Source: Psammoneis japonica (lineage: Eukaryota). From it: 64,000 nt of DNA. The position numbers were made by a program, and so were the translations under genes. The notes beneath the pieces were generated by a model. It saw only the letters and a program-made list of their open reading frames with translations, ran no database searches and was not told the origin of the DNA. The stretch lies in contig QPGO01000022.1 of NCBI GenBank assembly GCA_008632985.1, positions 434,001-498,000 of the forward strand, in the 5' to 3' direction. This document shows positions 1-64,000 of this stretch, piece after piece (positions within the stretch are counted from its first letter, which is position 1; every line of letters starts with the position of its first letter).

Positions 1-481
1 CTTGTCTGTCTGGAGGTGATTGAGACTCACCCAGAGCCCAGCGGAGCCAATCGGAGCCAACAACAAGTGTCAAGATGAACCGCAGCAACATGTGAAGGAG
101 GACGCAGCTGATGGAATGCGGGCAGAGAAGGTGCCGGCATGCAAAGTGGCAGCATGGCTGTCGACAAGGCACCAGTTTTTAAGGTCTAATGGTGACAAAC
201 ATGGTGAGCATTTGCCAAAAGCACGTTGCTGCCTGCCTCCATTTTGGCAACATGCAAAAACAGCATGTTGCACATCACATGCAGAACCCAAACGGCGAGA
301 GTGGCCTCTCATGGAATTGCACACAATGACCCAGTCCTGGAAAATGGAGCAGTGTCCAAGTCACATGCACCATTTGAAACCTTGCCAAGTCACCTGCAAA
401 CAAATGCCAATTCGCTGACCTCTCCAACTTGAAACTAAAAAACTGTGAAAGCATGCCTGCCATCTGGTTGTCATCAGGTTT

Positions 482-1670
482 CTAATTTGCAGAGAGCTGC
501 ACAATGTGTCTGCACATTCTAAAGATTGGACTGCACTTGAGAGCCAACCAAGAGGCACCATTCATGTCCATTGATGTGTCGTCCATCAGCAGGCCGTGGT
601 TGCATGGGTTTCCTGGTCCGCCGTCATCCGTCATCCATTGTGTTCCTTCCAAAGCAAAAACAACAACAGTGTCAACAGCAACTGCAGCAGCAAGGGTGGG
701 ATTGACAGTGTCGGGCATGCCAGGGGGCCGAAACGCAGGTGCGGCGTTAGAATTCGTGACAGCATCTGTGGGAGGCGGTGGGGCGAGAATGAAAGAAGTG
801 TGAGTTACAAGCACTTCGTTGTGGACGTCATTGGCAAAAGACAACAACAGTGTCAACAGCACCTGCGGCAGCAAGGGTGGGAGCAACAGCATCGGGCATG
901 CCAGGGGGCCGAAACGCAGGTGCGGCGTTGGAATTCGTGATGGCATCTGTGGGAGGCGGTGGGGCGAGAATGAAAGAAGTGTGAGTTGTTGGCATTTCAT
1001 TGTGGACGTCATTGGCAAAATGCAATGACAGCATCAACAGCACCTGCGGCAGCAAGGGCAGGAGCAACAGTGTCGGTCATGCTGGGGGGCCGAAACGCAG
1101 GTGCGGCGTTGGAATTCGTGACAGCATCTGTGGGAGGCGGTGGGGCGAGAATGAAAGAAGTGTGAGTTGTTGGCATTTCATTGTGGACGTTGTTGGCAAA
1201 ATGCAGTGACAGTGTCAACAGTGCCTGCGGCAGCAAGGGCAGGAGTGACAGCATCGGGCATGCCAGGGGGCCGAAACGCAGGTGCGGCGTTGGAATTCGT
1301 GACAGCATCTGTGGGAGGCGGTGGGGCGAGAATGAAAGAAGTGTGAGTTGTTGGCATTTCATTGTGGACGTCATTGGCAAAATGCAATGACAGTGTCAAC
1401 AGTGCCTGCGGCAGCAAGGGCAGGAGCAACAGTGTCGGGCATGCCAGGGGGGCGAAACGCAGGCACGGCGTTGGAATTCGTGACAGCATCTGTGGGAGGC
1501 GGTGGAGCGTGCAAACAACAGTGTGAGTTTGCAGCATCTTATTTTGCACGCATCACACCCACGAGAACCGGAATGATGACATCACCTGTTGCATCAGTGT
1601 CATTGGCAACGGTGTCAGCAGGATCGGCGTCCTGGGAAGGCGATGGGGAAGAACCACGAGGCATCATCAT
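482..1670 (-). pseudogene. Degenerate intron-containing gene (probably transposon-borne) with five tandem 28-aa exons
   Basis: ATG at 1670 (MMMPRGSSPSPSQDAD...), donor CAG|GTGATG at 1585, and repeated acceptors with ACTCAC plus a pyrimidine tract ending CCCACAG|ATG. The 84-nt exons encode DAVTNSNAAPAFRPPGMPDAVTPALAAA. The true 3' end is unclear. Confidence 0.6.
640..1530. repeat. Tandem repeat, 181-bp unit x ~5
   Basis: The motif CCGAAACGCAGG recurs at 728, 909, 1090, 1271 and ~1452 (period 181). Confidence 0.95.
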
Positions 1671-1989
1671 GGTCGAGTCGACGAAACGCGTGTTTTTTGT
1701 GCGGAGAAAAAGAGCTCCCGAAAGTGCGCTTCCGACCCCTCGGTTTTTGGTGGTTAGAGTTTTAGGGGAGCTGTGGAACAGGAATTTTTGCTTGTGGAAC
1801 ACACACACACGTGTGGATGTTGACATTAAAACTCAACGCACGGCGAAGCCGTGTGCGCACAACCACGCACACACACACAGCTCCCCTGCCACAGGGGTGT
1901 GCTCCGGCGGTGAAAAAAGACGAAAAGTTTGGCGGTCCATTTTAATTAGAACTCGCAAATGTTTTTAAAAATAACCCGGATTCTTCGTG

Positions 1990-3714
1990 CTTCCTCCAGT
2001 GAGCGACAATTGTCCACGACGAAATGCCGTGTCATTCTTTTTGGGCCGTACATTGTGGCACTGCTTCTGCACATTTTTTGTTCACGCGCCACCTTTCGCG
2101 CCACCGCTAAAACTTTCTAGACTGAGCTGTTGAATCGCTTCTTTTGGCCCGACTGCAGCACAAAATGCCAATTTGATGCACCAGCAGGATGACACAGATG
2201 CTCTGGTGCCGATTCTAAGTGTGTGCCATCAATTCTCTAGAGACAGCACCTTCCAAAACAGCGCTGCTCCAGGTGCGCCTCGGCATCAAACAGCTCCTGA
2301 TTCTGCTCTAGCTCCGCCGTGAGATGCACTTCAGCATCCTCACATGAGTGGTCCATGTTGTTGACCAACATTGAAAGCTTGTTCTCACTCAGAAAATCTG
2401 CCGGGTTGCACCCGTCCCCAATGACATCCAGCGTCGGGTGTCCCACAGATTCTGTTCCACCAGATCAAGGTGCTCAATCACCTCCACTCCGGCGGGATTC
2501 TGCGTCTCTTCTGAGCCGCAAATGTGCTGAAAAAACTTCCAAATTCCACAGTGAAGCAATGACGAACACTTTACGAAATCATCCCTCCCATCACACTGAA
2601 AAACAGCACCCACCACTTGACTGTGGTGCACAAACGACCGCGCGATGGTTCCTTCGGGATTGCACTCATAAATGTGACGAACGGATGCCTGCAGTTGCCC
2701 ACCTGCAAATGTCGACCGCCATTTTCAAGCCCTTGGTCTTCAGTGACCCTCTTGGCCATTGCTGGAAAGAAACGTGCATCCCAAACATTGGTGAGTGGGG
2801 AGTTTGCGGTTGCGGTGCAAGCACTCCCAACTGCGCTGAGCGAATTCACGATCAACAAATGCCAACAGAACCGAATCAATGTGTGGTGTTGCATTGTCCC
2901 ATTGGAACAGAAGGTGCGCTCATTTCCCTGCATCGTTTTCCACCCTCTGAGCAACTGCTTCCATCTTCACCAACAGCATGTTGCGGAAGCAATCCAACAG
3001 TGCAAATTTCGAATTTCGTTCCGTCCCCGAATTCGATCCAGTGACCTCCCAATTCTGAAAGTGCTCCTCGCCTTTACGACACAACAAATCCTCTGCAACC
3101 TTTGGACAATGGAACATTCCACAAGCTCTGTGTGCGTGGTGATGCAAATCCTTCTCAGCCTTCACCTTTCCACCGGCACAAGCACAATCGACCTTGTGCG
3201 GCCACCTCTCTGAAAATCGTTGTTCTGTTGTCAATGTCAATGGCCGTCGAGTTTCATTCAGTGATTGCCGACAAGCACTTGCAGCCAATGATGCAGGAGA
3301 GAGCCATCTCAGGACAATGTCAAGACTGAGTCTGTTGTTGACTGCATGCTGCACATTCGCTCGCCCATTGGCGCCATTGAAACCCGCGACGACGCCGATT
3401 CCACATTCGCTGTCGGGTCGTCCCGCGTGCGGTGTTCCGGCACCACCCGCACCAATTGATTGGATGCTTGGATGTGGTGCAGGAGGGTCCATGGTGCAGG
3501 TGCATTGTCGCACGAAGTTGTGGTTGACGGCACGAGCAACATGTCTCATCGTCGCTGTGGCGGCAGCGGCTCCATGTGTGTTTTGATGATGTCGGGTCGT
3601 GGGTCGTGGATGAACTCCCTCCAAGCCAATTTGCACAGAAGCAGTGCCATGATGCACGGCCCAAAAAAACAACACGGCATTTTGTCGTGGACAATTGTCG
3701 CTCACTGGAGGAAG
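1990..3714 (-). mobile_element. Tc1/mariner-superfamily DNA transposon relic (plant-mariner/DD37-39D-like) with ~85-bp TIRs
   Basis: Inverted repeats at 1990-2073 (CTTCCTCCAGTGAGCGACAATTG...) and 3631-3714. Minus-strand transposase motifs FQWDNATPH (~2881-2907) and PQP-NSPLTNVWDARFFP (~2763-2818), with stops and frameshifts. TG flanks both ends where a TA TSD is expected. Confidence 0.8.
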
Positions 3715-6251
3715 TGCCAACGATGCACGCGTTCGCCAAAAATGTGCTCGCATGGGTCGAACTTTGTCCGTTTGCAAGATGTCATGGAATGCATGCACAA
3801 TGAACACAAAGGTTCGGGATCTCTAGAATGACAACTGCAGATGTGTCCATGGCCAGTCAAATGCCAATTGCTGGCCTTTCCTGGAAAGTCGCTGCTCATC
3901 TGCCACAAACAGCCTGATTTTGGCAAAAAACAGTGGTTTGTCGAATGTGACAACCGCACCCAATGCGACAATTGGCATTTGAAGGTTGATGAGTGTAGCT
4001 CATGTCAAGGTCCAACAGCCCTGATGGGGGCTGGACACACACACAAGTGTTCAGGGGTGCTCAGATGCATCGCAAAACAACACGGGTGAAGTGTGAGCAA
4101 ACCGTCGCATCACGAGCCATTTAAAAAAAAATGCCGCCAAACATCGATCCAGCCTCAACACCAGATGGGTCTCTAGAGGGCCCTGGCTAGAGAGAGTCTG
4201 CTCCCCATCATTTTCCAAGATTTTCCAGTCGTGAAACCTGACAACACCTGAGGCGAGTCCGAACCAATTGTGTGCTCCACCTCCAAACCCCACCCCCTTC
4301 AAGGTTCCAGATTCCTTCTTGGATCACAGCCCACTTGCCAATCACAGCTTCGCAGCACCTGGTGCAAATCCCACTGCGACAGTCAGTTTGTTGCCAGTCA
4401 GTCCCGGGAAGAATGGAAACGCCACCACAAGTTGCAGTCATGATCACGCAGGTCAGGCACTGAAAAGACTCAACGGCAAGTTCAATGCCATGACCTGCAC
4501 AGGCCCTGCATGCTGTGATTGTCGGGTTGTTTGCTGGCTGTGGTCAATGCCAGAACCTGTGTAGATTCTACGTGCTGTGATGAATGGACAATTTTGACCC
4601 CCCCCCCCCTGTCACACGCGGAAGCTTGAGGCGGAACACAGCTTTAATTCTGACTCACCTGACAACACCTGACGACATCATGCATTGCGTGTTTTTGCGC
4701 GATGTCACAGTTGTCCGGTCACAAGGTCAGAAAAATTTTGCAGGTTGAACGATGAGGAGTGCATGTTTTTCAATCACACACATTTGGTGCTTGACAAAAT
4801 GTGACCTGGCAGCCTCGCCTGAAAGGCGCCGCTGCTGCCATGAGACCCAGGCCTCAAGCAACTTGGAGCTGGCATGGCAGGCGCGCTCTGGATGAGTTTG
4901 CATGCCATCACCACGGTGACAACATGGAGAAATTGTCAAAAACCCGCCGGAGCCAATGACGACATTGACGCAGCAGACAAGGTGTCCAAACATTCGTCGT
5001 TTCTTGGGCCATCACAACAGAAGCTCTGTTGGACCCTCATCAACACACCACTGCAATCATCCATTCGGAGATGTGCAGTTCGGCGAGAAATGTTGAAACA
5101 TGCCGTTTTGCTTTGTCGTGACACCATGTTGCATGCAGACGACACATCAACTCACCATTTGCCAGATTTTCGGCACCCGCTGAGTGAAAGTCCAAGTTTG
5201 TTAAAAGGCAAGTGAGTTGAAAATCAAAATGGTGTTGTCAACGCATCTGAGGCTCACCACTTGTTGTCTCACTCAACTTTCTTGCCGCCACAGCCAGCTC
5301 TCACTGTCTTGCCCAGCATGAGCACACATCAACGAATCCAACATCGTCATCACATCGTCAAGCCCATTTGATCAATGGCATTGACCAGACGAACATTTTT
5401 GAAGAATTTGACAGTGCACATGCAATGCATTCAGCCAAGCATTCTTGAATGGGAGAGAGTCGGGCAGATCATGAGAGTGAAAATGAAGAATGAAGTTGGT
5501 GCGCGGTTCAAGAAAAAAGCAGTCAAACATGGTTGACAAAACACTCTGATGCTGTCACTCCACAGAGTGACAAATGACAGTGAACAGAGCTTCTCCCGGG
5601 CTTGCACACACTCTAGATTGATTGCAAAGACACAAGTGTCAAATCTGAAAATGGAAAAGTGCGGCTTGTGAGTGAGCATTCGTGGATTGCTTCACCCACT
5701 CACAGCATGAAAGAGGTCAGACACAGTTGTCACAAGGTCAAAGACAAATTAGAAAGCAGAACATTGCCATAAAATTGGTTTGTGATGATGTTGTCATCTA
5801 ATCTCGGTGTCGAGAAAGGGTCAATCTCACTTCATCGCACAGCGAGTCATGTGTCTTGAATCCCACATGACCCACTCGACTCAAAATTTTGGCAGAACTG
5901 GCTGGACTTTGACCCCAGCTAGAGCCACAAATTGCACAAGACCTGAGCATCATCAGTCTCATGCTCTTTAAACAGGTGCCTTGCGAGAATGTGGCGGGCA
6001 TGCATTGTTTGTGGCATCTGGCATTTCAAAATGGAGCTGGCTTTTCATGGAGCACCTTTGTCACACGGGCAAGTGCAAGAGTCAACATTCAGTGATTGGT
6101 TGGCAACTGACGTTCACCCCCATTCCAGGCCCCCAAAAGTGTGCTGAACTGCACATCTGGATGCTGTCAGTCGATCAAGGTGGGTGTTTGGTTCAAAACG
6201 GGGGGCTAATTTTTTTCACGTGGCATCATGAAGCTGGGACGGAAAGCTGCT

Positions 6252-6803
6252 GACGTGTTCCAGTCCCAGGTGACGCACAAAACGACAATTGATTTTGAAC
6301 ACAAATTGTGCATCTTTTGGTGCATGGAGCATTTTCATGTGAAGTGCTCGTGCGGATTGGCTTTTGTGGGCGGCCAGAGCATGAACATTTAAATGGTTTT
6401 TTGTGGGGCATTCAAGTCCTCATGGGACATGCATCACAAACTTCCTCAGCAGACTCAACACTGATTGTGCATCAGCAGATTTACACTGAGATTTCTTTGC
6501 AGGCAGAAAACCCACCAAGCAGCATCTTAAAAAGACACGTTTGGGTGACATCCAAATGACGGCAACATTTTCACCGAAAATCATCCGTTGTGTTGCGAAT
6601 CTTTTGACACAATGAAAAACACAGACAGCACAACAACAATGACCTTGCAACACTCACACGAGTCTTGTCAGTGTTGCAAAACATTTGTGTTTGCACGAGT
6701 CTGTGCTTTTGGTGGTGAAAGATCGATCGTAAGTTGGGGGCCGCAAAAATCGCACAAATGTTGTTTTGTGCACAATTTGGTTCACGTGCGGCTGGAACAC
6801 GTC
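6252..6803. mobile_element. MITE / non-autonomous DNA transposon, copy A
   Basis: Perfect 12-bp TIRs GACGTGTTCCAG...CTGGAACACGTC and a 4-bp TSD TGCT (6248-6251 / 6804-6807). Homologous along its length to 6973-7528. Confidence 0.9.
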
Positions 6804-6972
6804 TGCTGCATGATGCTGGATGTGCAGCATGTGCAGTGCTGCAGCCTGCAGAGGCACACGAAAAGTTTTGTTTGAATGAAAGCAATGACAATGGACAACA
6901 ACGCAACAGCTGACAACACACAACGCCAAAGCACGGGGAGAGCGGAGAGCGGAGAGCGGAGAGCGACCATGC

Positions 6973-7528
6973 GACATGTTCCAGTCCCAGGCAATGCACA
7001 AAACAACAATCAATTTTGAATGTAAATCATGCATCTTTTGGTGCATGGAGCATTTTCATGTAAAATGCTTGAGCGGATTGGCTTTTGTGGGCATCCAGAG
7101 TGCGAACATTTAAATGATTTTTTTGTGGGGCATTCAAGTCCTCATGGGACATGCATCACAAACTTCCTCAGTGGACTCAACACTGATTGTGCGTCAGCAG
7201 ATTCATGCTGGGATTTCTTTGCAGGTGGAAAACCCACCAAGCAGCATCACAGAAAGATGCACTTGGGCAACATCCAAATGACGGCAATGTTTTCGCCAAA
7301 AATCATCCGTTGTGTTGCGAATCTTTTAACGCAATGAAAAATGCAGATGGCACAGTGACAATGACATTGCAACACTCACACGAGTCTTGTCAGTGTCACA
7401 AAACATTTGTGTTTGCACAAATCTGTGCTTTTGGTGGTGAAAGATCGATCGCAAGTTGGGGACTGTGCAAAAATCGTGCAAATGTCGTTTTTGTGCACGA
7501 TTTGGTTCACGTGCGGCTGGAACATGTC
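6973..7528. mobile_element. MITE / non-autonomous DNA transposon, copy B
   Basis: TIRs GACATGTTCCAG...CTGGAACATGTC and a 4-bp TSD ATGC (6969-6972 / 7529-7532). Confidence 0.9.
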
Positions 7529-8061
7529 ATGCCAACAAAAGACAACCCAAGATCCAAAGAGCAGCAGGAGCTCAAAAGGAATGCCAAGAACACAAAAGGA
7601 AAGAGAAGGAGGAGAAAGCGATGCGCAAACAGGAGCAAAACCGGTTGCACAAACAGAAGAGTCGAGAGCGGCAGAACGAAGAGCAGATCGAGTGGGAGAA
7701 AGTCGCTCGAATCGAATGTCGAGAATGTGAAAGGCTGGAGAAGGTGGAGAAGCAGGAACGCCAATGAAAGCAAAACCGGGAGCGCAAACAGAAGAGCCGA
7801 GAACGGCAGTGCAACGCATCAGTCGTGGCCGACGGCAATGATGCCAAGACCACCAACGGCAACACGCAGCGCAACTTGAACACGGGTGTTGGTCGAGCAC
7901 CCAGACACAGTCCTGGCGATGAAGAAGCAAGTGCTCGAAGATGGAAGAAAGTGTCATTCCCCACACACGAACGCTCACATCATTGTCAGGAAGAGCGAGC
8001 AAACGTGAAACCAGGACAATTGTACGTGCGTGGATTCCTGACACTCCGTCTTGCCATCTGA
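7529..8061 (+). pseudogene. Relic charged/coiled-coil ORF whose ATG lies in the MITE B target site
   Basis: ATGCCAACAAAA (MPTKDNPRSKEQQELK...) followed by K/E/R/Q-rich frames broken by a frameshift and a TGA. Confidence 0.35.
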
Positions 8062-8182
8062 CTCAACAATCTTTCACCGACAGCGCTTCGTGCTTTTCTT
8101 CAATGAGGAGTCGTCTTGCTTGCTTGAGCGAGGTAGGAGTTGGTCGAAAAAGGCTTCTCTCTTCGTTCCACCATCCTCCATC

Positions 8183-8931
8183 ATGGATACCAAATCATTA
8201 CCGATACCTGACACACAGCCTATCTCTGCATCTTCATCGGTTTCGTTTGTGGTAACTGGATTTGGTCGGTTTCAGGGTGTAAGCAACAATCCTACCGCAG
8301 TTTTAGTGAGTCGACTGAAAGAATATTTAGAAATCCGAGATCAATGCCCAGAGCTCGCGTCCATCGTTACAACCCATGTTTTCGAGACTTCGGCAGAATG
8401 TGTCGAACGTGATCTGAATAATCTGTATGAGAGGATGGGCTCTTCCGGTCAAGAAACAAGTCCGTGTGTTGTCCTGTTACATTTGGGAGTGAATCATCGT
8501 GGAGAGCATTTCCAACTTGAGCAGTGCGCTTATAACGATGCTTCCTTTCGGGTGCCCGACGAAAGGGGCTTTCAACCTGATCAAGAATGTGTACTCTCTG
8601 AATCTTCTTTGGAACATGCTATGAATCCACTCTTGACCTGCAATGCTTGTGTGAGCAACTGAACGGAAAGTCGCCCGCTGGTGTATCCACTGTCATCAGC
8701 ACAAATCCTGGTAGATTTGTCTGCAACTACACGTATTGCTTCAGTTTAAGCAAGAGCGAGCGATACAACGAAACTAAAGCGTTTCAGGAGGGACGAGTCA
8801 TTGTGCCTTTGTTCATTCATGTTCCACCGTTCGATGTCGCGGACGAAGACGAGCAATTACAGTTTTTACATGATGCAATAAAGCTTATTCATGCGCAAGT
8901 CAAGCATCGAAATGTTGCTGTCGTTGCTTAG
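8183..8931 (+). CDS. PGPEP1: Pyroglutamyl-peptidase I (peptidase C15)
   Basis: Motifs VTGFGRF..NPT, LHLGV, LEQCAYN, PDERG, NPGRFVCNY and LFIHVP. One frameshift near 8620-8650. Confidence 0.88.
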
Positions 8932-9403
8932 ATTGAAGTCGTGTACTGCAGGGAGACCACTGTCGCGTGTTTTGATAGTCTTTTATTCAATCATATTCCA
9001 TGTAGAAGGTGGTGACTACCTGGTAGGGACTTTTCGTATCCTTATTCGGTGTCTTTGCAGATGAGAGGTTCAGATAGATAGGTTCACCTTTACCGTAGCT
9101 ACTTAGAATGACGATCTCAACAACGACTTTTCGTCTGCGGACTTTTGAATTGAATGAGATTCATTGTTTATTCTTGCAGTCTAGCTAATGTTGTGTCTGT
9201 AAATCTAATAGCATGTATCGACAACTCCAAGGCCTGAAACCACCACGTACAAGCTAGCGATGATCTTGCACTGGTTGCGTTTGCCGTAATCTTTATGGGG
9301 AGTGGGGTCGTCATCTCTATGTGGCGCAAATCATGTTTTGTCGTTTCAGAGAAAGTTGGCGGTGTTAGCGCCGGTGTACAGAAACTCAGCCTCAAGTAGG
9401 TTA

Positions 9404-10681
9404 CTACTGTCGGAAGATGCGCAGAACTGTGCACTGCACCTTGCAAATTGGACAGCTTGTCAGGTGCATTCCACACTGCTCACAGCAGACAATATGTCCG
9501 CAAGGGACTAGGACAACATCCATGGGCTTTTCGCAGCAAAGAATGCAGGCATCTTCTATGGTGGCTACAGATGATTCGTTCTCCCCATCTTCGACAATAT
9601 CTTGGTATGTGCCAACGGAGCTGGAGAGTGGTGTCTGATCCAGAGCAATACCACTTCGTAGCAAGATCTCAAGCGTTTGCTGGGCAAGAGTAGGGTCGCT
9701 GGTATCTCGCACCGAAAGGTTCCGGTCCACCACCAAATATCTAGAACAGTGGCACGAGATACACAAAAGTGAGGAAGTCCACGACACCCTTGTCGATAAT
9801 AAGCAATGTGAAGGGCTTACCGAAGGATATCAATCTTGGGCTTTCCAATCATAGCCATAGCGACGAGGGTTCTTTCGCTCGAAGTTTGAATTGAAAGTGG
9901 CCGACCAGTTCTCGGGTCAGCTCTGACAGAGACAGGACAACCGTGTGTCTCGACAAGCCATTTAAGAAGGGAAAGATTGCCACCAATAACGGCACAATGT
10001 ACTGGGAACCTAGGTATACGACAAGCGATAAGGACGCAGGGCAAGCAATAAAAACTGAAAGCTTCGTGATTCCACACAACAATAGAACAGACCTACTCAC
10101 ATTGCCTCGCGGTTAATGTTGGCAAAGGTACTTCGCAGATTAACATTACCCGTCTCTTGAATAGCAAATGCTGCGCTGGCATTCCCTTGTAGCAGAGCCA
10201 TACAGAACGCATTGCTCAGCCAGTCACATGAAGAACAGACACGGACGGTTAGCGACTTGCTGCTAACGTAGTAAGTTTTCGGGACCATGAGTCCGCCCCA
10301 GCGAGTAGAACATTTATCACATATACAAACGCCACAGTTGCGACAGTAGTACTGTGTTCGTCGATGATTGAAAATAGCCTTGCAAACAAAGCAGTGAGAT
10401 GCTGCTGGAACGACCATACGTGGAGGAGAATACGCCTTTGCGAACTTTCGAGCTTGTCGTTCACTGGCGAAACTGTATCGCAACGATTTGTTCTTTACGC
10501 CACTAGTCAAAGGGTCAACCGTGCTCTTGTTGATGGTGGCGATCCAGGAATGAGTTTCGACGCTGTAGTGCACCGAGAACTGCTGTAAAGTGCGCCGTTG
10601 AATAGATGATGTAGGCATGAGGCTCACACTGAACTTCGATGTGTTGCCATGACTGGAAGTCACAGCAGAAACGGTTCTCAT
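9404..10681 (-). CDS. FYVE zinc finger + C-terminal C3HC4 RING protein (2 introns)
   Basis: CFVC...YYCRNCGVCICDKCS...RVCSSC and CILCCEK...VPCGHIVCCEQC...CPIC. Donors GTGAGT (~10100) and GTAAGC (~9820). Confidence 0.85.
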
Positions 10682-11600
10682 TCGTCAATTTGTTTACTAT
10701 TGTGTGCCCCTTCTGGGTCTTGGTTTCTTTTTGGGAAAAGGATCTTTGATTCACTTCTATTCTGTTTTGCAACCCTACCTCTATGTTTTTGATGTTGACA
10801 TGAAATAGTTGTGTTGTTTGTGTTCGCGCATGCACTGTCGTGTTGCGAACGCAAATTGGGAACACTCCGTAGGCTTCAGTACCGACCTACGTGTGCATTT
10901 TCATTTATGGGACAAGATAGAATGACGTGTACATAGAAAAAGCAATAGGATTATCTCTCTTCATTGCTGAAGTACTTTAATATTATATCGCTCAATAGTT
11001 AATATTGATCTGCATAAAAATTAATTGATTTTGAATCGTACAAATATATGCTAAATAATCACACTTGAGTATGTAGGGCCCTACTGTATTCTTTTTTGGA
11101 GATTGAGATTCGTGCCTTCACGGACCACTGACGGACAGTTCACTTTCGTCGCACGATATACGAGCTCGCAGAACGCGTGATGTGGAGTGCCGGCCAGTCC
11201 GTGAGTGACAAAAAACTTTGAGACGACTTCTCCAAGACCCGAACAAATTGTGAGAAGGATTTACCGTTCATTAGACCGCGTTTTTCAGCGTGAGCATTAG
11301 TATCTTTTTTATTCTGATTGAAAGCTCGGTGTGGTGCTAAATGTATTGGGACTACCGTGAATTGCGGTCATCGCGAGAACTGCATGCTACAACGGTACCC
11401 CAGGTACAAGCAGTGCCGCACATAAAGTCATCACACTTCTTCTCACAACACAGTCTCGAGGCGTAGTTCATCCTGGAGGATCGTTTATCGACCCCTTGCT
11501 TTTGTTTCGAAACTCGCATAAATATTAGAGTAGGCTCTGTTGTAGGGAGCTTGTTGGTATTGAAGAAAGCGTCCAGTGCTGCACCACTAAACTCGTTTCC

Positions 11601-13436
11601 ATGGACTTCATTTCTTTGGCCGAGTCTTCGCGTGAGCTTATTCGTCACTTGACGAGTGAATCGCCCAATCAAGATGATGGCCTCTCGCATCTACCGTCCG
11701 CTAATGAAGCTGATTCTCATTTGAGTGGTGCATCTGCCTATGAAGATGCAATGGCGCAGGAACAGAAACCTCTGCTTTCCCCGACAGCAGAGGCAGAATT
11801 ATTCTTGCTGGCCACAAATTTCCTTCTCTGTAAGTGATAATTGTACTCAATTGACCCGTTCTCTTCGTTCTCGACCTCATTCGCCTCGTTGTTATTGTTA
11901 TTCCAGATGTTGCTATGGTGATTATTGCGACTATGGTCGCCAAGATTTATTTCCCCGAATCGTTGGAACGGGGGCGAGCGAGTGTTGCTCGAACCTTTTC
12001 GTACCGCATGGTGGACGAGGGCGAAGTCAACAGCAACGATGAGTCATATTATGGGTCAGATGTGAGTGATGATGAAGACGATACCAATTCAGAGTTGCTG
12101 GGTAGCAGCGACGAGGACGAGGATGGATTGCTCGAATCAGAAGGAGGGCCACGACGAAGAAAAATGTCTGGAAGTGGAAACCTGCTCGAGTTTGATCAGA
12201 ATACAATGCATCGGTCGCAGGTCTTCAAGAGGCTCATGTTCTGCTCCTTGATGCTTAACGTAACATTTGTGACATGGGGTATTCTCCAGGTACGAAGTGC
12301 TCCGCTGTTGTTGTGCAACTGCGACAACCAGTTTTCGCCCTGAGCCAATGCTGACACCTTTCTCTCTTTCTTTGTCACGCAAACAGGAAAGAATGTTGAC
12401 ACGTCGTTATCCTCGATCTACTGGAGAATACTTTACATACTCTTATGCTCTGGTCTTTACCAATCGATTCTGGACACTCATTTTGTCCGGTCTCCTGCTT
12501 CTTTACCTGAGGCCCCGCCGTTCTCAATCCACGGTGATGTATGAGTATTCTTCCCTTCCATCTCCAACATGCTTAGTAGTTGGTGCCAGTATGAAGCGCT
12601 TCGGTATGTGTCTTTCCCTGCAACTACCCTGTTCAAATCCTTCAAATTGGCCCCCGTCATGGCAATGGGGAAAATCCTTGGAAACAAGAGTTGTACGTAT
12701 AGTTGGGAATCATGTTGCATTGCGTTGTTTCGTTCTAAATCTCTGTGCTTACAATGGTTGTCGCATTTTACTTTTTCCTTTTTATAGATCCGCAGTATGA
12801 CTACATGGTGGCGCTTGTAATTGGTGTGGGTATCACCATGTTCATGTCTTCGACGGACGATTTGAGCTTGGCTACGACATTTACGGAGAGGAGGCAAGCG
12901 CTACGTGGACCGGAATCATGTTGCTCTTTTTCTTTCTCTTCTTCGACAGTTTCACGAGTCAGTGGCAGAGCCGCATGTTCCAGAGACACCGGGACTTATC
13001 CATGATTGAACTCATGTTTGCCACATCCGCCTTTTCCACCGTCCTGTCCTTTGTGACCCTGGTTCACACCAAGGAGCTGTACCCGGCTATTAGCTTTGTG
13101 ATTCGTCATTCGGAAATCCATTTGCACTTTTTCATGTTTTCGATTTGCTCCACGATCGGTCAGCTCTTTATCTTTTACACCATCAAGAACTTTGGCGCCG
13201 TCGTGTTTACAATCATTATGACAACGCGTATTTTGCTCAGCATTGCCATTTCATGCATCATGTATGGTCACAACGTGACTGGGCCAGGGTTCTTAGGACT
13301 CATGATGGTGATGGGCGCCGTTTTCTATCGAATCAAACGCAAAGCGGAAGGAAAGCAGCTCATAAAGTGGGAAGGAATCGGCGACGAGAAGGCACAAGAA
13401 CTTGTCCAGGAGTGGCATGAACACGGGGACATGTAG
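11601..13436 (+). CDS. PAPS transporter (SLC35B2-like, UAA nucleotide-sugar transporter family), 3 introns
   Basis: Motifs WGILQERMLT, SSWCQYEALRYVSFP..LFKSFK, FDSFTSQWQ and GQLFIFYTIKNFGAVVFTIIMTTR. GT..AG introns at ~11830-11908, ~12289-12387 and ~12693-12788. Frameshift near 12550. Confidence 0.88.
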
Positions 13437-13549
13437 TGAGCCAAGAAAGTAATCTGAGTATGATTTTGATACTACAGTAATTATCCATTCTTGTCCCTTC
13501 GTATGGCTTCTCTATTGTATTGTACGATTATGCTCCTGTAGGTTGTGCG

Positions 13550-14647
13550 TCATGTCAAGACGTGTCTGACGAAATCCGGAGCGTTGTCGAGATAAAGGTG
13601 GTGTCCTGCGTTCGGGACAATGTGGACACTAGCGACACCCGTTCTTTGATCTTGATTCAGTCTCTTGACGACATGACGAGCGCTCTCTTCGTTGAAACGC
13701 ATCCAGTCATTGTCTCCAAACAATATCTTTAACTCTATATGGCTTTCCATCGTTGCAAGGCCATCCTGTGGCTCGTCGAGTGGCTCTCGTGCAAAAACAC
13801 CCATGGTATTAGTGGAGACGGCAGGTTCCAAGAGAGAATTCATGGCGTATTCTCCTGATGGAGGCGCCACAGTAATATGAAACAAATAGTCGGCCAACAG
13901 CTCATGGTCTTGATCATTCAAATGAGGAATTCGACCTCGAAGGGCACGTCGCACATTCTGTCTGCCGCGCGTTGCACCCATGGCTCGCACCAGTTGCTGC
14001 GGAGTGACATTGGAACTCCAGAGCGCGTCTAGTAGTCTAAGAGAAGCGGGCATGTCTGATCCAGTCAAAGTATCTACAGGTTTTGAAGGAAGACCAACGG
14101 GTGAAGCCAGGACGAGTTTCGACAGTCGATCCGGGTAGGCTAAAGCGTATTTCGCCGACAAGTATGCTCCAAGGGAGTGCCCAACCAACCACAGATTCTC
14201 TTGAATACCTTCTTGGTGCAGAAACTCTTCCAGAGGATCGATGAAGAAACGGACCGCTTCTGAGGGTGTAAATCTCGAGTCGCATAAGTTTGTTGAGAAC
14301 TCGGACAAGCCGCGGATCGGTCTTCTGCAGGGAGGCCTCGTTGAGCCGCCCATCCCCATCCAATCCACCAAGATCAGCCTTCGGATTTGACCATTCTGTA
14401 TCAGTGGATCGATGTTGCGAAAAAAGAACCCGAGGCCACTTCCAAATCCATGGGCTAGGCATAGAGTTGCTAGGGACGATTTGTTGTTTGCGTCGTGTGG
14501 TGCAAACTCGACGCAGTTTATGACGCCTGCACTTGTTCTTTTGACCATTCGAGATTTGACAAGCGAAGACAGTAGCTTCTCTTGAGACTGGAGCAACAAA
14601 TCATGGTTGCTCTGCGTCCACCACTGTCTCAAGAAACGCGTCGCCAT
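13550..14647 (-). CDS. Alpha/beta hydrolase, ABHD4/ABHD5 (CGI-58/Cld1)-like
   Basis: Motifs HGFGSG, DWMGMGGS, the GHSLG nucleophile elbow, LASPVG, and the C-terminal HX4D motif AGHHLYLDN. Confidence 0.88.
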   Translation of the reverse strand: MATRFLRQWWTQSNHDLLLQSQEKLLSSLVKSRMVKRTSAGVINCVEFAPHDANNKSSLATLCLAHGFGSGLGFFFRNIDPLIQNGQIRRLILVDWMGMGGSTRPPCRRPIRGLSEFSTNLCDSRFTPSEAVRFFIDPLEEFLHQEGIQENLWLVGHSLGAYLSAKYALAYPDRLSKLVLASPVGLPSKPVDTLTGSDMPASLRLLDALWSSNVTPQQLVRAMGATRGRQNVRRALRGRIPHLNDQDHELLADYLFHITVAPPSGEYAMNSLLEPAVSTNTMGVFAREPLDEPQDGLATMESHIELKILFGDNDWMRFNEESARHVVKRLNQDQRTGVASVHIVPNAGHHLYLDNAPDFVRHVLT

Positions 14648-14976
14648 GGTTGGATCTACCGGTATGGATCTACGGTATCCGAAAAATATCACCGGAGAGT
14701 GAGGTGGGAGCGGTGGCAGACAGACTGCAGCAGCGGGCCAGGCTGCAGCGCTGTGGGCCAGGAGGCGAGGCGGGAGGCAGGCAGGCCAAGGCAGCGCGCA
14801 GGAGGCAGGAGGGACGATCAGACATGCTTGCTCAGCACCGTTCGAGCAGTTCCATTGATCATTGATCGACGAAATTGCTATTCAATCTACTCTCTAGAGA
14901 GTAGGAACTAAAGCTACCGAAGCCAGGGAAGCAGTAACATTATCACAGGAAGCAGTGGGAGCACAGTTTTGCCACC

Positions 14977-15831
14977 ATGTCATCTCTTCGAAATGCGGTC
15001 AAACGCGTTACGCATAAAGAACGGTCCCAGCCGCAGGCTCGGTCTCATTTGGGTATTTTGGAAAAGAAGAAGGACTATCGTGAACGCTCTCGGGACTACC
15101 ACAGCAAGCAAGATCGAATCAAGTCCATGAGGCGCAAGGCTTCGGAGCGGAATCCCGATGAGTTTTACTTTGGAATGCACAAATCTGTTGTAAAAGATGG
15201 ACGTCATGTCAAGACGACGCAGGCGCGAAATGAAGAACTGCAGGATCAGATTGGAGCGGATGCGGTACGAATCATGAAGGACCAGGATTTGTCGTATGTG
15301 CGAATGCAAAAGCAAAAAGACGCCAAGAAACTGGAGAGACTTCAAGCATCGCTTCATTTTCTTGGAGGAGTCAACAACGAGGAGGAGGAAAGGACGGTGA
15401 AGAAACGAAAGCACGCCATTTTTGTTGACACAAAGGAAGATGCCGAGGCTTTTGATGTTGCAAATCACTTTCAAACTCTACCCGAGTTAGCTGGTAGGGT
15501 CTTTAACAGGCCACGAGTGCAGCAGCTACTCCTGTCGGCAACGACGAACGGCGAAAGTGACATGGATGAGGAATCCTACCAGCCAACTCAACAGGACCTT
15601 GCACTCGAGGCAAAAGCGAATCGTAGGACTGCCAAAAAGGTTGCCAGGGCAAGGTCGGCCGCATATGGGGAATTATTGGCTAGGACAAAGCGTGTTGAAA
15701 CTATGAAGCTTGCAGAAGCCCACTTGGTGACTGAGAAGCTAGTTGCAGGAAAAGGACGCAAGCGAAAAATCAAGCCAGCGGAAAATGGCAAACCCGCCGT
15801 TTACAAATGGAGAAGAAAGCGAATGCGCTAG
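14977..15831 (+). CDS. UTP11: U3 snoRNA-associated protein 11
   Basis: N-terminal [41 protein letters not shown] and C-terminal YKWRRKR. Confidence 0.95.
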
Positions 15832-18800
15832 ATTTTCAGCCTGTCAGGGTTCTCTCCAAGTTCAGAGGGTTATCCACGCTAGATGAATGTAAGCACAGCT
15901 GTACATGTCGAAGGCTTGGAGGAGACTTATAGATGCTACCTGTGCTTTGGCGTTCCTCAAGATAGTACGGCAAGATTATTGACGGCAATCATTTCTTTAT
16001 AGAACTAGTAACCGCGACTCCGACAGACACAACAACGTCATGTTTTTGGTCCAAAACTACCTTTTTGTTTCTGCCTAGATCCGAGGTAAACGATTCGTTG
16101 TCCTCTGCCTTGCTTCTGCCATGCCCCGAGCAGGAAAACAGATCCCATTTTCCTTTGTGATATGTTGAATGCAAGATACGTCTTCTCTCGACAATTGAAA
16201 ATACTGGGAACTGTTCCTGGTTTCTGCGCTCGCAAAATGACATAGAGACCGCTTGTTGCAAAAATACACAAGAGTCTCTTTTTGTCGTTTCGTCCTTGAA
16301 CAACAGGTTTTGCTCCTTGTTTCAATGTTCGCTGCAGCTAGACTGTGATAATACTTGCGCAGAATAGATGCTTGTTTGGAGTCTATTTCTCGATGTCCAT
16401 GAATGATGACCTGGAGAATGAAGATCGCTTCGGGCCCACCTGTTCAACACTTCCCAGTGACAGGAATTGCTCGTGAGAAACAGTCAGTGGTCATTGTCAA
16501 CAAGTCTTTCAACAACTGCAGCATCATGTCCAAGTCTCACCAGTGGCCTCACAGTTCTCCTCAAACATTGAGGAGCCAGTGCTGTGGGTGTGCAAGTGAC
16601 AGTGCTTGAGGATGGAAACAACTGGCATCACACCAGCAACAACAACGTTGATCCTGTGTGTGTTCACTTTGCACCCACATCATCCCAAGAATCATTGCAA
16701 AATGTTTGATCACTGTGCAACACAAAACAAGAACAATGGAGAGAATGTAAGAAATTGGTGGACAAAGGCCAGTGCACCAGAGCCAAGGATTGAATCATGG
16801 CATTGTCCAAAACAAAATTCTGTCAAATGTCATTGCCCCATGCTCCACACAACAAGACAGCCCCTTCTGTTGATGAGATGGCTCTTGCACCTCAAAACAA
16901 ATGATGTTGTCTTGGCATGAGAGCACAGCAATGGTTGAGACAAAAGCCCATCACACAACAGACCAAAGAGCAAGCAATGAATGAGAATGTTGTTGTGGGC
17001 ACTCCTCTGGCTGGGAATGGAGGGAGATGTGGCAGGAGCAGTGCAGCATGAACACTTCATTGCAAGCACTGGTTGACTGTCACATCATGATTGACAACAA
17101 ACTTGAAAGAACTGGTGCATGGTGGCTCACAAGTGCTGCAGGAACAACAGCTCAATTTGCTTTTGCTTGACAGCTTTGTCATTGGCACCTGCATCCAGTG
17201 CTGTCAGAGCCTTGGTGGGACATGTTGTTGGCCAACAGGCTCCTGATCCAACAAAGCACAACAAGATCCTGCGTTGATTTTGAAGATTTGTGTCACAATT
17301 TTCAAGGTTGTTGTGCCCTCAAGCAGCTGCTGGATTGAAGAAATGCTCAACAGCAAGATTGTCAAATTAACAACCACAAAGTGGACTGCATCACAAAGCA
17401 CCTCAGTTGTGTTGCATCACCCATGCAAGGACATCATCAGCACCCCTTTGATCTCAACAAGACTGACCCAATGAAAAAAGCTGCACTCAGAAGCAAGGGC
17501 ATCAAAGGTTCTTGGCAAGTGAAGAAACAGGTCTCAACCTTTTTTGCACCTCTCTCTAACTTTCAAAAGCACATGTCCTTGCCCATGCTTCTGCAAACTG
17601 TCCACAGATGGGCTGCTCTGTGGTGGCTTTGCCTGCAGGGACCCCTTTGCAATGAGGCAGCATTTTGCAGCTGTGTGGTGGCTCCAATGTTTGATGTTGA
17701 TGACATGGTGGCCAAGTGCAGAGACACATGTTGTTGGCTTGCTGGCTCCTGCCAGAAAAAACAAACATGGGTGGCAACCAGCCAGTGCTGAAAACTTCTG
17801 TGCACTTGGCAGGGCTCTCAGCTGGCTGTGCTTCAACAAACTGCTTGTTGCAGCTGGCTTGCCTTCTGTCAAACCCCTCAATGTGGTGGTGCACCCCCAG
17901 CAACCCAGTGCACATGGTTGTGCTGCAGCAAAGATTGTTTGAGCTGCCTTTTCAAAAGTTGCTGGGGACCTTCAGTGGTGAAGCAAGCAACCATTGCTGC
18001 CCCTGCAAACAAGTCAACATTGCTGGCTGGAGTCAAGAGTGGCCCAGGCACAGAAAAAGGAAAATGCAAAAATGCAAAGCTGTCTCTGTCCACTGACAAA
18101 CAGTTTGCTTGCTTCTCCACAGCCATCATCTCATCAATTCTTGGGGTGGCAAAGAAAGCAGTGGCAGCCCTCTGTCCCAGCTTGCTCCAATGGACAGAGA
18201 GAAGACATGAGGCTGCAGAGAACAGAGATTGTCAGACCAAATTGGAGCAAATCAACTCCATGACATCCTGCCTCATTGCAAAACACAACAGCCAAACCAG
18301 AACAAAGTTGGCATGCAATGAACACTCTCTCAGCTTTGTTTGTGGCAACAAAAACACAGAAAAGCTTGTTGAGTGACAGACCAGCCACCATTCTCAACTT
18401 TGAAAAAGGCTGTGGCATTGTTGAGCTTGTTGCAACTTGCAACAACATGAGGTGTCAGCAAAAATGATTGATGAGACTGTGGGAATTTTTGTGAGTGAGA
18501 TGCTGGCTCCAGCTCCAAGTGCTGGCACACATGTGTGCCTTGATGCCCCCTCCCCCCCACACACACACACTTCAGTGCAAAGTTCTTCTTCAATTTTTGA
18601 ATCTTTTTTTCAAAATCACAAGGTGAGTGTGCACAAGTGCATGCTCCACCAGCCCAGCATTTCTGCTGTGCAGGTGATTTGGAACACCCAGCCAAGTTTC
18701 TGTTCTTTTTGCAGATTGGTGATGTGCTTTGGCCACTTGGTTTGGCTTTTTGCCATTTGCAATCAGGTGTGAGATCACCACTTGTTGACTTTGCTCTTGG

Positions 18801-19559
18801 CTCTGTGCTGATGTGCCCCCAACCCAGCATCTCACTTTGCCCCTTTCTTGTTTGAAGCAGTTGGTGCATGTGCACAACAGTGGTCCACAGCTGACAGCCA
18901 TGCATCCCCAAGGGAAGCTCTCTGGCTCTCCAAAATGAGCAAGGGTTGGCAGTCAAAGAAATGGATTTGACTTGGCAGATGAAAGTGCACAAGAACCTCC
19001 CTTGTTGCTGCAGAAAGGAAGCACTGCAAAAGCAAGAGATGACAAACAATGGACTTTGTTGTTTTGTGTCATGAGGCACTGGGAGAGTCCAGCCCAGATC
19101 ATGAGCAGCAGCACACAAGCATCCAACCAGGAGAAAGAAGATCATGAAGGACAGCAAGATTCAGCCAGCAGCACAGAGAGTTTAATAAAGAAAGCTCATG
19201 CTCTGATGGTGGCATGAATGCCAAGGGTTGCAAAAGAGTCATTTTGTGGTGGAGCAACAAGGGGCATTGCAAATTGGTTGTGGTGAAGTGCAGATTGCAG
19301 ATGGCAATGCCATGTGAGCCACCCACAAGCAAGTTGGTAAATGCCAAGCCAAAGAGCCTTGCATGTGTGCCACATGGCAGCATCATTGTGGTGCAAGATG
19401 AAAAAAAAACAGATCCAATTTATGGTGCTGCCACTTCTTCACCAGCCAGGCCAGTGCTGGCTGACTCACACTCCCAGCACATTAAAAAAAATGCAGTGCC
19501 AGAAGGTGACACCCAATTGAAGTTGCTGAGAACGGCTGGAGTGCTGCAAAGCCTGAAGA

Positions 19560-20700
19560 GCTTCACTTCCTTTGTGCTTGCATTCAGGCATGGTTTAACT
19601 GCAGAGACCCATTTTTTGTTCTTGTTGTGTGAGTGAGCAAGGTGCTCCCCACATTCTCCATCAAAATGTCACAGTCCTTGGCAAGGCATTCTTGTCTTTT
19701 GTTGTAAATGGCAGTGAGTTCAGCCTCTCCCACCCAATGCTGCAAGGACTTGTGAGATTTGATGTCAAGGCCATGCACTTTCTTGTTGTGCTCTTCCCAC
19801 AAGCCTCACCAGGAATTCCCAATGCATGTGCCTGTCTGCACTGGCCAGGTGGGTGGCTGGTCATTCTGTTCTTGACATTGATGCAGAAGACCCAACTCAC
19901 ACAGACACATCTCCTGAAAGGCACTCCACAGTCATGAGAACCTGCTGTTGAACATTTGCCTCCATCCCATGTCACTCTGTTGTGCCACAAAGAATGCAGC
20001 ATCAGATCTGCGTCTGAATCACAGAAAAATTGGCCATGGAACTGAGCCTCCAGAGACAAGAGAAGAAAATCACACAATGGAGGCATGGTGCCTGACACAT
20101 TGCAATGTCAGTGCAGTCCTTGAAGAAAAGTGCAATGCCAAGGTTTGTTGTCTGGGCAACGGAGAATGTGATCCCTGTCTTCTGCCCATGGGGTGGTCAC
20201 AAGAGAGGCAGGAGTGAGGACAGACTGGGTTGTGCCAATGGACAATCTTGTTTGCAGGCAGCAGCTCACAAACCAGTTTCGCTGTTGAGATGTGTTTCTT
20301 GGAATGCCGGCGGATCAATGTTTTGTGGACAGGCCAATCCATTGTCTGTCCATGACTGACAATGACCAGCCATTGCCACTCTCTGATGTGCTCCAACAGT
20401 GGAAGAGCTGCAGCTGCACATCGTGTGGCAGCCTCATGTCCAGCAGTGATGGCACTGTCCTCTGGACAGAGGCAAGCCTGACAATGAGGGAATGGGATGA
20501 CCTGAGAAGTGTCGTGATCACACAGACCTTGACAACACCCTGCCAACATGTCAGCTTGGACATTGATCTTTGCATTTCTGTCAACCACCCACTTTGTCAA
20601 ACAAGGGTGGCTGTTGGTGCTGCCACTTTGAATGACTTTGCAGTCAGGCACAGAGCAGTTTTTGGCAACTGCAATTGGATGTGCCACTGTCTCCCAGCTC
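19560..20700 (-). mobile_element. 3' part of a non-LTR retrotransposon ORF (RNase H end + zinc-binding region), degenerate
   Basis: NVQADMLA (RNase H N..AD.LA), MDW...KLVCELLP...CPHSCLSC and WEEHNKKVHG resemble LINE C-termini. Confidence 0.5.
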
Positions 20701-20867
20701 TGTGGCTTCCTCCTGGGCTTGAGAAACTTTGTCCTTCTTGCTTGGCCTTGTGACACATTGGTGCAAATCATGCAAATTTCATGTTTGTTGCTGTGTGGGG
20801 TGGGTGTGCTTGTTCACCAACAAGTTGCAACCCATTCCAATGAAAAACAATGGAGGCTTCAAAGATG

Positions 20868-21348
20868 CTGTGTGCACAGGGCATTTGTCTCAACAGCCTC
20901 AGTTTTGACAAGAAACAAGTGTCCCACCAGCACATGTCAATGGAAAGCACCACAACACAACTTGTCATTGAACTGCCCTCACACAGCAACTTCTCATTGT
21001 TTCTTCTGACCACAAAAACAGCACTGCTGCCATGACCCAAAAGAGCACAGTGGTGTCCTGAGTTTGGCTGGGTTCAAAAGGGTTGCTTTGATGAAACCCA
21101 GGGATGTTGAGGACACTGTGTGCACAGGGCATTTGTCTCAACAACCTCACTTTTGACAAGAAACAAGTGTCCTCCAAGCACATGTCAATGAAAAGCACCA
21201 CAACAAAGCTTGTTGTTGCACCCTCACACACCAGCTTCTCATTGCTTCTTCTGCCCACAAAAACAGCACTGCTGCTGTGACCCAAAAGGGCAGAGTGGTG
21301 TCTTGTGCTTGGCTGGGTTTAAAAGGGTTGCTTTGATCAAACCCAGGG
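20868..21348. repeat. Tandem duplication, ~248-bp unit x 2
   Basis: CTGTGTGCACAGGGCATTTGTCTCAAC...AAACCCAGGG occurs at ~20868-21103 and ~21116-21348. Confidence 0.9.
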
Positions 21349-24300
21349 CCATTTGTGCACTTGTCATGCACAGAAATTTGTGCCAAAACCATGCTTGCAC
21401 TGTTGGGGCACACAACTTGTTTTGTGCAAAAAAAAAATTGAGCACAGCAGCAAGGGCACACTTTCCATGCATTCTGTGCCAAATGACTGTGACTCTGGCA
21501 AGAAGGCAGTCCTGGCTGTCATGTCAAAACAACTGCCATGCTGCACACTTTTCCTTTTTTGAGTGAAACCACCATGTTGTGCACTTTTCTCTTTTTGAGT
21601 TCCTTGTTTCTCCTTGGCAACTTTGGTGGGGCCACATCTTGTCTTTCTTGCACAAAACAAATCCCAGTGGCTTTATGGAGAGGAGCACAACTTGTGCTTG
21701 GGTCCTCTTGTGCTCCTTTGTGAAGGACATCAACATCTGCTTCTCTTTGGTTGGATTTTTTGTTGCGCACTTTTTGCTTCTTGAATGATGCCTTGTTTCT
21801 CCTTAGTGTCTGTCAAGTGGACATTGTCAGCCAGCCCCAATGTGCAGTCATTTTCAGTGTCACCCTGGTGGATGCTTGCCATGCCACCAGCAAGGCTTCC
21901 CACATGCCATCACACCATGGTGCACCCCACAAAGGCACCAAAATGTGTGTTCTGGACCTGTCCAAACTCACCACATGCTCCCCATGCACCAGGCAACTGC
22001 TTGCATGCTGTGAAGCTCCATGGTCATGTGCTTCAACCAGGAGACACATCAGCACAGAACTGTGCAGGGGAGTTGCACACTGGAGCCCACTGCCTGGACA
22101 CACAGCACACCAAAGTTGTCCCACCCCTGGGTTCTCACCTTGGCCTGCTGCCACACACAGTGGCATGCTGCAACATGATGATCTCCCCATGGGCTGTGGT
22201 TTGATCCCTCAAAACAGTTCCCCATTGTTCTGCATCTGAGTGCAATGTTGCCAATTGCTCCCAGAACACTCTCTGCTTGGCAGGGCCATGTCTTGCCTTT
22301 GCAATGATCCTTTTGAGGAACACCAAGTGATGCCTGGCAGTTTGTGGTTGGATTGCTTGTGTGCCTCTGCCCTGTCCTTGAGAATGAAATTAAGCTGTTG
22401 TGCCAGCAACTGTGGCAGAGTTGTTGGGGCTGATCTGACAACCTTTGAAGACAGGCAAGCAATTTGTGTTGCCAGATTTTTGTTGTTCTTGTTGTTTTGC
22501 ATGGCCAGCTGCAGCAGTGGTTTGCTTCCAACACAAAACTTGTTCCGTGCAACTTTTTTGTTGGACCAGCTCTGGCTGCTCATGATGTTGGCTGCCACAG
22601 CAGAGAAAAGTCCAACATCCAACATGTTTTTTGTCAACAGAGCTCCCCACCAATTGTCTCAAGTTGGACAAAGACAAGGTCAATGTTTTGCCTCCCAAGC
22701 CAAGCCCCCCTCCCACAAAGCAGCACACCAGGCAGTGCAGCACAAAGTCGGCCGGAAAGTCATGTGTGCCAGGAGCAATGTGAGCAACAATGTTTTTGCC
22801 AGAATTGTCAGAATTCATGAAAGCAGCAAAGCTGGACACTGCACTGGTGTTCTCTTCTTCAATGAGCAAGAGAACAGACAAAGATGGCCTGACAAGCAAG
22901 AGTCTGTCACCCACCCCACAAACACCAGCACCCAGCACAAAGAAAGGGCAGGACATTCTCTGCCACTGCAACAGCAAGCTGTGTGATGGCCAATGTTTTC
23001 AGCAGGGTGTGCTGTGTGCTTTGCTTGGCAACAATGATGTCATTTCAATCCAATGTCAAAGCTCATGATGGGCCAGCTGTGCACATGAGATTGCTTGCCA
23101 AGAGCCTCAAAGGCACAAGCTGCCAAGCTGTGGCAGGGTGCATGAGCTGCCTTCAGTGGCAGCAAATGCTGGAGCCAACCCCAATGTTGCCACCTGTGGC
23201 TGTGCAATGCTGCACTCACATCTGAAACAGTCTGAACCAAAAGCACAAAAGAGCTGTTGCAGGGCATGCAAATGTTTGCATGATGTGCAATGGCAAGGGC
23301 TGGCCATTGAGCAAGATCTGTTGAGAAAGGTTGAGCATCATGTGGACATCAGCTGGGCAGGCTTTTGGCAAGACTGCCTGTTCAATGAGATCTCCCTGTC
23401 TTCTGTGCACCCTCAGCCCCAAGCACTGCTGCAAAGCACAGCACATTGTGTCACTGTGTCCTCTGCTTTGTGAGAAATTGTTGACATCACAAGCTGTGTG
23501 GAGGAGCTGAAGCAAAGAAGTTTTCTGTTGATTGCTGCAATTTTCAGAAGAAGGTTGTGTTGGGCGTTTGAGGAGAACAACTCACTGTGCCAGCCACAGA
23601 AGCACCTGTCTGCACATCTGCACCACATGCTGCATTTGTGCCAAGCCAACGGAATTGACAAGCTCGTCAAAGTGCATGACAAGTCAGCATCATGGCCTTC
23701 CTCATCCAGCTGCCAGGGAGTGAAAGGAAATCATGAATCTCCTGGCTGAGAGGCAGATCTGCCAGCAGCTCTCTCATGCACCTGAAAGCAAGTCAGGCCA
23801 TTGCAAAAGTGGAGATTGTGGGGCTCCTGTTGATCACCTTGCTCCCCCCCTCCCTCTCACTTTTGCCACAAGCACACTTTGCTCTACCATTTGTTTGGCT
23901 GGGTGCTCTTTTGACGACTCTTGCAAATGCAGCAACAAGCCAGATGCATGGCTCAAGCCCTGATGGTTGCATTTGATTGACTCAGCTGGCTTGTGAGCGC
24001 ACAACATCATTTGTGCAAAGAAAAAAACAAAAGTTGCAGCTGAGCTGTGACATTCATTGTGAGCAATTTCCTGCTGAAATTTCAACAAAAACTCCTCACC
24101 AACCATGCTGAGAGTGATGCTGTGATGCTTGTTGTCATGTCTCATTCCGCATTGGAGGCACTTGTTGTGAAGGGAAACCAGCGTTGGCCAGGTGCTCTTT
24201 CATCTGCAATCACACAGGAAAACAATGACAGGGCTGAGAGAGAGAGAGAGAGAGCCAACATTCTCTGATGTGATGGCCCAGCTGAGTGTCAGTGCTTGCC

Positions 24301-25377
24301 AAAAAGAAGTGTGAAGTTCTTGGACGACAAGGGGTGCTGTTTGCTTTCAATGCTTGTCAGGTGTGTGGTCCACCCCCACCCAAATGTCACATTTTTCTCA
24401 TGACACAAGAATCAAAAATGATCCAGAGTCCTTGAGTCAGGGCTGGCCAACAAAAAAGAAAAAGCTTGCTGAAAGCTTGCGCACTTCAACATTTGTTTTT
24501 GAAGCAAAGCAAATGCCTCCCCCCTCCAAGGCAGGGCTGCTGGAGATTGGTGTGCCAACCTTGTCCAGCATTGCTTCACATCTGTTGTGGAAACAATTTG
24601 CACACCTGACACAGCAGCACTGAGCACATTGCAGCTGACTGCATCTCTCACATTTGTGCATGAGTGCACTGACACCAGCACCCAGCAGCTGCAGCAGAGA
24701 TGTTGGGGTCACGTGAGATGGATGACAAGGGGCATGTGGCAAGAATCCTGGCATCCATTGCTGCACAGCATGCAGGGGTGTGTTGTTGACAAGGTGGGCA
24801 AGTGTGGAAATTTTGCTGCAAGTGACATGTGCAGGCTCCTTGTGAGAAGATTGCTGCACCAGCAGCAAGAAAGAGGGAAGAGAAAGGAGGTCTGAGTTTC
24901 ATTTCAGCAGCAGCAGCAGAGCCAAGAAGCTGTGGAATGGCATGCAAGAAAAATGGCTGGTGAGGTGGTTGATGTGGAGCCACCAATGGCGTGGGGGACA
25001 GAGCTGCGTTGATCAGTGGAGCAAGACATGCAGTTGTCGCATTGAGAGCTGTCGTCACAGTCAAAAGAGTAAGGGAGCAAGGCCCAGGAAATGAGCACAA
25101 AGATGGGAAGTCTCGCATGCGGGCCACTGCACGAAGTGCTGTAGACGGTACCACGACACCGTGTGAATATTTCTCGTATGTAGGAGGTATACTACGAGCA
25201 CGTATCAATCGATTTTGGATGCAGTTGGAAGTCGAAAAAAATAGAGTTGAATGACAATAATCCACAATGGGTGTGGGTGCAAACCCCGTTCTCGCGTTAC
25301 ACCGCTGGACTTGTAGCCCCCTTGCATTGAAAAGTAGAGTTGTCACGTCCTCCCTGTCTCTTCCATATTAGGACGCC

Positions 25378-28048
25378 ATGATTTCGCTTCGAGGAGAGCT
25401 TCGTCGCGACAGGAATTCTTGGAAATGGGCAGGCGTGTGGGCCTTTGGCAGTTTACCAGAGGGTGCTTCCCTCGCCAGCCATTCCAAGAAAGCAAAGAAT
25501 CCCTCCATGAGACCCTTCATTTATGCGTGGCATAGGCCACGTAATGCGAGCAATGTGTTGGTACCGTCGGCGCACCTTCTAACAGAAACACAAGTAATCA
25601 AGCCTGAAGCCTCGGAGACAGATCAGCAAGCCAAAATCGCACAAGAGGAAAAACGAGTTAGCCATGACCCGACGCAGAATGATAAAAAGACGCCAGACAA
25701 AGCGGAAAACACAGTCGAGGCGATGCGGTATCTTCCGGCAATACAAAAGAAAAGGCTGATCTGCCTATCTATAAGGATGCGAAGGAGACCGATATACCAG
25801 CTGCTCGCAGCGAGAATGAAGAAAAGGTTGAGCTGCAGAGTTCTTCTATAGCAGTGGAAGAGACGAATAAGGCAAAGTCTTTAGACACGGATGTGGCGAC
25901 AACCACAAATCGCGACGACGACGAGGGCAAAAAAGATGCTATGGACGCAACGCCAGAGGAAACGGTCGACAGTCCGCCCCGCAGCGAAAACAAAAAGGAA
26001 GGAGGCAATGAAAAGATAGATGCAAGCATGGCGACGAAAAAGGATGGTAGCACCGAATCTATCAAAGCTCATGATTCAGAAGCCTCGAAGGAAGAACCTG
26101 AACCCACCGATCTAGAATCCTCTGCAACTATCTCAGAAGCTAAGGTGGTGAGCCGAGTCACATACGCGTCAACATTGCCAGGTGAACCTGAGTACACCGA
26201 GGCCGGTACCCTTTATGAGGACAAGTGCCCCACTGATGGGACCTGGACGGGGTACTTTGAAAACGTCTCTCAGCGAAAAGATCGCAACTGCAGCCGTGTG
26301 CAGGAGAACTTTTGTCTCTTCTTCAATGCAACGCCCAGTCCCGACGCCCGGGCCTTGTTTCTTGATCACCTCAAGAGAGCGAGGAGACGACAGACCAAGG
26401 CAAAGACGCGGATGGTAACCCCATTGTAGCTACCTTACCTCCAGGCCACATCCATGTTCGAGGAAAGGGGACGAACCAGTTTGGTACTTTCGAGCTTCTG
26501 GGAAGTTACAACTTGGAAACAAAGGTTTTGGAATGCCAGCGTATGTATGTGACAACGGTAGACGAAGGCGGCACCCCTTCGCGAAGGCGACAAAGTGCAA
26601 CGCGAGCAACCCGCACAAGAGCCACCGGCGAAGCCGGCGAAAGCGGGACCTCATCAGGCACACCTCGAGCTTATAATACGCGGAAGCGGCAGCTATCCTG
26701 GAAGAGGGCAAATGTGAGCGATGACGAAGACTATTGCGATACAATGAGCAGCGGTCGCCGAAGCGGCGGTGGCAAGAAACGAGCGCGCACTTTGTCCGAG
26801 GGTAGAAAGTCACCAGTAACTGTGATGTACTCCTTGGAACCACTCCAAAACCTGGGGTTATACCAACCATCAACGTTCCCGCTGGCATCGGCGCGAAACG
26901 CCCCAGCCCCTCTCCGCGGTCAAGTGCCACTCCAAGAAAGCGCTCTCCTCCGACCAGCAAGGGTGGAGCGTCTGCGACAGCTTCTGCCCATTTGATGAAG
27001 CTTCCCGGTAAGTGAATCCTCGGTGTACTCCCTCTTGTTGCATGGTGGGTACCAATAGTTCCTAATTCACAACGATTCTTTTCTCTGCCGGGATTTTTTT
27101 CTGCGTAGTAACTGCGGATCCACGACAAGCACGCTGGAGAGCCGCTCACTTTATGTACTATCAACGTAGTGATCCAGCAGCTGAGGAGGTGGGCGGAAGC
27201 ACTGCTCCTAGTTTTGTTGTTTATGAAGGTGAATTGCTTAATGGAGATTCGCTTCGCGAGGGACGGGGCATTTGTCTTTACAGCAATGGAACTGTTTATG
27301 AAGGAAGTTGGAAACGGAACAAGAACACGGCGTTGGTACTCTAATGACTTCTGATAGGAAACGAATAATTTACAAAGGAGAATGGGAACGAGGAAAAATG
27401 CATGGTCGTGGAGTCTACAATTATGCATACGAGAATCCTTTGTACACGAGACGAAACGAGTCAAGGGACGGAACTGAGTCTCTCAGTCGGTACGAAGGAG
27501 AATTTAAAGAAAACACTCGGCACGGAATGGGCAAGTACGTCCTGCCTAATGGTTCATTCTATGAGGGTGAGTGGCGGGATAATGTCATGTCTGGGAGAGG
27601 AACTTTTCATTGGGTGGACGGATCGACCTATGTTGGCCAATGGAAAGACGGGCAGCGTAATGGTCAGGGTGTGTTGGTCGCGTCTGACGGTTTCAAATAC
27701 GACGGGACTTGGGTTCAGAATGCCATGGAAGGACGAGGTATTGCTACCTATCCAAGTGGACAACAATACGAGGGACTTTGGGTTGGAGGTAGGCGGGAAG
27801 GGAGGGGTACCATCCGCTTCACCAACGGAGCCGTGTACGAAGGGAGATTTCGAGATGATTGCATTGAAGGCCAGGGAACCATGAAAATGCAGAAATCTGT
27901 TGCTGTGCCTAGACCCAAAACTTCCGAGGAAGAAAAGGAAGAAGTCAAGATTGAGAATGAAAAGGACGATTGGATGATTCCAATTCACTTTCAAAGCGAC
28001 ATGGGTCACATCCACCAGAAGGCTGGATTTACGCTGGGTGGTAACTAG
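25378..28048 (+). CDS. MORN-repeat protein with long disordered N-terminal region
   Basis: Repeated YxGxW/F...GxG units at 27220-27890. The upstream part is split by frameshifts and an intron (~27008-27108). Confidence 0.8.
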
Positions 28049-28715
28049 AAGACTGTCTACTCTCTTTCACTAGTGAACAACGTTTGTATAGCTCCAAAAA
28101 TTAGTCGTAATTTGTTGTGATAACCATAGAAAGAAGGAACACAGCTTCACGCAAACTACGGAAACGATACACGCACACCGTAGATACTAAATTGAGGGTG
28201 CAGAAGAAAGAAACCATTGTTATTGCCTGTCGTTAGCCCTCTATCATTGTGGAAGGAAGAGAGGTGGTGGTCGCTACTTCGTACATGACCATTCTCAATT
28301 CTCGCCTTCCATGTTGGATGTTGTGAGAGCACGAGACATTTTCGGTGGCGGGAAGAAATTGTCGAAATTTGAAATTGGATCGGTCGCGGAGTGTGAGTCA
28401 TGTATTTGTAACATATATTCATGAACGTATGCTTATCAATAACGATCTTCTTTGGAGCCACGTAGCATCCCAGTACACTTTCTACTTAGTCCGTCAGGGA
28501 ATCTTCTCCACCGTTCGCTTTGCGTCTTCCTGTTTTTCAATTTTGCTCAAGCACCATCTCACCATCAACGCACAACCAGCAACCCGCAACCCGTCGATGT
28601 TGATCTTCGAACACCTGAGAACGGGAGGACCTTGCTGACGCCATTGCGATCAACGATAGCACACATCCAGTTGCAAAAACTTTTAAGCATACCGCTCCTT
28701 AGCTCAGCATTGAAC

Positions 28716-31700
28716 ATGATGCTTTCGAGGAGTTCATACGCAGCTCGATCGGCGTTGATTGCGTCGCTTCGCAAAATTTCTGCCGCCCACGTCAGATCGG
28801 CAAAGGTGCGGCATTTGTTTGCTGCCGGGGCTTCCACACGTGTGGCATCGGCCTTGGATCTTTCTTCCCGCCAACAGTCGACAGCTGCGTATGATGATAT
28901 CGAGGAAACTGTGGGTGCTTCCAATGGCCATGCCGCTGCAGCAGCGATGAATGTTGCAGGATCACAAACTGAAAAGTCTCATCAGGAAGCCTGGATGGTG
29001 AACCTAGGACGCGGGAATGACAACGAATGGCTCTCTGGTGCTCGTGATGAAGAATGGTTTACTGGAGTGCCTCCCTCTGTTTGCCCTGGTAAGGCTTCTG
29101 GCGGCCGTTTCTCGAAAACGGTTTCTAAGTGTCATGGAAACAGTGTTCTTACGCTTGGTAATCTCTCTCAATCCTTTTTCAGGCGTAGATAGCGCTGGAA
29201 AGATTCGATCATTGCCTCTACCCAATCTTTCTGCGGTTACGCGTCAATCGGCGAAAGAGTACTTCGATAACTCATGGACTTTATTTGAGACGCTTTTTGC
29301 CGGTTTTGTTGGCGAGGAGCCCTTCTATCGGTAGGTTGTTGTATCTGCTGAATAATCGTGGCTTTGACTTTATGCTGATGAAATGAGCTCACGACGGAAA
29401 ACTTGGTTTCAACCTCAGCCCTCCAGTTCATGGACTGCGTCACCCACAAGTGTTTTACTATGGGCATACGCCATGCCTGTACATCAACAAGCTTCGGGTG
29501 GCTGGCGTTCTATCCAAACCCGTGAACGCGTACTTTGAAAGCATTTTTGAAGTCGGTGTCGATGAAATGCTATGGGATGACATGCACAAGAATGACATGC
29601 TATGGCCGACTGTGTCCGAGGTACACGAATATCGAAAACAAGTATACAAAACTGTTGCTGACGCCATCATGACACACCCGTCGCTGGATGATTCAAACGG
29701 TCCAGTCCTAGTGAACCAGGAGCATCCAATGTGGGCGCTATTCATGGGATTCGAGCACGAGCGAATCCATTTGGAAACAAGCTCCGTTCTGTTTCGCGAG
29801 ACTCCGTATCACCTTATGCAGGTAAGTAGCTTTCGATTTTGAAAGCTTCACTGACGACTTCATAGCATCGTGATTGACGTTTTGGCGTGTGTACGTCTCT
29901 TCACAGACTCCTGAGAACTGGCCGCCACTCCATCCTTCTGCTACGAGAAGTAGTGTCAAATCACACCCGACTGAAGGAATTGACTATCCTTCCAACAAAA
30001 TGATTTATGTTTCAAAGGACAGCGTGGATCTAGGGAAACCGCCAAACTTCCCGTCTTTTGGATGGGACAACGAGTATGGCGAAAGAAAGGTTGACGTTCC
30101 ACCGTTTCTGGCTTCTGAACACATGATCACAAACGGCGAGTTTTGGGAATTTGTTGCGGATGGTGGCTACAGAAATAGGGAGAACTGGTGCGACGATGGA
30201 TGGGAGTGGCGCAGGCACCGTAACATGAAGTGGCCTTTCTTCTGGGAACCCGCCGGTCCTGCGGTATGTGCACTACAGTTTTGAATCATCTTCTTTTGGA
30301 GATTTGTTTGTTTCTTATTTTTTCTTTTCTCTTTTCGTACTCGATGGCAGGGTTCTCACGAGTACTCGCTGAGAACGATTTTTGAGATAGTCCCCATGCC
30401 CTGGGACTGGCCTGTAGACGTGAACTATTACGAAGCTAAAGCTTTCTGCAGGTGGAAGGTATGTATCAGAGCGCTTCAATCACTGTTATAGACTGACATC
30501 TGCCTCTTTCTAACCTCAGCTGCAATATCAATCATAGACGAGAAGGGATGGATCGCCCAAGTCAAGACCTTATCGCGTTCTCACGGAAGCCGAGCATCAC
30601 ATAATTCGTCATCGAGAGCATAGTCTGGATGCTGCTCGTGCTGATGTGGATGCAGATAAAGTAATGGCTACCGGTGGTGATCTTTTCGCTGAGGGATCAA
30701 CTGGTTCGAACCTGAATCTTGCGTTCTCGTCGCAGAACCCCGTTGACTATTTTGCCGCTTCCCATACCGGTCACCGAGATACGACAGGAAACGCTTGGGA
30801 ATGGACTGAAGACCATTTTAATCCTCTTAAAGGCTTCGAAGTCCATCATGTGTATGACGATTTTTCAACGCCGTGCTTCGACGGAAAGCATTCTATGATT
30901 GTAGGTGGATCATTCATCAGCACCGGAGACGAAGCATCCGTTTTTGCCCGATTTCATTTTCGGCCTCACTTTCTCCAACATTCCGGATTTCGACTTGTAG
31001 CGTCAGATCACGACGCTCCATCCACGCACCTTTACGCGGGTGAGTTTGAAGGTCAGGCGGCGGCACGTGAATCACAAAAGGAGGGAGAAGAAGAAGAAGA
31101 CGAGACGACTATTCAATCTCACAATGTATACGAGACCGACGAATCCCTCCACATGTATCTGGGCTTGCACTATGCTTCTTCGGGCGCCGAGGAAGGGGTT
31201 GCTGCAATTCTTCCACATGAAAACGCTCCTACACACGGATTGCGATTTCCTCAGCGTGTTGCGAAGCTTTTGACCGACTTAAAGCCAGTCCGTACAAACA
31301 ACACTGCTTTGGATATTGGATGCGCAGTTGGGGGTGCATCTTTCGAGCTTGCCAAGACTTTTGAAAGAGTCGATGCATTCGATTTCAGTGAATCCTTTGT
31401 TTCGGCGGCCCGGCACATGCAATCCGGTGATGCTATGGAGTTCAATGTTCCTGTCGAGGCGGACCTTTTCGAAACTGTAGCTGCTGTTCACGAGGACGGA
31501 CTTACAGCAGAAATGCGAAATCGTATCAACTTTTTTCAAGGAGACGCTTGCAGCATCAATGAAATGGCGGCTTCCGGTCAACTGGGCACGTATGACGGTG
31601 TAATCATGTCCAACTTGCTCTGCCGCCTGCCCGACCCTGTCGCAGCTCTTGATGGCTTGCCCCACGTCGTGAATGAGGGAGGTGCTGTGGTGATGGTAAC

Positions 31701-31926
31701 TCCATTTAGTTGGCTAGATGAGTTCACACATCGTAGCAAGTGGCTTGGAGGTTTCTATGATCCTGTTTCGGGTAAACCCTTGCGTTCAGAGGACCGGCTT
31801 GAAGAGCTGATGGAAGAGCGCGGTTTCAAGAAGATCCATGATTCCGAAATGCCTCTGGTGATTCGGGAGCACCAGCGCAAATATCAATACATTGTTAGTA
31901 AGGCTACGGGATGGCGAAAAGAATAA
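28716..31926 (+). CDS. ovoA: 5-histidylcysteine sulfoxide synthase OvoA (DinB + FGE-sulfatase + SAM methyltransferase), 5 introns
   Basis: FYYGHT..YINKL, GVDEMLWDD, the iron motif HERIHLE, FGWDNEYG, GNAWEW, FRPHFLQHSGFR, LDIGCAVG and IREHQRKYQY. Introns at ~29089-29182, 29331-29418, 29822-29906, 30263-30350 and 30459-30537. Confidence 0.93.
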
Positions 31927-33911
31927 TCTGAATGCAGGTCGTCCCTTTGAGAGCCAGTTGCTGGGATAACTGTTGTGAGGGGGGAGAGATGCTGTAGACT
32001 ACTGTAGAGTAAAGAGACTTGAAAAAGTGCTAAAGGATTCGAATTCTTGCTGTGTGCTTTTTCCTAAATGCAAAACATTGAAGCAGCACGGAAGCAAAAC
32101 TAGAGCGAAGCTAAAGTCCATCAATGAATGTTTTAGGGTGAAACATTTTCAATTTTGGTCAAGAAGCGAACATGCGCAGGCCATTGGGGTAACATGATCA
32201 TCTATCTACGACTAAGTCTTCGTTGAATTCCAACACGGCGTCGGGCAGGCAGAGCGGATGGATAGAATGGCTGGCTAGAGCCAAGGCATGGATGGATGGC
32301 ACTGGATGGATGGAATGGACAGCCATGGATGGAACTCATGCCGAGCAAAAAGCACATGGAGCCATGCCCATTCACGATGTGTCTTTTTCGGATGTCATGG
32401 ATGCACACAACAGATGGCTCCCACCTCAAACAGCCACATTGCCCATGAAGTGTCGTAAGTTGAAGAAGATGTGTTGGATGTTGATTCCCAGGTGGACATT
32501 GCAAGCGCCACTCCAGTGAGCATCAAGACAACTGCTTTGCCTTCTGCCTCACATGTGACCTCTTTTGTTGGAGTTCTCACATGTTTGCAGATTCCAAGTG
32601 GGGCCCAGTTCACACATCTCCTGCCAGCTGTGCTGCTGACAACGTGTCTCAAGCTGCAGATGCATCAGCCATTGGTTCCCAGATGGACACCTCGAACAAT
32701 GTTTGGATGAGTGTCAAATGTCTGCTGTGTCTCACCTGAGCCATCTGCAGCAATTTTTCATTTTGGCTTGCTGCTGTTCTCCACCAGCTTGATGGCATGC
32801 TTTCATCAAATGACAAGGCAAGCCTGCTCCAGACCTGCAGTGCTTTTGTTGTTCTGGCTGTGCAATGGCTGTCACATGCATCAGATGGGCAGATTGTCAG
32901 CTTGGAGGCTGTGCTGCCTGCTTGCTGCCTCTGTGATGCCATGGTGTGACAGCTGTGGCGTGGGTGCAGTCAATGCTTTGGTGGTGGCCAAATCAACTCA
33001 TGCTTGGATTTTTGGCTCTGACAGCTGTCAATGATTTTGGATGCACAAAGCCAGCACCATTGCTTCTCTCATCTGAGCAAGCATGACCAGTGGAAGCTGG
33101 GCAACTGTGAAAGGGGGCGACCAAATGTTGTTGCACCTTCCACCACTCTGTGACCGCTTGACCTCTTTCCTCCACAGTCAATGCCGTTGTCATGCTGCAC
33201 AGTGCTTTTCATGGGGTGCTCCTGACTTGTCAATTGTTGCTGGCCACAATTTCACAGTTCCCACCAGCCAGGGGAGAGAGCAAGAACGTGGCAAAGAGGA
33301 AGCATTCAAGCTCAGCAAGCATGGAAGAAACTGTCATGATGATGCCTCATTTGGGAGCCCATGTTTCAAACAGCAGCTGCAGCCTGATTCTCACTTGCCA
33401 TGCACCCAATTTCTTCTGACATTGAGTTGCTCAATCACAAAATGTTTTTGTCCTGCATGTTTTTCAGGTTTGAAGAATGGTGTGGGGCATGTGTTGCTCA
33501 ACAAGATTTGTTGGAAACTGCTGATGATGCTTTTTGTCGAAGTTGAAGTTTTTGGTTTGTGCTGTGCAGCTGGGCCTGGCCATTTGTTGCATCATCTGGC
33601 TTGCCAGCTTGCCACCTTTCTGTTGAAAGGTTGTTTTTGTGGTGCACTGTTGCAGCTCTGCGATCTTCACTTGTTGGACAGACATTGCAGATCAGGAGAG
33701 AGCAGTGTCAGCATGCGCTGGACCTGGGTGCATGTGCAGATCTCTCTGAGATCTCTCACTTTCTTTCATCTGGCATCATGCTCACTGATGCTGCTGTCCC
33801 AGCATCTTGTTGGGTCACTGCCCATGCATTGTTGTGTGAGAGATCTGCTTGGCTGTCTTGTTCTGGCTGTTGTGCAGTGATCCACAGAGTTGGTGTGCTG
33901 ACAGCGATGGC

Positions 33912-33913
<2 letters not shown>

Positions 33914-33982
<69 letters not shown>
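33914..33982. repeat. (GA)n microsatellite (shorter tracts at ~24236, ~35237 and ~35543)
   Basis: Perfect GA dinucleotide run. Confidence 0.98.
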
Positions 33983-33984
<2 letters not shown>

Positions 33985-34099
33985 GCTGTTGCCATCTCAA
34001 GCCAGTCAACAAGTGCATCACAAGATTGCACTTCTGCCTGAAAAAAAGCAAAAAGTGGAAGAGAAGTGGAAGTTGGGGGCAGTGTTGGCAGAAGGGAGC

Positions 34100-35542
34100 A
34101 GACGACAAATTACAAAAAGTCGCACGCAAGCAACCATCTTACTTTAAAAGCTCGTTGTACCTCAAGAATGAGCTGGTCCAAATGGCAGCACCACCAAACT
34201 GCCTGCTTTTCACCTCTGATGCCAAGTCCTGCTGCTCGAACATCCCAACAAACAAAGCCCTTTGAGCAATTGCGGCCTGTCTATGATGACACAAGAATGA
34301 ATTCCAAGACGCACCAGCAGAAGCCCTCATTGAAGCCCTCTGCATCACAATGAAACACAGTGTCTTTGCTTTCGGTGACACCACATGGCTCCAACGCAGT
34401 GGCACCGCAATGGGCACACCACCTGCCCTGCCACATGCCACGCTCTTTTGTGCTCTACACGAAGCCACTCTCCTGGAGGAGTTTGGCACAAACCTGGTTT
34501 TCTGCAAATGATTTATGAGTGACGTCTTTGGCATCTGGCAAATTGCCAAATCAACCTCCGACGCCACTCGCTGGAATGCACTCACCTCCAGAATGAATGA
34601 CTGCAACATCAATTGGGTCACGAGTCCAAGGGCCCACCAAGCAAACTTCATGGACCTCACCATCACACTCCAAGGCTCCAACCCACACACCACTCTTTAT
34701 GAAAAAGAAATGAATTTACACCTGCACATCCCTCCACATTCAGCTCACCCACCTGGAGTGCTCACCGGCCCAATTGTGGGCATGCTCTTTTGCTTCAAGA
34801 ATCTCTGCTCAGACCCTGCTGACACAAAAGCAAAGATGAAACTTCTTTGCCATTGACTGCTTGCTTGAGGCCACAAGCCCAGCAAGCTCCAACCCATCTT
34901 CCAAAAGGCATGCAACCACCTCTTTGGCAATGAAACAACTGTGAACAAGCCCCCAACCAATCCTCCCATCTTCCCACATGTCCCATGCCATCTGAACAAC
35001 CCACCATCCAGCAAACTGCAAAAGACATGGAAAGGAACGATGGCCTCTCCACCACACTCCCAGCCACTTGCCAACATTCAAAATCACAACCAACAAAACA
35101 CATTGGCCCAGACCACATGATCATTTGCTGCAATTGGTCAGGCAACCTTGGCAACCTTCTTTTGTGCCACATCCTTCACACCTCCAATGGCCCCCCAGTT
35201 TCGTCCCACCGGATTACAAGCAGGGAGGCCACTGTGAGAGAGAGAGAGAGAGAGAGAGAGAGTGCAATGACATGAATTCAAACTGAATCAATCGACTCAA
35301 ATCACCTTTCCCTTGCCCCCGAATCTTTTTAACATGACAACCTCAACCACGTAAACAACAACAGTCAGCCGCTGATGAAGCCACCACACGAAAGTCTCAC
35401 TCCTGACTTCGGCCAACGTTGTTGTGCCTGCCATTCACTGAAACAGTTGGGTGAAGATCTGAGCTGGTGGCTCCACCTCAGCTGCTCTCATTCTTTGTTT
35501 GTCATGTTTGACAGAGAATTGGCTGCACCAATTCCTTTGTTT
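34100..35542 (+). mobile_element. 5'-truncated Penelope-like retroelement (RT + thumb; no GIY-YIG seen)
   Basis: Motifs LFTSDAKSCCSNIPT, FAFGDTTWLQRSGTAMGTPPA, K*FMSDVFGIW, FMDLTI, TTLYEKEMNLHLHIPPHSAHPPG and NLGNLL. In-frame TGA stops. Confidence 0.85.
35356..35424 (+). ncRNA. Type I hammerhead ribozyme (Penelope-associated)
   Basis: CTGATGA core at 35372-35378 and GAAA at 35390-35393. Stem III is AGTC/GACT. Stem I is CAACAAC-A-GTcaGCCG / CGGCcaAC-GTTGTTG. Stem II is minimal. Confidence 0.7.
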
Positions 35543-37116
35543 GAGAGAGAGAGAGAGAGAGAGAGAGCTGCTTTTGCCATCTCAAGCCAGTCAACAAGTG
35601 CATCACAAGATTTGCACTTCTGCCTGAAAAAAAGCAAGAAGTGGAAGAGAGGTGGAAGTTGGGGGCAGTGTTGACAGAAGGGAGCATCCCTGGAGAGTGG
35701 CCTGCCATGCTTGCTGCCAGCAAGCACTTTGTTTGGGGCTCTTTCTGTCTCTCTCTTTTCCAAAAAAGAAAGGATGAAATGCACAGCAGAGCATGTGTTT
35801 TGATGCCAGCCATGGAGGTTGCAGCTCTCTTCTCCTTCCCTCAAAGGTTTCTCATGAAAAAAGACTCCAGAACTTGAAGATTCTTTCTGCTGGGGCTGAT
35901 GGCATTGTGACAAGTTTGTTGCTGCAGTGTGGAAACTGCCAGAGAAAAGAGAAACAGTGGTGAGTTGCGATGTGACCATGTGTGCCCTTTTCTCCATCTT
36001 TCATTCCAGAGATGAGAGCACCAAGTTTCGTTTCTCATTCCTCTCTTTCTGAAAATGTGTTGCCACTTGTGGCTCTCTTTCCTGGGCAACTCTGCTCATG
36101 TGAAAGAGTGCGCCTTGTTCTTGGAGGAGCGCCGCAAGAGTGAGGGGGCGCAGGAGTGGGAGCAAGAACCAGCACTCGAAAATTTGGTGCCTGGCGGAAG
36201 CAGAAAAGGGCCTCTTGCTTGTCAATGCAGCAGGGATGGTCACCATGACCACTTTTGGACTGAGCCACTTCTTTGTCCCCTCCTGGCTTTCTGGCTGGGT
36301 GGCAGAGCGACCTGGGATTTTTTGACTGCTGGTGTGCTCGCTTTGACTGCCGGTGTGCTTGCCATCACAGCTGCAGAGCCTTGATTTGTGCTTGGTCACT
36401 TGGCTTGATGAAGTGGACTCCAGATTTGTTCCATTCCACCAGGGGCATTTTGTTTGTGCTGCTCGAAAAAAGGCTGGAATCATCGATCCCACATTGTTGC
36501 ACACTGCCCTGCTCTCTCCATCCACCCCCTTGTCACCTGGCTGGCGCCTGGCTGTACAAGAATGCAGAATCTGGAATCTTACTGAGTTGCTTCTATTTTA
36601 CCCTTTTGTACCGGTTACTTGTTCCTGTGCGTAGAAATCCACTGGGAAACATACCAAGTTTCCGCCGGGGCAACTTTTAGTGATAAATTCGACGGTCAAG
36701 AGGTAGGTTGACGATGACGAAGGTTGTTGCCGCCGCTACTCCATTTGAATTGTTGTCGACGATTGACAAGCCGCTGTTTATAGCCGTATTATGTTTGCTG
36801 TTGGTAATGTTGGCGACCAGATTGATCGTGGGGAGAGCAGTGCTTGCAACTGGATGGGGAGCACCGCGGTGTGCGTTGTAGCTACCATGAGGAACAGAAA
36901 CAAACCTTCGGATGCCACTTGGATCGAATGAACTGAATCTGATATGACTGATATACTTTGTGTTTTCGATGCAAGTGCTTGGTATTTCGAGATCGAACCC
37001 GTTCAAGTTGAAAGACCATAGAGTTCGCGTTTCATGTAGTGTCACTCATTCGTGTCTTTCCTCTTGTTTTCAGACTTTTGTCGGTTTCCACTTTCGTTCA
37101 ATCACACGCTGGAATC

Positions 37117-37547
37117 ATGGGTAAACCAAACGGTATCAGGACTGGACGTAAGCTCCGCACGCACCGTCGTAATCAGCGCTGGCGTGATCAGAAGTACGCC
37201 AAGGCACACTCCATCACAGCCATGAAGGCCAACCCCATGGGAGGCTCCACCATGGCCAAGGGAATTGTTTGGAAAAGATCGGAATTGAGGCCAAGCAGCC
37301 AAATTCCGCTATCCGAAAGTGCGTCCGAGTCCAGCTCATCAAGAATGGAAAGAAGATTGCTGCCTTTGTGCCGCGTGATGGTTGCCTCAACTATGTCGAC
37401 GAGAACGACGAGGTGCTGATTTCTGGTTTCGGGCGATCCGGTCACGCCGTTGGTGATATTCCAGGAGTCCGATTCAAGGTTACCAAGGTAGCAGGTGTGT
37501 CGATCTTGGCGCTTTACAAGGAAAAGAAGGAAAAACCTCGTTCGTAA
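37117..37547 (+). CDS. RPS23: 40S ribosomal protein S23 (uS12)
   Basis: [13 protein letters not shown]...[28 protein letters not shown]...KEKPRS. A single-T deletion lies near 37270. Confidence 0.97.
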
Positions 37548-37891
37548 ATACCGTATGTAGCGAAAGGGTCGTTTATTTTTTTGCTCTAGTATGTGTGTTG
37601 TTCTGTGTAACGGTGCAGTAGGTTGTTTCTTCAACTCAACATGGTGTACTGACATTGGGTAGAACAGTGTAGCAGGGTGTCATTAATATGGTTTGGTGAA
37701 TTGGAACAACTGCTGCACTAGCCTTGCAAAAGGTGAACATTGTGCTTTTCCAGAATTCATCACTCCTTGTACCGTTTGCTGGCACTGATCTCTCAGTTAG
37801 TCTTGTAGCGCTGATGTCTTCAAAATTGAATATCCAATCAAAACAGCCTCTAAATTGAATTGCTGAGAGATGGTACATTACTATTAACGAA

Positions 37892-38653
37892 CTACGCCTC
37901 TCCACGCCGTTCTTCCGTGTATTCCAAAAACACCCCTTCGAGAATAGGCATTACATCATCTGATTCTTCTGGTGACAACAAAAGTCTGCGTTCCCCTGCC
38001 TCATCATCAGCCTTGCCAACCAGCAACACGGGGTCGAGTAAACGCACAAGATTGAATTCCTTGCCCCGATGTTCGAAGGAAACTAGCACTTCTACTTCCT
38101 CTTCTCCGTCGTCCAAATCGCCATCTTCTTCACCATCCTCTATATCCTCCTCGTCTTCCTCAAGCTCGCCCACCAGTGTGAGGGTCTGCGGTGTCCGTTG
38201 CAGCGCAAGTTCGTCGCCGAATTCCTCCATAATGATTCTTTCTGCTACAGGAAACACATCATCCATTAGCTCATCGTCCAATTCAATAGGGACAAGGTTG
38301 TCGTTGTCATCAAAATACGTGAGTGCCACGGCATAATCGCACGGACAACCGATGGTGTACTGAACACCATTTACTGTCGCGATACTGTCAGCGTAGCACT
38401 CGATAAAGGAGGAAGCCTCCACGTCAACAAACGGAATCGGAACTCCTTCATCATCGGGAGGAACTATCTCGAGTTTGGGCATATCATTCGATCCAGAGGC
38501 AAACACGACGCATTCTGAGCGATGGGAACGTAAAGGTCGCGCTACAAACGCCGGGTATTGTCCAAAAGAAAAAGCTTGAGAGGTGCAAAAGAAAAGTGAT
38601 GCCGCCACCAGGATACTTGTATGTACACGAAGAAGAGATTGCATCGTCGACAT
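37892..38653 (-). CDS. Plastid-targeted DUF3727/DUF1292-like protein
   Basis: Signal peptide ending SQA|FSF plus a transit peptide. Motifs LQRTPQTLTLVGE, an acidic tract and LVRLLDPVLLVG. Confidence 0.7.
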   Translation of the reverse strand: MSTMQSLLRVHTSILVAASLFFCTSQAFSFGQYPAFVARPLRSHRSECVVFASGSNDMPKLEIVPPDDEGVPIPFVDVEASSFIECYADSIATVNGVQYTIGCPCDYAVALTYFDDNDNLVPIELDDELMDDVFPVAERIIMEEFGDELALQRTPQTLTLVGELEEDEEDIEDGEEDGDLDDGEEEVEVLVSFEHRGKEFNLVRLLDPVLLVGKADDEAGERRLLLSPEESDDVMPILEGVFLEYTEERRGEA

Positions 38654-38962
38654 TTGTTCTTTATTGTGATGGGGTGATGGATGTGATTTGATGTTGTATG
38701 TATGATTGACGATGGATGATGGATGTCGATGATGGTGTGATGCATGATGCATTGTGATGCCCGACCGCCGACAGGAATTTTGTCGGTGTCGCTGTGTTGG
38801 TGGGAGGTTTGGGTTTGTCCGCCCGGGCGAAGGAATTTTTTGAAATTTTCCAAAATTCCAAAATGGCGCAAAAACCAACAAAAAATGAGCAACAGCGAAC
38901 CCCAAAGAAGTAACAATCACCCGAAAGGGCAACAGCAACACCTTATTCTAATGTGAATAATC

Positions 38963-40232
38963 ATGAAAGCACAGAATCTTGATATAGAGCATGTGATTGA
39001 GCATGTGCATCCGATTGTTGAAACCAGTCCAGTCGAAGATCATCCCGTCTCATCTCTCCCGCATTCAAACTACCGGTACCACCGACAAACACCGCGCCTT
39101 CAAACAAAAGTTGCATCCATTCTCGACTGGCAGACCGATACGATATCTATTGATTACTTCTATCAAGACGATGATGGGGTTTTTAGAGAGAAATGTCCAC
39201 ACACTGTTCTGCTTTTGTTCCTGGGAATCCCGGTTGTGTTGGGTGGTACGCAGATCTACTCGTGACGATTGTATCAAGATTTGGCGTTGGCTACGCTGCG
39301 CGTGGGGTTTCATATGCTGGACACGGATTGACAGGGGCGATACCAATGTGGAAAAATGGAAAGACTCGGAGCGAAATGTTGCTATTCCCTTTACAGTGAA
39401 CGGGCAAATCGATCACAAGATTGAATGGGTTGATCAAGTCACTTCTGAAATGAGGAAACTCCGGCAAACACTGGATGGCAACGAGAATGTTCCTCCAACA
39501 AGATATATTTTTATCTCGCATTCTATTGGGGCTCACATGGTACAACGATTATGTGTTCTGAGAAAGGATATTCTCTTGCAGTGCAAGCTTATCATTCACC
39601 TCATGCCATTCACTAGGATGGATGCTCCGCAGCCCCAACAGGCGATCCTCTCTACTCTAGCATGCTCGCAGGATGCCGTGATTGCTTTCGCAACAACTTT
39701 ATCTCGGTTGGCATCCCTACTTCCTACAAAGTGGCTTGACGTGCTCATGCGAGATTCTGTTCCTCATGACGAAGGCCGCAAGTTAGCAATTGGCTTGATT
39801 CAACAGCCAACGTATCCAAAGAATTTCTTTGAATTGGGAACGGAAGAAATTCGTGATGTTCCAGAGCGACCGGATGTATGTATGAAATGATGCTTGTGTT
39901 GTTATTGCCATCTGGGCTTTGTCTCATTCAAGTGGCTCCTTGTTTCCTCTCGGGATCTTTCATAGGATTCGGCACTTAGACTTCTCGGAAAGACGTGTCC
40001 TACCGCAATGCTCTATTGTGGTGGACCAGATCAGTGGGCGCCGCAGACCCACATGAATGATTTGAAGGTCATGCAGCAACAAGGCAATATCCCCGAAAAC
40101 ATCCGCATGGTTTATCTGCCCGACCTTGTCCATGATTTCATCGTTCGCCCTCACATGGTGCCGCCAGTAGTCGAGTTCTGTTGTCAATCAATCTCGGAGG
40201 TTCATGGCGATTTGTTAAGGTCAAAATTATGA
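38963..40232 (+). CDS. Lipid droplet-associated hydrolase (LDAH/DUF2305)-like
   Basis: FVPGNPGCVGWY, SHSIG, DQWAP and HDF across frameshifted ORFs. Intron at ~39876-39965. Confidence 0.8.
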
Positions 40233-40902
40233 TGCGAGAAATGGACTCCTACTCCAGCGACAGGCGCGATCTGCCCTAAAGAAACTCGATTGCTTTGGCA
40301 AAACCCACCAAGCTCGATGAACTCATTCTTCAGTTCAATCGCTTCATTCTTCCACATTTTCAAATGTAAGTACCGGTACACTGTTTTGTAGTCTCTACTC
40401 TAGCTACTAGAGCTCTCTCTACTGCTACTTTAGTAGAGAGTACAGTAGAGTAGGTCTATGATAGTACTGTAGTTACAGTAGTAGCTTAGCTCTCTGATCT
40501 CTGAGTTCATTCGGTGAGTTGTTTGAAGTGTTCACTCGTGTGAAGTTGAAAATTTTTTTACATGAATGTTATATTCAGTCTGGTAAATATTGCCCCTGTT
40601 CGTTTCGAAAAATCTTCAAATATTAGGATATTAAGTATTTTCATATTTCATCGTTACGGAACGTTAACGCCCGCAGAAGACCGCAACGCAACACACACGA
40701 CACACGACACCATACGGTCACCATTGCGTTGCACGTCCTCGTTTGATGGATGTCATTGATCTCGCTAACCTCTGTTCCTCTAGAGAAGTGAGCATTGACG
40801 GGCTTACTCTGTTGCTCGCTGAGCGTCTTTCATAAGCTTCATACCGTCTAATCGATTCACTTTGAAGCAGAAGATTGTGAGTCGAAGAACAGGCTGTGAA
40901 AC

Positions 40903-41918
40903 ATGCTGAGAAGGGCATCCAAGAACAAGGCGAAGAAAGCCAGCAAAGATGTTGAGTCGTCCACGATCGGAAAGCCCACAGGAGATGCGGCGGTGTTTCT
41001 AGACTCGCTTCAAAATCCAGAGGTCATAGAACGTGTCCGAACTACAATAAAAGACGCTCATGTGTTTAAGCTCCCACCACGGCAGTCAGCTACGATCGGA
41101 TGGAGAGGCGCCGACTGGAAGGAAAAGGTCTGGCAAGGAACGGTCAAGGTCGTGGAGCGCGGTGATATTACAGCGGTTCTACTAGTCGACCGAACGAATG
41201 GGTCGATTTTTGCTGTATGCCCGGTAAAGGACGGCGCTATCGACCGGTGTGTTGATTCTAGCAGGTACTTTGTGCTGCGCATAGAAAATGCCAATGGCCG
41301 GCACATGTTTGTCGGCGTGGCGTTTAACGAGCGAAACGATGCGTTCGATTTTAACACCGCATTAGAAGATTCCAAGAGAGAACGAGAGATGGAGAACAAC
41401 CCAGTCAAGCCTTACACAGGACCGACAAAGGACTATAGTATCAAGGAAGGAGAGAAAATTCGTGTTTCGATTCCTAAAATTGGTGGTAAGTGCAATAGAC
41501 AAGATACTTCTCCCACCATGGCGCGCTTCTGTGCCTTGTAGAAGATTTGGCGTTCTTGAAGCTGACAGATATTACTGCCTTTTCGGTTCTAGGTGCCGGT
41601 ACTGGGACGCGCAAGTCGACAACGAAAGTTACAGAGAGCAAAGGATTCCTGAAGCCCTCAAACAAAGACACACCGAGTCGGACGGAAACAGGAGTTGGCG
41701 GGCTTGAGCCGCGGAGTGTAGCACATAAACCCGAAAATGGCGTTTCTGATTCTGGTTTAGAGGAAACATTCGCTTGTGGGGCGTTCGGCGGGAACAATTT
41801 TTTTAGCGACACCACCGATGAGGAGTCAACCGGGTCGGGAAACCCATTTTTTCGCAGTCCAGGAACCGAAGCAACTTCCTTTGACCCCAGTAGATATCAG
41901 ACAGAATCGGGCCGTTGA
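40903..41918 (+). CDS. NECAP: Adaptin ear-binding coat-associated protein (NECAP, PHear domain)
   Basis: HVFKLPP..GWRGADW, VDSSRYFVLRI, FNERNDAFDFN and DYSIKEGEKI. Intron at ~41486-41592. Confidence 0.92.
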
Positions 41919-42116
41919 TGCATGTTCTGCTAAATGTCGGATGACTGCAGTTTGTTCCTTTATGTACTTGGAGTGACCGTTGTCGAGAAAAAATCTTTTG
42001 CTTTAGCTGAGCCAGTTAAATCGGGCGTCGCCTAGTAGAGAAGATTATACTGAGTACACGAATGCTCTATTTCCACTCCCCATTACCTAGTCTTATCATC
42101 GGCATCCAATACTGTA

Positions 42117-43430
42117 TCATGTAGCGTTCCATCTCCATAGCGTTCCATCGTCGCAGCACGCAACCAGGCATTCGTTGTCTGGACTGAAACTCACCAGCCT
42201 TACGGTCGAAGTACAGTGTTTGTGAATCAAAGTAGTAGCTGGGTTCTTCCTTTGCGAAAGGTGATCAATATCCCATAGTTCAATATGTCCAGCCTTATTT
42301 CCAATCGCAAGCTTTCCGCATAAGGTATCGGTCTGAAACCGAATGAACCATACGTCGCACCCACTGAGAGGGAACTCCATGAGAGGGATTGCTTCGCATG
42401 GTAGACGAGGCCTTGGAGGTCCTTTTCGCCTTCGATTCCTTCTTCTAACTAAATTTGGCTTCCATAAAATGACCCTGTTTGAAATTGATTTGGACAAAAC
42501 GAGATCTCCTACAAACTGGACGCAATCAATGTAGCCTGAATGCACGTGGTTGGAAGAAAAGTATGGCATGTGTGAATACGGAGTCCACGGTGACTTTTTT
42601 CCTCGGTTGACACTGCTACTCTCTATGGCAGCATGAACTTGTGTACCCTCCTCTATTGACCACAGTTTGACAGAAGAATCCATGCCAGCACTGACAAATC
42701 GTTGCCCAAGAGAATGCCATCCGAAACTTAGAACGGCATCTCGATGCCCCTCATGACCGGTAAAGACGGCGACAGCTTGTGCAGTCTTCACATTCCATAG
42801 TCGAAGGCTTTGATCCTTGGACGCACTCAGTAGCAACCACTCGTTGGTTGGGCTGAACTTCATGTCATAAATCTCATCTCCATGTCCCGACAAAGTCATG
42901 AACAACTTTCGTCGAACCGTATCAATTACTTTGATGATTCCACTGCGTCCAGCGACGCACAACAACTGCGGCCCATCTACCGTCTCGAATTGAGGAGATC
43001 TGCCACCGAATGCACAAGCATAAAATGTCTCGCTTTCAGTAGCATCTATGTACGCCTGACGGAAAATAAAGCCGTCGGTGCGCGATGAATGACGCTTCTC
43101 CGGAACTTCGTAAACTGTCACATGATTCACAGCACACGTAGCGACACATCGCATCCTGGAACAAGGTTGTGTCTCGAAGGAACTTGTGCTATTCTCCGTG
43201 CTCTCTGAATCTTCCCCTTCAGACAAAACATCTGCGTCGTCTGCCGCACTTGTTGTCTCACTCGACATACAATGGTGCACGTCATGCGACCACGCAACGC
43301 AATAAATCGGCTTCCCATGACTTTCTTTAGCTGAACCAGAAAACCGAAATCCTGACGATGATTCTGTTTCGCCGCCACTGATATCCGGGCATGTCAAGGG
43401 TGACTGTGACACATCAGAAGATGCCGTCAT
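42117..43430 (-). CDS. EED: Polycomb PRC2 WD40 subunit EED/ESC/FIE
   Basis: ETFYACAF, GHGDEIYDMKFSP...LLLSASKDQSLRLWN, GHRDAVLS, HSGYIDCVQFVGDLVLSKS and CDVWFIRF. Confidence 0.9.
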   Translation of the reverse strand: MTASSDVSQSPLTCPDISGGETESSSGFRFSGSAKESHGKPIYCVAWSHDVHHCMSSETTSAADDADVLSEGEDSESTENSTSSFETQPCSRMRCVATCAVNHVTVYEVPEKRHSSRTDGFIFRQAYIDATESETFYACAFGGRSPQFETVDGPQLLCVAGRSGIIKVIDTVRRKLFMTLSGHGDEIYDMKFSPTNEWLLLSASKDQSLRLWNVKTAQAVAVFTGHEGHRDAVLSFGWHSLGQRFVSAGMDSSVKLWSIEEGTQVHAAIESSSVNRGKKSPWTPYSHMPYFSSNHVHSGYIDCVQFVGDLVLSKSISNRVILWKPNLVRRRNRRRKGPPRPRLPCEAIPLMEFPLSGCDVWFIRFQTDTLCGKLAIGNKAGHIELWDIDHLSQRKNPATTLIHKHCTSTVRLVSFSPDNECLVACCDDGTLWRWNAT

Positions 43431-44244
43431 TGTTCCAGCTAGACTCCTAGGGCTAACTCGTAGGTTTTCGTTGGTGTCGCAGTCGCAGTCGCAGTTTGCA
43501 GTTTTGTTGTTGATGATGTGTTACGATTTGGGCGTATAAAATGCAGTTTATATATTGAAAAATCACCCTTGCGGACGCCTACTGTTGCACTAATATCCCA
43601 ATTTCTCTTGCATTTTTCCAGAGAAATCTGTGGTCGTGGCAGTTATGATGGCCCTATGTCAATCTTTGAAGTCCCTTGTGGACACCTTTCTTTTGCTGTT
43701 CAAAGCAATGATTCATTCAAGCAGATTCAAAACGACGTTGGTACCGGTAGGCTTATGTTTGTTTGCTATTGAGCTATTGAAGGCAATTGGCAAAGGTTTG
43801 CCATTTGCGTGGTCGGCAGTTCGAGTTGATTCGAGCTCACTTTTTCTTCGTTCAAGGGTCGGGTACGGAGTCGCGATGGTACGGCAACAAGAAGTAAGGT
43901 GACATGCTTCGTTGCTCAACAGAACTCAGAAACTGCACCCTCCACACAACGAAATCGAATTCTTTGCAGTCGCAAACACTCGAGATATCGGCGTAGTCAC
44001 GATTGCCATGTCGGAAAAGCATCTCTACCACAATCAATTACAATTGATCAACCGACGTCGCATTACGGCATTACAGGTGTTGCCACGCAGCAAGCTCGCA
44101 CCAATGCCGTACTTGCCAAATACTGTATGAGAGGGCCCGCAGCGTGATCTCGAATCACAGGACGCTCATGAAACAGGAGAGCGACGCCTTGACGTGCCAA
44201 ATGTTGCCTTCATACGCTTGAAGCATTACAACGATACGAAAAGC

Positions 44245-45410
44245 TCAGCATGACTTCGTTCGCTCTTCTTCCAATATTCCCAACGTAGCTTTCAAGAGGT
44301 CGTACCACTCGGACCATGCATCCATGTCGCTTTCAATGTTGGGCTCCGTTGAGATGAAACAAGGGACGTCGTCGATTTTGCTCAACCGAAAGCCAGCCGC
44401 AATTAAAACTTCCCGCCCCCCAGGTGTTGGCCGATATCTTCATGGAATTTGGGATGATCACGACGAATCCTGCGAAAGTTCGTTTCCTCCGGATGTGAGA
44501 CGATTTGAGAGAAAAGCGTGTGCAAGGCATTGAGAGCAATCGCGAGTGAATCAGCATCTGTACTCTCTCGCAAGACTGCTAGCTGCTGCCGTACACCATC
44601 GCCCCCTTGAGAATAGAATCAACCCACTGTCTGTCTGCTAGTTCCGCCTCCTGCCTGGCCTGTCGCTCTTGATCCTGCCGAGCCTGTTCTGCTTCATGGC
44701 GAGCACGTCTCGATTCCTGTGCCAGGCGGGACAATTCTTCTCGTTGCTGCCTACGTACTAACTCCGCGGCTTCTTCAGCTCGGCGTTCCTGATCCAAGCG
44801 ACTCTCTTCTTTTGCCTTTCGAACTGCCTCCTCTTTAGCTGCGCGCTTTTCCAACTCTAACTCAGCTTGTCGCGCCGCCTCTTCCTGTCTTTGGACCTCC
44901 AGGCGCATTTTTTCTGCTGCAACTACTGGGGAACTAGACGCTTTTCCCACTTCATCTTCCCCGAATGCGATACTAATGGCATTCCCCAAGGAATCAAAGG
45001 TAGCAAGCATAGAGGTTACTCTAGCTATCGTTGTTGCTCCGTAGCGAGGGTTTCCAGTAACCGGGTCTTTCTGCACAGAGATGAGATGTGCGATTAACAC
45101 GAGGTGAGTAAAAGACGAAATTAATCAGTCTAAATAAGTAATTCGAAACGAACCTCAGTAAGCCGCCTGCGATATCGATCCATTTTGGGTATCAAGGAAT
45201 TTGTTTTATCCCGCAGTGATTCCAATTTGGACAGAGCCTGCGCTGCAGAAATGTCCGTTTGTTCGTCCTCGTTGCTGTCTTGAACATCAAAGAGTACGCG
45301 AGGAAGGCTTTGAATGAGCTCGTCCTCTTTTTGCAACTCAAAGTTCGACGAAGAGCCTCGTATGACGAAGCCATTTCGCTAACTTGTTCTTCCAGTGCGC
45401 GTAATTCCAT
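44245..45410 (-). CDS. Coiled-coil + PUB-domain protein
   Basis: C-terminal reading LFSQIVSHPEETNFRRIRRDHPKF...EVLIAAGF and E/R/A coiled coil. Intron at ~45074-45153 and frameshifts. Confidence 0.7.
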
Positions 45411-45819
45411 CTTGCCGTAGGCACAACAAAAATGGTGCTGCCTCTAATAGAGAACAGTGCCTTCCTCAAATCTCAATTTCAAGCACTGTGAAATCGTTTC
45501 TCTGATCGATGTTTCCCTCTTCCTCCAAACCTACAAATCAAAAACTAGCGCTTAGCATGGGCAAAAAGGACCTGTTGAGCAGTAGTGAGCGTACCAAAGG
45601 TGGATTTGTTTCTTGTAGCCTTATGTTGACGCCGGCTATGGTATCTTCTCTTGGCTTTCATTTTCCAGCCACACGGCCGGCGTTCCTCGGGTGGCATGCA
45701 CGCGGCACAAAAAAAAAAAGACGCAAAGACCGCAAATAAACGGCCATAATCTATCTTGCCAACCCGGCTTAGTTCATTCCATGAGAGTCTCTTGCTGGTA
45801 AACTACAGGTACCTACATA

Positions 45820-46528
45820 ATGATTTCTTTTCTGCTGATGGTGTAAGTAGAAGCGCTTCGACATGTGTGATTTCGTAGATTCTTGTTGGCCCAGTCTTGC
45901 GTTGGCTTCCACATCGATACAGATGGTATGTTACTTGTCTTGCAATCAATTCACCGTACTGAACTTTTTGTTTTCCTCACTTCTCTTTCCTTAGGAACAA
46001 ACAAGGTCAGACACGCCTTTCCTCGTACTATGAATGGCTGGGTATGGATGAACGCGTCGCTCTAGAGTCAGAGATTATTCGCAAGTGTCTGTCGCGATCG
46101 GAGTTGCAGTGCTCCTTCTTGGAATATCGAGGATACAAGGTGATTTACCGACGCTATGCCAGTCTCTTTTTCATCGTGGGAACCAAGCCGGACATTGATG
46201 GGGGGACCGAGAATACGGAGAATGAACTCGGGATGCTGGAGTTCATTCACACGCTCGTCGAGACCATGGACAAATGGGCCGGCTCGATTTGTGAACTTGA
46301 TATTATGTATCAACTAGAACAGGTGCATTTCTTGCTCGACGAAATGGTCATGAACGGATTCATTGTGGTAGGTCGAGACCATTCTTACTCGTTGTGTCTA
46401 TGCTTTGCTTTTGCCCTTACAACCAATGCCCCATTCTACTTCTACAGGAAACAAACAAAGGCAACGTCCTCAGGCCTTTAGATCTGATGGAGAGAGAAAG
46501 TCGAAAAGATGAGGGCATGTTTCGGTAA
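45820..46528 (+). CDS. AP4S1: AP-4 adaptor complex sigma subunit (2 introns)
   Basis: MISFLLMV|NKQGQTRL..YY, KCLSR...CSFLEYRGYKVIYRRYASLFFIVG, ENELG.LEFIH and CELDIM. Confidence 0.9.
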
Positions 46529-47278
46529 ATGTCGCGCTGCACTAACGATAGTAGTACAACCACTCTTGCTTCGAATCCACCTTGTAGCAGTATGTAGATT
46601 CCTCTTGAAGCGTGCAGTATGGTTGACGTTCCAACATTATAGTTATCACTCTACAGGAAAGTGCGGATGCACTTTGAGTACGGCTATAATGATAATAGAA
46701 GTAGTACAAGAGACGTGTCATTTGCAACCACTCGTGCTTCGAATTCAAGGTTTTGTGCCGTAGACTAGGTAGTTCCTCTTGAGGCGTGCAGCATGTTGGA
46801 TGTTGCCACATGATACGGTAGGGCCTGCTTCTAGCTATCGCTCTACAGAACCATCCGGGGCCTCTTTACGCGATTGTCGTCTTTGTTTGGATGTTTTCTC
46901 TTACTTAGGGTGCATTCCTTGCCAATGGTTTATAACAGCAGGATTGGTTATGTTAGTAACTTTTAGGAACGTCAACTTGGACCGATAATGGGGGTGATGT
47001 GTGTGCAAGCTCAGTCTGGCGTCTTGGTTTCACTCTCTGGAGAAAGGGTCTAATAATAATAGCGGCAATCATCGGTATGTAATCGATCTATCAGAAAAAG
47101 GGGACACTCGTGTATTAAAATATAAACGTCTGTTGCTACTTTTATCTTTTTATGCATAATATTGAATCACAATCAGGCTACAATGCTCGAGTCAAACTTG
47201 AATGATCATTTTCGCACTTGTTCCAAGCTATGCTGCCATTCCAAACACTAAATACTTGTTGCCTTCTGAAAAGGCACT

Positions 47279-49210
47279 CTAGACGTCAACACAGAATTGT
47301 TCCTCTCCAACAGTTGTGCAGGATTCACCTCCTTCATCTTCAGTCTCAATAGTGAGTTTCTTGTCGACACATTCCGTGCTGCAAGCGTCGATTTGGGATG
47401 GCTCTTCAACTTTAAACGTTGCCCCGGGCGAGATCCTTAGGGCTTGATTATCCGGGGGGATGCCGGCGATGAGGTCACGGGTCTCACCATCACACTCCCG
47501 TTCAAACGTAGTAAGGACAACCTCCTCATCGCCGGTGTTCTCGAATGCATAACTGTAGTCAACATCAACTAGACAGTTCGCAAAGTTATCTCCGCTTGGA
47601 TCAGAGCATGATTCAACGGTCGTATGGCCGAACTTGTCCTTGAGGTTAATGGGGATTTCTGTCCCACCCGTAGTAACGAAGGTGAAGTTCTGACTGATTT
47701 CGCCATTTTCATTGTTGTAGACTTCGCACGTGACTTCGTCAGGGAGACATCCTCCGTCCACCCCTCCAATAACAATTACTCCGCCTTCACGAACAGTGCA
47801 GTTGCAAAAGACTCTCACCGTGTCAAAGCAGAAAATCAAAGCTTCTCCACCTTCTGGAATCTGCTCATCGAAGTCTTCACATACGAAGTTGTCACCTTGG
47901 TCATTATCGCTCTCGGTGCAGTCACAGTCTTGGTATGATAGCGAAAGCCGGCTGATGCACTCGCCTCCGCAAGTTTCGTCTGGTGGGACGATTTCGTCAC
48001 ACGGGTCTTCACTGTCCGAGGTTAGGCATGTGATTTCGGGCTGTGTTGTGGCAAAAACATAGATATGAGAGACGAAGCTGAGTAAAACTTATGCAACTGA
48101 AACATAAGGCATGCTGGATGGAGCTGTGTAGCAAATCAAATTTACCTCAATGTCACACCCCGAATGGGGGGGAGAGTGGGTGGCTCGATGCAGAACTCCA
48201 AGTCATCCTCGGCTTCGCAAATGGTGCCATCTTCAGCTACCGCGACAAGAGTGACCTCTTTATCAACACAACCCGCCGTACACGCATCAACTGTGGAAGG
48301 CTCTCGCGCCACGAATGTGTTGCCCGGTTGAATCACGAGGGTTGGATCGTTAGGAGGAAGATCCTCAATGAGATCCTTTGTTTCTCCGTTACAATCGCGC
48401 TCAAACTCGGTAATTGTGGCCGGGACATCACCAGTGTTACTTGCGGTGTACTGGTATTCGACATCAATGAGGCAGTTCTGAGAACTTCCATCCTCGTTCT
48501 CACATGCTTCAATCGTCAAATGTCCGAACTTGTCTTTAAGCGCGAGGGGTGCGCCACCGGAGGCATCGAAGGTGATGGTCTGACTGACCCCACCACTGTC
48601 CGCATCGGAGATAGTACACGTCAAGTCATCTGGAAGACATCCATCAGGGTTTTCAAAAACGACGACCCCGCCTTCACTGACGGTGCAGTTACAGTACACC
48701 CTCTCGGCATCCGCGCAAAAGACAAGAGCCTCCCCACCTTCTGGAATTACCACTTCGGTGTCTTCACAATCAAAGGCACTTCCTTGATTATTATTGCTTT
48801 CAGTGCAATCACAGTTCTGATATGAAAGAGAGAGGCGTTCAATGCAGCTGCCACCAGAGCACAGTCCACCGGTTCCCTCGATTTCATCACAAGGTTCGTT
48901 CCCATCTACGGTTGCGCAGTCGACAGAGACCTGCGTACAGCAACCAACAAAAACAACAAATAGGTTTCGAAAGTTGTCAGACGCTTGATACAATTAGTTG
49001 ACTAGTTTTCATGACAAAAGCACTTACGTCAACGTCGCAGCTGCCTCCTCCTCCTCCGCTCATCGAAGAAGCGTCTTGCATAAATCTTGCCCAGTATGCT
49101 TCATCTTCCTTGGTAAGTTTTCCTTCAGTTGCCCTAAGGTGGGGCGAGGGGTTGCTAGCATCAGCCACAGCCATCACGGCGAAAATAGCCGCGGTTACGA
49201 AGAACTTCAT
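47279..49210 (-). CDS. Secreted acidic Cys-rich protein with two internal ~250-aa repeats
   Basis: Signal peptide MKFFVTAAIFAVMAVADA. Duplicated module CI.RLSLSYQ.CDCTES.N.QG..F.CED...LKDKFGH...DAC...CVDK. Two introns. Confidence 0.75.
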
Positions 49211-49930
49211 CTTGTTTTGCTGTCTCGTGTTGTGTAAAAAGAACGAAAATTTTGTGAGGGAAAATGTGAGGGACTGTACGGGCACGAACCGCTGGCCGAC
49301 TCCTAAAAATCTTTTCCGTTGTGGAGCTTCGCTACTTAAAGAAATACATGTATATAATAACGTATATAAATAAATACCTCCCAACATAGTACCCTTTCAT
49401 ATGGAATTTTAAGAAGATCAAGCGATGTTTGGCGAGAAATCTAACGTGTGCGGGAGTTGGGCTACATTACATAAGTATAATGAATGATGAATTCAATGAG
49501 AACCAAATATATGCACATTTTGGCGACGTAGGAAGAAATAGTATGTTGGATGCTATGTAAATGAACATGTATTCCCTTTTACAACGCATCCAGTATCGGC
49601 TAAGAGAGATGGCAAGTCGCCAAACGCCAAACTGACGATACGAGGTCGAGTTTTTCATTCTTCGTTGGAGGCGAAGGGAATCTCGAGGAAGGACGACAGA
49701 CCATTTCATGTTGCGCGCTCGCTATCTATGAGCTGGTTTAAGTACTCAAATGTACGCTAGAAACCACGTCTCGCGCGTTTGGCGTCTTCGGTCGTCCTGC
49801 AGTCTTTCAGACTTGCGGTGTCTCACAGTTGCCCCCCTTTGTCAAGTGTTGTGCGGATGATTGTTTTGCTTTTGCAATCAATTGATCTTTTTGAAGTGCT
49901 GGGAACTTGATATTTTTCTCTAAATTCACC

Positions 49931-50958
49931 ATGGTCAGTGTTTCGCTGTTGAGAATTGGGCCCACTTTGGAAAATACCAGCGCCACACTCGTACGCGACG
50001 CGCTTGCCAATAGCTTTGAAAGTGAGTCGTCGACAGATGCAATCGTTGTAGCAAACAAATATTTTGACGCTCGCGTCCGTATAGAAGAGTTGGGATCTGG
50101 GATTCAAGGAAAAGAAGACGGGATTATTCTAGTCTTCAACGCTGCTAGTTCCAATCCTTGTTGCTCCTTCGATTCGCTGCACGAGATTCACGAGCAAGCG
50201 CAGCAACGCGATCAATGCGGAGAACTTTTAAGACTCTGCGTTGGTGTCGTTGTTGGGAAATCGGAAGCGCAGGAGCTTCGAGGAGAAAAGCACGAAAAAG
50301 AATTTTCTCGGCGGGTCCTGTGGTGCTTGGATCGAGGATACGAGTATGTGGAGGCGGACTTGTCGTTGGAAGGACAAAAGGCGGGTCACGACGAGAGAGA
50401 AAAAGAAGGATTTGCTCGGATTGTGGAGGCTATTACAAGCACCATGTGGTCATCAGCTGTCATCAAGTCGACTCAGAAAACGGATTTGCTGCGTTCTTAC
50501 AAAGAAGGATCTCAAGCCCATGGGAAGCCACTGGATTCGTTGTCCAAGTCTGAAATGTCGAAGACGAGGTTGCAGCGAAGAGTATTGCCGATGATATTTC
50601 AAAGAATCTAGAAGATCAGAATAGGGTCGAGAAAGCTGAGAATGGGACGAACAATGATCCGAAGCTTTTTGAAACTGGCTACATAGAGCAGGAAGAAGAA
50701 GACGCATTTGGCAATCTAGAAAGAGCGATCGGGGAGGCAAAGAGAATACGGGAGGCATCAAAGAGCGGTACGCTAAGCGATGATGATCGACGAAAACGAG
50801 CAGGCGATGCTGCTATTCTAATGATGGATCTGATGGGTCAACTCAACATTGGCGAAGAGTCGTCGTCCTCGGCCTCAGACGACGGTTCGAAGGGATCGAG
50901 CATAGCTGAAGATGAGAACAATGAAAGTAAAAGCATGGAAACAACAGGAAGGAACTAA
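49931..50958 (+). CDS. AAGAB: Alpha/gamma-adaptin-binding protein p34 (AAGAB)-like
   Basis: NKYFDARV, WCLDRGYEYVE, EGFARIVEAITSTMWS and C-terminal LSDDDRRKRA. Frameshifts at ~50570-50720. Confidence 0.75.
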
Positions 50959-51554
50959 TTCAAACTTTAAAAAAGGGCTATCGTGTATTCTCATGTATCG
51001 AAGCATTTCTTCTACTTATACCATAGTTTCCTACTCTAGAGACTATCGGAATTGCCAATTCAACAGGACAGGAACAGCAGGAACCTTTGCATGCGCAAGA
51101 GCGCGATGCATACAGTACTGTACGCCCAGACGCATGCAACGCATGTGCGACGGTTGAAGCGGCGTGCGACGTCTCGCAATTTCGCAATTCGCACTTTCCA
51201 GACTTTCGCTTCTTTCTTCTTTTGATGGCGTTTCATTATTTCTGTCACTTCGTCAAGACAGAAAAGGACTGAAGCCTGAAGCGCTGGAGGCTGGTTTATC
51301 TTTCACTGCGTACTTTGTAACAGCCTCTCCATACTGCACAGACACAGAGCAGAGAGTTCCACCTTCTCACTTCTTTTATGGTGCTTCATTGTCTCTGTCA
51401 CTAGTCAAGACAGAAAAGACGGAAGCTTGAGGCGCTCTTGGCGGGTATTTCTATTGCAGTACTGCTTGTATGCTGTGACAGTCTCTCTGCAGTACAGAGT
51501 GTCGTGCCGTGTCGCCTCACTGATACAGTAAAGCACTTCATCAGAAAATTGAAA

Positions 51555-52890
51555 ATGTCTAAATCGTCGAAAGAGTGCTCTCAAGATGATGATTATGCAG
51601 AACGGCGTACACGAGATTTCAGAACAGGTAAACGCGCGCTGGAGATCCTGTCCACTTGTGGGGTTCAATCAGGGCGGCAAGCAAAGAAAAGCAGTGGCAA
51701 GAGAGTTTATCCGGACAAACCATCGAAACTACCTCCTACTAGCCCATCCGACCCAGAATCGGCAATGCAACAAGCCCGGCTGATTCATCCGTTCGTCATC
51801 GTCCATCTCCTTGGATGTTCATCAATGCTGATGGCGATGATGACGCAGTTGTCACGGACGAAATCATGGTTCTTTCTTCCAAGTTGCATATGCCTCTTGT
51901 GGCGACTTGTGCTGGAGCCGGAGGACACAATCAAAACAGTGCGATTGACCAACACCAGAATTGTCTTTCAACTGTTCTACCGGTACACGTACGACAGAAC
52001 GACAAATGGAGCTGTGGGTATCGAAACCTGCAAATGATGCTTAGTGCCCTGCTTCCCACCTTAGCGAGCAACATCCATTTTATACCGTCGTCCCCGAATC
52101 CTTGCAGCGCTATCCAGTTTCAAACAATCTACTCCCCATTCCGCTGCCGTCCTTGCGACAGTTGCAAACATTTCTGGAACAGTCTTGGGCCGACGGATTC
52201 GACCCAAGAGGAGCTCTGCATTACAATCGTCGTATTGTCGGAGAGAAATCAGAGATTGGAGCCGTGGAGGTGTCGTGTTGCTTATCCTTTCTCAACGTGG
52301 ACTCGACGGTTGTTCAGTTTATAAGATGCAGAAAGTCACGATCACTACTAGGGGGCTTTGTTTGGGCATACTTCACCAAAAAAATTGGTCGGAAAGGTTG
52401 TTGCTTCTGTCATAAGAACAATGGAAATGTGAATCAATCTGTGAACCGCCCCTCTACAGCGAAATGTGCAGTGGAGCTCTTGTACCTCTCCACGCTTCCT
52501 GACGGAGACAGCACTTCAGATGGATCGTGCTCATGCCCAGTACTTCCTCTATACCTTCAATGGGAAGGTCATTCTGTCACCATTGTCGGAGTCGAGAAAA
52601 TGACAATGACTGAAGGTGCATCCTGCGATGTAAATTTACTTATTTTTGATCCAATGTCGGATGGGGAGAAACTGAAGGTCCAACTTTCGCGTGCAATTTC
52701 CGCCAACAGCTTGGACAGAGCACGTGAGAAGTTTCTTTCGGCGATACGACTCCCAGCGCATAAGCTTCTGGAGAAAGATTGTCAGATACTCATGTGTTCC
52801 TCGCGAGCACTTTCGGTCGCGGAAAAGACGGCTTGTCGAGAAAGCATCAGTGCGGTGACGGCTGCTAAATCGGAGGTTTCGGCCACGTAG
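51555..52890 (+). CDS. ZUP1/Mug105-type peptidase C78
   Basis: DKWSCGYRNLQMMLS, LEQSWADGFDPRG, LYLQWEGHSVTIVG and LIFDP. Frameshifts near 51790 and 52090. Confidence 0.85.
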
Positions 52891-53240
52891 CACCACAGAC
52901 AACACAGGTAGTCTACGGGTACGGTTTACGAAGCAGGCTAGCTTTCAGCTTTTGTACTGTACTTTCCATTAAACTAGCGAATGCCTTGATACCGGTAGTT
53001 GGTCAGGTCTGTAGTATAGTGCACGCCTACCTATCAGATGAGAGTTTGCAGGCCTCTACGAGAGTTCGGATGTGCCCGCCCAACGAAGAGGATCTTTTCG
53101 GATGTTGTCGGATGTTTGAAAAAAAGAAGAGCGCGCCTCCGCGTTTAAATTTTGCGCCCAAAAAGCTCGAGAGTTGAATTGTCCGAGAGGAAATAATGAT
53201 GCGCTGAGGAGATACATAGGTGCCTGAAGAAATGCCTCGA

Positions 53241-53467
53241 CGATGATCCTTCTTCCTCAGTTTAACGGTGTCTTTAGTCATATCCGGAGGATAAAAACTA
53301 GACCGTTCCAGCGATTATTCTTGAGCGGTTCCTCAGAGAGTGCCAGTAGAGATAAAAAAGTAAACCTTCCAGACGAAGCGAACGTTGTTATTGTGGGTGG
53401 TGGCATCATTGGTACTTCGGTTGCTTATCATTTGGGAAAGCTTGGAATACAAGACGTGCTTCTGTTN
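53241..53467 (+). other. Exact duplicate of the first ~225 bp of the next gene, ending at an N (scaffold join)
   Basis: 53241-53466 is identical to ~53750-53975, with an N at 53467. Confidence 0.85.
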
Positions 53468-53751
53468 CTGTTGCGTACCATTGCTGGTATCTCTTTATTA
53501 TTGTTACGAAAAGTATCCCCTATCTTTCTTGTGCTGTGTGTTTGATTTGTGGCGAGAAATATCGGTCACACTCGTGTGGTCTCGTATCGGTATTTTTTGA
53601 CTGACACCGACCGATACTTTGATGTTTATTCATTCATTTCGTCTCTTTACTCACACTTCTTAGATTAAATCATTACTTTATAGCTACAAAAAGATTAATC
53701 TGTCTTGGATATGCCTTTGGTGGGGTCTGTGAAGAGCAAGTATCATTCACG

Positions 53752-56530
53752 ATGATCCTTCTTCCTCAGTTTAACGGTGTCTTTAGTCATATCCGGAGGA
53801 TAAAAACTAGACCGTTCCAGCGATTATTCTTGAGCGGTTCCTCAGAGAGTGCCAGTAGAGATAAAAAAGTAAACCTTCCAGACGAAGCGAACGTTGTTAT
53901 TGTGGGTGGTGGCATCATTGGTACTTCGGTTGCTTATCATTTGGGAAAGCTTGGAATACAAGACGTGCTTCTGTTAGAACGAGATAGATTGACCTGTGGT
54001 ACAACATGGCACGCCGCGGGGCTGATAAGCACTTTTGGTAGTCTGTCGAGCTCGTCTACTGCCATGAGAATCTACACCAAAGAGCTTTACTCGTGGATTT
54101 TGCCGCAAGAGACCGCAATGGACACTGGCTTCATGCCTGTCGGCTTCATCGAATTAGCTTGCGACAATGACCGTCTACATTACTATCGAAGAGTGGCAGC
54201 GTTCAATCGCCACTGTGGAATACAAGTGAACGAAATATCACCTCAAGAAGTTCGAGACAGATTTCCAGCATGCAGAACGGATGATGTTCTTGCCGGATTT
54301 CATGTTCCAACCGATGGAAGAGTCAACCCACATGACGCAACAATGGCATTGGCAAAGGGAGCTAGACAACATGGAGTGCGATTAATTGAGGGAACGACAG
54401 TTGTGGGAGTTTCAACTACCAACGACACTCAAGAATCGCTCATCCCTAGTGTAACAGGCGTTACCACCTCTTGTGGACATCATATAAAGTCAAAAACAGT
54501 TGTGAATTGTGCGGGGATGTGGGCACGGCAGTTTGGGGAGCTCGCTGGAGTCAGTATTCCTAACCAAGCCGCCGAGCATTACTACCTAATTACGGATGAT
54601 ATGCCGGACATCGACCCGTCTTGGCCTGTGATTGAAGATCCATCACGGTGTGTTTATATTCGCCCGGAAGGCGGTGGTCTTATGTTTGGATTATTCGAAT
54701 GGGAAGGTGCATCGTGGAATGTTGAGAAGGTACCAATGGACTTCAGTTTTCAAGAAATTGAACCGGACTGGGAGAGAATGCTGCCCTTTCTTGAGAAAGC
54801 CATGGATCGAGTTCCGTCGGCGTTAAACGTCGGCGCTAAGACTCTCTTTTGTGGCCCTGAGAGTTTTACGCCAGATGGATGCCCTATCATTGGGGAGGCT
54901 CCGGAATTGCGCAACTACTTTGTTGCTGCAGGCTTGAATTCGATCGGGATCCTCACCGGTGGCGGTAGGCATTTAATCTAACGCATTGTGCATGTTTTGT
55001 ATCTACCTTACTCATATCCATCTTTTTATTCTTTCCTTAGGCGTAGGAAAGATTCTGGCGGAGTGGATTTCGGAAAGACACCCCCCGACTGATGTCGATG
55101 TGACTAGCATCCATGTAGATCGGTTTCACAAGTTCCAGAGTAACCCTGAGTATAGGGCGAAAAGGGCCGGAGAAAGTCTTGGCAATACGTACAAAGTACA
55201 TTATCCAGACCACACGAACAGCACATGTAGGGGTGCAAAGAAGTCGGTATTGCATGATGTACTCGCAAAAGAAGCAAATGCGTATTTTCGTGAAGTTAGT
55301 GGTTGGGAGTCTCCTTCGTGGTACGCACCCATGGGAAAAGATCCCGTTGTAGAGGAGGAGAGTTTTGGGAGGGAGAGTTGGTTCCCTTATTGGGAAGCTG
55401 AACACTTTGCGTGTCGAAATGATGTTGCTCTGTTTGACATGTCATTTATGAGCAAGTTCATGGTGGAGGGGAGAGACGCAGGGAAGTTTCTCAATCGGTT
55501 ATCGACAGCAAATGTGGATGACGAATGCGGACGCATCACCTATACTCAGTGGCTCAATGAGCAGGGTTACTTGGAAGCCGACCTAACCGTGACAAAGTTG
55601 TCGGCAGACAAGTTTCTGGTGGTCGCTACCGATACAATGCATAACCATGTATACGCACACATGAGGCGCCGACTGTCCAGTGGCTTACACGCGTTTGTAA
55701 CCGATAAAACCGGAGCATACGCCCAGATAAATCTACAAGGGCCAAGGTCACGGGATCTTCTGCAAACACTTACGTCCCGGAACATGAGTGAATTTCCTTT
55801 TCGTCGCGCAGCAGAAATTGACATTGGTCTTGCTCGACTTTATTGCGTCAGAATTACTTATGTTGGAGAGCTCGGGTATGAGTTGTTTATCCCCGTCGAG
55901 CAAGCTATGCATGTCTATGACCGAATCATGGAAAAGGCTGCGACATTCAATCTTAGACACGCTGGACTAAAATCTCTTGGAAGTTTGCGTTTGGTAAGTC
56001 GGGGTTCGTACCTCGTAATACCTGTGGATGTCTGGTACCGTAACTCAGCCTTTTTCTTCTCTCTTTTTTTTCTTTGATGACAGGAGAAAGGTTACCGGGA
56101 CTATGGCCATGATATTGACAACACAGATACAATTCTGGAGTGCGGACTTGGGTTTACGTGTGATTACGGGAAACAAATTCCGTTCATTGGACAAGACCAA
56201 GTGCTACTGCAGAAGGAAAGAATCGAGCAACAGGGTGGACCTAAGAAGCGAATGGTGCAAGTTTTATTGAAAGATCCCAAGCCGTTGATGTACCATGGAG
56301 AAGTAGTATGGCGCAACGGCGAACGAGTCGGTGACATAAGATCGTCATCATATGGACACACGCTGGGTGGAGCAGTCGGATTAAGCATGTTGGAGAGTCG
56401 AGATGGACCAATCGACAAGGAGTATACGAAGACGGGAGATTGGTCGGTGGAGATCGGAAGTGACCGATACGCTTGTGACGTATCACTCATGCCGTTCTAC
56501 GACCCAAAGAACACTAGGATCAAATTATAA
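53752..56530 (+). CDS. Sarcosine/dimethylglycine dehydrogenase (FAD oxidoreductase + GcvT domains), 2 introns
   Basis: GGGIIG, GTTWHAAG (covalent FAD His), GPESFTPDG, GWESP, RITYVGELGYEL and PFYDPKN. Introns at ~54965-55040 and ~55993-56083. Confidence 0.92.
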
Positions 56531-56561
56531 CATCCATTTGAGCTGAGCTCCTGTAACAACC

Positions 56562-58719
56562 TTAGATATCTACGCCCATAATCTTTGCGACCTGTGGCAT
56601 GTCCTTGTCACCGCGGCCACTCATGTTAATCACAATGTCTTTGTCTTTTCCCAAAGTCTTCGCAAGTTCAATCGCGTAGTAAATGGCATGGCTTGTCTCC
56701 AGCGCAGGAATAATACCTTCATATTCGCACATCATCTTGAAGCCCTCGAGTGCCTGGTCATCGGTGACTGCATTGTAAATAGCGCGCCCACAGTCCTTCA
56801 GGTACGCATGTTCTGGACCGACACCCGGATAGTCCAGCCCGGCTGAGATAGAATGGGTGTCGAGAGTCTGACCGGAAGGTTCTTGAATGACATAGGTGAG
56901 AGCGCCCTGAAGAACTCCGGGGGTCCCCTTCGTGAGCGTAGCACAATGCTCCCGGTCCTTTTCAATTCCGTGTCCAGCAGCTTCTACACCGTGCAACTCG
57001 ACGCCCTCATCTTTCACGAACGGATAAAACGCACCAATGGCGTTCGACCCACCACCAACACAGGCAATGACGGCATCTGGCAATTTGCCGGCCTTCTCGA
57101 GCATCTGAGCCTTCATTTCAGTTCCCATGACACTCTGGAAATCACGAACAATCGTCGGAAAGGGGTGTGGACCAACGGCAGATCCAATCAAATAGTGCGT
57201 ATCGCGGACGTTGGTAACCCAGTCACGCATAGCCTCGTTAATTGCGTCCTTGAGAGTACGTTGACCTTCTTGAACTGGCACAACTTTGGCACCAAGCGTG
57301 TTCATGCGGAACACATTGAGCTTCTGCCTCTCGCAGTCCACCGCACCCATGTACACGGTGCAATCAAGACCAAGCATTGCGCACACGGTAGCAGTGGCAA
57401 CGCCATGCTGTCCGGCTCCCGTCTCTGCAATGATACGAGGCTTTCCGATACGCTTCGCTAGAAGCGCTTGACCAATAGCATTGTTAATCTTGTGAGCACC
57501 GGTGTGCGCCAGGTCCTCACGTTTGAGCCAAATTGTGGCGCCACCGCAGAGCTCAGTGAGACGCGTCGCTTTGTGAAGGGGGGTTGGTCCTCCCACAAAG
57601 TCGCGACGATAACGATCGATTTCCGCAAGAAAGTCAGGGTCGTCCTTGATTTCGTCGTATGCCTTTTCAATTTCTGCAAAAGCAACTGACAAGGTCTCAG
57701 GAATGTACTGTCCTCCAAAGTTTCCAAACCTAGCTCTTTCTCCGTTCGCAGCCGATTCTGTTGCCACCTTCCCCAACGCGGTCGCTTGGTTCTTGGCTCC
57801 TTCGTCCTGTTTGACTCCAGTCACCAGATCGGCGACAATGGTGCGGACAGCACCTGCTCGTTCCTCCGTCGTGTCCCCAGCGGCTGCAAGGGCCTTGAGA
57901 ATGGCACTTCCAACCACAACGCCATCGGCAATGTTAGAGACACCGTGTACCATATCTGAGTTAGAGATGCCGAAACCAACGGCAAGAGGCAAATCAGTCT
58001 TGGTCCGAACGCGGGCGACAAAGTCGTCCAAATCGGGTGGGAGAGCACTTCTCGCCCCAGTAACTCCGGTCACCGATACACAATACAAAAAGGTGGACGC
58101 CATGTCCGCAAGGTATCCGATGCGCTCGTCGCTGCTTGTCGGCGCAACGAGAGGAACATTTGACAAGCCGTGTTTGGCGCAAGACTTAGCCAAGGCTCCT
58201 CCCTCCTCCGGAGGCAGATCAACTACAATGAAACCATCGGCACCGGCGGCCTTTGTGGCTTCGCACAGCTTCTCTACCCCAAACTGGAAGAACGGATTGT
58301 AGTATCCCATGAGCACAACAGGAATTGTAAGTCCCATTGAACGAGCCTTTGATACCATGTCGAGGCATTGAGGAAGCTTTGACGTGCCCCCAGCAATGGC
58401 AACTTGATTCGTGTGCTGAATGGTAGCCCCATCGGCCTGGGGATCAGAGTACGGAATACCCAACTCAATAACGGAGGCACCACCTTCTTGCATGGCCATC
58501 AAGATTGCAGGTGTATCTGGTGATTGCAAGAAAGAAAAAGACCGTCATGATGAGAAGGTGCGCGTTTCAACCATACCAATCCAACACATGACGGTCAACC
58601 GAAAACGCACCTTCAGCCGAGGGGAAACCGGCAGTGACAAATGTCACAAAAGCGGCTTCTCCGCGTTCCTTTGCCGAAGCAAAGGCATCTTCGATTCGTC
58701 CTCCAGGTCCACGCTTCAT
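56562..58719 (-). CDS. Tryptophan synthase alpha-beta fusion
   Basis: TrpA motifs [14 protein letters not shown] and GVTG, then TrpB motifs [37 protein letters not shown] and SGRGDKD. Intron at ~58517-58610. The start may lie further upstream. Confidence 0.95.
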
Positions 58720-59390
58720 GTTGCGAGAGTAAATACTTCTGTCCTCTTCAGAGAATGCGGTATCAATGTTAGCACCACGAAACAACGAAACCACTGAACG
58801 AAACAACTTGGCACTGGTTATCACTCCAAGGAGAGCAAGTTGAAGTCTCCGCAAGCGAACTCAAGAGACGAGTGAAATGAATGAAGTCAGCTCGCTTGTT
58901 CTTTCAAAATGCGTCATTTTTGCCTCCAGCCGGCTGTCGAACAGACCATTCTTTATTTTCTATTTTCTGGGACGGATGGACGGGCGGACGGAAATAGATG
59001 GGCCGTCCATCCGCCCACCCGTCCGCTCCGTCCGTGCATCGACAGTATAATACCGTACAGCGTTTGCCGAACCGAACGCTTACTGCTTGCGCGAGATCGT
59101 GCTGAGTGCGTTGAGTTTGGCAAGAAGGGACCGGACAAATTCTCAGTATGGCCCCTACAAATTCGTCGTAGAATCTACGGGAGGGATTCGGATAAAAAAA
59201 CGAATTTTTCCCGGCCTGCACCAGATTTCGATTTTTCTGCTGTCCTATGTACAGCAGCTTTGGTACTCGCTTACGTATTTTAACGGTTTTCGACTGAAAC
59301 AGAAGCAACAGCAAAACGGACGGGCTCTCGAATGTCGCAAGTCGCAACTACTGTACGGTAACACGGCGAACACGGTACTGGAAGTATTTC

Positions 59391-61835
59391 ATGCAACCAG
59401 CAGTTAGTTGTTGTTGTTGTCGCATACCGTTCACTTCGCGAATAAGGAACGCATCACCAAGCAGAATGCGAGGTTCCAAAATAAGCACCTCTGTAATTGG
59501 CTCCGCTGAACTATCAAGGAGCTCTATGATGTGTGACTCCAATAGTGGAATAAGTGCTCGTGGTGATGCTCCACGCCAGCCATTGCATCTGCAAGAGAGG
59601 TCGGCATCAGCACAACGTCAACAAACACTTCGCCATCATGTGCGAAACAGACGGTCCAAGATTTGTATGCTCTCTGGAGCGTTGATTGCGGCGTCCTTGT
59701 ACCATTGCGAATCGAAAGGTGTTGCTGCGACTGGGATTCAGTCTGGAGGCGGTGCAAAGAGATCAGGAGAATCGCAACGTGAACGTTTCGTGTCCGCTGC
59801 AGCGCTCGTAGCTGCAGGGTCCATCTTGATGAATGCAGCAGCGGAAGAGGGAAATATCGACCAGACATACGATCGATCACTTGTTCCAGCAAATCACTTG
59901 TCCTTTGAGACTGCGGACGAGGCGAATCATATTGGAGACGGTGTTCGTTCTGAGGAATCCTCCAGTCATTTCTTCCAGTCGATCGATACCGATGGCGACG
60001 GAACCCTTGATGCACCCGAGCTTGCTGATGTTGTTCGACAATACATCGACGAGGCATCCTTTGACACAGCCGGAGTAGAAGATGAAGTAAATCGAGTCAT
60101 GAAAAAACTAGACCGGAACGATGAAGAAGGGGTGGACAGCTCGGATGTGTTTGCACACTGGATGCAGCTGGAAAGCCTTCTTACAGTCAACGAAGTGGCT
60201 GAGTGGGTCGTATACGCTGTCCAAATGCCAGATTATGTGGGACACATATTCAGAGAGAACTTTGTGACTGGCTACGACTTCCCAGAACTGGCAGAGAACG
60301 GAGGAGAAGCCCTTTTGTCGGAGCTCAAAATAGAAAAGCCGTCCTTTCGAAAACGGTTGGTGAAGCATGTGTATGCCCGTCTCCTTGGGATCGGCTCGGT
60401 TCCGACGTCTCCAGAGCATGTTAAATACCAACTTGAGAGTTGTTCCACGGTGAGCTTTTCATGGGGAAAGTCTTCAGCGGTTGGCTTTCCAGTTCATAGT
60501 TACAGAGTCCAACGTCGAGCGGTGCCTTTGTACCGAACAGATTCGATGGATAGTCAAGTAGATGCGTTTGCTGCAAGAGTTACGGACCACGTAAACGCGG
60601 GAAGCGATCAATGCGTGGACGACGAGTTATCTCCAACGGACACGGTATGCAGTGCGAAGCCTGACACAACCAGTAGCTCAGACTGGGTTACAATGTACGT
60701 CGGGGGTGAAACGGATTTCATCGATGCCGGCTTGGAGCCCGGGAAGAACTATCAGTACCGTTTTCAGGCTTGGAACTCGGTTGGGCGGAGTCCGTGGACT
60801 ATCGTAGATATCTCCCAATCGTTGAAAAAGCAAAAGTGTAACTTGACAAAGACAGCTGTTGCGCAGAAGCGAAGCTGGACTCCAAAGGAAGCGTCAATGA
60901 TGGGCTTGTTGTTCTGGGGCGGGGGAACTCTAATAAATGGGTCGTACGTCCTGTTACAATTCCTTTTGACGGGTCTTGCTGTGGCATCAGCGGTCATGCG
61001 CTTTAGGCGAGCGTCTGCAAAGAGCACAGCTGTTGCCAACGCGGAAGCCGTTGCGCCATCCCTATGGACCGGGCTCAACTCTTTTTTCGCTCGGGTTCTG
61101 GGTGTGGAAGTTGTACCCTCATCCGAACTTGGGGAACACAGTACTCTCCATCACTCCAAGAACGTGCATGATAAGTCGGTAAACGCTGTCGGACTTAACG
61201 GCTACTCCAGCACGTCAAAAACCGATCCATCTGGCAGACGGCTCGCCTTTCAGAAGTGGCAGACGAAGTCCGCCAATGATGTTGCACTGCTACCGGAGAG
61301 TCTGCCAAGCAACACCAGACCGCATAAAAATGTATCGTTCAGACTCAATCGAAGCGTGCGGAATAACTTGGTTTCCGTCGACGACAGCACAGAAGAGGAT
61401 GTGGCGCTTCCGTCAAACTCTCTGCCCTCTCGCGATTCATCGCCATATCGAGTATCTCGTGAGAGCAGCGTCAATAGCCAAGACAGCAGTGACTCAGGTT
61501 GCTGCTGTGAAATGGAAGATGATGACTCAAGATGCAATACCTGTCAAAAGCGGTACAAATTTGGCAAGCGTTGGAAGCATCATTGTGCCAGGTGCATGTC
61601 AACATTCTGCCACAAGCATGGTCGCACCACCCACACGAACTTGACGAGCTGCAAAGTTCCAGGCACCTGTATTTGTAATGTGTGCCTTGAAATTGAACAG
61701 TTCAACATGAGAGACTCGTCACCAAGTAACATGGCGAGAAGTGGTAAGCGATGGTTGTCGAGAAAGCAGCGTTCAGCTGACGGCGCATCTAACCAGCTTT
61801 CTGAAGCTCAAGAGAATGCACTTCAGTCCTATTAG
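59391..61835 (+). CDS. EF-hand-SAM (STIM-like) + fibronectin type III + TM + FYVE-like zinc finger protein
   Basis: EF loop DTDGDGTLDAPE, second EF DRNDEEGVD, SAM LTVNEVAEWV..AVQMPDY, FN3 LEPGKNYQYRFQAWNSVGRSPW, a hydrophobic segment at ~60900-61000, and CNTC..KHHCARC..FC. The real start is probably a later Met. Confidence 0.8.
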   Translation: MQPAVSCCCCRIPFTSRIRNASPSRMRGSKISTSVIGSAELSRSSMMCDSNSGISARGDAPRQPLHLQERSASAQRQQTLRHHVRNRRSKICMLSGALIAASLYHCESKGVAATGIQSGGGAKRSGESQRERFVSAAALVAAGSILMNAAAEEGNIDQTYDRSLVPANHLSFETADEANHIGDGVRSEESSSHFFQSIDTDGDGTLDAPELADVVRQYIDEASFDTAGVEDEVNRVMKKLDRNDEEGVDSSDVFAHWMQLESLLTVNEVAEWVVYAVQMPDYVGHIFRENFVTGYDFPELAENGGEALLSELKIEKPSFRKRLVKHVYARLLGIGSVPTSPEHVKYQLESCSTVSFSWGKSSAVGFPVHSYRVQRRAVPLYRTDSMDSQVDAFAARVTDHVNAGSDQCVDDELSPTDTVCSAKPDTTSSSDWVTMYVGGETDFIDAGLEPGKNYQYRFQAWNSVGRSPWTIVDISQSLKKQKCNLTKTAVAQKRSWTPKEASMMGLLFWGGGTLINGSYVLLQFLLTGLAVASAVMRFRRASAKSTAVANAEAVAPSLWTGLNSFFARVLGVEVVPSSELGEHSTLHHSKNVHDKSVNAVGLNGYSSTSKTDPSGRRLAFQKWQTKSANDVALLPESLPSNTRPHKNVSFRLNRSVRNNLVSVDDSTEEDVALPSNSLPSRDSSPYRVSRESSVNSQDSSDSGCCCEMEDDDSRCNTCQKRYKFGKRWKHHCARCMSTFCHKHGRTTHTNLTSCKVPGTCICNVCLEIEQFNMRDSSPSNMARSGKRWLSRKQRSADGASNQLSEAQENALQSY

Positions 61836-61989
61836 GTATATTATGAAATAGACCTTTGTTTTCTCTCTAGGTGGGGCTTGAATCCCTCGCGCTGGAAGGT
61901 AGCACTGAAAACTTTGGATCAAATTACCTTTCCCAATCGTTATGCTTCCAATCACACATCATTGTTTTTAGGCCCTACAGATTTGTATT

Positions 61990-64000
61990 GCACCATCGCG
62001 AACAGTGTGCCTGTCGCTGACTGAGCTTTGTGCTTCGGTTTAATCTTGAAATCTTTGTCTTTGTTCAGTTCGCGTCACTCCATCCTCTAGCAAATCCATC
62101 TGCAAACATGGAAGACGACCATTCCTGCTCCTGTCGACCACCAACAGTTCAGATGGACTGTGTTTGGCATCATCTGATGAGAGTGATGAGTCCTTGTGGC
62201 CACACATGTGGCCTGTGGTTTTTTCTGTTTTCTCTCTGCCAGTTTTTTTTTTCCAGTGCCTCTGAGCAGTGCCCCCCAAACAATGAAGGTGTGTGTCCAC
62301 CCATCACCAGGGCTGTTGGTCCATCGCACAAGCTGCACGTGCCCAGAACCTGCAAATGTCAGACATCAGATTTGTTGCAGTTGCCACACTGCTGTGCTGG
62401 AAAAACAGCCATTTTTTGCCAAGCAAAGCTGCCCTTCCTGTCACAAACAATTGGCCACAACTTCCAGGGATGAAATGGTTGCAACAACTGGCACTTGACT
62501 GTCAACGTCCCTGGCTGCAGTTGCTGGAGCTCTCCAGGCTGTTGACCTCACACACATGGTTGCAACTGCCCAAAACAGATTCCATGTTTTCTCAAAAGCA
62601 AAGCAAGAAGTTGCATCTGTTGCTCAGCTTTGTGGATTCCAAAAATGTCAAGCCCCAGACCATTGACTTGGTCCATCCTTGATGACACACACCGGCAAAC
62701 ATGCCAACTTGGTGTTTTCTGGTGCAGCATGATGAGCAGCCTTTTTTCAGCAAAAATGATTGTCGTGTGTTTTGCCAGATGCCTTCCCCCCAGCCCCTTT
62801 CTTGCAACCCTCAAAGTTTTCACCACACTGCAATGTAAGATCTGGCTGTCTTGGGTGCAAGTGCTGCAAAAGGTGGCAAAGTTGTGCACAAACTGGGTGT
62901 GCAGCCACATGTTGAGGCCAGCTGACTCTCTTCCACCATTGTTTTGCATGGTCCAATTTGTGCCAAGCCAAACTCTCATCTTGCAGGTGTGGACAACAGC
63001 ACGTGCTGATTTAAACAGCTTGGCTGCATGCCTGCAGTTCCCAAATCTGTTGAGATGCAGCACAGAATTTGCACCATTGCCGCCACATTCTGCAGGTTCA
63101 GTGCTTGACACAGGCAAAGGAGAGCCATGCTCTGGCACAATGGACAATCTCACTTGTTTGACCAGAGCTCTTGTGATTTGCACCATGGCCACATCTGCAA
63201 GCCGCGTGCATCCAGGCCAGAATTTCTGTCCAACAGATTGAAAAAAATGGTGGAAAGACAGGGTTTGATGCTGGTGTCTTTCAGGTGCAAAAAAGGGCAT
63301 GTCATGCACAACCAATTTTGTTCTGCTGTGCAAATTCAGCCCTGTGCTTTTGTCTGACAGCCAAATTGTCTGCATTTTGACATCTCTTGTTCTTTTTGTC
63401 AGGTGGGTGAACAAAAGCTTCTGCTTTGCAAGCACATAAAATTTTCCACACAGGCATCAGAAAAATTGCTGAAATTGCAGCCATGCACTGGTTTTTGCTG
63501 CCATTTCTCATTTTTTTTCAACTTGGCTGTTGTTGCCACCAATCTGCAGTGCCATGTTGGGCTTCACATTGGCAAGATCATTGACTTTTTCTTTTCCCAC
63601 ACAACTTGCCTGTCACCTTCTGATGTGCCACCATTTCTCACCAACAAGAAAGCTCCAACACCTGCAGCTGCACTCACATTAATTTGACAACTCTCCTCAT
63701 TGGCTTGGTGTTTGCTCATTGCAGTGGTGTCCCTTGTGCCTCTGTGCTTTGGCCAAACAAACTCTCATCTCTGCTGTGCAACTCACAGCTTCAGCTGCTC
63801 CAGCTGATGATGGCCATGATCCCTTTTGCAATGGCTGTGTTTTGTGAGTCTTGTGGTGGGGCACCTTCAAAAGCACGGACCTTGCACAAGTGGTTCCCTC
63901 ATCTTTCAAAAACATTTTTCTGTCTCCTTTCCTTGCTGCAGAGCCCATGTGCCCTCCAGAAGTTGATGTTGTTGGAGCAGATGACTCAGCAAGTTACAGC
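61990..64000. repeat. Transposon-derived block, TpA/CpG-depleted (runs off the window)
   Basis: About 7 TA in 2 kb, and Tyr-free Cys/His-rich ORFs. Confidence 0.8.

Follow-up and report, generated by a model that had tools for sequence, protein, structure and literature searches.

Results

Two copies of a non-coding transposon

The window, as we call the whole 64-kb stretch of DNA that was analysed, carries two TIR elements in the same orientation. Copy A (552 bp, non-coding, positions 6252 to 6803 of the forward strand) ends in the TIRs 6252-6263 and 6792-6803 (GACGTGTTCCAG) and is flanked by the 4-bp target duplication TGCT (6248-6251 and 6804-6807). Copy B (556 bp, positions 6973 to 7528, forward strand) has GACATGTTCCAG at either end (6973-6984 and 7517-7528) and lies between the 4-bp duplications ATGC (6969-6972 and 7529-7532). 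The terminal bases are complementary at 12 of 12 positions in each copy, and the inverted-repeat search returned 28-nt arms for the element, 82% matching. The duplications are intact and separate for each copy, their 4-bp length being that of two insertions (n=2). Searches against Pfam returned no family for either of the ORFs overlapping copy B (7187-7879 and 7376-8062).

The family-majority letters used below were taken from 1,641 contigs placed on the window with a likeness of at least 80%. Contigs that belong to other copies part from the window precisely at 6251/6252 (8 contigs with loose ends) and also behind position 7528 (10 contigs), and the loose ends at 6251 and 7528 show low agreement (0.43-0.48), as differing flanks do. 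Note that the summed contig depth is not a copy number. Copies A and B are separate insertions of a many-copy, non-coding, non-autonomous TIR transposon. The element resembles a MITE in its length (552-556 bp), its perfect 12-bp TIRs, its target duplications, its non-coding sequence and its multi-copy state, but the 4-bp duplications TGCT and ATGC fit no superfamily among those tested. When metagenomes were scanned with a degenerate 24-mer from the element's best-conserved block, two loci came up, neither of them element-like by blastn; their dinucleotide content was ordinary and they were discarded as chance matches.

Copies A and B differ mainly at YR steps

Across 6252-6803 and 6973-7528 the copies are 87.4% identical, and the 70 differing columns comprise 62 transitions, 4 transversions and 4 gaps. 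The transitions are concentrated at YR steps (TA, CG, CA and TG): 54 of the 62 fall on the 290 YR-step sites, and the remaining 262 of the 552 ungapped columns carry 8, a rate ratio of 6.1 (Fisher p=1.7e-9). This agrees with the preliminary description, which had proposed that the copies differ mostly at TA- or CG-derived sites and whose ten quoted strings were all found at the positions given for them. Among the 145 YR steps compared between A and B, the like pairs were CA/CA (50), TG/TG (46), CG/CG (10) and TA/TA (1), and the unlike pairs CA/TG (16), CA/CG (10), CG/TG (6), CA/TA (4), TA/TG (2) and CG/TA (0). CA thus faces TG at 16 steps, where 5.0 such doubles would be expected under independent positions (Fisher p=8e-8). 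As had also been described, the retained TA alternates between the copies, being kept by copy A at 6482 and 6730 and by copy B at 7023, 7061 and 7327.

Inversion of 2 bp was considered as a source of the CA/TG doubles and rejected. The other reverse-complement pairs between A and B amount to one GT/AC, which sits at a CG/CA site, with no AG/CT or GA/TC pair; moreover, the tandem array described below has long CA and TG stretches that never flip.

Direction of the changes

The changes were polarised with the family-majority letters, weighted by contig depth, at the positions listed (40 of 293, of which 34 fall inside the copies); the sequencing run of these contigs may be the window's own assembly source, and the contigs are hence not independent of it. 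Among the listed positions, nine sites changed from CG to TG or CA and six from TA to TG or CA, the partner letter being taken as unchanged at 3 of these 15 sites (6290, 7259 and 7477). Further listed positions are 3 CA/TG flips, 5 other transitions, 5 transversions, 1 complex site and 1 site with CG in the copy and TG in the family. As the family letter, A makes up 77% of the summed contig depth at 6341, giving an ancestral TA that became TG in copy A, and T makes up 90% at 7204 (corresponding to 6482), giving an ancestral TA that became CA in copy B. At 6319, 6375 and 6703, a family TA is matched by TG or CA in both copies. A copy TA facing a family CA or TG was found at none of the 34 positions listed inside the copies.

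The direction from TA to TG or CA, as originally proposed, therefore holds at every polarisable TA site (six among the positions listed), and the opposite polarity, in which TA would be the derived state as in RIP, was not found, because no listed position opposes a copy TA to a family CA or TG. Both strands were hit, since CA and TG products both occur. That the mutations followed insertion fits the separate, intact duplications and a family majority that retains the TA and CG lost in the copies. The emphasis on TA needs to be modified: TA loss stands at six sites, but CG decay contributes at least as much (nine sites), and one example offered for TA, at 6609 (CAC versus CGC), is a CpG change. 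The TA ancestors proposed at the CA-versus-TG doubles (e.g. GAATATAAA) are putative, since a listed family position exists for just 5 of these 16, one of them TA or CA; the other 11 have no majority of at least 66%. In these five the family has CG or CA at 6290 and 7477, TA or CA at 7259, and a majority of CA or TG at 7342-3 and 7397-8, where copy B has flipped. Two to three doubles are flips from a CA or TG majority, which a simple decay-only model does not predict.

The copies lie in one of four TA-purged domains

Copies A and B are no special pair, and the same pattern runs throughout the 8-kb domain around them and through three further domains. In D1 (1 to 8000) we counted 48 TA versus about 323 expected, with CG largely kept (349 versus about 459). 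D1 extends past the window's left end and contains both copies, a tandem array and a 1.7-kb TIR element; its transposon-like structures are the two MITE copies and this element. D2 (16480 to 25000) has 15 TA versus about 344 expected and 25 CG versus about 488, with a CA/TG O/E of 1.92, a GC content of 0.487 and stretches of as much as 1,625 bp free of TA. In D3 (32460 to 36540) there are 12 TA versus about 165 and 53 CG versus about 234, so that CG is mostly purged, and in D4 (62100 to 64000, extending past the window's right end) 5 TA versus about 77 and 12 CG versus about 109.

Together the four domains make up 35% of the window and hold 80 TA versus about 909 expected. The TA O/E is 0.03-0.10 in the domains and 0.60 outside, a 10- to 30-fold depletion, and TA-free runs reach 1,625 and 1,654 bp (P ~1e-29). 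The CA/TG O/E rises to 1.65-1.92, the GC content is unaltered (0.48-0.50), and the fraction of YR steps is 0.246 in purged and 0.240 in normal DNA. When all TA and CG of normal DNA were converted in silico, the CA/TG O/E became 1.93, compared with the 1.92 observed in D2; for AT, GC and GA, D2-D4 have O/E values of 0.75, 1.33 and 0.86, where this simple conversion model predicts 0.91, 1.06 and 1.08. CA accounts for 0.48-0.53 of CA+TG, so the strands were hit equally. The loss also has a flanking preference, RTAY being lost almost fully and TTAA being the most resistant.

CG loss is nested within TA loss. In 500-bp bins over the whole window, the TA O/E was below 0.3 in 47 of 128 bins; the CG O/E was below 0.3 in 26 of these 47 TA-poor bins and in none of the 81 TA-normal bins. 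By domain, it is 0.05 in D2, 0.21 in D3 and 0.14 in D4. The loss of TA is not a genome-wide bias, because genes and several spacer bins keep TA: in eight Pfam-supported ORFs, codon positions 3-1 have an O/E of 0.63 (0.46-0.63 by codon phase), and several intergenic spacer bins have 0.8-1.0.

The domain borders are sharp and could be placed to within about 100-200 bp. Neither an inverted nor a direct repeat of at least 12 bp joins both borders of D2 or of D3, and no LTR or TIR pair of at least 40 nt was found in D2. Strand-coordinated clusters of CA or TG were looked for and rejected, the lag-1 autocorrelation being 0.02-0.06 in purged and 0.03-0.09 in normal DNA. Microsatellites as the source of the CA/TG richness were likewise rejected (AC/GT O/E of 0.93 in D2).

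Repeated and single-copy DNA are both affected

Within D1, a tandem array of a 181-bp unit (4.7 copies, 654 to 1550, forward strand) has 10 YR columns that mix CA and TG, 9 that are invariant CG, 2 with CA and CG and 2 with TA and TG. Since the 10 CA+TG columns stand beside 9 invariant CG columns, the TA-type changes of D1 are not CpG-mediated. The TIR element of about 1.7 kb (1990 to 3714) is bounded by inverted repeats of 55-80 nt, 91% complementary, and its arms differ by 6 transitions, no transversion and 1 gap, two CA/TG doubles included. In D2, the halves of a 245-bp tandem duplication (20868 to 21348, forward strand, 88% identity) differ by 16 transitions and 9 transversions, with three CA/TG doubles among the differences.

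The spacer between copies A and B (6804 to 6972) holds no TA versus 6.8 expected. Its depth is of single-contig order (bins 6856-6963 at 126-245), and one 190-bp contig matches it with no differences. To the right of copy B, the flank that reaches to the edge of the domain (7529 to 8022), whose low contig depth was measured up to 7700, also holds no TA versus 19.9 expected (P=2e-9) and has 31 CG. Because this low-depth spacer and flank are devoid of TA, the TA purge is independent of copy number.

The domains show no detectable coding content

The larger ORFs of the domains (6 in D1, 10 in D2, 4 in D3 and 2 in D4) matched no Pfam family at E<=0.01, and at E<=0.001 the 126 ORFs of at least 70 aa in D2-D4 gave no match save low-complexity matches on 2 ORFs. 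These two matches lie over a (GA)n tract. Viral, foreign or transposable-element protein domains were found in none of the 126 ORFs of D2-D4 and in none of the 6 ORFs tested in D1. The longest ORFs of D1 to D4 measure 300, 276, 267 and 302 aa. Each domain was simulated 200 times with a first-order Markov model, giving 95th percentiles of 303, 308, 274 and 262 aa and maxima of 364-485 aa; the longest ORFs of D1-D3 fall below their percentile, and that of D4 exceeds 262 aa but not the simulated maximum of 364 aa. ORF length is therefore no evidence of genes, because it lies within the range of composition-matched simulations.

Discussion

We consider it probable that copies A and B are independent TIR insertions inside a domain under a regional, context-specific transition pressure on TpA and CpG. 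Across the domain, this pressure would turn TpA into CpA or TpG, hitting the two strands with the same likelihood, and in methylated repeats CpG would also become TpG or CpA. The palindromic TA and CG would each resolve randomly to CA or TG, so that copies losing the same ancestral TA or CG would show a CA-versus-TG double half the time. Their location inside a sharply bounded TA-purged domain would be the reason why nearly all differences between the copies are at TA- and CG-type sites. By analogy, the TpA component would be the same kind of targeted hypermutation as in Bigelowiella natans, and the CpG component is presumably ordinary 5-methylcytosine deamination of putatively methylated repeats, as expected in diatoms. 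The loss of CG may be a second process, independent of the loss of TpA. The flanking preference would point to an enzyme that reads the sequence and works on both strands, conceivably a single deaminase family for A and C. Much more tentatively, diatoms, and perhaps the wider stramenopile-alveolate-rhizarian group, might possess a DNA-editing defence, directed by chromatin domain, that clears silent and invading DNA of TpA and, together with it or later, of CpG. It is a similarly speculative idea that this defence could leave 'cryptic isochores', invisible to GC scans and able to cover a third of a region.

The pattern could also arise without dedicated editing, if silent chromatin escaped mismatch or base-excision repair and the raw YR-step transition errors of replication accumulated there. 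Such an origin would fit the sharp regional limits, the borders without a marking sequence feature, the hits on single-copy DNA, the equal and independent involvement of both strands and the predominance of transitions. However, the loss is directional and near-total for two dinucleotides, with 8 transitions at the 262 non-YR sites, and we know of no repair-deficient spectrum restricted to TpA and CpG. In B. natans, the TpA process as described in the preprint is about 1000-fold, confined to TpA and active in only some of the lines, which its authors read as regulated (bioRxiv 10.64898/2026.01.13.699255). We therefore regard escape from repair as unlikely.

According to a second alternative, CpG methylation and deamination would be sufficient, all CA/TG doubles deriving from CG with TA uninvolved. 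CG decay does have support: 16 steps oppose CG to TG or CA between the copies, nine listed sites have a family-majority CG, CG is nearly gone from D2-D4, and methylation of transposable elements is reported in diatoms (PMC9998398). As the source of the doubles it falls short, since both copies retain 10 CG/CG steps and a homogeneous decay fit (10 CG/CG, 16 CG against another dinucleotide) yields about 3 CG-derived doubles of the 16. The 349 CG that D1 holds beside its 48 TA, the array with 9 invariant CG columns next to 10 CA+TG columns and the family-majority TA at six listed sites also speak against it. CpG deamination alone is accordingly a poor candidate, with a low probability in our estimation.

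Two further alternatives are very improbable. Selection, rather than mutation, could keep TA and CG away for functional reasons such as stop codons, nuclease or insertion targets or unstable RNA motifs. TA is mildly scarce even in genes (O/E 0.46-0.63 by codon phase), a scarcity common to most genomes. Against selection, the domains are without detectable coding capacity (0 of 126 ORFs, bar low-complexity matches on 2), with the longest ORFs of D1-D3 below the 95th percentile and that of D4 within the simulated maximum; the total of YR steps is conserved, and TA is lost separately in different copies of the same transposon once these have inserted. The other is a sequencing or assembly artefact, in which modified bases in silent chromatin would be misread as TG or CA. 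The sequencing technology of the window and of run X1 is not on record, and X1 may be the assembly source. Against this, contigs that Logan built independently from X1 agree with the window in D1 over 156-206 bp, with 0-1 differences and word depths of 53-88, an agreement not to be had from noisy long reads. In addition, near-identical repeat units with identical flanks have CA in one and TG in another, which is not what a systematic miscall would yield, and at these sites of the element the assembled contigs of other family members have TA.

A RIP-like conversion of CpA to TpA, with TA derived, would fit the involvement of repeats and the RID-related DNMT4 found in 31 of the 60 diatom species surveyed (PMC9998398), but is practically out of the question, as TA is down 10- to 30-fold and CA/TG up, the reverse of RIP, copy-specific TA occurs at 0 of the 34 family positions listed inside the copies, and the low-copy spacer is hit as well (0 TA).

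If the domains are a true trace of TpA hypermutation in a diatom-like genome, the process would be neither a curiosity of a single alga nor restricted to viral inserts. The trace would be far more complete here, covering about one third of the 64-kb window over transposons, tandem repeats and unique spacer. A TA O/E below 0.1 with a CA/TG O/E of about 1.9 and an unchanged GC content would provide a marker for genome scans in algae. Repeat copies in such genomes would differ by CA/TG doubles, which would mislead both their dating and alignment-based repeat annotation. The process would also offer a testable RIP-like defence system beyond the fungi, in organisms among which DNMT4 genes related to RID occur.

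Comparison with known systems

The B. natans preprint is the only relevant precedent found in the literature searched, and TpA hypermutation has so far been measured in this one organism; in the literature searched by title and the start of the abstract, TA-purged domains or TpA hypermutation were found in no diatom. The preprint reports that two integrated viral regions gained 231 new mutations in mutation-accumulation lines, 230 of them A->G or T->C and all of these 230 on TpA, and that the genome has 124 clusters of TpA-poor, CpA+TpG-rich windows; its authors propose DNA adenine deamination (bioRxiv 10.64898/2026.01.13.699255). Our domains share with that system, as the preprint presents it, the changes from TpA to TpG and to CpA on both strands, the confinement to regions beside ordinary DNA, the clusters of TpA-poor, CpA+TpG-rich windows as a long-term trace and the many affected sequences that are unannotated. 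The hosts differ, a chlorarachniophyte there and a diatom-like organism here, and so does the extent, since the TA O/E of 0.03-0.10 is near saturation and the preprint gives a Rho of 0.45 for its NCLDV region. The targets here are a many-copy TIR element, tandem arrays and a single-copy spacer, with no viral gene found. Three of our four domains have lost CG as well, and CpG has 0 mentions in the preprint text; nor are the changes solely AT->GC here (9 CG versus 6 TA sites among the positions listed). Finally, the B. natans mutations were measured, whereas ours are known from sequence composition and the comparison of copies.

Fungal RIP likewise works regionally and by transitions only, spoiling repeated or foreign DNA and creating sharp blocks of odd composition beside normal genes. 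RIP, however, converts CpA to TpA and makes the DNA AT-rich; here TpA is removed, CA/TG goes up, GC is unchanged, and low-copy DNA in the domain is hit too. Changes of CG to TG or CA in repeats, the CG O/E of 0.05-0.21 in D2-D4 and the nine polarised sites resemble the decay of CpG in methylated transposable elements, but such decay gives no account of the TA loss, of D1, where CG is kept and TA gone, or of the tandem array. In the diatom survey, DNMT4, which is related to fungal RID, was reported in 31 of 60 species (8 pennate and 23 centric), and the methylation of transposable elements in P. tricornutum as DNMT5a-dependent (PMC9998398). The form of the doubles itself has a parallel. There, as here, a palindromic hypermutable dinucleotide gives two reverse-complement products, so that lineages differ at two adjacent bases. 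This is the situation in mammals, where a hypermutable CpG intermediate underlies apparent CA<->TG double substitutions; here, at least in D1, TpA and not CpG is the hypermutable state.

Copies A and B are separate insertions of one repetitive element

Sequence comparison within the window defined two copies of a terminal inverted repeat (TIR) element in the same orientation, copy A (552 bp, 6252-6803) and copy B (556 bp, 6973-7528), which are 87.4% identical. Each ends in a perfect 12-bp TIR (GACGTGTTCCAG in A, GACATGTTCCAG in B) and is bordered by its own 4-bp duplication, which reads TGCT at A and ATGC at B. Moreover, 1,641 contigs of the public sequencing run X1 were matched to the stretch at >=80% likeness, and those from other copies diverged from the window precisely at 6251/6252 and 7528/7529. 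Note that X1 is the one public run with this locus and may be the source of the window's assembly, so its support for the sequence is not independent. Since each copy has its own TIRs and duplication, and many contigs share exact exit points, A and B inserted separately and belong to a TIR element that is non-coding and present in many copies, for which the term MITE, used in the preliminary description, is fair.

The TIR pair agrees inside each copy, reading ACGTG at both ends of A (6252-6263 and 6792-6803) and ACATG at both ends of B (6973-6984 and 7517-7528); either two CpG decays happened to match, which has a 50% chance, or different sub-families could have been the sources. In the 150 bp to the left of A (6100-6250) the summed contig depth is 1,400-4,600 and family-majority differences are present, indicating that another repeat adjoins this copy. 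To the right of B, the TA-free, CG-rich flank holds two versions of a 105-bp segment (7570-7674 and 7705-7809) that share 72% identity. Its translation is K/R/E/N-rich, and no Pfam family was found for the overlapping ORFs (7187-7879 and 7376-8062).

The differences concentrate at pyrimidine-purine steps

All ten sequence strings quoted in the preliminary description are present where it had placed them. A and B differ at 70 columns, comprising 62 transitions, 4 transversions and 4 gaps. The alignment has 552 ungapped columns; the 290 sites that belong to pyrimidine-purine (YR) steps hold 54 of the 62 transitions and the other 262 hold the remaining 8, a 6.1-fold ratio of rates (p=1.7e-9). The 145 YR steps were distributed as CA/CA (50), TG/TG (46), CA/TG (16), CA/CG (10), CG/CG (10), CG/TG (6), CA/TA (4), TA/TG (2) and TA/TA (1). 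Thus, steps with CA in one copy and TG in the other (CA/TG doubles) number 16, versus 5.0 expected under independence (p=8e-8), and the claim that the copies differ mostly at TA- or CG-derived sites holds far past chance.

Other repeats show the same pattern. Between its arms, a 1.7-kb TIR element (1990-3714) shows 6 transitions, two CA/TG doubles among them, but not one transversion, and a 245-bp duplication (20868-21348) has three such doubles. In the five units of a 181-bp tandem array (654-1550), the most informative of these repeats, 10 YR columns contain CA and TG, 2 CA and CG, and 2 TA and TG, while 9 are invariant CG; long CA and TG stretches are also invariant across units. The presence of 9 invariant CG columns beside the 10 CA+TG columns means that CpG is not the unstable state in this array, whose variable columns show the behaviour of ancestral TA sites, each unit resolving separately.

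TA and CG both decay towards TG and CA

From two sequences alone, one cannot tell whether a CA/TG double originated from TA, CG, or CA/TG itself. The outgroup for polarity was therefore the family letter supplied by the X1 contigs, listed for 40 of the 293 variable places (34 of the 40 within the copies) and accounting in each of these 40 rows for 66-100% of the summed contig depth. For 6290, 7259 and 7477, the unlisted partner letter was taken as unchanged. Within the 34 rows, a window copy changed CG to TG or CA at 9 sites or more (6290, 6460, 6573, 6609, 7249, 7298, 7464, 7466 and 7477) and TA to TG or CA at 6 or more (6319, 6341, 6375, 6703, 7204 and 7259), which polarises 15 sites. At least three sites, 7342-3, 7397-8 and, weakly, 6735-6, have CA or TG in the family and the flipped step in the copy; at least one (7103) has CG in copy B against TG in the family; and at least one (6696-7) is complex. 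The other changes include at least 5 transitions and at least 5 transversions. In none of the 34 listed rows does a TA of the copy face CA or TG in the family.

The preliminary description had proposed that TA changed to TG and CA, independently in each copy, after insertion and on both strands. Its direction is right, since at least six polarised TA sites agree and no listed row is opposed, but the account is incomplete: CpG decay, seen at no fewer than 9 sites, is at least an equal partner of TA decay in A and B. Two of its five examples, 6341 and 6482 (=7204), stand as TA decay, whereas 6609 is CpG decay. The TA ancestors that it assigned to CA/TG doubles, including GAATATAAA, are putative. 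With TTGA in A, TTAA in B and TCAG in a three-contig subfamily (loose-end consensus before 7346), the step at 6605-6606 is found in all three states, which is no more than suggestive of TA decay.

TA loss is confined to kilobase domains

The differences between the copies point to something larger, which is the principal finding: kilobase domains of a diatom-like genome that are nearly TA-free and often nearly CG-free. The window-wide TA O/E of 0.41 averages two very different kinds of DNA. Four TA-purged domains, together 35% of the window and with borders resolved to ~100-200 bp, are D1 (1-8000; 48 TA versus ~323 expected, 349 CG versus ~459), D2 (16480-25000; 15 versus ~344, 25 versus ~488), D3 (32460-36540; 12 versus ~165, 53 versus ~234) and D4 (62100-64000; 5 versus ~77, 12 versus ~109). 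Stretches of 1,625 and 1,654 bp inside them lack any TA (P ~1e-29). The gene-bearing remainder has TA O/E 0.60 and CG O/E 0.99; at codon positions 3-1 of eight Pfam-supported ORFs TA O/E is 0.63, and several intergenic spacer bins reach 0.8-1.0. TA loss is thus regional rather than genome-wide. With O/E <0.3 as the threshold in 500-bp bins (n=128), 47 bins are TA-poor and 26 of these are also CG-poor, compared to 0 of the 81 TA-normal bins, so CG loss is nested within TA loss.

Both copies lie inside D1, and their surroundings there are purged of TA: the A-B spacer (6804-6972) has no TA versus 6.8 expected, and the flank at 7529-8022 none versus 19.9 (P=2e-9). Over 6856-6963 and 7558-7700 the summed contig depth is 120-246 (single contigs, 53-90), versus 1,179-40,852 in the element bins; as depth is not copy number, these segments are described simply as low copy. 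TA loss is independent of copy number.

Apart from low-complexity matches of two ORFs, no protein-domain trace was found in the 126 ORFs of D2-D4, nor in the six larger ORFs examined in D1. The longest ORFs of D1-D3 are within the chance length simulated for TA-free sequence, and that of D4 (302 aa) exceeds the simulated 95th percentile (262) and is below the maximum (364). The domains carry transposon-like structures and tandem repeats, and no structure marking their borders was found; they may derive from old transposons, from viral inserts or from silent DNA of another kind. D3 also contains 144-bp direct repeats (33958-34100 and 35543-35686; 96.5% identical, 1,585 bp apart), both beginning with a (GA)n tract, which could be the ends of an element.

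In the normal parts, Pfam identified a fused TrpA-TrpB tryptophan synthase (56562-58544, minus strand), 79-86% identical to its best 120 hits, the named ones among which are all diatoms, this being the one marker by which the organism is termed diatom-like; an FGE-sulfatase plus methyltransferase ORF (30538-31926, plus); a DUF3727 protein (37892-38947, minus); an ORF of 845 aa that weakly matches EF-hand (59298-61835, plus); and a dimethylglycine-dehydrogenase-like gene (53623-56077, plus; DAO, FAO_M and GCV_T). The domains of the latter are divided between overlapping plus-strand ORFs in different frames (53623-54981 and 54977-56077), implying that either a frameshift or a short intron lies at ~54977-54981. 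A 227-bp stretch repeated at 100% identity (53240-53466 and 53749-53975) flanks the window's single N (53467) and looks like an assembly gap artefact in or just before this gene.

Purged DNA is converted sequence

The YR-step fraction is 0.246 in purged and 0.240 in normal DNA, with GC at 0.48-0.50 throughout. Random in-silico conversion of all TA and CG in normal DNA raised the CA/TG O/E to 1.93; D2 has 1.92. Purged DNA is thus converted sequence rather than DNA of another type. The conversion model fails to reproduce AT (0.75), GC (1.33) and GA (0.86) in D2-D4 (by domain, AT O/E 0.73-0.79 and GC O/E 1.23-1.38, with GA/TC 0.81-0.86 in D2 and D4), which may reflect an additional influence of sequence context or a starting composition unlike that of the normal DNA. 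Plus-strand CA and TG are equally frequent and form no more runs than in normal DNA, so both strands are hit independently. TTAA accounts for 22 of the 80 TAs surviving in D1-D4 versus 53 of 1,641 in normal DNA; ATAT and ATAC/GTAT left no survivors (98 and 259 in normal DNA) and GTAC left 2 (139). RTAY may be the favoured target, or else C->T changes may re-create YTAR faster.

Proposed mechanism and comparison with known systems

The most likely mechanism as a whole combines regional TpA conversion with CpG decay of methylated repeats. A regional process would turn TpA into CpA or TpG on either strand, and in methylated repeats CpG would likewise decay to TpG or CpA, CG loss being explained most simply if methylated cytosine is deaminated. 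Each palindromic dinucleotide would resolve randomly into one of two reverse-complementary products, and in independent copies this predicts a CA/TG double at half of the sites lost by both. Decay-only arithmetic on the pair table would attribute ~3 of the doubles to CG and ~4.5 to TA that decays slowly; further doubles would stem from fast-decaying TA sites that left no single-difference trace. The 2-3 sites flipped from the CA or TG of the family majority suggest re-resolution of newly arisen TA or CG as well.

Fungal RIP is a functional analogue with the opposite chemistry. For diatoms, no report of a TA-purged pattern was found in the literature searched. According to PMC9998398, transposons are methylated by DNMT5a in the diatom P. 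tricornutum, and RID-related DNMT4 genes of unknown function occur in 31 of 60 surveyed diatom species (8 pennate, 23 centric).

The closest precedent is the TpA hypermutation of Bigelowiella natans (bioRxiv 10.64898/2026.01.13.699255). Its mutation-accumulation lines gained mutations ~1000-fold faster in two integrated viral regions than elsewhere in the genome. Of the 231 in these regions, 230 changed A->G or T->C, every one of the 230 at TpA; the genome also has 124 clusters of TpA-poor, CpA+TpG-rich 1-kb windows. The authors propose that an ADAT2-like enzyme deaminates adenine in DNA as a defence against foreign DNA, and their main text mentions neither diatoms nor CpG. We infer that the same process may act here, that an enzyme may drive it and that methylation may play a role. 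The signature and the regional character are alike; unlike in B. natans, the host here is diatom-like, the change is near saturation, the targets are others and CG loss is added.

Follow-up and report, generated by a model that had tools for sequence, protein, structure and literature searches.

About one third of a 64-kb stretch of Psammoneis japonica DNA (the window, the whole of the sequence analysed here) consists of islands from which the dinucleotide TpA has been erased. Most likely (probability about 0.8), these islands are non-genic DNA that became saturated in place with TpA transitions of the type described in Bigelowiella natans, with decay of CpG proceeding as a separate process.

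TpA erasure is confined to discrete blocks

The observed/expected ratio (o/e) of TpA is 0.03-0.10 in four blocks of the window, as against ~0.60 in genic DNA. The blocks are listed below, with the TA count expected for each calculated from the genic TA ratio of the window.

1..8020, no strand: B1, TpA-erased, most CpG kept; 48 TA against 294 expected; runs past the left end of the window; o/e over 1-8000: TA 0.10, CG 0.69, CA 1.66, TG 1.65
16390..25140, no strand: B2, TpA and CpG erased; 16 TA against 344 expected; o/e over 16400-25000: TA 0.03, CG 0.05, CA 1.85, TG 1.98
32280..36550, no strand: B3, TpA-erased, CpG-poor; 13 TA against 160 expected; o/e over 32300-36200: TA 0.05, CG 0.22, CA 1.63, TG 1.80
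62000..64000, no strand: B4, TpA-erased, CpG-poor; 7 TA against 81 expected; runs past the right end of the window; o/e over 62000-64000: TA 0.05, CG 0.14, CA 1.89, TG 1.88

The corresponding values for three genic stretches were 0.57-0.61 for TA, 0.95-1.01 for CG and 1.06-1.22 for CA/TG. The TA deficit relative to the genic ratio has a Poisson P of ~1e-122 in B2 and of 1e-26 to 1e-71 in B1, B3 and B4. Counts given in the initial annotation of this DNA (16 TA in 16390-25140, 7 in 62000-64000 and 7 in 8221-8340) were reproduced exactly, and the enrichment of TG and CA that it reported for the blocks was borne out (o/e 1.6-2.0). ApA is not depleted, displaying an o/e of 1.14-1.40 in the blocks versus 1.07-1.14 in genes, and TpT is likewise undepleted. 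An origin in Pol-eta-type WA->WG synthesis, one of the mechanisms suggested earlier, is therefore disfavoured.

The borders between genes and blocks are as sharp as had been claimed, the transition taking place within tens of bases. At the left border of B2 the last outside TA lies at 16384 and the next at 16748, while at the right border a lone TA at 25070 is followed by dense TA from 25142 on. TpA loss is restricted to the discrete blocks, which occupy entire intergenic spaces, and the adjoining genes present a TA o/e of 0.57-0.61. Surviving TAs display a graded dependence on sequence context with no all-or-none motif. Direct repeats of 9 bp and 8 bp were identified at the borders of B2 and B3, respectively, and are possible target-site duplications, the chance probability of the 9-bp repeat being ~0.11.

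Loss of CpG was observed in B2-B4 (CG o/e 0.05-0.22) and is not a property of B1, where most CpG is kept (0.69). Because B1 has lost TpA yet keeps its CpG, CpG loss constitutes a separate process. Judged by dinucleotide composition, CpG decay in B2-B4, presumably by 5mC deamination, is additional to the loss of TpA.

Conversion in place and on both strands

In genic DNA the pyrimidine-purine steps comprise ~145 TG+CA, 40 TA and 56 CG per kb (sum ~241), and in the blocks ~240, 1.5 and 3 per kb, respectively (sum ~245). The conserved total indicates that TA was lost by transitions in place. Random conversion of all TA and CG in the window's genic DNA was simulated, giving ratios of 1.97 for CA and 1.90 for TG (observed in B2, 1.85 and 1.98), while conversion of all TA and 30% of CG gave 1.61 and 1.58 (observed in B1, 1.66 and 1.65). 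The fit of this simple model to B2 and B4 is incomplete, with residuals for ApT (0.76 versus 0.92 simulated), GpC (1.32 versus 1.07) and GA/TC (~0.88 versus 1.07). The two products are balanced between strands in B2 (1050 TG and 1040 CA), and runs tests (z of -0.9 to -2.3, the same as in genic DNA) revealed no extra strand-coordinated clustering.

Three sets of internal copies allow the changes to be followed site by site.

654..1558, no strand: 181-bp tandem array of ~5 copies in B1 (Tandem Repeats Finder)
6252..7528, no strand: duplicated segment in B1, 6252-6803 and 6973-7528 (pairwise alignment)
20868..21348, no strand: 245-bp tandem duplication in B2 (Tandem Repeats Finder and self-comparison)

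In the 181-bp array, nine CG columns are invariant in 5/5 copies; 10 columns are mixtures of TG and CA with zero CG, and one further column reads TA in one copy and TG in four. Apart from CG, only TA can become either TG or CA by a single transition. Across the 10 columns and 5 copies this gives 50 inferred TA sites, every one of them converted, and CpG is ~96% intact. These TG/CA mixtures without CG, together with the intact CG columns, thus point to conversion of TA in place and independently of CpG. Identity among the copies rises from 90% at the nucleotide level to 98% in purine/pyrimidine code.

The duplicate pair in B1 differs at 66 of 552 aligned positions. Transitions account for 62 of these differences and interconversions of pyrimidine-purine steps for 54, including 16 CG<->TG/CA and 6 TA<->TG/CA differences. 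Adjacent TG<->CA doubles number 16, versus 6 adjacent doubles of other kinds, and identity changes from 87.4% (nucleotide) to 98.6% (purine/pyrimidine code). Heterogeneous CpG decay might explain a fraction of this pair's TG<->CA doubles, but not those of the tandem array. The 245-bp duplication in B2 presents 25 differences, three of which are TG<->CA doubles, with an identity of 88.6% at the nucleotide level and 94.6% in purine/pyrimidine code.

A reverse-transcriptase remnant in B3 polarises the changes

The only recognisable coding homology in the blocks lies in B3, in the following context.

34038..35230, + strand: 5'-truncated remnant of a retroelement reverse transcriptase with in-frame stops (phmmer, tblastn)
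33914..34100, no strand: (GA)n microsatellite and left copy of a 143-bp direct repeat (self-comparison, Tandem Repeats Finder)

The right copy of the 143-bp repeat extends from 35543 to 35686 (96.5% identity), and the two copies flank the remnant, which covers family residues ~240-645 of ~650. A phmmer search with the remnant returned 5623 matches at E <= 1e-3 (best E = 1.2e-74, 49% identity), and tblastn of 10 family members against the window gave 34038-35230 as the only match. Reverse-transcriptase palm motifs, including the YxDD box, are common to the remnant and this large family, the alignment of which (A1) contains a Y-I-D-D box with the consensus YRRYIDDVFGIW. The remnant resembles the endonuclease-less Penelope-like retroelements in its Y-I-D-D reverse transcriptase and 5'-truncated copy. 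By its ESM-Atlas features the family may be Penelope-like; the nearest ESM-Atlas clusters carry DUF8422, HTH_animal and RVT_1, which serve as a lead only, and no GIY-YIG domain was seen.

Eight columns of the alignment are conserved as Tyr, defined as Tyr in at least 70% of 19 homologues. The remnant retains Tyr at two of these, has TGC/TGT at four and CAT/CAC at two, and thus reads Cys or His at 6/8. At the conserved Arg columns it has TGA/TGC in 3/3, and it keeps the consensus residue at 83/98 other conserved columns. Polarised in this way, the changes at conserved Tyr codons (TAY to TGY in four cases, TAY to CAY in two) support the TA->TG/CA direction that had been proposed. The remnant itself has an o/e of 0.14 for TA and 0.30 for CG. 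Relatives that were equally poor in TpA were not encountered: all 77 metagenome loci of the remnant's family are TA-normal (TA o/e 0.44-0.84, mean 0.64), with the qualification that they were chosen by Tyr-containing peptide patterns, which biases the set towards unmutated copies. The metagenome protein cluster P0190, located on other contigs and 38% identical to the remnant, displays Cys or His at 7/8 conserved Tyr columns and constitutes a second case.

The description of the islands as transposon blocks is supported for 34038-35230 in B3, a retroelement being demonstrated for 1.2 kb only, and not for the remainder, which is without recognisable homology. A Pfam search over all six frames of all four blocks revealed no real match. 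Little weight attaches to this result, since Pfam failed to match the remnant itself and 8/8 intact family members tested. No homologue was found for the B2 frame 21724-22983, and the ORFs of the retroelement loci had no match in B1, B2 or B4. The suggestion that the process is restricted to repeats was not supported by comparison within the window and with X1, although the block DNA may in the distant past have been duplicated elsewhere in the genome. No similarity between blocks was observed, whether in nucleotides or in purine/pyrimidine code; the word depth of the contig over B2 described below is approximately that of the flanking genes; and a diverged tandem pair of paralogous genes (47.3-49.0 kb, 65.7% identical) has normal TA. 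By depth and self-comparison, the blocks look single-copy and mutually unrelated.

A separate contig reproduces the erasure

A contig from public run X1 spans 16837-24418 with 24 mismatches and 11 gaps (99.5% identity) at a uniform word depth of ~60. The contig lacks TA and CG to the same degree, although this support is not fully independent, since X1 possibly supplied the reads from which the window was assembled and no platform is recorded for it. Six of the 14 surviving TAs within this span read TG or CA in the contig. Among the 23 mismatches listed, six, each of them TA->TG/CA, fall on TA, which provides 28 of 7582 positions (odds ratio 121, P = 1.4e-10); two further mismatches are TG<->CA doubles. 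Allelic variation, differences between strains or errors of assembly could underlie such differences between the window and X1. The window departs from the X1 contigs mostly in small indels, with 4 gaps over 2.8 kb of genic flank and 11 over 7.6 kb of block, which suggests a long-read assembly.

The paralogues, the polarity within the protein family, the TA-normal relatives and the X1 differences together uphold the second process proposed in the initial annotation, in which A:T is changed to G:C at the TpA steps of both strands, in place and in blocks only. To the extent that sequence comparison can do so, they demonstrate its direction, TpA specificity, strand symmetry, in-place timing and confinement to the blocks.

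Alternative explanations

An artefact of sequencing or assembly, for instance a long-read assembly with heavily modified bases consistently miscalled, would accord with the small indels relative to X1 and with the unrecorded platform of that run. It is hardly credible, as the separately built X1 contig (depth ~60) is TA- and CG-free at 99.5% identity, column-wise consensus of strand-specific miscalls should retain many TA and CG where none were seen, the Tyr->Cys/His pattern recurs in the unrelated metagenome cluster P0190, and the remnant displays ordinary decay too, in its 5' truncation and other substitutions. Foreign DNA from a donor or virus that had always been without TA or CG would be compatible with the sharp borders and with the short direct repeats that border B2 (9 bp) and B3 (8 bp) as possible target-site duplications, although the former has a chance probability of ~0.11. 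Such a native composition is refuted for B1 and B3 and very improbable overall: Cys or His codons have taken the place of Tyr codons conserved in the reverse-transcriptase family, 77/77 relatives are TA-normal, and a given site has independently become TG in one copy and CA in another within a block. A third possibility is that copies arrived already mutated, through A-to-I editing of RNA by ADAR- or ADAT-like, UpA-preferring enzymes followed by reverse transcription. The retroelement remnant in B3 is consistent with this proposal, as is the reported preference of such enzymes for U 5' of the edited A (bioRxiv 10.64898/2026.01.13.699255, in the sections drawn on here). Editing of one strand would, however, give TG without CA, yet TG equals CA and the two are interleaved; copies at the same locus diverged at TA sites after duplication in place; most block DNA is without retroelement homology; and differences at the remaining TAs are allele-like. 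The RNA-editing explanation is thus largely refuted, and we hold it to be highly unlikely.

The islands might also be a passive by-product, in which their chromatin renders TpA hypermutable, either because local repair or replication is deficient or error-prone or because the TpA step, which unstacks easily, suffers spontaneous damage, and no enzyme is aimed at foreign DNA. In line with this, the window reveals neither an enzyme nor a targeting signal, the blocks are of mixed origin and occupy whole intergenic spaces, and surviving TAs are graded by context. The specificity is nevertheless extreme, with array TA sites converted 50/50 while CpG is ~96% intact; undepleted ApA speaks against Pol-eta-type WA->WG synthesis; and in B. 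natans the process was active in 11/15 lines, which, in the portion of the preprint used here, its authors read as regulation (bioRxiv 10.64898/2026.01.13.699255). We regard a passive origin as unlikely.

Proposed mechanism and significance

In the preferred reading, that of saturation in place by TpA transitions, the islands would be non-genic DNA, part of one block being a retroelement remnant, that probably resides in silenced chromatin. Saturating A:T->G:C transitions at TpA would have accumulated while this DNA sat at its present loci, at perhaps ~100 times or more the rate of other substitutions, and equal targeting of both strands means that each TA would resolve to TG or CA at random. 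The signature known from silent, single-copy viral insertions of B. natans would here have run to completion in a diatom, and CpG->TpG/CpA decay would be an ordinary second process, far advanced in three of four blocks. An enzyme is presumably responsible, the likeliest candidate being an ADAT/TadA-type DNA adenine deaminase recruited by chromatin state and the main alternative oxidation of thymine to a base that mispairs with G. Since TpA is self-complementary, adenine deamination and thymine modification are indistinguishable from sequence alone. A role in genome defence may be envisaged. Somewhat short of an even chance, in our estimate, is the wider proposition that diatoms, and by extension the SAR supergroup, to which Bigelowiella also belongs, possess dedicated, chromatin-guided and saturating A:T->G:C editing at TpA of silenced or invading DNA that is independent of duplication and of CpG methylation.

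As far as the consulted part of the source goes, TpA-specific A:T->G:C hypermutation had been seen once before, in a 2026 chlorarachniophyte preprint, where its footprint is faint and its generality open. The window presents a saturated footprint in a diatom, a member of a separate major lineage with good genetic tools, together with internal controls establishing that the changes occurred in place and independently of CpG decay. TpA erasure may therefore be a widespread means of disabling silent or foreign DNA. If general, it would explain why much 'dark' intergenic DNA of diatoms lacks recognisable homology, imply that the repeat and transposon content of such genomes is underestimated, allow silenced or foreign DNA to be mapped simply by an index of low TpA with high CpA+TpG, and point to a candidate enzyme that edits A:T pairs of double-stranded DNA in vivo. 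A dedicated system, should one exist, would amount to a 'reverse RIP' of ancient origin, shaping at least one third of some algal genomes and removing the homology by which old mobile elements are recognised, and might furnish a natural base editor for adenine (or thymine) in double-stranded DNA.

Comparison with known systems

Deamination of 5mC yields the same products, TpG and CpA, and accounts for the CpG loss of B2-B4 and for the CGN->TGN changes at Arg codons of the remnant. It cannot remove TpA, in contrast with B1 and its array, which lost TpA and kept CpG. Fungal RIP is similarly local, limited to transitions, dinucleotide-specific and sharply bordered, and it also deprives mobile DNA of coding capacity and leaves a scannable dinucleotide index. 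Its direction is the opposite, CpA->TpA, while the diatom blocks lose TpA and gain CpA/TpG. RIP requires duplicated DNA and operates premeiotically via RID-type enzymes; no sign of a need for duplication was observed in the diatom window. Fungal RIP itself is ruled out by the TpA erasure, the CpA/TpG enrichment and the Tyr->Cys/His polarity.

Restriction by APOBEC3, acting on cDNA, and by ADAR, acting on dsRNA, resembles the blocks in that hypermutation inactivates the invading nucleic acid, and ADAT2/3 and TadA target A after U, which fits TpA. APOBEC differs in producing C->T changes, and ADAR in its RNA substrate and in a strand asymmetry after reverse transcription. Activity on DNA has been reported for amphioxus ADAT2, according to the excerpt consulted (PMC10354150).

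The initial annotation knew of no described system of this kind. That holds for diatoms in so far as a literature search for TpA-erasing hypermutation in diatoms found no report, and does not hold more broadly, since mutation-accumulation lines of B. natans have yielded a direct measurement of the TpA->TpG/CpA signature (Mettrop et al., bioRxiv 10.64898/2026.01.13.699255). The sections of that preprint used here, which contain no mention of diatoms and tie the signature to no enzyme, place 231/302 new mutations in two viral insertions, a giant-virus (NCLDV) insertion and a virophage, both single-copy and silent; all but one of the insertion mutations are A>G or T>C, each at TpA (bioRxiv 10.64898/2026.01.13.699255). 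The rate was ~6e-7 per site per generation, and the B. natans genome contains clusters of 1-kb windows, poor in TpA and high in CpA+TpG, in which unannotated, reverse-transcriptase and DDE-type genes abound (same source). As far as those sections extend, B. natans shares with the diatom blocks TpA->TpG and TpA->CpA changes on both strands, in discrete regions beside normally mutating DNA. It belongs to Rhizaria, and its mutations were measured directly, while those of the diatom are deduced from end states. Its targets are viral insertions, as opposed to one retroelement remnant and DNA without recognisable homology, and CpG decay accompanies the signature in 3/4 diatom blocks, unlike in B. 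natans. Finally, depletion in B. natans is mild, with a Rho TpA of 0.45 in the NCLDV insertion and a cluster cut-off of <=0.43, in contrast with 0.03-0.10 in the diatom.

Composition of the TpA-depleted blocks

The window consists of nuclear DNA from a diatom; ordinary housekeeping genes occupy its genic stretches, and the protein of the Utp11 gene (14938-15831) displays 66-68% identity with diatom proteins. Four blocks, termed B1 to B4 and together covering ~23 kb of the 64-kb window, have been almost emptied of TpA:

B1, positions 1-8020: TpA lost, CpG kept
B2, positions 16390-25140: TpA and CpG both lost
B3, positions 32280-36550: TpA and CpG both lost
B4, positions 62000-64000: TpA and CpG both lost

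The observed/expected ratio (o/e) of TpA is 0.03-0.10 in B1-B4 compared with 0.57-0.61 in the genes of the window, while that of TpG and CpA is nearly doubled (1.63-1.98 against 1.06-1.22). The TA counts of the initial annotation, which were 16 in B2, 7 in B4 and 7 in 8221-8340, are exact, and the borders it described as sharp are precise to within tens of bases. The 16 TA dinucleotides of B2 compare with 344 expected at the genic ratio (P ~1e-122). In contrast with the CpG o/e of 0.05-0.22 in B2-B4, B1 presents an overall value of 0.69, and its subregion 7501-8000 contains 32 CG and 0 TA. Since B1 lacks TpA yet retains CpG, the two depletions are separable.

The inner edge of B1 (7187-8062) contains overlapping open frames of 230 and 228 aa on opposite strands. 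This segment is purine-rich, encodes Lys/Glu/Arg-rich frames with no Pfam match, and combines 0 TA with normal CpG; it may be a gene exon or low-complexity DNA. Direct repeats are located at the composition borders of B2 (9 bp, TATTTCTCG, at 16384-16392 and 25168-25176) and of B3 (8 bp, TGGCTGGC, at 32268-32275 and 36538-36545). At most, these repeats may have arisen as target-site duplications when the blocks were inserted; a common 9-mer is expected by chance in ~11% of comparable window pairs.

Loss of TpA through transitions in place

TpA was lost in place, through transitions. The number of pyrimidine-purine steps is conserved: genes contain ~241 of them per kb (145 TG+CA, 40 TA, 56 CG), and the blocks ~245 (240 TG+CA, 1.5 TA, 3 CG). 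When TA and CG in the window's own genic DNA were switched at random to TG or CA, conversion of all TA and CG gave values of 1.97 for CA and 1.90 for TG, against 1.85 and 1.98 actually observed in B2, and conversion of all TA with 30% of CG gave 1.61 for CA and 1.58 for TG, where B1 has 1.66 and 1.65. Residuals beyond this conversion model were observed in B2 and B4, comprising reduced ApT (0.74-0.76 against 0.92 simulated), a drop absent from B1, together with high GpC (1.32-1.38 against 1.07) and low GpA/TpC (0.80-0.89 against 1.06-1.08).

Duplicated copies within B1 record the individual conversions. A 181-bp tandem array comprises five copies in which nine CG columns are unbroken throughout, ten further columns are TG/CA mixtures (1:4, 3:2, 2:3 or 4:1) with zero CG, and one column shows TA in a single copy and TG in the other four. 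As TA is, besides CG, the sole dinucleotide lying one transition from both TG and CA, the mixture columns were TA when the array formed; each copy then resolved its former TA sites independently, with CpG ~96% intact meanwhile. The larger duplicate 6252-6803/6973-7528 displays 66 differences over 552 aligned positions, of which 62 are transitions. These differences include 16 adjacent TG-versus-CA doubles, compared with six other adjacent doubles of all kinds, as well as 16 cases of CG against TG/CA, six of TA against TG/CA, and 12 differences elsewhere. Reduction to purine/pyrimidine code raises identity from 87.4 to 98.6% for this pair, from 90 to 98% for the tandem array, and from 88.6 to 94.6% for a tandem duplication located in B2. 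For the B1 duplicate pair, TA conversion per lineage is estimated at ~90% or more and background divergence at ~2%, corresponding roughly to a rate ratio of ~100 or more.

A reverse-transcriptase remnant polarises the changes

Reading through stop codons in B3 revealed a protein-like stretch:

RT remnant, positions 34038-35230 (+): truncated retroelement reverse-transcriptase gene, first ~240 residues missing, with in-frame stops

In a full HMMER search, this stretch matched 5623 related proteins ~640-700 aa long, the best of them at E = 1.2e-74 and 49% identity; one relative comes from the diatom Cylindrotheca closterium. Family motifs are CDKNLGPA, FGDT.W.Q..GTAMG and YRRYIDDVFGIW, the last of which includes the YxDD box of reverse transcriptase (RT). 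The nearest ESM-Atlas clusters carry DUF8422, HTH_animal and RVT_1, and ESM-Atlas features offer a lead towards Penelope-like elements. At 33914-34100 and 35543-35686, the remnant is bracketed by a (GA)34 microsatellite and the copies, 96.5% identical, of a 143-bp direct repeat. The repeat itself contains GA-rich sequence and may belong to the ends of the element or to its insertion mechanism.

Eight columns in which at least 70% of 19 homologues carry Tyr were used for polarisation. The remnant retains Tyr at two of them and displays TGC/TGT at four and CAT/CAC at two, such that all six changed codons represent TA->TG or TA->CA. The three conserved Arg are likewise all TGA or TGC, i.e. CpG->TpG, while 83 of the 98 remaining conserved columns are kept. 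Intact relatives are not TpA-poor, which answers one of the refuting conditions set in the initial annotation: 77 metagenome loci of the family, which were picked by peptide patterns including Tyr and are biased toward unmutated copies, present a TA o/e of 0.44-0.84 (mean 0.64), with CG at 0.91 and TG/CA at 1.15, against 0.14, 0.30 and 1.71, respectively, in the remnant.

A similar signature was observed in one metagenome protein cluster. Among 174 RT-family proteins checked for composition (150 listed matches of 5623, plus fetched cluster mates), P0190, encoded on several metagenome contigs, deviates strongly from the rest, having 0.9% Tyr, 5.1% Cys and 7.1% His, compared with family means of 4.2%, 1.5% and 3.7%, and two cluster mates (cluster P0190/P0295/P0296) agree with it. 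Cys or His occupies seven of its eight conserved Tyr columns. Since P0190 is merely 38% identical to the RT remnant, it is another element, of the same or another organism; its protein sequence hints that it may have undergone a TpA process like that of the window.

Support from sequencing runs

A public sequencing run, X1, and a second run of the same sample, X2, were compared with the window. X1 contains 0.90 of sampled words from 15400-19400; a contig built from it spans 16837-24418, differs from the window by 24 mismatches and 11 gaps, and is as free of TA and CG. Mean word depth in this contig over B2 is 60.4, compared with 54.3 and 48.4 over the flanking genes, which is consistent with single-copy DNA, word depth being no copy number. 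Because the X1 platform is not on record and the run may be the window's own assembly data, this support is not fully independent. Within 14000-27000, X2, of a type not on record, yielded contigs for the genes flanking B2 and almost nothing over B2 itself. Differences between the window and X1 contigs are mostly 1-2-base indels, suggesting that the window derives from a long-read assembly. Two 227-bp stretches (53240-53466 and 53749-53975) are 100% identical, and the only N of the window (53467) directly follows the first; the arrangement resembles an assembly gap whose flanks were duplicated, in or beside the FAD-oxidoreductase gene.

A sequencing artefact, such as miscalls at modified bases, is a very improbable cause of the absence of TA and CG. 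Column-wise miscalls would leave many TA and CG, whereas none were seen, and the replacement of Tyr by Cys or His recurs in the unrelated P0190 cluster.

Site preference and timing of TpA conversion

Conversion is strand-symmetric, with 1050 TG and 1040 CA in B2, where strand-coordinated TG or CA tracts were not found beyond the level of genic DNA. RNA editing before reverse transcription is largely excluded by this symmetry together with the in-place divergence of copies. The 84 TAs surviving in all four blocks are highly biased in context: TTAA accounts for 27% of them, compared with 3% of genic TAs, while ATAT and ATAC account for none, compared with 22%. In the half-site following the surviving TA, A is present in 54%, compared with an expected 20-25%, and T in 6.5%, compared with an expected 24-27%, a bias that persists even against contexts where back-mutation creates TAs (chi-square P = 6e-18). 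The flanking-base preference would thus correspond to a removal order of TAT > TAC > TAG > TAA. ApA is not depleted in the blocks, which argues against Pol-eta-type synthesis (WA->WG), one of the mechanisms initially put forward. As TpA is self-complementary, sequence does not discriminate between deamination of the adenine and a modification that makes the thymine mispair with G.

Over 16837-24418, 23 mismatches to the X1 contig are listed, and six of them fall on the 28 bases of the 14 surviving TAs (odds ratio 121, P = 1.4e-10). All six convert TA to TG or CA; a further two places are TG-versus-CA doubles. By our count, differences reach ~3.6 per kb in B2 compared with ~0.9 per kb in the genic flanks. 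These differences may represent alleles, strain differences or assembly errors; the mismatches at surviving TAs are signs that conversion is recent or ongoing.

Nature of the targeted DNA

The designation of the blocks as transposons is demonstrated solely for the 1.2-kb RT remnant. Pfam searches of 121 block ORFs of at least 90 aa returned only sub-threshold F-box_4, DUF3915 and Atrophin-1 matches, taken as chance or low-complexity, and six-frame read-throughs of B1-B4 (X at stops) gave no real match. Neither the RT remnant nor any of eight relatives examined was recognised by Pfam, and its blanks are therefore weak evidence on the absence of transposons. When 612 ORFs from the 77 RT-related loci were compared with the window by tblastn, matches were confined to 34000-35400. 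A stop-poor frame in B2 (21724-22983) had no homologue in a word-index search of proteins of 231-735 aa, and a purine/pyrimidine hexamer coding score was too weak to recognise former ORFs, the known RT remnant scoring only ~12.

The proposed restriction to repeats is not supported. B1-B4 are mutually unrelated in nucleotide and in purine/pyrimidine code, where similarity between blocks did not exceed a reversed-sequence control, and contain only short internal duplications. The tandem DUF7467 paralogues at 47279-48088 and 48142-48993 (-), which share 65.7% nucleotide identity, present normal TpA and CpG and serve as a control in which old gene duplicates escape TpA loss. The most that can be said is that the targets are non-genic, probably silenced and partly mobile-element-derived DNA.

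Comparison with known systems

The core of the initial annotation, a second, TpA-specific A:T->G:C process limited to particular DNA, is strongly supported. CpG decay accounts only for the CpG part of the depletion. Fungal RIP requires duplication, and its direction is the mirror image of the TpA process of the window. The framing as a repeat-induced, transposon-wide and undescribed system is not supported. A like process is reported in Bigelowiella natans in a 2026 preprint (bioRxiv 10.64898/2026.01.13.699255). In its mutation-accumulation lines, two silent, single-copy viral insertions received 231 of the 302 new mutations; 230 of the 231 were A>G or T>C, and each of these changes lay at TpA. 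The rate was ~6e-7 per site per generation, in 11 of 15 lines only. The B. natans genome contains 124 clusters of TpA-poor, CpA+TpG-rich windows, and ADAT2/3 homologues were proposed as candidate enzymes. The preprint does not mention diatoms, and searches of open-access papers and bioRxiv gave no account of TpA erasure in this group. The diatom blocks share every sequence-level feature of the B. natans hypermutation, with o/e values of 0.03-0.10, i.e. saturation, in contrast with 0.45 in B. natans. The diatom blocks represent an extreme case of a signature known for only a few months, and they occur in a lineage amenable to experiments.

Follow-up and report, generated by a model that had tools for sequence, protein, structure and literature searches.

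Context-dependent conversion of TpA to TpG and CpA in four TA-poor blocks of the diatom Psammoneis japonica

Results

Four TA-poor blocks in one contig

The window analyzed here is a stretch of 64,000 nucleotides from Psammoneis japonica (contig QPGO01000022.1, positions 434,001 to 498,000, forward strand), and all positions are numbered within it. It holds four TA-poor blocks, B1 to B4, which show no resemblance to one another (Table 1) and which take up about one third of its length. Across the blocks the observed/expected ratio (o/e) is 0.03 to 0.10 for TA and 1.63 to 1.97 for TG/CA. Among NA dinucleotides the depletion is confined to TpA, with CA, AA, and GA undepleted; the o/e of AA/TT is 1.15 to 1.40 in the blocks versus 1.13 in ordinary DNA. 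B1 has lost about 90% of its TA but only about 30% of its CG. The edges of B2 are sharp, the final ordinary TA lying at 16384 and dense TA resuming at 25143. An earlier note on this DNA, which gave this block as 16740..25075, was close at the right end (near 25140) but set the start too far in, as it lies near 16385-16480.

Within the blocks, Tyr codons are almost absent and TGA is nearly the sole stop, TAA and TAG being close to none. A Pfam search of 51, 69, and 75 open frames from the blocks, which included 51 ORFs of at least 90 amino acids and 49 B2 ORFs of 55 to 89 amino acids, found no credible domain. B2 gave zero credible matches, and a retroelement signal is missing from most of it. 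Pfam matched only low-complexity sequence at the (GA)n tract and, weakly and below threshold, families such as F-box_4. A homologue search with the 300-amino-acid frame at 2923-3822 (minus strand) found none, and a frame of this length is expected by chance because TGA is almost the sole stop there. There were no Rfam matches and no tRNAs.

Table 1. Coordinates of the blocks and of the features within them (window positions)
Feature	Position	Strand	Remarks
Block B1	1..8022		TA o/e 0.10, CG o/e 0.69; lowest exposure of the four
Tandem array in B1, ~181 bp x 4.7	654..1558		Copies differ mainly by TG<->CA doublets
Two tandem copies in B1, period ~721 bp	6252..7528		Mainly TG<->CA differences
Block B2	16385..25142		TA o/e 0.03, CG o/e 0.05, TG and CA o/e 1.86-1.97
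B2 segment with further contigs	19169..20502		Summed depth ~2x that of the remainder of B2
Block B3	32277..36554		TA o/e 0.05, CG o/e 0.21
(GA)34 tract	33914-33982		Precedes left direct-repeat copy
144-bp direct repeat, left copy	33958..34100	+	Flanks RT remnant; (GA)n tract precedes
RT-like retroelement gene copy, degenerate, 5'-truncated	34065..35218	+	Profile of 26 homologues
144-bp direct repeat, right copy	35543-35686		96.5% identity over 144 bp
Block B4	62089..64000		Continues past window end; TA o/e 0.05, CG o/e 0.14

A retroelement remnant in B3

B3 consists of older DNA free of TA into which a younger retroelement has inserted. The degenerate gene copy in this insert aligns to positions 247 to 639 of the 643 in its family profile (score 386). 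For one homologue (P0122), the predicted model (pLDDT 88) matches TERT (3du5_A; E = 1.6e-9), and the fold also matches LINE-1 ORF2p and the reverse transcriptases (RTs) of group II introns and retrons. The catalytic YxDD region reads RYIDD in the homologues and FMSD in the window copy. This region and the modelled fold identify the insert as an RT retroelement. Pfam RVT_1 was reached only below threshold, in one of five family members, and a sequence-profile search of the family against solved structures gave no match.

The RT remnant is a polarised record of the mutations. Its 11 conserved Tyr columns now hold Cys (four), His (four), Phe (two), and Tyr (one, TAT), and none of the seven conserved Arg columns holds Arg, the codons being TGA three times, CAC twice, TGC, and TGG. 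In the same kind of column, 125 homologues have Tyr at 578 of 660 positions, with 5 Cys and 12 His, so that the excess of Tyr to Cys/His change in the remnant is strong (Fisher p = 2e-10). Of four Tyr codons with a preceding C, three became Cys; two Tyr codons, preceded by C or A, gave the disfavoured product.

Conversion in place and on both strands

Whereas TA is scarce in the blocks, the sums over flank families (N-TA-N + N-CG-N + N-TG-N + N-CA-N) are conserved between blocks and ordinary DNA. The A..A family totals 38.8 per kb in ordinary DNA versus 38.2 in B2, where the increase falls on TTGT/ACAA (+12.7) and not on ATGA/TCAT (+1.0). B2 has TG and CA in a ratio of 1035:1026, interleaved on one strand; a runs test found no long strand-coordinated runs of TG or CA above those of ordinary DNA (z = -0.4 to -2.5). 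Among the tandem copies in B1, TG<->CA doublets account for 40 of 70 mismatched bases in the ~181-bp array (20 doublets) and for 32 of 66 in the ~721-bp pair (16 doublets), where 61 of the 66 mismatches are transitions. The doublet flanks (n = 33; R..Y 13, mixed 17, Y..R 3), which are few and non-independent, are roughly as the model described below predicts. As the lost TA and CG reappear as TG and CA, copies differ by doublets, and Tyr and Arg codons are changed, these data establish a directional T:A>C:G conversion that acts in place and on both strands.

A second version of the locus and control DNA

Among the sequencing runs searched, a single sample matched the stretch, and no RNA data set was listed as matching it. 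Contigs from one read set (run X1) provide a second version of the locus; this run is from the same sample as the best-matching one and thus is not independent of the source of the assembly. They reproduce the sequence of B2 and cross its right edge, and read-built contigs also reproduce the junctions of the blocks with ordinary genes. The contig at 16837-24418 differs from the window at 24 positions (~99.7% identity), six of which change a window TA to TG or CA and one the opposite way; five of these seven TA/non-TA differences are TGA/TAA or TCA/TTA pairs. The two versions also differ by a clean TG<->CA doublet at 20703/4, by a second one just outside the contig at 24900/1, and at 23190-23192, where CCA stands against TTG. 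The B2 segment of doubled depth contains seven of the TA sites of the block (19183-19705), and many extra contigs pile up at 33843-35843 in B3. Elsewhere in B2 the summed depth is that of one contig; in one run, most of the block has no further copy at a likeness threshold of 80%.

Contigs of another run, X2, omit GT..AG-bounded pieces in the genes at 25-32 kb and so resemble spliced RNA. Their cover on B2 and B3 is nearly nil (summed depth at most ~4, in three bins, with loose ends on both sides), which says nothing about silence.

Control DNA came from one metagenome scan seeded with the tryptophan synthase gene, which gave 80 loci, only three of them at 76 to 88% identity to the gene in the window and the remainder mostly at ~60%. 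Block-like composition was found in none of 1478 one-kb windows from 0.8 Mb of other contigs, and no window was free of TA.

Surviving TA sites favour TAA and TTA

The earlier note held that the TA sites that survive sit almost entirely in TAA or TTA, and exact counts bear this out. Positions 16740-25075 contain 16 TA, 15 of them in TAA/TTA (TTAA six times, GTAA four, TTAT two, and CTAA, ATAA, and TTAG once each, with CTAC as the exception), and six of the seven TA at 62000-64000 follow suit. The persistence of CTAG at 1-8020 also holds, with eight sites (2118, 2238, 2309, 3824, 4174, 4188, 5614, and 5920), as does the near-absence there of GTAC (one site) and of ATAT, ATAC, and GTAT (none). 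B1 has 48 TA in total, and its eight surviving CTAG versus one RTAY differ at p = 9e-7; the difference between TTAA and CTAG in B1 alone reaches only p = 0.065.

With the four blocks pooled, 63 of 79 TA lie within TAA/TTA (binomial p = 2e-14), versus 37.5% of the 1620 TA sites in the ordinary DNA of the window, where the share is equal in ORF-like (0.378) and non-ORF (0.372) parts. TTAA accounts for 22 of the 79 versus 3% in ordinary DNA, and RTAY for 2 versus 30%. A comparison of NTAN densities between blocks and ordinary DNA, as the note had proposed, was run within the window and shows that depletion is unequal across contexts. TTAA stands at 0.40 to 1.15 of its ordinary level across blocks (1.51 per kb in B1 and B4 versus 1.31 per kb). 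CTAG and CTAA/TTAG stand at ~0.52 in B1 and at 0 to 0.08 in 16740-25075. ATAC/GTAT and ATAT have a density of 0 in every block; at their ordinary densities (6.36 and 2.40 per kb) ~53 and ~20 would be expected in 16740-25075 alone.

Two nulls were applied. Under context-free survival, with block ends trimmed, the TAA/TTA counts in B1 to B4 are 36/48, 13/14, 9/12, and 5/6 (binomial p = 1e-7, 3e-5, 0.0095, and 0.03). Under the second null, TA is created anew by random substitution of the sequence of the blocks themselves (with transitions weighted 1, 3, or 10), for which the expected TAA/TTA share is 0.43 to 0.46 (~45%); the observed counts are 36/48 (p = 2e-5), 14/15 (1e-4), 9/12 (0.03), and 4/4 (0.04). 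It is therefore hardly credible that chance, composition, or an assembly artefact produced the rule: it is read from just 79 surviving sites in one window against a proxy for the ancestral state, but the pooled p value is 2e-14, both nulls are rejected, read-built contigs reproduce blocks and junctions at ~99.7%, and 0 of 1478 control windows are similar.

The base 3' of the adenine sets the rate

A likelihood model was fitted on tetranucleotide families, calibrated on DNA mutated in silico, and bootstrapped; its ancestral proxy is the ordinary, largely coding DNA of the same window, from which the true ancestral composition of the blocks may differ. The context model improves on uniform depletion by 42, 53, 9, and 17 lnL in B1 to B4 (chi-square p = 4e-16, 1e-20, 0.005, and 8e-6). 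Letting the rate depend on the base 3' of the A fits better than letting it depend on the base 5' of the T, by 13.6, 20.7, 3.3, and 6.5 lnL; in silico controls without context give +/-3.6 lnL. The exposures in B1 are 0.03 (0-0.41) for TAA, 0.48 (0.20-0.98) for TAG, 2.0 (1.46-2.66) for TAC, and 2.7 (2.09-3.72) for TAT, which makes TAG 4 to 5 times slower than TAY. The rate of TAG fell below those of both TAC and TAT in 120 of 120 B1 bootstraps, whereas bootstraps separate TAG from TAY in only 92% for B2 and 62% for B2, B3, and B4 pooled; B2 rates are lower bounds because that block is saturated. The context model also accounts better for the secondary shifts (lower AT, higher GC, lower GA/TC), with a squared error of 0.113 versus 0.259 for the uniform one. 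Residual trinucleotide misfits are AGC/GCT (+14.8 per 1000) and GAA/TTC (-12.3 per 1000). The order TAY > TAG > TAA proposed in the note is thus upheld by the survivors, the likelihood model, the contrast of CTAG with RTAY, and the Tyr codons.

Part of the TAA/TTA excess could reflect re-creation (TCA>TTA) and not resistance. That these sites were largely re-created by a TC-preferring cytosine deaminase, with TA removed under little TAA-specific bias, is unlikely. Such a process would fit the fast decay of TCG, the fastest CpG context in B2 (2.5 versus 0.82 for ACG), the TGA/TAA and TCA/TTA pairs that make up five of the seven TA/non-TA differences between the B2 versions, and the ATAA/TTAT and GTAA sites retained in B2 beyond what pure survival at high exposure predicts. 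It cannot, however, make CTAG, which outnumbers RTAY in B1 as given above. Moreover, TTAA is near its ordinary density in B1 and B4, TCA/TGA lies just 4.9 per 1000 under the model prediction with TT/AA not over it, and both the split of products towards TTGT over ATGA and the bias to Cys at Tyr codons preceded by C are independent of survivors.

Error-prone patch repair would link the two losses. Pol eta, which has a WA hotspot, acts in such repair in the second phase of antibody hypermutation; mismatches from deaminated 5-methylcytosine could likewise attract a polymerase of the Pol eta type that inserts wrong bases opposite T in WA motifs, tying CpG to TpA loss in the same domains and explaining A:T>G:C transitions. 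To our knowledge, a strict 3'-pyrimidine rule is not a Pol eta trait. A role for Pol eta in non-canonical mismatch repair is described in PMC7884765. Yet AA keeps an o/e of 1.15 to 1.40 (1.13 in ordinary DNA) while TA drops to 0.03-0.10, and TA loss in B1 far outpaces CG loss, which makes this origin very unlikely; the comparison with the Pol eta signature suggested in the note gives no fit, as the o/e of AA/TT is not lowered.

ADAR-like A-to-I hyperediting of retroelement RNA, fixed by reverse transcription, would have A>G as its outcome, and one block does hold a retroelement. It is nevertheless barely tenable, as the products TG and CA occur in equal numbers, mixed along a single strand, tandem copies and the two locus versions differ in place, and most of B2 is without retroelement signal. 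TAG is also slower than TAY, although UAG is the ADAR2 hot spot (PMC10661471). Context, strand symmetry, and in-place differences already contradict this candidate.

The deciding base is the 3' neighbour of the edited A, which is equivalent to R-T-A on the opposite strand; sequence alone does not distinguish mutation of the A in T-A-Y from mutation of the T in the complementary R-T-A. Thymine could accordingly be the damaged base, marked in 5'-R-T-A-3' of silenced DNA by a hydroxylase-type activity (5-hydroxymethyluracil/base J) and then mispairing or being repaired to C. All results are symmetric in this respect, and base J and dinoflagellate 5-hydroxymethyluracil occur preferentially at TpA; modified T would have to yield mainly T>C. 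A literature search on diatom DNA modifications gave nothing relevant, and we regard this explanation as rather doubtful.

Discussion

The context rule records a mutational activity, namely in-place conversion of TpA on both strands, which we lean towards reading as a RIP-like defence with the opposite polarity. Four sharply bounded, non-coding nuclear blocks, at least partly derived from retroelements, have undergone this conversion, in which TpA becomes TpG or CpA (T:A>C:G) site by site; CpG likewise ends up as TpG or CpA. How fast TpA is lost depends on the 3' neighbour of the adenine (TAT and TAC about equal, then TAG, with TAA far slower), so that a site lasts only if both strands read TAA (TTAA), and low exposure also spares sites whose strands read TAG or TAA (CTAG, CTAA). 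The most economical candidate would be deamination of adenine to inosine at 5'-T-A-Y-3'; a different chemistry on the paired T in 5'-R-T-A-3' would yield an identical pattern. TpA conversion runs alongside CpG decay, for which YCG is faster than RCG in B2. The agent, we infer, converts bases in the manner of an enzyme and is directed at silenced repeats, which would amount to a RIP-like genome defence that removes TpA where RIP makes it. Tentatively, a diatom activity might deaminate adenine of chromosomal DNA at 5'-T-A-Y-3' in silenced repeats, as a mirror image of RIP, and it may share a deaminase or a targeting system with the CpG>TpG conversion.

Context-dependent change of TA to TG/CA in silent stretches looks like the fingerprint of a DNA-editing activity. 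Region-targeted hypermutation of repeats is known to us almost exclusively as C-to-T change, by RIP, APOBEC-type editing, or CpG decay. Our literature search, with subscription journals outside its coverage, turned up no description of hypermutation that erases TpA, whether in diatoms or in other organisms. In a major algal group, erasure of TpA by T:A>C:G would represent a novel form of genome defence or of damage by base modification; in the least saturated block it is ~10 times faster than the accompanying loss of CpG. As a fingerprint, the rule of three bases (T, A, pyrimidine) permits a search for the responsible enzyme. Should that enzyme prove to be a DNA adenine deaminase, it would be the first natural one; we know of none in nature, and adenine base editors had to be evolved for want of one. 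With Tyr codons almost absent and TGA almost the sole stop, gene finders and repeat finders will misread the blocks.

Among known systems, RIP in Neurospora and other ascomycetes and CpG/TCG hypermutation in basidiomycetes resemble the blocks in making transitions in sharply bounded, silent, repeat-derived DNA. RIP likewise works in place and on both strands, targets a dinucleotide with a preference for certain flanks, and abolishes coding potential, here by Tyr to Cys/His and Arg to stop. The direction is reversed: under RIP, CpA changes to TpA, so that TA builds up and TpG/CpA is lost, whereas in the blocks TpA goes to TpG/CpA, TA o/e is 0.03-0.10, TG/CA o/e is 1.63-1.97, and Tyr goes to Cys/His. 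Unlike RIP, the main change (T:A>C:G) is not obtainable by cytosine deamination, and the host is a diatom and not a fungus. Diatom DNMT4 is related to fungal RID according to PMC9998398, and it is a lead for the CpG part only.

Methylation-driven CpG decay shares with the blocks the change of CG to TG/CA (CG o/e 0.05-0.21 in B2 to B4), with family totals conserved and all seven conserved Arg columns changed. It accounts for none of the TpA loss, which in B1 runs well ahead of CpG (exposure 2.0-2.7 versus 0.05-0.24). ADAR hyperediting shares A>G and the 5' U preference but is clustered on one strand, whereas the blocks are changed in place and symmetrically. ADAR2 favours a 3' G (UAG; PMC10661471), in contrast to B1, where the rate is 0.48 for TAG versus 2.0 for TAC and 2.7 for TAT.

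TadA, ADAT2/3, and TadA-derived editors have in common with the blocks A>G change and an obligatory 5' T/U. The likeness to TadA drawn in the earlier note is partial: the 5' T fits, and as to the 3' C that TadA favours, TAC is fast but TAT is at least as fast; CAC is not lost, and since CA is not lost the 5' base must be T and not Y. In tRNA, A34 follows U33, and TadA and ADAT act on tRNA, whereas here chromosomal DNA is changed over kilobases. ABE8e-A48E prefers YAC, as given in PMC13109818. A trypanosome Tad2/3 enzyme is cited for both A>I on tRNA and, on DNA, C>U in PMC3239186, which also describes stramenopile-specific deaminase families; these families are a lead only.

TA-poor blocks in a gene-dense setting

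The window is gene-dense eukaryotic DNA (G+C ~48%), with genes for a fused tryptophan synthase alpha-beta, DUF3727, WD40, DAO, and GCV_T. The tryptophan synthase has 81-86% identity to diatom proteins, with named matches in Odontella aurita, Fragilaria crotonensis, Thalassiosira, and Nitzschia. Within this setting lie four TA-poor blocks, B1 to B4 (table), in which TA observed/expected (o/e) is 0.03-0.10 vs 0.59 in the remaining window, here called ordinary DNA. CG o/e is 0.99 in ordinary DNA, and TG + CA o/e is raised to 1.63-1.97 in the blocks vs 1.15 elsewhere in the window. Among 1478 one-kb windows from unrelated contigs (0.8 Mb), none combined TA o/e < 0.15 with mean TG/CA above 1.5.

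Features of the window and fits per block (survivors, TAA/TTA among remaining TA sites with block ends trimmed; gains in lnL units)
Feature	Position	Strand	Description	CG o/e	TAA/TTA survivors	Gain, context over uniform loss (p)	Gain, 3'-of-A over 5'-of-T
B1	1-8022		TA-poor block	0.69	36/48	42 (4e-16)	13.6
B2	about 16385-25142		TA-poor block, subject of the earlier note	0.05	13/14	53 (1e-20)	20.7
B3	about 32277-36554		TA-poor block, contains RT remnant	0.21	9/12	9 (0.005)	3.3
RT remnant	34065-35218	+	Degenerate, 5'-truncated RT-like gene copy in B3 (profile score 386)
B4	62089-64000		TA-poor block	0.14	5/6	17 (8e-6)	6.5

The edges of B2 are sharp, with ordinary TA density up to 16384 and again from 25143. 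At the right edge (24990-25142), CG returns about 80-150 bp ahead of TA, so the two depletions do not end at an identical base. Outside the reverse transcriptase (RT)-like remnant, no protein domains, Rfam family, or tRNA were found in B1 to B4, and most of B2 showed no second copy at >=80% in the reads of one run. B1 carries an 80-bp inverted repeat (1990-2069 vs 3636-3714, 91% identity), perhaps the termini of an old element.

Several other features were observed. The start of the DAO-domain gene contains a single N, at 53467, bordered on both sides by an exact 227-bp duplication (53240-53466 = 53749-53975), which is probably an artefact of an assembly gap. There, a DAO (FAD oxidoreductase) frame is directly followed by an FAO_M + GCV_T frame (53752-56077, + strand); the pair resembles a single dimethylglycine/sarcosine-dehydrogenase-type gene interrupted by a stop or short intron. 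At 30646-31926 (+), an FGE-sulfatase-like domain is fused with a SAM methyltransferase domain, the architecture known from OvoA-type ovothiol synthases. Over 25300-32035, contigs built from the reads of sequencing run X2 omit GT..AG-bounded pieces, one at 27006-27108 and four in the stretch from 29087 to 30536; X2 thus resembles an RNA run, and short introns interrupt the genes that separate B2 from B3.

Surviving TA sites are concentrated in TAA/TTA contexts

The earlier note had observed that TA sites survive mainly within TAA or TTA, and its counts proved exact on recount: 15 of 16 TA sites in 16740-25075 and 6 of 7 in 62000-64000. CTAG occurs in B1 eight times, at the places the note gave, and GTAC once; ATAT, ATAC, and GTAT are absent there. 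Ordinary DNA of the window has 1620 TA sites with a TAA/TTA share of 37.5%, alike for ORF-like and non-ORF parts, vs 63/79 for the pooled survivors of the four blocks (p = 2e-14). TTAA accounts for 22/79 of these survivors vs 3% in ordinary DNA, and RTAY for 2/79 vs 30%. A second null, in which random substitution of the existing block sequence newly makes TA (expected TAA/TTA 43-46%), is also rejected (p = 2e-5 in B1 and 1e-4 in B2). Relative to ordinary DNA, TTAA density in the blocks is 0.40-1.15, that of CTAG and CTAA/TTAG is ~0.52 in B1 and 0-0.08 in B2, and ATAC/GTAT and ATAT are at zero in every block. Part of the TAA/TTA excess could reflect TTA re-created from TCA by a C>T change. This route does not yield CTAG, however, which survives 8 times vs 1 RTAY in B1 (p = 9e-7), and TCA/TGA lies only 4.9 per 1000 under the model prediction.

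The base 3' of the adenine sets the rate of loss

In the fitted model, each TA is lost via the adenine of either strand at a rate that depends on context, and CG is handled in the same way. Ordinary DNA stands in for the ancestral composition, and some trinucleotide residuals are left. Context-dependent loss outperforms uniform loss in B1 to B4 (table). T-A-Y on one strand reads R-T-A on the opposite one, so either A or T may be the base that is damaged. Survival alone does not distinguish a rate set by the base 3' of A from one set by the base 5' of T. The products do separate these two rules, as lost ATAA/TTAT turns up as TTGT/ACAA, not ATGA/TCAT, and the 3'-of-A model is ahead in 4/4 blocks (table). 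In control simulations with ordinary DNA mutated in silico (8 runs per process), lnL(3'-of-A) minus lnL(5'-of-T) stayed within +/-3.6 for a context-free process, ranged from +0.8 to +25 under the 3'-of-A rule, and from -9.5 to -21 under the 5'-of-T rule.

Bootstrapped exposures (fitted loss per context) in B1 are 0.03 [0-0.41] for TAA, 0.48 [0.20-0.98] for TAG, 2.0 [1.46-2.66] for TAC, and 2.7 [2.09-3.72] for TAT; in B2, where they are saturated, the values are 0.12, 1.91, 2.80, and 3.00, respectively. The ranking TAY > TAG > TAA put forward in the earlier note therefore holds, both in these exposures and in the survivor contexts. The fitted model also accounts for secondary shifts in B2 (AT and GA/TC down, GC and AA/TT up) better than uniform loss does (squared error, 0.113 vs 0.259). 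CpG exposures in B2 follow the order TCG (2.5) > CCG (1.8) > GCG (1.3) > ACG (0.8), while in B1 they are slight (0.05-0.24) with TAY already at 2.0-2.7. The dependence on context is genuine and strong, and it is resolved by strand.

TA is converted directionally on both strands

For each flank pair, the summed TA, CG, TG, and CA forms are conserved between blocks and ordinary DNA, the A..A family, for example, totaling 38.8 (ordinary) and 38.2 (B2) per kb. Tandem copies in B1 differ mainly by adjacent TG<->CA doublets (in two arrays, 20 doublets making up 40/70 mismatched bases and 16 making up 32/66), as expected if ancestral TA or CG resolved independently in each copy. TA loss in the blocks is a conversion, and the Tyr columns of the RT remnant (below) show its direction. 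TG and CA are balanced in B2 (1035:1026), and their order along the blocks is no more clustered than that of ordinary DNA (runs z from -0.4 to -2.5, vs -1.0 to -4.0), which makes a transcript-based or strand-processive process less likely. The change acts on both strands, site by site.

Mutational marks in an RT-like gene remnant

The family of the B3 remnant comprises 1228 homologues at E <= 1e-3. The fold of one homologue, P0122, matches TERT, LINE-1 ORF2p, and group II intron and retron RTs. The family is large, with members of 600-700 aa (P0122-P0124, P0126-P0275), and its predicted fold is nearest telomerase TERT. Pfam does not recognize it, RVT_1 turning up in 1 of 5 members with a score under the threshold. 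The 5'-truncated remnant is bordered on each side by a 144-bp direct repeat with a (GA)n tract; these features resemble those of Penelope-like elements.

Because Tyr is encoded by TAY only, conserved Tyr columns reveal the ancestral state. At 11 such columns the remnant has TGC (Cys) four times, CAY (His) four times, Phe twice, and TAT once, vs Y 578, C 5, and H 12 of 660 across 125 homologues (Fisher p = 2e-10). All 7 conserved Arg columns are changed (TGA three times, CAC twice, TGC, and TGG). C-preceded Tyr codons became Cys in 3/4 cases, an outcome for which the 3'-of-A rule predicts P of about 0.82 and the other rule 0.18 (p = 0.019).

Among the 150 listed homologues, one, P0190, bears the same marks. 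It represents a cluster of three (P0190, P0276, and P0277) from JGI/IMG and ENA assemblies, two members of which differ by Tyr88/Cys. P0190 is open (351 residues; 18 Cys, 25 His, and 3 Tyr), with Cys and His overrepresented where the family conserves Tyr and Arg, and its 5 conserved Tyr columns have no Tyr, one Cys, and three His. Mutated copies are thus present in further public assemblies, which may come from the same diatom or from a related one.

Two versions of one locus

Reads of run X1 are from the same sample as that best matching the stretch, and contigs built from them reproduce B2. Aligned contig pieces span the right edge of B2 and the left edge of B3; the left edge of B2 and right edge of B3 are presumably crossed too, as contigs there extend past the aligned stretch. 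Over 16837-24418, an X1 contig has 24 differences from the window. TA in the window is TG or CA in the contig at six places (17369, 19184, 19187, 19338, 19597, and 21804), with the opposite change at one (21814). Clean TG<->CA doublets occur at 20703/4 and, just past this contig, at 24900/1, and the versions differ as CCA vs TTG at 23190-23192. CG vs TG or CA differences are found at 18411 and, beyond the contig end, at 24909 and 25053. Thus, the same signature separates two versions of one locus. Mutation in the blocks has taken place in situ and recently.

Comparison with known systems

RIP works with reversed polarity, creating TpA, which the blocks here lose. The Pol eta motif is WA, which would strike AA too, whereas AA is not depleted in the blocks. 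UAG is the ADAR hot spot (PMC10661471), whereas here TAG is slower than TAY. ADAR edits are also strand-clustered, and the changes here are interleaved on both strands. TadA-type enzymes like 5' T/U and 3' C (review PMC13109818); the 5' T would be common to both, but here TAT equals TAC. The likeness to TadA-derived editors suggested in the earlier note would therefore be partial. A Tad2/3 enzyme is cited in PMC3239186 as acting on both tRNA adenine and DNA cytosine; the same source covers stramenopile deaminase-SAM-Tudor and LmjF36.5940-like deaminases. Diatom DNMT4 is described as related to RID and of unknown function (PMC9998398). No earlier description of a TpA-erasing process was found in full-text searches of openly available papers. 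We rate the process as a new form of region-targeted hypermutation, and the chemistry that would underlie it, a natural A-to-G conversion in DNA, has a fair chance of being new.

Follow-up and report, generated by a model that had tools for sequence, protein, structure and literature searches.

Tyrosine codons of a Penelope-like reverse transcriptase relic read as cysteine or histidine codons in a TpA- and CpG-depleted intergenic tract of Psammoneis japonica

The window analysed here, a 64-kb stretch of the Psammoneis japonica genome, contains the relic of a reverse transcriptase (RT) in which residues that are tyrosine in homologous proteins appear as cysteine or histidine. The question raised by this locus is whether these replacements are ordinary decay, a natural property of the family, or the trace of a mutational process acting on the DNA in which the relic lies. 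The relic is a 5'-truncated, frameshifted, endonuclease-less Penelope-like RT that extends over window positions 34098-35209 on the + strand. Its first frame (34101-35102), which a profile built from 120 homologs recognizes in translation (hmmsearch, i-Evalue 3.1e-127), covers profile positions 258-597 and is interrupted by six in-frame TGA stops (34263, 34284, 34287, 34509, 34854 and 34866). After a frameshift near 35103, its C-terminal end continues in a shifted frame (35105-35209) to about profile position 632, where the relic reads MIICCNWSGNLGNLLLCH and further on PPVSSH, and the homolog consensus MIIAYSRPxNLGNLLSYR and further on PPVSSY. The strings quoted in the first-pass annotation of this DNA, SCCSNIP (34227-34247), PALPHATLFCA (34422-34454), VFCK (34497-34508) followed by TGA, TTLYEK (34689-34706) and MNLHLHIPPHSAHP (34710-34751), all belong to a single frame of the + strand. 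The closest homolog of the relic is P0002 (E = 6e-93, 49% identity). Searches with tblastn, blastn and the profile rendered no further copy of the relic within the window, and Pfam gave only a sub-threshold match to T2SSC (E = 0.077).

The relic was aligned to the profile of 120 intact homologs, and residues were counted at columns with a consensus of at least 50% and at least 60 homologs; the ancestral codons are those deduced from homologs 38-49% identical to the relic, not observed in a sister copy. Tyrosine is the consensus at 15 columns, and it is retained at only two of them (34158, TAC; 34698, TAT). It is replaced by Cys at seven (34233 TGC, 34278 TGT, 34449 TGT, 34503 TGC, 34986 TGC, 35129 TGC and 35165 TGC), by His at five (34434 CAT, 34725 CAC, 34872 CAC, 35055 CAC and 35207 CAC) and by Phe at one (34446), all on the + strand. 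The replacement of conserved tyrosines by Cys or His, which the first-pass annotation had put forward together with a call for such an alignment and count, is thus found at 12 of the 15 columns, and the proposed route from TAY to TGY or CAY holds for all 12 codons, each of which is one transition away from TAY. Three of these sites (35129, 35165 and 35207) had been missed in that annotation; they lie in the other frame, past ca. 35103. Conversely, two residues had been taken wrongly for lost tyrosines: at 34230, the leading Cys of SCC stands where 117 of 120 homologs have Met, and at 34719, the leading His of HLH is natural, as 71 of the 120 homologs have His there and 49 have Tyr.

Could the pattern be no more than neutral pseudogene decay superimposed on natural residue variation? 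The changes of TAY to TGY and CAY are indeed the two transitions open to a Tyr codon, so that Cys and His might merely be common outcomes, and the His at 34719 is a case of natural variation. However, tyrosine was lost at 13 of 15 columns, whereas the columns of all remaining residues, Arg excepted, show 48 losses and 144 retentions out of 192 (Fisher p = 2.9e-6). If only columns with a consensus of 90% or more are considered, Tyr is retained at 0 of 5 and the others at 78 of 88 (p = 5.8e-5). Homologs that naturally have Cys or His at these positions, which according to the first-pass annotation would have refuted the idea, are rare or missing: the residue of the relic is present at the 12 columns in 0, 0, 0, 0, 0, 0, 3, 1, 9, 1, 1 and 1 of 112-120 homologs.

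The arginine columns show a parallel loss. Arg is retained at none of 10 columns, nine of which read TGA, TGC, TGG or CAC, as predicted from CGN to TGN or CAN, and Arg-consensus columns hold four of the six TGA stops in the frame, in agreement with the earlier suggestion that the stops arose from CGA by CpG decay. Transitions of TA or CG to TG or CA alone suffice for 14 of the 20 changes at columns with a consensus of 90% or more; at those with 80% or more, 15 of 30 changes are not explained in this way, and ordinary decay or lineage divergence also contributes to the changes of the relic. Both DNA strands are affected, with seven Cys codons (sense A>G) and five His codons (sense T>C; binomial p = 0.77).

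The relic lies in an intergenic tract (32301-36550, 4.25 kb), delimited by a two-state segmentation on TA counts, that is purged of TA and mostly of CG and is located between blocks of host genes. The TA observed/expected ratio (o/e) of this tract is 0.05, and the observed and expected numbers of dinucleotides are 13 and 267 for TA, 58 and 264 for CG, 470 and 262 for TG, and 437 and 268 for CA. There is no TA at all in 32457-34110 or in 35353-36500. The relic, with 1442 bp, holds 12 of the TAs left, and the remaining 2808 bp of the tract hold one (p = 2e-5); for CG, the counts are 28 and 30, respectively (p = 0.025). The o/e values are 0.13 (TA), 0.34 (CG) and 1.59 (TG+CA) in the relic, and 0.01, 0.16 and 1.94 in the left flank. 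In the gene blocks they are 0.60 for TA, 0.99 for CG, 1.14 for TG and 1.15 for CA, and in 80 loci of intact relatives of the element the TA o/e is 0.45-1.13 (median 0.67), none of these loci being purged. Altogether, five purged tracts make up 22.4 of the 64 kb and contain 70 TAs instead of the ca. 1426 expected. Every ORF with a Pfam host-gene domain lies inside the normal blocks. Among stop triplets, TGA occurs 1023 times in the purged tracts, TAA 75 times and TAG 29 times; the GC content of these tracts (0.48-0.54) is similar to that found elsewhere in the window. For the relic, the data show the pattern of substitution, its specificity for dinucleotides and its action on both strands; the mutation is restricted to tracts outside the gene blocks, and the insertion is mutated to a lesser degree than its flanks. 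The loss of tyrosine, the TA ratios and the stop-triplet counts refute neutral decay with natural variation, to which we assign a negligible probability.

That the relic carries less mutation than its flanks is probably due to its younger age, as the first-pass annotation had also concluded from the surviving TAs. The further idea that the insertion could calibrate the rate of the process stands in a relative sense but not in an absolute one, the insertion having no date. The conserved Tyr codons can be taken as former TA sites with near certainty, so that they provide a clean estimate of TA survival, 2 of 15, and the comparison of relic and flanks, an indirect ratio, suggests a rate at TA sites in the order of 10^2 times that at other sites. 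The nesting of the relic in older, fully purged DNA points to a process that acted at least twice or continuously.

The explanation that we favour, with a probability of roughly 0.8, is that a 5'-truncated Penelope-like copy landed in a tract already depleted of TA and CG and was then mutated in place by the same two processes. A copy of ca. 1.45 kb, truncated at its 5' end and carrying a hammerhead ribozyme in its 3' part, would have inserted into intergenic DNA already stripped of both dinucleotides. One process would be an A:T>G:C transition restricted to TpA, which would turn TA into TG or CA on both DNA strands, and the other would convert CpG into TpG or CpA, also on both strands. In coding terms, Tyr (TAY) would become Cys (TGY) or His (CAY), Arg (CGN) a stop, Cys, Trp or His, Pro (CCG) Leu, and Ile (ATA) Met, and TGA would be the sole stop codon remaining. 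The conserved tyrosines would then have been lost because nearly every TA step in the surrounding DNA became TG or CA. Such a process would be long-lasting, active both before and after the insertion, although some of the mutations may have been present in the source copy before it gave rise to this one.

It could be argued instead that the changes predate or accompany retrotransposition, by ADAR- or ADAT-like editing of the RNA or cDNA or by copying in trans of a mutated master, with none of them made in place. Being 5'-truncated, the relic was dead on arrival anyway, and ADAR favours U 5' of the edited A, as stated in the available text of a recent preprint (Mettrop et al., bioRxiv 10.64898/2026.01.13.699255). 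The DNA bordering the element can also be read in this sense. A 143-bp direct repeat, made of (GA)n plus 118 bp, adjoins the 5' end of the relic (left copy, 33958-34100, +) and is found again at 35543-35686 (right copy, +; 96.5% identical). It has single-copy depth in sequencing run X1, which suggests that it is duplicated target DNA located outside the multi-copy element. Both copies of the 118-bp unit lack TA and CG, and the repeat copies differ by four substitutions and one indel, none of them at TA or CG sites, so that they do not directly document any TA loss subsequent to the insertion. On the other hand, editing of a single RNA strand would yield one class of change, whereas sense A>G and T>C are similarly frequent in the relic; the flanks, which are not part of the element, have been purged even further; and a second copy of the family, seen in run X1, has the opposite product, TGC, at the Tyr column where the window reads CAC (35055-35057). 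That copy also has CG at 34942 and 34947, where the window has TG or CA, and these differences are copy-specific hits. An origin of the changes before insertion is thus, in our opinion, very unlikely.

Run X1 is probably the sample behind the window assembly and thus gives no independent proof of the sequence. Penelope-like elements (PLEs) frequently form pseudo-LTRs through partial tandems, but the 143-bp repeat, given its single-copy depth, looks more like a duplicated target than like a pseudo-LTR. In the same run, the contig depth of the element family climbs toward the 3' end. The 3' untranslated part of the relic (35264-35542, +) is the most repeated segment of the family, with a summed contig depth of 3131 in the bin 35340-35506, 97-543 over the ORF part and ca. 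60 in the flanks. The flanks themselves (32301-33957 and 35687-36550) match nothing elsewhere in the window.

With regard to the chemistry, mutation in place within an already purged tract could also have proceeded through the thymine, if a T in TpA modified to 5-hydroxymethyl- or 5-formyl-uracil by a TET/JBP-type enzyme mispaired with G, giving T>C. TA is self-complementary, so that A>G and T>C on the opposite strand are indistinguishable by sequence. Of these bases, 5-formyluracil promotes T>C mutation, and in some algae the modification of T occurs preferentially in TpA. We nevertheless consider this route unlikely, the sole published proposal for the signature, as worded in the available text of its source, being adenine deamination by a putative ADAT2-like enzyme. 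By analogy with what has been proposed for Bigelowiella natans, the TpA changes would most simply result from deamination of adenine to inosine, in an enzymatic, region-targeted editing of silenced or foreign DNA, and the loss of CpG would be due to deamination of methylated cytosine.

The assignment of the relic to the Penelope-like elements, already made in the first-pass annotation, has three supports: a homolog with a TERT-like fold, the presence of a DK(N)LG motif in the relatives, and a hammerhead ribozyme. An AlphaFold2 model of P0002 (mean pLDDT 88.9) has Tribolium TERT as its best PDB match (3du5_A, E = 3.5e-8, 589 columns, TM 0.38-0.40), followed by viral RdRps, retron RTs and group II intron RTs, and this predicted structure supports the inclusion of the RT in the PLE/TERT lineage. 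The (F/Y)IDD motif is invariant in the relatives. Domain searches were less informative: Pfam found nothing or a weak RVT_1 in the closest homologs (7.7e-5 in P0027), and RVT_1 in one of the 32 intact relatives; precomputed tables list PF28514 and PF26215; look-alike clusters in the atlas bear DUF8422, HTH_animal and RVT_1 and come mostly from rotifers and arthropods; and a PDB sequence-profile search with the 32 intact relatives rendered nothing meaningful, only two matches with E > 0.1. A DKG motif N-terminal to the RT core is described for PLEs, in the form DKA in Naiads and DK in Chlamys, in the available text of Craig et al. 2021 (PMC8557442). It is present in the 32 intact relatives as the variant DKNLG, with D147, K148, L150 and G151 invariant and N149 in at least 90%, and it is absent from the relic because this begins at profile position 258. 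No GIY-YIG endonuclease, which characterizes the EN+ PLE clades (Penelope/Poseidon, Neptune, Nematis, Naiad and Chlamys), was matched by Pfam in the 32 intact relatives. The homologs, of 590-704 aa, terminate ca. 5-35 residues past PPVSSY, and no ORF of the window continues beyond 35234.

The 3' part of the element contains a decayed type-I hammerhead ribozyme (35355-35425, +) with the core CTGATGA...CGAAA at 35372-35393, in which helices I and III are intact and helix II is broken; it sits 160 nt 3' of the RT relic. The core pattern has a single match in the 64 kb, and folding recovers helices I and III. The motif combines the cores CUGAUGA and CGAAA with a helix I of GCCG/CGGC that extends on, an A-U closing pair of helix III and CUU as NUH. 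A rule-based scan identified 14 such motifs in 13 of the 80 relative loci, all in RT sense, with none in antisense and none in 50 shuffles. In two relatives, L012 and L024, the sequence is CGC-GAAA in place of the CAC-GAAA of the window, the latter showing a CpG>CpA change in helix II; the hammerhead subtypes differ in the register of helix II, and a third relative, L071, has a hammerhead at each end, 4211 bp apart. Rfam gave no family with E <= 1 in 31500-37000, only chance-level snoRNA matches in 35290-35480, and its hammerhead models had no match in the window or in the 16 of 80 relative loci scanned. The decayed hammerhead, which relatives also carry, supports the PLE assignment.

No arrays of two or more telomeric units of the TTAGGG type, or of derivatives with TA erased, were found on either strand of the whole window, and the relic lies between host genes rather than at a telomere with reverse-complement telomeric repeats beside the hammerhead. 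By the features described in the available texts (PMC8557442, PMC4209133), the element resembles the endonuclease-deficient, hammerhead-bearing PLEs of the Athena and Coprina clades in its TERT-like RT without GIY-YIG, its 5' truncation and, in the relative L071, a hammerhead at both ends, but differs from them in that it is interstitial, without telomeric repeats, and bounded by an apparent 143-bp target duplication that begins in a (GA)n microsatellite. As far as published descriptions were available (Craig et al. 2021, PMC8557442; Cervera and de la Pena 2014, PMC4209133), its hammerhead is also like that of the PLEs of fungi and protists: it is of type I, lies in sense orientation, leaves one base unpaired at the 5' end of helix II and has a helix III of considerable size.

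The consequences for annotation are practical. Protein-based annotation of transposons and genes will overlook or misread tracts of this kind, as illustrated by the blank Pfam result for the relic, with its Tyr and Arg gone, and the loss of Tyr and Arg together with TGA as the sole stop leaves long spurious ORFs in purged DNA.

So far, a mutator that is specific for TpA, changes A:T to G:C and targets foreign DNA has been described once, in a 2026 chlorarachniophyte preprint. According to the available text of that work (Mettrop et al., bioRxiv 10.64898/2026.01.13.699255, 2026), integrated giant-virus and virophage DNA of B. natans undergoes a regional hypermutation restricted to TpA (almost only A>G/T>C), which arose de novo in mutation-accumulation lines, at a rate that exceeds the background by orders of magnitude, and for which ADAT2-like adenine deamination is proposed as the putative cause. 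As there, nearly all of these changes in our window are A>G or T>C at TpA, with TpG or CpA as the product depending on the strand (12 of the 13 replaced tyrosines of the relic are TGY or CAY); they are limited to particular regions, foreign or repeat-derived, here five tracts with 22.4 kb, with the host genes spared; and their direction runs counter to the usual GC>AT bias. RT and DDE domains are enriched among the TpA-poor CDS of B. natans, and here an RT relic is affected. In contrast, the B. natans process was caught de novo, with many TAs left (rho 0.45 in the viral region), whereas ours is deduced from a near-saturated pattern (TA o/e 0.01-0.13), covers whole intergenic and transposon tracts and is accompanied by CpG loss. 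The available text of the preprint is silent on diatoms, tyrosine, stop codons and flanking-base context, and no description of TpA erasure was found in the accessible literature on TpA depletion or repeat-induced point mutation (RIP) in diatoms.

It is possible, at slightly less than even odds in our estimate, that the host alga runs a long-lived, region-targeted DNA editing that acts on silent DNA of foreign or repeat nature, converts TpA to TpG or CpA on both of its strands, favours TA without a following A (TTAA being mostly spared) and was still active after the insertion, so that nested insertions would give relative ages. This would be a second, phylogenetically distant case of the Bigelowiella type. 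Such a near-saturated case in an unrelated alga, if true, would suggest an ancient, widespread eukaryotic genome defence, opposite to RIP in direction and chemistry. RIP changes C to T mainly at CpA, creating TpA and AT-rich DNA. Like RIP, the process seen here makes dinucleotide-specific transitions that are confined to repeats and transposons and leave missense and stop codons throughout transposon ORFs. Dependence on duplication is not evident, in contrast to RIP, since the single-copy flanks are mutated beyond the multi-copy relic. RIP of ascomycete fungi (see PMC3318451, PMC12543289) is among the closest known systems. Where RIP makes TpA and enriches DNA in AT, here TpA is destroyed, TpG and CpA are created, and the GC content is similar to that of the other DNA of the window.

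The four peptide strings that a first-pass annotation had quoted from a Penelope reverse transcriptase (RT) were all found where it had placed them, in a single frame of the + strand. Translation of 34092-35234, with X for stops, rendered 381 residues with seven TGA codons, in which a Pfam search recognised no family. In large protein collections, 269 of 980 candidates matched at E <= 0.001; they are typically 590-660 aa long, the top one with 49% identity and E = 6e-93. An exhaustive HMMER search of cluster representatives rendered 5699 at E <= 0.001 and 304 at E <= 1e-30. A profile of 120 intact homologs matched the relic (34101-35542, + strand, including its 3' part) in two pieces, one at 34098-35102 (+; profile positions 258-597, i-Evalue 3e-127) and the C-terminal end in a shifted frame, extending to 35209 (+). 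The frameshift lies near 35103, and the true frames hold six in-frame TGA stops. The relic is thus a 5'-truncated, frameshifted copy that covers the final 60% of the protein. No second relic-like sequence was found in the 64-kb window by sequence and profile searches.

The relic is filed here as an endonuclease-less Penelope-like element (PLE). The predicted fold of its closest homolog, P0002, is confident (mean pLDDT 88.9) and best matches, among solved structures, the telomerase catalytic subunit (3du5_A, E = 3.5e-8, with a TM of only 0.38-0.40), followed by viral RdRps, retron RTs and group II intron RTs. The DK(N)LG and (F/Y)IDD motifs are invariant in the relatives; no GIY-YIG domain was detected in the 32 relatives scanned, and the homologs leave no room for one. 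In the Atlas, the look-alike clusters come mainly from rotifers and arthropods and have the domains DUF8422, HTH_animal and RVT_1. Craig et al. (PMC8557442) count hammerheads and frequent 5' truncation among PLE features. The relic is not at a telomere, and no telomeric repeats were found.

For residue counts, the two frame pieces were aligned separately to the homolog profile, and columns were considered when at least 60 homologs were present and one residue reached at least 50%. Tyrosine is the consensus at 15 such columns, with 2 kept, 7 Cys (all TGY), 5 His (all CAY) and 1 Phe, and arginine at 10, with none kept (4 TGA, 1 TGC, 1 TGG, 3 CAC and 1 AAG), whereas the other residues are kept at 144 of 192 columns, with various replacements (Fisher's test against these others, p = 2.9e-6 for Tyr and 2.1e-6 for Arg). 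Where consensus reaches 90% or more, the kept residues are 0/5 for Tyr, 0/5 for Arg and 78/88 for the rest. The Cys or His could in principle be natural variants of active homologs, but the homologs contradict this: at the twelve Tyr columns concerned they occur in 0-9 of 112-120 homologs, and in none at six columns. The observation of the first-pass annotation, that conserved tyrosines had become Cys or His, is thereby confirmed, and its interpretation as TAY to TGY/CAY change is supported. Two items of its list have to be withdrawn: the His that opens HLH (34719) occurs naturally, 71/120 homologs having His and 49/120 Tyr, and the first Cys of SCC replaces a Met. Past the frameshift there are three additional Tyr>Cys/His sites. 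Transitions from TA or CG to TG or CA suffice to explain 14/20 changed columns at >= 90% consensus, 15/30 at >= 80% and 28/71 at >= 50%, including Pro CCG>CTG (twice), Ser TCG>TTG and Ile ATA>ATG in the YxDD box. At the protein level, the relic cleanly records a TpA-erasing process with one published precedent, in another lineage.

In the window, normal blocks alternate with five purged tracts nearly emptied of TA (1-1750, 2251-8100, 16401-25050, 32301-36550 and 62101-64000; 22.4 kb in total), which hold 70 TAs versus ca. 1426 expected from base composition and in which TG and CA are nearly doubled. Pfam places host genes in the normal blocks (hydrolases, Utp11, a WD40 protein, a DAO/GCV_T dehydrogenase, a fused tryptophan synthase and others), where observed/expected ratios (o/e) are 0.60 for TA, 0.99 for CG, 1.14 for TG and 1.15 for CA. 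The corresponding values for TA, CG and TG+CA are 0.13, 0.34 and 1.59 in the relic, 0.01, 0.16 and 1.94 in the left flank (32301-33916), and 0.00, 0.25 and 1.53 in the right flank (35687-36550). In 80 metagenome loci of intact relatives TA o/e is 0.45-1.13 (median 0.67) and the CG median is 0.87, none of them being purged. Within tract 32301-36550, 12 of the 13 TAs fall at 34111-35352, inside the relic, and none in 32457-34110 or 35353-36500. Per base, the relic retains more TA (12 in 1442 bp versus 1 in the remaining 2808 bp, p = 2e-5) and somewhat more CG (28 versus 30, p = 0.025), so that the insertion has suffered less wear than the DNA around it, as had been proposed; most simply, it would be younger than the tract.

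TA loss and CG loss are separable between tracts. TA o/e is ca. 0.08 in 1-1750 and 2251-8100, with CG still at ca. 0.69, while in 16401-25050 both are lost (TA 15 versus 568 expected, CG 30 versus 514). A metagenomic relative from some other host (L006) exhibits CpG decay without TpA erasure (CG o/e 0.23, TA an ordinary 0.53). Over the six frames of the 22.4 kb, stop triplets are mostly TGA (1023, versus 75 TAA and 29 TAG), which results in long spurious ORFs, for example those of 224-277 aa (2920-3753, 7205-7879, 18330-19145, 20070-20771, 22288-22986, 33083-33880 and 62548-63375), none with a Pfam match.

The relic might have inherited its changes, but mutation of its DNA where it is situated is favoured, because both strands were hit about equally (sense-strand A>G 7, T>C 5), purging of the flanks, which do not belong to the element, is even more thorough than that of the relic, and differences are copy-specific. 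The family is multi-copy in contigs of sequencing run X1, probably the source sample of the window (149 contigs on 32000-37000, including 78 with a likeness of 90-95%). One other X1 copy has TGC at the Tyr column 35055-35057, where the window has CAC, and CG at 34942 and 34947, in place of the window's TG or CA; these are independent hits at the same sites, in what is a glimpse of the copies and not a census.

A 143-bp direct repeat at single-copy depth in X1 contigs brackets the relic (33958-34100 and 35543-35686). A 118-bp unit of each copy has neither TA nor CG, and the copies differ by 4 substitutions and 1 indel, none at TA- or CG-derived sites, as would be the case for a target that had been purged before its duplication. 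From this we infer that the erasing process was active both before and after insertion. The duplication begins within a (GA)n microsatellite, and a third (GA)n directly follows the ORF (35236-35263). A target duplication as long as 143 bp is unusual and may bear on intrachromosomal insertion by an endonuclease-less element.

Tyr codon survival of 2/15 corresponds to ca. 2 hits per TA site. At >= 90% consensus columns without Tyr and Arg, 10/88 are changed, 4 explained by TA or CG; the remaining 6/88 codons represent ca. 3% per non-synonymous site, and divergence between the two repeat copies is 2.8%. By this rough estimate, change at TA sites since insertion would thus have been of the order of a hundred times faster than elsewhere, a lower bound, as part of the six changes may be older than the insertion.

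Type-I hammerheads are a family downstream of the RT ORF in these PLEs. The window copy (35355-35425, +, ca. 160 nt downstream of the ORF) contains the sole match in 64 kb to CTGATGA-N(6-30)-CGAAA (0.45 expected per window). Its predicted RNA fold has a helix I GCCG/CGGC, extending to ACAACAAC/GUUGUUGU, and a helix III; the cleavage triplet, by sequence, is CUU. A rule-based scan of the 80 loci rendered 14 instances in 13 of them (L012, L018, L024, L031, L032, L036, L039, L045, L046, L058, L059, L062 and L071, the latter with one at each end), mostly 200-400 nt past the ORF, all on the RT-sense strand, with none antisense and none in 50 shuffles. The Rfam 15 hammerhead models detected none in the window or in 16 loci scanned. 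Helix II often has only 2-3 bp in this family, following an unpaired A, and is broken in the window copy, where the closest relatives (L012, L024) have CGC-GAAA and the window CAC-GAAA, a CpG>CpA change; the same decay appears to have disabled the ribozyme. An unpaired base before helix II and a sizeable helix III are likewise described for PLE hammerheads of fungi and protists by Cervera and de la Pena (PMC4209133).

Summed X1 contig depth, which does not equal copy number, is ca. 60 in the flanks, 97-543 in the ORF part and 3131 at 35340-35506, the latter exceeding the flanks ca. 50-fold. At 35435 and 35450, other copies have loose ends that continue into TA-rich sequence, and hence unmutated copies of this short hammerhead-bearing segment, possibly small non-autonomous elements, seem to be present elsewhere in the genome.

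The TAs surviving in purged tracts are a non-random sample. TTAA accounts for 19/70 versus 57/1677 in normal blocks (8-fold), and still shows a 4.4-fold enrichment over the relatives' element DNA; 37/70 have a single protected side, with either a preceding T or a following A, and ATAC plus ATAT account for 0/70 versus 360/1677. Crude survival, estimated over the four tracts from 2251 onwards, is 0.59 with both sides protected, 0.10 with one and 0.025 with none, which fits two independent strand hits, each ca. 8-fold slower if the target A precedes A. This context dependence is a lead, its baselines being normal blocks and relatives' DNA in place of the tracts' original composition.

The changes are dinucleotide-specific, affect both strands, are regionally restricted and are fewer in the insertion. 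They probably stem from an enzyme attacking the DNA of silent regions. Adenine deamination would be the simplest chemistry; thymine-directed chemistry at TpA is a conceivable alternative, TA being palindromic. The accompanying CpG loss fits 5-methylcytosine deamination.

A literature search found no account of TpA erasure in diatoms. In mutation-accumulation lines of Bigelowiella natans, Mettrop et al. (bioRxiv 10.64898/2026.01.13.699255) describe integrated giant-virus and virophage DNA that is hypermutated at TpA only (A>G/T>C), at ca. 1000 times background, with RT and DDE domains enriched in TpA-poor coding sequences, and propose as agent an adenine deaminase similar to ADAT2. That preprint nowhere uses the words diatom, tyrosine, stop codon, context or trinucleotide. 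The window shows an identical signature but differs in being nearly saturated, in that the erasure spans entire intergenic and transposon tracts, and in the CpG loss alongside.

What the first reader, a model, noticed from the sequence alone, without database searches (positions are those of the whole stretch)
59391..61835. STIM-like EF-SAM calcium sensor with a new architecture (FN3, TM, FYVE-like tail)
Seen: a canonical EF loop and a second EF hand run directly into a SAM domain (DVFAHW...LTVNEVAEWVVYAVQMPDY...FRKRL......LLG), followed by FN3, a TM segment, a Ser-rich linker and a Cys/His finger. Established: STIM1's luminal EF-SAM has the same order and similar motifs (DLWKAW...WTVDEVVQWLITYVELPQY...LFG), signals to Orai via cytosolic coiled coils, and is mainly known from animals and their relatives. 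Inference: a luminal Ca2+ sensor that uses a phosphoinositide-binding finger instead of CAD/SOAR, possibly at ER-endosome or vacuole contacts.
Basis: partly seen in the sequence, partly recalled or inferred. Interest (0 to 1): 0.7.

Follow-up and report, generated by a model that had tools for sequence, protein, structure and literature searches.

The report
STIM-type calcium sensor outside animals
This diatom gene encodes a membrane protein whose inner-compartment half has the calcium-sensing unit of animal STIM proteins; its relatives turn up in algae, mosses and gymnosperms that have the Orai calcium channel but were reported to lack STIM, which makes it a testable candidate for that channel's missing switch.

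Summary
Observation confirmed. The 814-aa frame (59391-61835, +) reads EF-hand pair, SAM, FN3, one transmembrane helix, linker, Cys/His finger. STIM EF-SAM is the best match by sequence and by fold among 48,161 PDB representatives (Z 16.3). Family statistics put EF-SAM-FN3 in the lumen or outside. It is not a STIM proper: FN3 is inserted, the second EF loop keeps its Asp, and there is no coiled coil or CAD/SOAR. Relatives occur in diatoms, other stramenopiles, a haptophyte, a rhizarian, green algae, mosses, lycophytes and probably Ginkgo. A search seeded with a seed-plant-like member found no named flowering-plant protein (11 hits of 1,769 candidates, incomplete recall), matching the published loss of Orai. 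Best reading: an ER calcium sensor homologous to STIM, plausibly the missing Orai partner; no functional step is shown. The scan noted this family twice before on other DNA; the land-plant range and the parallel with Orai loss are added here.

The parts
59391..61835 (+). Whole reading frame, 814 aa, no intron seen
   Evidence: contigs of run X2 cover 59298-61624 and 61626-61821 without a joint
59661..59699 (+). First, weak hydrophobic stretch (residues 91-103); possible alternative start at Met92
   Evidence: role inferred
59787..59843 (+). Signal-peptide-like or signal-anchor stretch (residues 133-151, ending AAA before acidic residues); shared with the closest homologue P0002
   Evidence: no signal-peptide predictor was available
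59952..60047 (+). EF-hand 1 with canonical loop (loop 59985-60020)
   Evidence: in 46 broad homologues D1 45, D/N3 45, D/N5 44, G6 41, E12 43
60066..60167 (+). EF-hand 2, non-canonical loop (60111-60146) that keeps Asp at position X, unlike the hidden EF-hand of STIM1
   Evidence: Asp in 38 of 46; STIM1 Phe108 from PMC10400917 passages
60177..60389 (+). STIM-type SAM domain, the most conserved part; last helix carries hydrophobic V324, V327, L331 at the places of STIM1 L192, L195, L199
   Evidence: register taken by hand from the alignments
60393..60824 (+). FN3 domain with a variable insertion; Cys351 and Cys483 form a conserved pair (probable disulfide)
   Evidence: Z about 13, rmsd 2.0 A, 97 aligned
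60927..61007 (+). Transmembrane helix followed by a basic cluster (RFRR)
61008..61208 (+). Juxtamembrane segment with two short helices, conserved in diatoms only
   Evidence: column conservation 0.48 in the diatom set, 0.20 in the broad set
61209..61514 (+). Ser-rich disordered linker
61524..61694 (+). FYVE-fold zinc finger without the PI3P motifs, with four extra conserved residues (H730, H748, C754, C760); 11 Lys/Arg against 3 Asp/Glu

Best explanation
A single-pass membrane protein whose EF-EF-SAM unit is homologous to that of STIM and sits, with an FN3 spacer, in the ER lumen, while the linker and finger face the cytosol. Shown by computation: architecture, STIM-type sequence and fold, family-wide topology signal, family range. 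Inferred from the STIM mechanism: with calcium in EF1 the last SAM helix packs into the EF cleft and the unit is compact; when luminal calcium falls the unit loosens and self-associates, clustering the tails. Inferred and weakest: the clustered basic fingers, on a linker of about 100 residues, reach the plasma membrane and engage the non-animal Orai channel directly or through a partner, doing the job that CAD/SOAR and the lysine tail do in animals. I put about 0.85 on EF-SAM homology with STIM, 0.75 on a non-cytosolic calcium sensor, and 0.45 on the whole chain including Orai.
For: STIM is the first match by sequence for the whole protein, for the SAM alone and for the distant member P0102 (STIM1 E 2e-6, three STIM chains ranked 1-3); among SAM-bearing chains STIM also ranks first for the moss member (E 1.5e-5 against SAMD5 0.004). 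First match by fold in three searches of one model. Of 102 full-length members, 86 have a hydrophobic stretch before EF1 (52 within the first 30 residues), 88 have a transmembrane stretch after FN3, and Lys/Arg are more frequent after than before it in 69 of 88 (12 reverse, 7 equal); control windows 39 of 1,700. The Cys pair flanking FN3 is kept in 38 of 38 diatom-type and kept or lost together in 43 of 46 broad members. Range parallels Orai: reviews place Orai in green algae up to gymnosperms and not in angiosperms; one search found moss, lycophyte and Gb_-labelled proteins at 44-72% identity but no named angiosperm protein; the nearest Atlas cluster (50 or more members) to the moss protein is oomycete, not flowering plant (score 0.95, 70 members), and the Orai alignment of Murphy et al. 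holds oomycete Orai. Murphy et al. found no STIM1 in diatoms and predicted another protein with this job.
Against: No coiled coil or CAD/SOAR, the only known Orai-gating element. The 150-residue FN3 and stalk separate SAM from the membrane, whereas in STIM the SAM leads straight into it. No ER-retention signal was tested; FN3, a disulfide and tandem ectodomains also suit a cell-surface receptor. Co-occurrence was compared by lineage from reviews, not genome by genome. This genome is called pennate in unchecked notes, and pennates have only the divergent Orai, so the family is not tied to one Orai type. Some members lack the finger (for example P0062, P0064). Sequence E-values to STIM are modest (1e-4 to 1e-6), and no tree with STIM sequences could be built.
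Confidence: 0.45

Rival explanations
1. A luminal STIM-type calcium sensor with an output other than Orai: the finger binds a small GTPase, another protein or acidic lipid and builds contacts between the ER and endosomes, vacuole or other organelles.
For: The finger's top fold matches are tied between Rab-effector fingers (melanophilin Z 6.8, rmsd 2.9 A, 62 aligned; RIM 5.4; rabphilin 5.1) and FYVE domains (RUFY1 6.0, protrudin 5.9, EEA1 5.5). It is basic and keeps [RK]HHC in 77 of 183 proteins. Variant FYVE domains may still bind phosphoinositides (PMC3017826 passages).
Against: All three PI3P motifs are altered. It does not explain the apparent loss alongside Orai in flowering plants.
Confidence: 0.28
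2. A plasma-membrane receptor that senses extracellular calcium or mediates calcium-dependent adhesion, signalling inward through the finger.
For: Signal peptide, FN3, probable disulfide and single-pass topology; 14 non-redundant members have two EF-SAM modules in tandem, as ectodomains often do.
Against: The only solved structures with this EF-SAM fold are ER sensors; the family occurs in seawater, freshwater and land lineages with very different external calcium (inference).
Confidence: 0.17
3. An independent fusion of an ordinary EF-hand pair and an ordinary SAM domain, resembling STIM by convergence, with no STIM-like switch.
For: With the broad profile the EF pair matches calmodulins strongly, and STIM is not among the 60 listed of 503 PDB hits; identity to STIM EF-SAM is only 16-21% in the fold alignments; PF25578 (STIM EF-hand) is hit only weakly (best E 0.004).
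Against: The SAM alone prefers STIM, the two parts are aligned to STIM as one unit of 140-152 residues, and both families place the unit on the non-cytosolic side of a single-pass protein.
Confidence: 0.06
4. In this protein EF-SAM faces the cytosol because both upstream hydrophobic stretches cross the membrane.
For: Two hydrophobic stretches at 91-103 and 133-151.
Against: The first is only about 13 residues; the basic cluster after the 513-539 helix, the Cys pair and the zinc finger all fit a cytosolic C-terminus.
Confidence: 0.04

Closest known systems
STIM1/STIM2 of animals and choanoflagellates (EF-SAM structures 2K60, 2L5Y, 6PW7)
   Same: Order and fold of EF1-EF2-SAM, canonical first loop, hydrophobic anchors on the last SAM helix, single-pass protein with the unit on the non-cytosolic side.
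   Different: FN3 and stalk between SAM and membrane; second EF loop keeps Asp where STIM1 has Phe108; no CC1 or CAD/SOAR; a zinc finger as the conserved cytosolic part; some members have two modules; found in stramenopiles, haptophytes, Rhizaria and green plants.
FYVE domains (Vps27, EEA1, Hrs, RUFY1) and FYVE-related Rab-effector fingers (melanophilin, rabphilin, RIM)
   Same: Eight zinc ligands in FYVE spacing and a similar predicted fold (best Z 6.8, below the level at which the tool calls a match distinctive).
   Different: No WxxD, no R[RK]HHCR, Cys in place of the Arg of RVC; four extra conserved Cys/His that could hold a third zinc (inference).
The Phytophthora infestans 'STIM-1 homolog' set aside by Zheng and Mackrill 2016 (PMC4820453)
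   Same: A STIM1 search hit through its SAM motif in an oomycete; an oomycete cluster with SAM and FN3 is the nearest Atlas cluster to the moss member. That it is the same family is my inference; the accession was not checked.
   Different: The authors judged that it lacked the other domains of an ER calcium sensor; no description of the architecture in the passages read.

Membership tests
STIM | Canonical calcium-binding EF-hand loop | tested here: met
   Loop 199-210; ligand positions conserved in 41-45 of 46. Binding itself not measured.
STIM | Hidden second EF-hand with a hydrophobic residue (Phe108) at position X | tested here: not met
   Asp in 38 of 46; degenerate only in the land-plant rows; STIM1 feature from PMC10400917.
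STIM | STIM-type SAM directly after the EF pair, folding as one EF-SAM unit | tested here: met
   (predicted model; STIM structures may be in the predictor's training set).
STIM | Hydrophobic anchors of SAM helix 10 (L192, L195, L199) | tested here: met
   V324, V327, L331; positions 327 and 331 hydrophobic in all 46, position 324 has Thr in 9.
STIM | N-terminal signal peptide, EF-SAM non-cytosolic | tested here: inconclusive
   Hydropathy, positive-inside and Cys-pair statistics favour it; this protein has a long N-terminal extension and two hydrophobic stretches; no dedicated predictor.
STIM | Transmembrane helix directly after SAM | tested here: not met
   About 180 residues (FN3 and stalk) intervene.
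STIM | Cytosolic CC1 and CAD/SOAR coiled coils | tested here: not met
   Longest cytosolic helices are 12-15 residues; no STIM cytosolic family among the Pfam hits of 38 + 7 proteins (that Pfam holds a SOAR model is recalled).
STIM | ER residence, store-dependent clustering, Orai gating | not testable with these tools
   Needs cell experiments.
FYVE (PI3P-binding) | Eight zinc ligands and FYVE fold | tested here: met
   C715, C718, C732, C735, C740, H/C743, C762, C765 in 43-46 of 46; top ten fold matches are all FYVE or FYVE-related.
FYVE (PI3P-binding) | WxxD motif | tested here: not met
   0 of 118 fingers; motif definition from PMC3017826.
FYVE (PI3P-binding) | R[RK]HHCR motif | tested here: not met
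   1 of 183; this protein reads WKHHCA.
FYVE (PI3P-binding) | R(V/I)C motif | tested here: not met
   RVCxxC in 1 of 183 (RIC not counted); the Arg position is Cys in 43 of 46.

The most novel reading that the evidence does not exclude
The EF-SAM store sensor is not a holozoan invention but goes back to near the last eukaryotic common ancestor, paired with Orai. Stramenopiles, haptophytes, Rhizaria and green plants keep a form that signals through a three-zinc FYVE-derived finger instead of CAD/SOAR, and flowering plants lost sensor and channel together. Store-operated calcium entry would then exist in diatoms, oomycetes, mosses and gymnosperms with a different gating mechanism.
Probability: 0.4. 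Interest if true: 0.9.

Novelty: new variant of a known kind. Interest (0 to 1): 0.77.

Why it matters
Three reviews read here say that Orai channels exist in diatoms, green algae and plants up to gymnosperms but that STIM is missing, and leave open what gates the channel or whether store-operated entry exists there; a comparative-genomics study places the origin of STIM near the base of animals. This family supplies a named candidate with the right sensor, the right side of the membrane and, as far as tested, the right range. It is present in Physcomitrium patens, where gene targeting is routine, so the question becomes directly testable. Even without the Orai link, a STIM-type EF-SAM across several supergroups moves the origin of this sensor back to early eukaryotes.

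Tried and rejected
Complex prediction of two copies of a centric-diatom Orai (L003, residues 1-212) with the cytosolic tail of the homologue P0024 (481-748) and three zinc ions gave no answer (score 0.00, mark 0.34; alignments not used, partner fold uncertain; the two chains are probably from different species); it counts neither way. No genome is held for this window and the Orai loci could not be searched further, so Orai in this organism was not checked. No RNA holder is listed for the gene. The broad-profile protein search (44 hits) returned almost only diatom-type members and no STIM, so no tree with STIM was possible; the tree (midpoint-rooted, near-complete EF-SAM modules, cluster duplicates P0184-P0229 left out, supports not printed) served only to pick representatives. 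The Atlas search with the EF-SAM part gave one hit under 0.9 (a Chlorophyta cluster, 0.84), a lead only. A crude coiled-coil score had no calibration and was not used. One search held two rows with stale values; the topology counts quoted are from the corrected. The 1,142 hits include FN3-only proteins (for example P0173, P0179), so that number is not the family size. Collins and Meyer 2011 is not held; Edel et al. 2017 was not read. The third-zinc geometry could not be checked because model coordinates are not returned.

Full report
Setting. The window is eukaryotic and diatom-like: neighbours include a fused tryptophan synthase, an FAD-dependent oxidoreductase and a peptidase C78 gene, and the 7 species-named proteins among the 49 closest homologues are diatoms. 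No whole genome is held. The frame 59391-61835 gives 814 residues. Run X2, filed as probably DNA, looks like a transcriptome: one of its contigs leaves the window at 58611 and continues with letters found at 58487-58516, skipping 94 bases that read GT...AG on the minus strand in the neighbouring tryptophan synthase gene. Two X2 contigs cover 59298-61624 and 61626-61821 without a joint, so the gene appears to be transcribed and intronless, with the first ATG inside the transcript. This is one sample, possibly the source of the window, and contigs do not give a start site.

The sensor half. For the whole protein the best PDB sequence match is STIM2 EF-SAM (E 2.3e-5, residues 195-324). The SAM alone (74 residues) finds four chains at E<=10: STIM2 (1.4e-4), STIM1 (0.0076), SAMD5 (0.017) and C. 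elegans STIM (1.4). The distant member P0102 ranks three STIM chains first (best E 2e-6), and the moss member ranks STIM first among SAM-bearing chains. The AlphaFold2 model is confident over residues 181-380. C. elegans STIM EF-SAM is its first match in Foldseek and in a full comparison with 48,161 representatives (Z 16.3, rmsd 4.0 A, 152 residues), with STIM2 at Z 12.0 and otherwise FN3 domains. These are three views of one model, STIM structures may be in the predictor's training data, and identity is only 16-21%. With the broad 46-sequence profile, calmodulins and titin fill the list and STIM is not among the 60 shown. EF loop 1 is canonical across the family. Loop 2 keeps Asp at position X in 38 of 46, where STIM1 has Phe108 (PMC10400917, passages), so it may bind a second ion weakly; in the land-plant rows it is degenerate. 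The three hydrophobic anchors of the last SAM helix named in that paper map by hand to V324, V327 and L331, which stay mostly hydrophobic.

Topology. Of 102 members that begin with Met and have a full EF-SAM, 86 have a hydrophobic stretch upstream, 52 of them within the first 30 residues; 88 have a transmembrane stretch after FN3; and 69 of those 88 have more Lys/Arg after it than before, 12 the reverse, 7 equal. Control windows from the tails pass the hydrophobic test in 39 of 1,700. Two cysteines flanking FN3 are both present in 38 of 38 diatom-type members; in the broad set 34 have both, 9 neither and 3 only the first. This fits a disulfide in an oxidising compartment. Related sequences are not independent, so these counts overstate the evidence. 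In this protein the signal-like stretch lies at 133-151 behind a long N-terminal extension with a second, weaker stretch at 91-103; the real start is not settled. Nothing here separates ER from plasma membrane.

The cytosolic half. The model has no long helix after the membrane, and no STIM cytosolic family appears in Pfam scans. The segment next to the membrane is conserved in diatoms only, the linker is variable, and the finger is the second most conserved part in both alignments. The finger matches FYVE domains by sequence (Vps27 E 2.8e-6 with the diatom profile) and by fold, where the top ten are FYVE or Rab-effector-type fingers at Z 5.1-6.8. The PI3P signature (WxxD, R[RK]HHCR, R[VI]C; PMC3017826, passages) is missing: 0 of 118, 1 of 183 and 1 of 183. 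Instead H730, H748, C754 and C760 are kept in 42-43 of 46, C760 standing where FYVE has the Arg of RVC. I infer a third zinc site that fills the old lipid pocket; the geometry was not checked. The finger is still basic (11 Lys/Arg, 3 Asp/Glu) and could bind acidic membranes without specificity.

Range. The search of 1.84 billion representatives gave 365 proteins at E<=1e-10, some of them FN3-only. Of 30 members looked up, 8 have an organism on record: Phaeothamnion, Chrysoparadoxa, a pelagophyte, a Pavlovales haptophyte, Paulinella, Tetraselmis, a pedinophyte and Chlorokybus. Fourteen non-redundant members carry two EF-SAM modules. A search seeded with the plant-like member P0160 scored all 1,769 candidates and gave 11 hits: Physcomitrium, Sphagnum, Selaginella, Diphasiastrum, two proteins labelled Gb_ (read by me as Ginkgo, from recall), and five unnamed. 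No hit is a named angiosperm, although mosses at 44-46% identity were found. Three unnamed hits are 85-100% identical to the query, which is 72% identical to the Gb_ protein; the listed members of the query's cluster come only from Logan and JGI (15 of 77 listed), which fits conifers, but this is not shown. A second pointer: the nearest large Atlas cluster to the moss protein is oomycete (0.95, 70 members, SAM and FN3), where a flowering-plant cluster would be expected if one existed.

Orai. Reviews state that Orai is present up to gymnosperms and absent from angiosperms, and that STIM is missing from these lineages (PMC11894410, PMC8318260, passages). Murphy et al. 2024 report Orai in centric and pennate diatoms, no STIM1, and expect a different protein to do its job (PMC11085791, passages and supplement parts 1, 8, 9, 10 of 17). 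Their alignment includes Phytophthora and Saprolegnia Orai, against older statements that oomycetes lack it (PMC9694693, PMC4820453, passages). I recovered 11 centric-type Orai loci from metagenomes; the two scanned pass Pfam Orai-1. They share a charged N-terminal extension absent from human Orai in that alignment, a candidate docking surface, but pennates carry only the divergent Orai, and unchecked notes call this genome pennate. The lineage-level match between this family and Orai is therefore real as far as tested, but coarse.

What is in print. Nine searches aimed at STIM or Orai outside animals found no description of this architecture. PMC7016017 places STIM's origin near the base of animals (passages). 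Zheng and Mackrill 2016 saw a P. infestans STIM1 hit sharing a SAM motif and set it aside, probably a member of this family. PMC11990657 and PMC11402311 (passages) added nothing on this point. Collins and Meyer 2011 and Edel et al. 2017, the key evolutionary papers, were not read, and their text or supplements may mention such proteins; most subscription journals are not searched. Two earlier notes of this scan describe the same family in other genomes.

Verdict. The protein works most likely like STIM on the sensing side but is not a member of the STIM family by its defining cytosolic features. The PI3P reading fails its motif test. The best single mechanism is an ER calcium sensor serving the non-animal Orai (0.45), ahead of a sensor with another output (0.28) and a surface receptor (0.17). 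Class: new variant of a known kind. Interest 0.77, because it turns a stated open question into a knockout experiment in moss or diatom.

Noticed in passing
window 1-8000, 16001-24000, 32001-36000, 62001-64000: TpA is almost absent (observed/expected 0.02-0.14, against 0.5-0.7 in gene-rich parts), in several blocks with CpG loss too; the last block begins just downstream of this gene. Many earlier notes on this genome describe the same pattern.
   Followed up: partly
window 56562-58860 (minus strand): Fused tryptophan synthase alpha-beta gene, divergent from the STIM-like gene, with a 94-base GT-AG intron at 58517-58610.
   Followed up: partly
window 53228-54981: The 5' part of the FAD-dependent oxidoreductase gene occurs twice in tandem (about 53228-53545 and 53750 onward); the first copy contains an N, so it may be an assembly artefact.
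   Followed up: no
L001-L011 (for example L003:736-1572, minus): Centric-diatom Orai has a near-invariant charged N-terminal extension before the pore helix; similar extensions appear in brown-algal, oomycete, moss and Chlamydomonas Orai but not in human Orai in the Murphy et al. alignment. The invariance is partly due to the search pattern.
   Followed up: partly
P0061, P0062, P0064, P0070, P0081, P0090, P0102, P0146 and others: Members with two EF-SAM-FN3 modules in tandem; in P0061, P0062 and P0064 the two modules group together in the tree, in the others first and second modules form separate groups, suggesting several duplications.
   Followed up: partly
P0233 and land-plant rows of alignment A2: In land plants the second EF loop is degenerate, as in STIM, and one of the two Gb_ proteins lacks the first EF-hand as annotated.
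   Followed up: no
window 30538-31926: Frame that looks like the end of a formylglycine-generating-enzyme-type domain fused to a methyltransferase, as in ovothiol synthase OvoA (recalled resemblance, not tested).
   Followed up: no
window 47279-48993 (minus strand): Two adjacent Cys- and acid-rich frames with similar repeated units, possibly a secreted or cell-wall protein.
   Followed up: no
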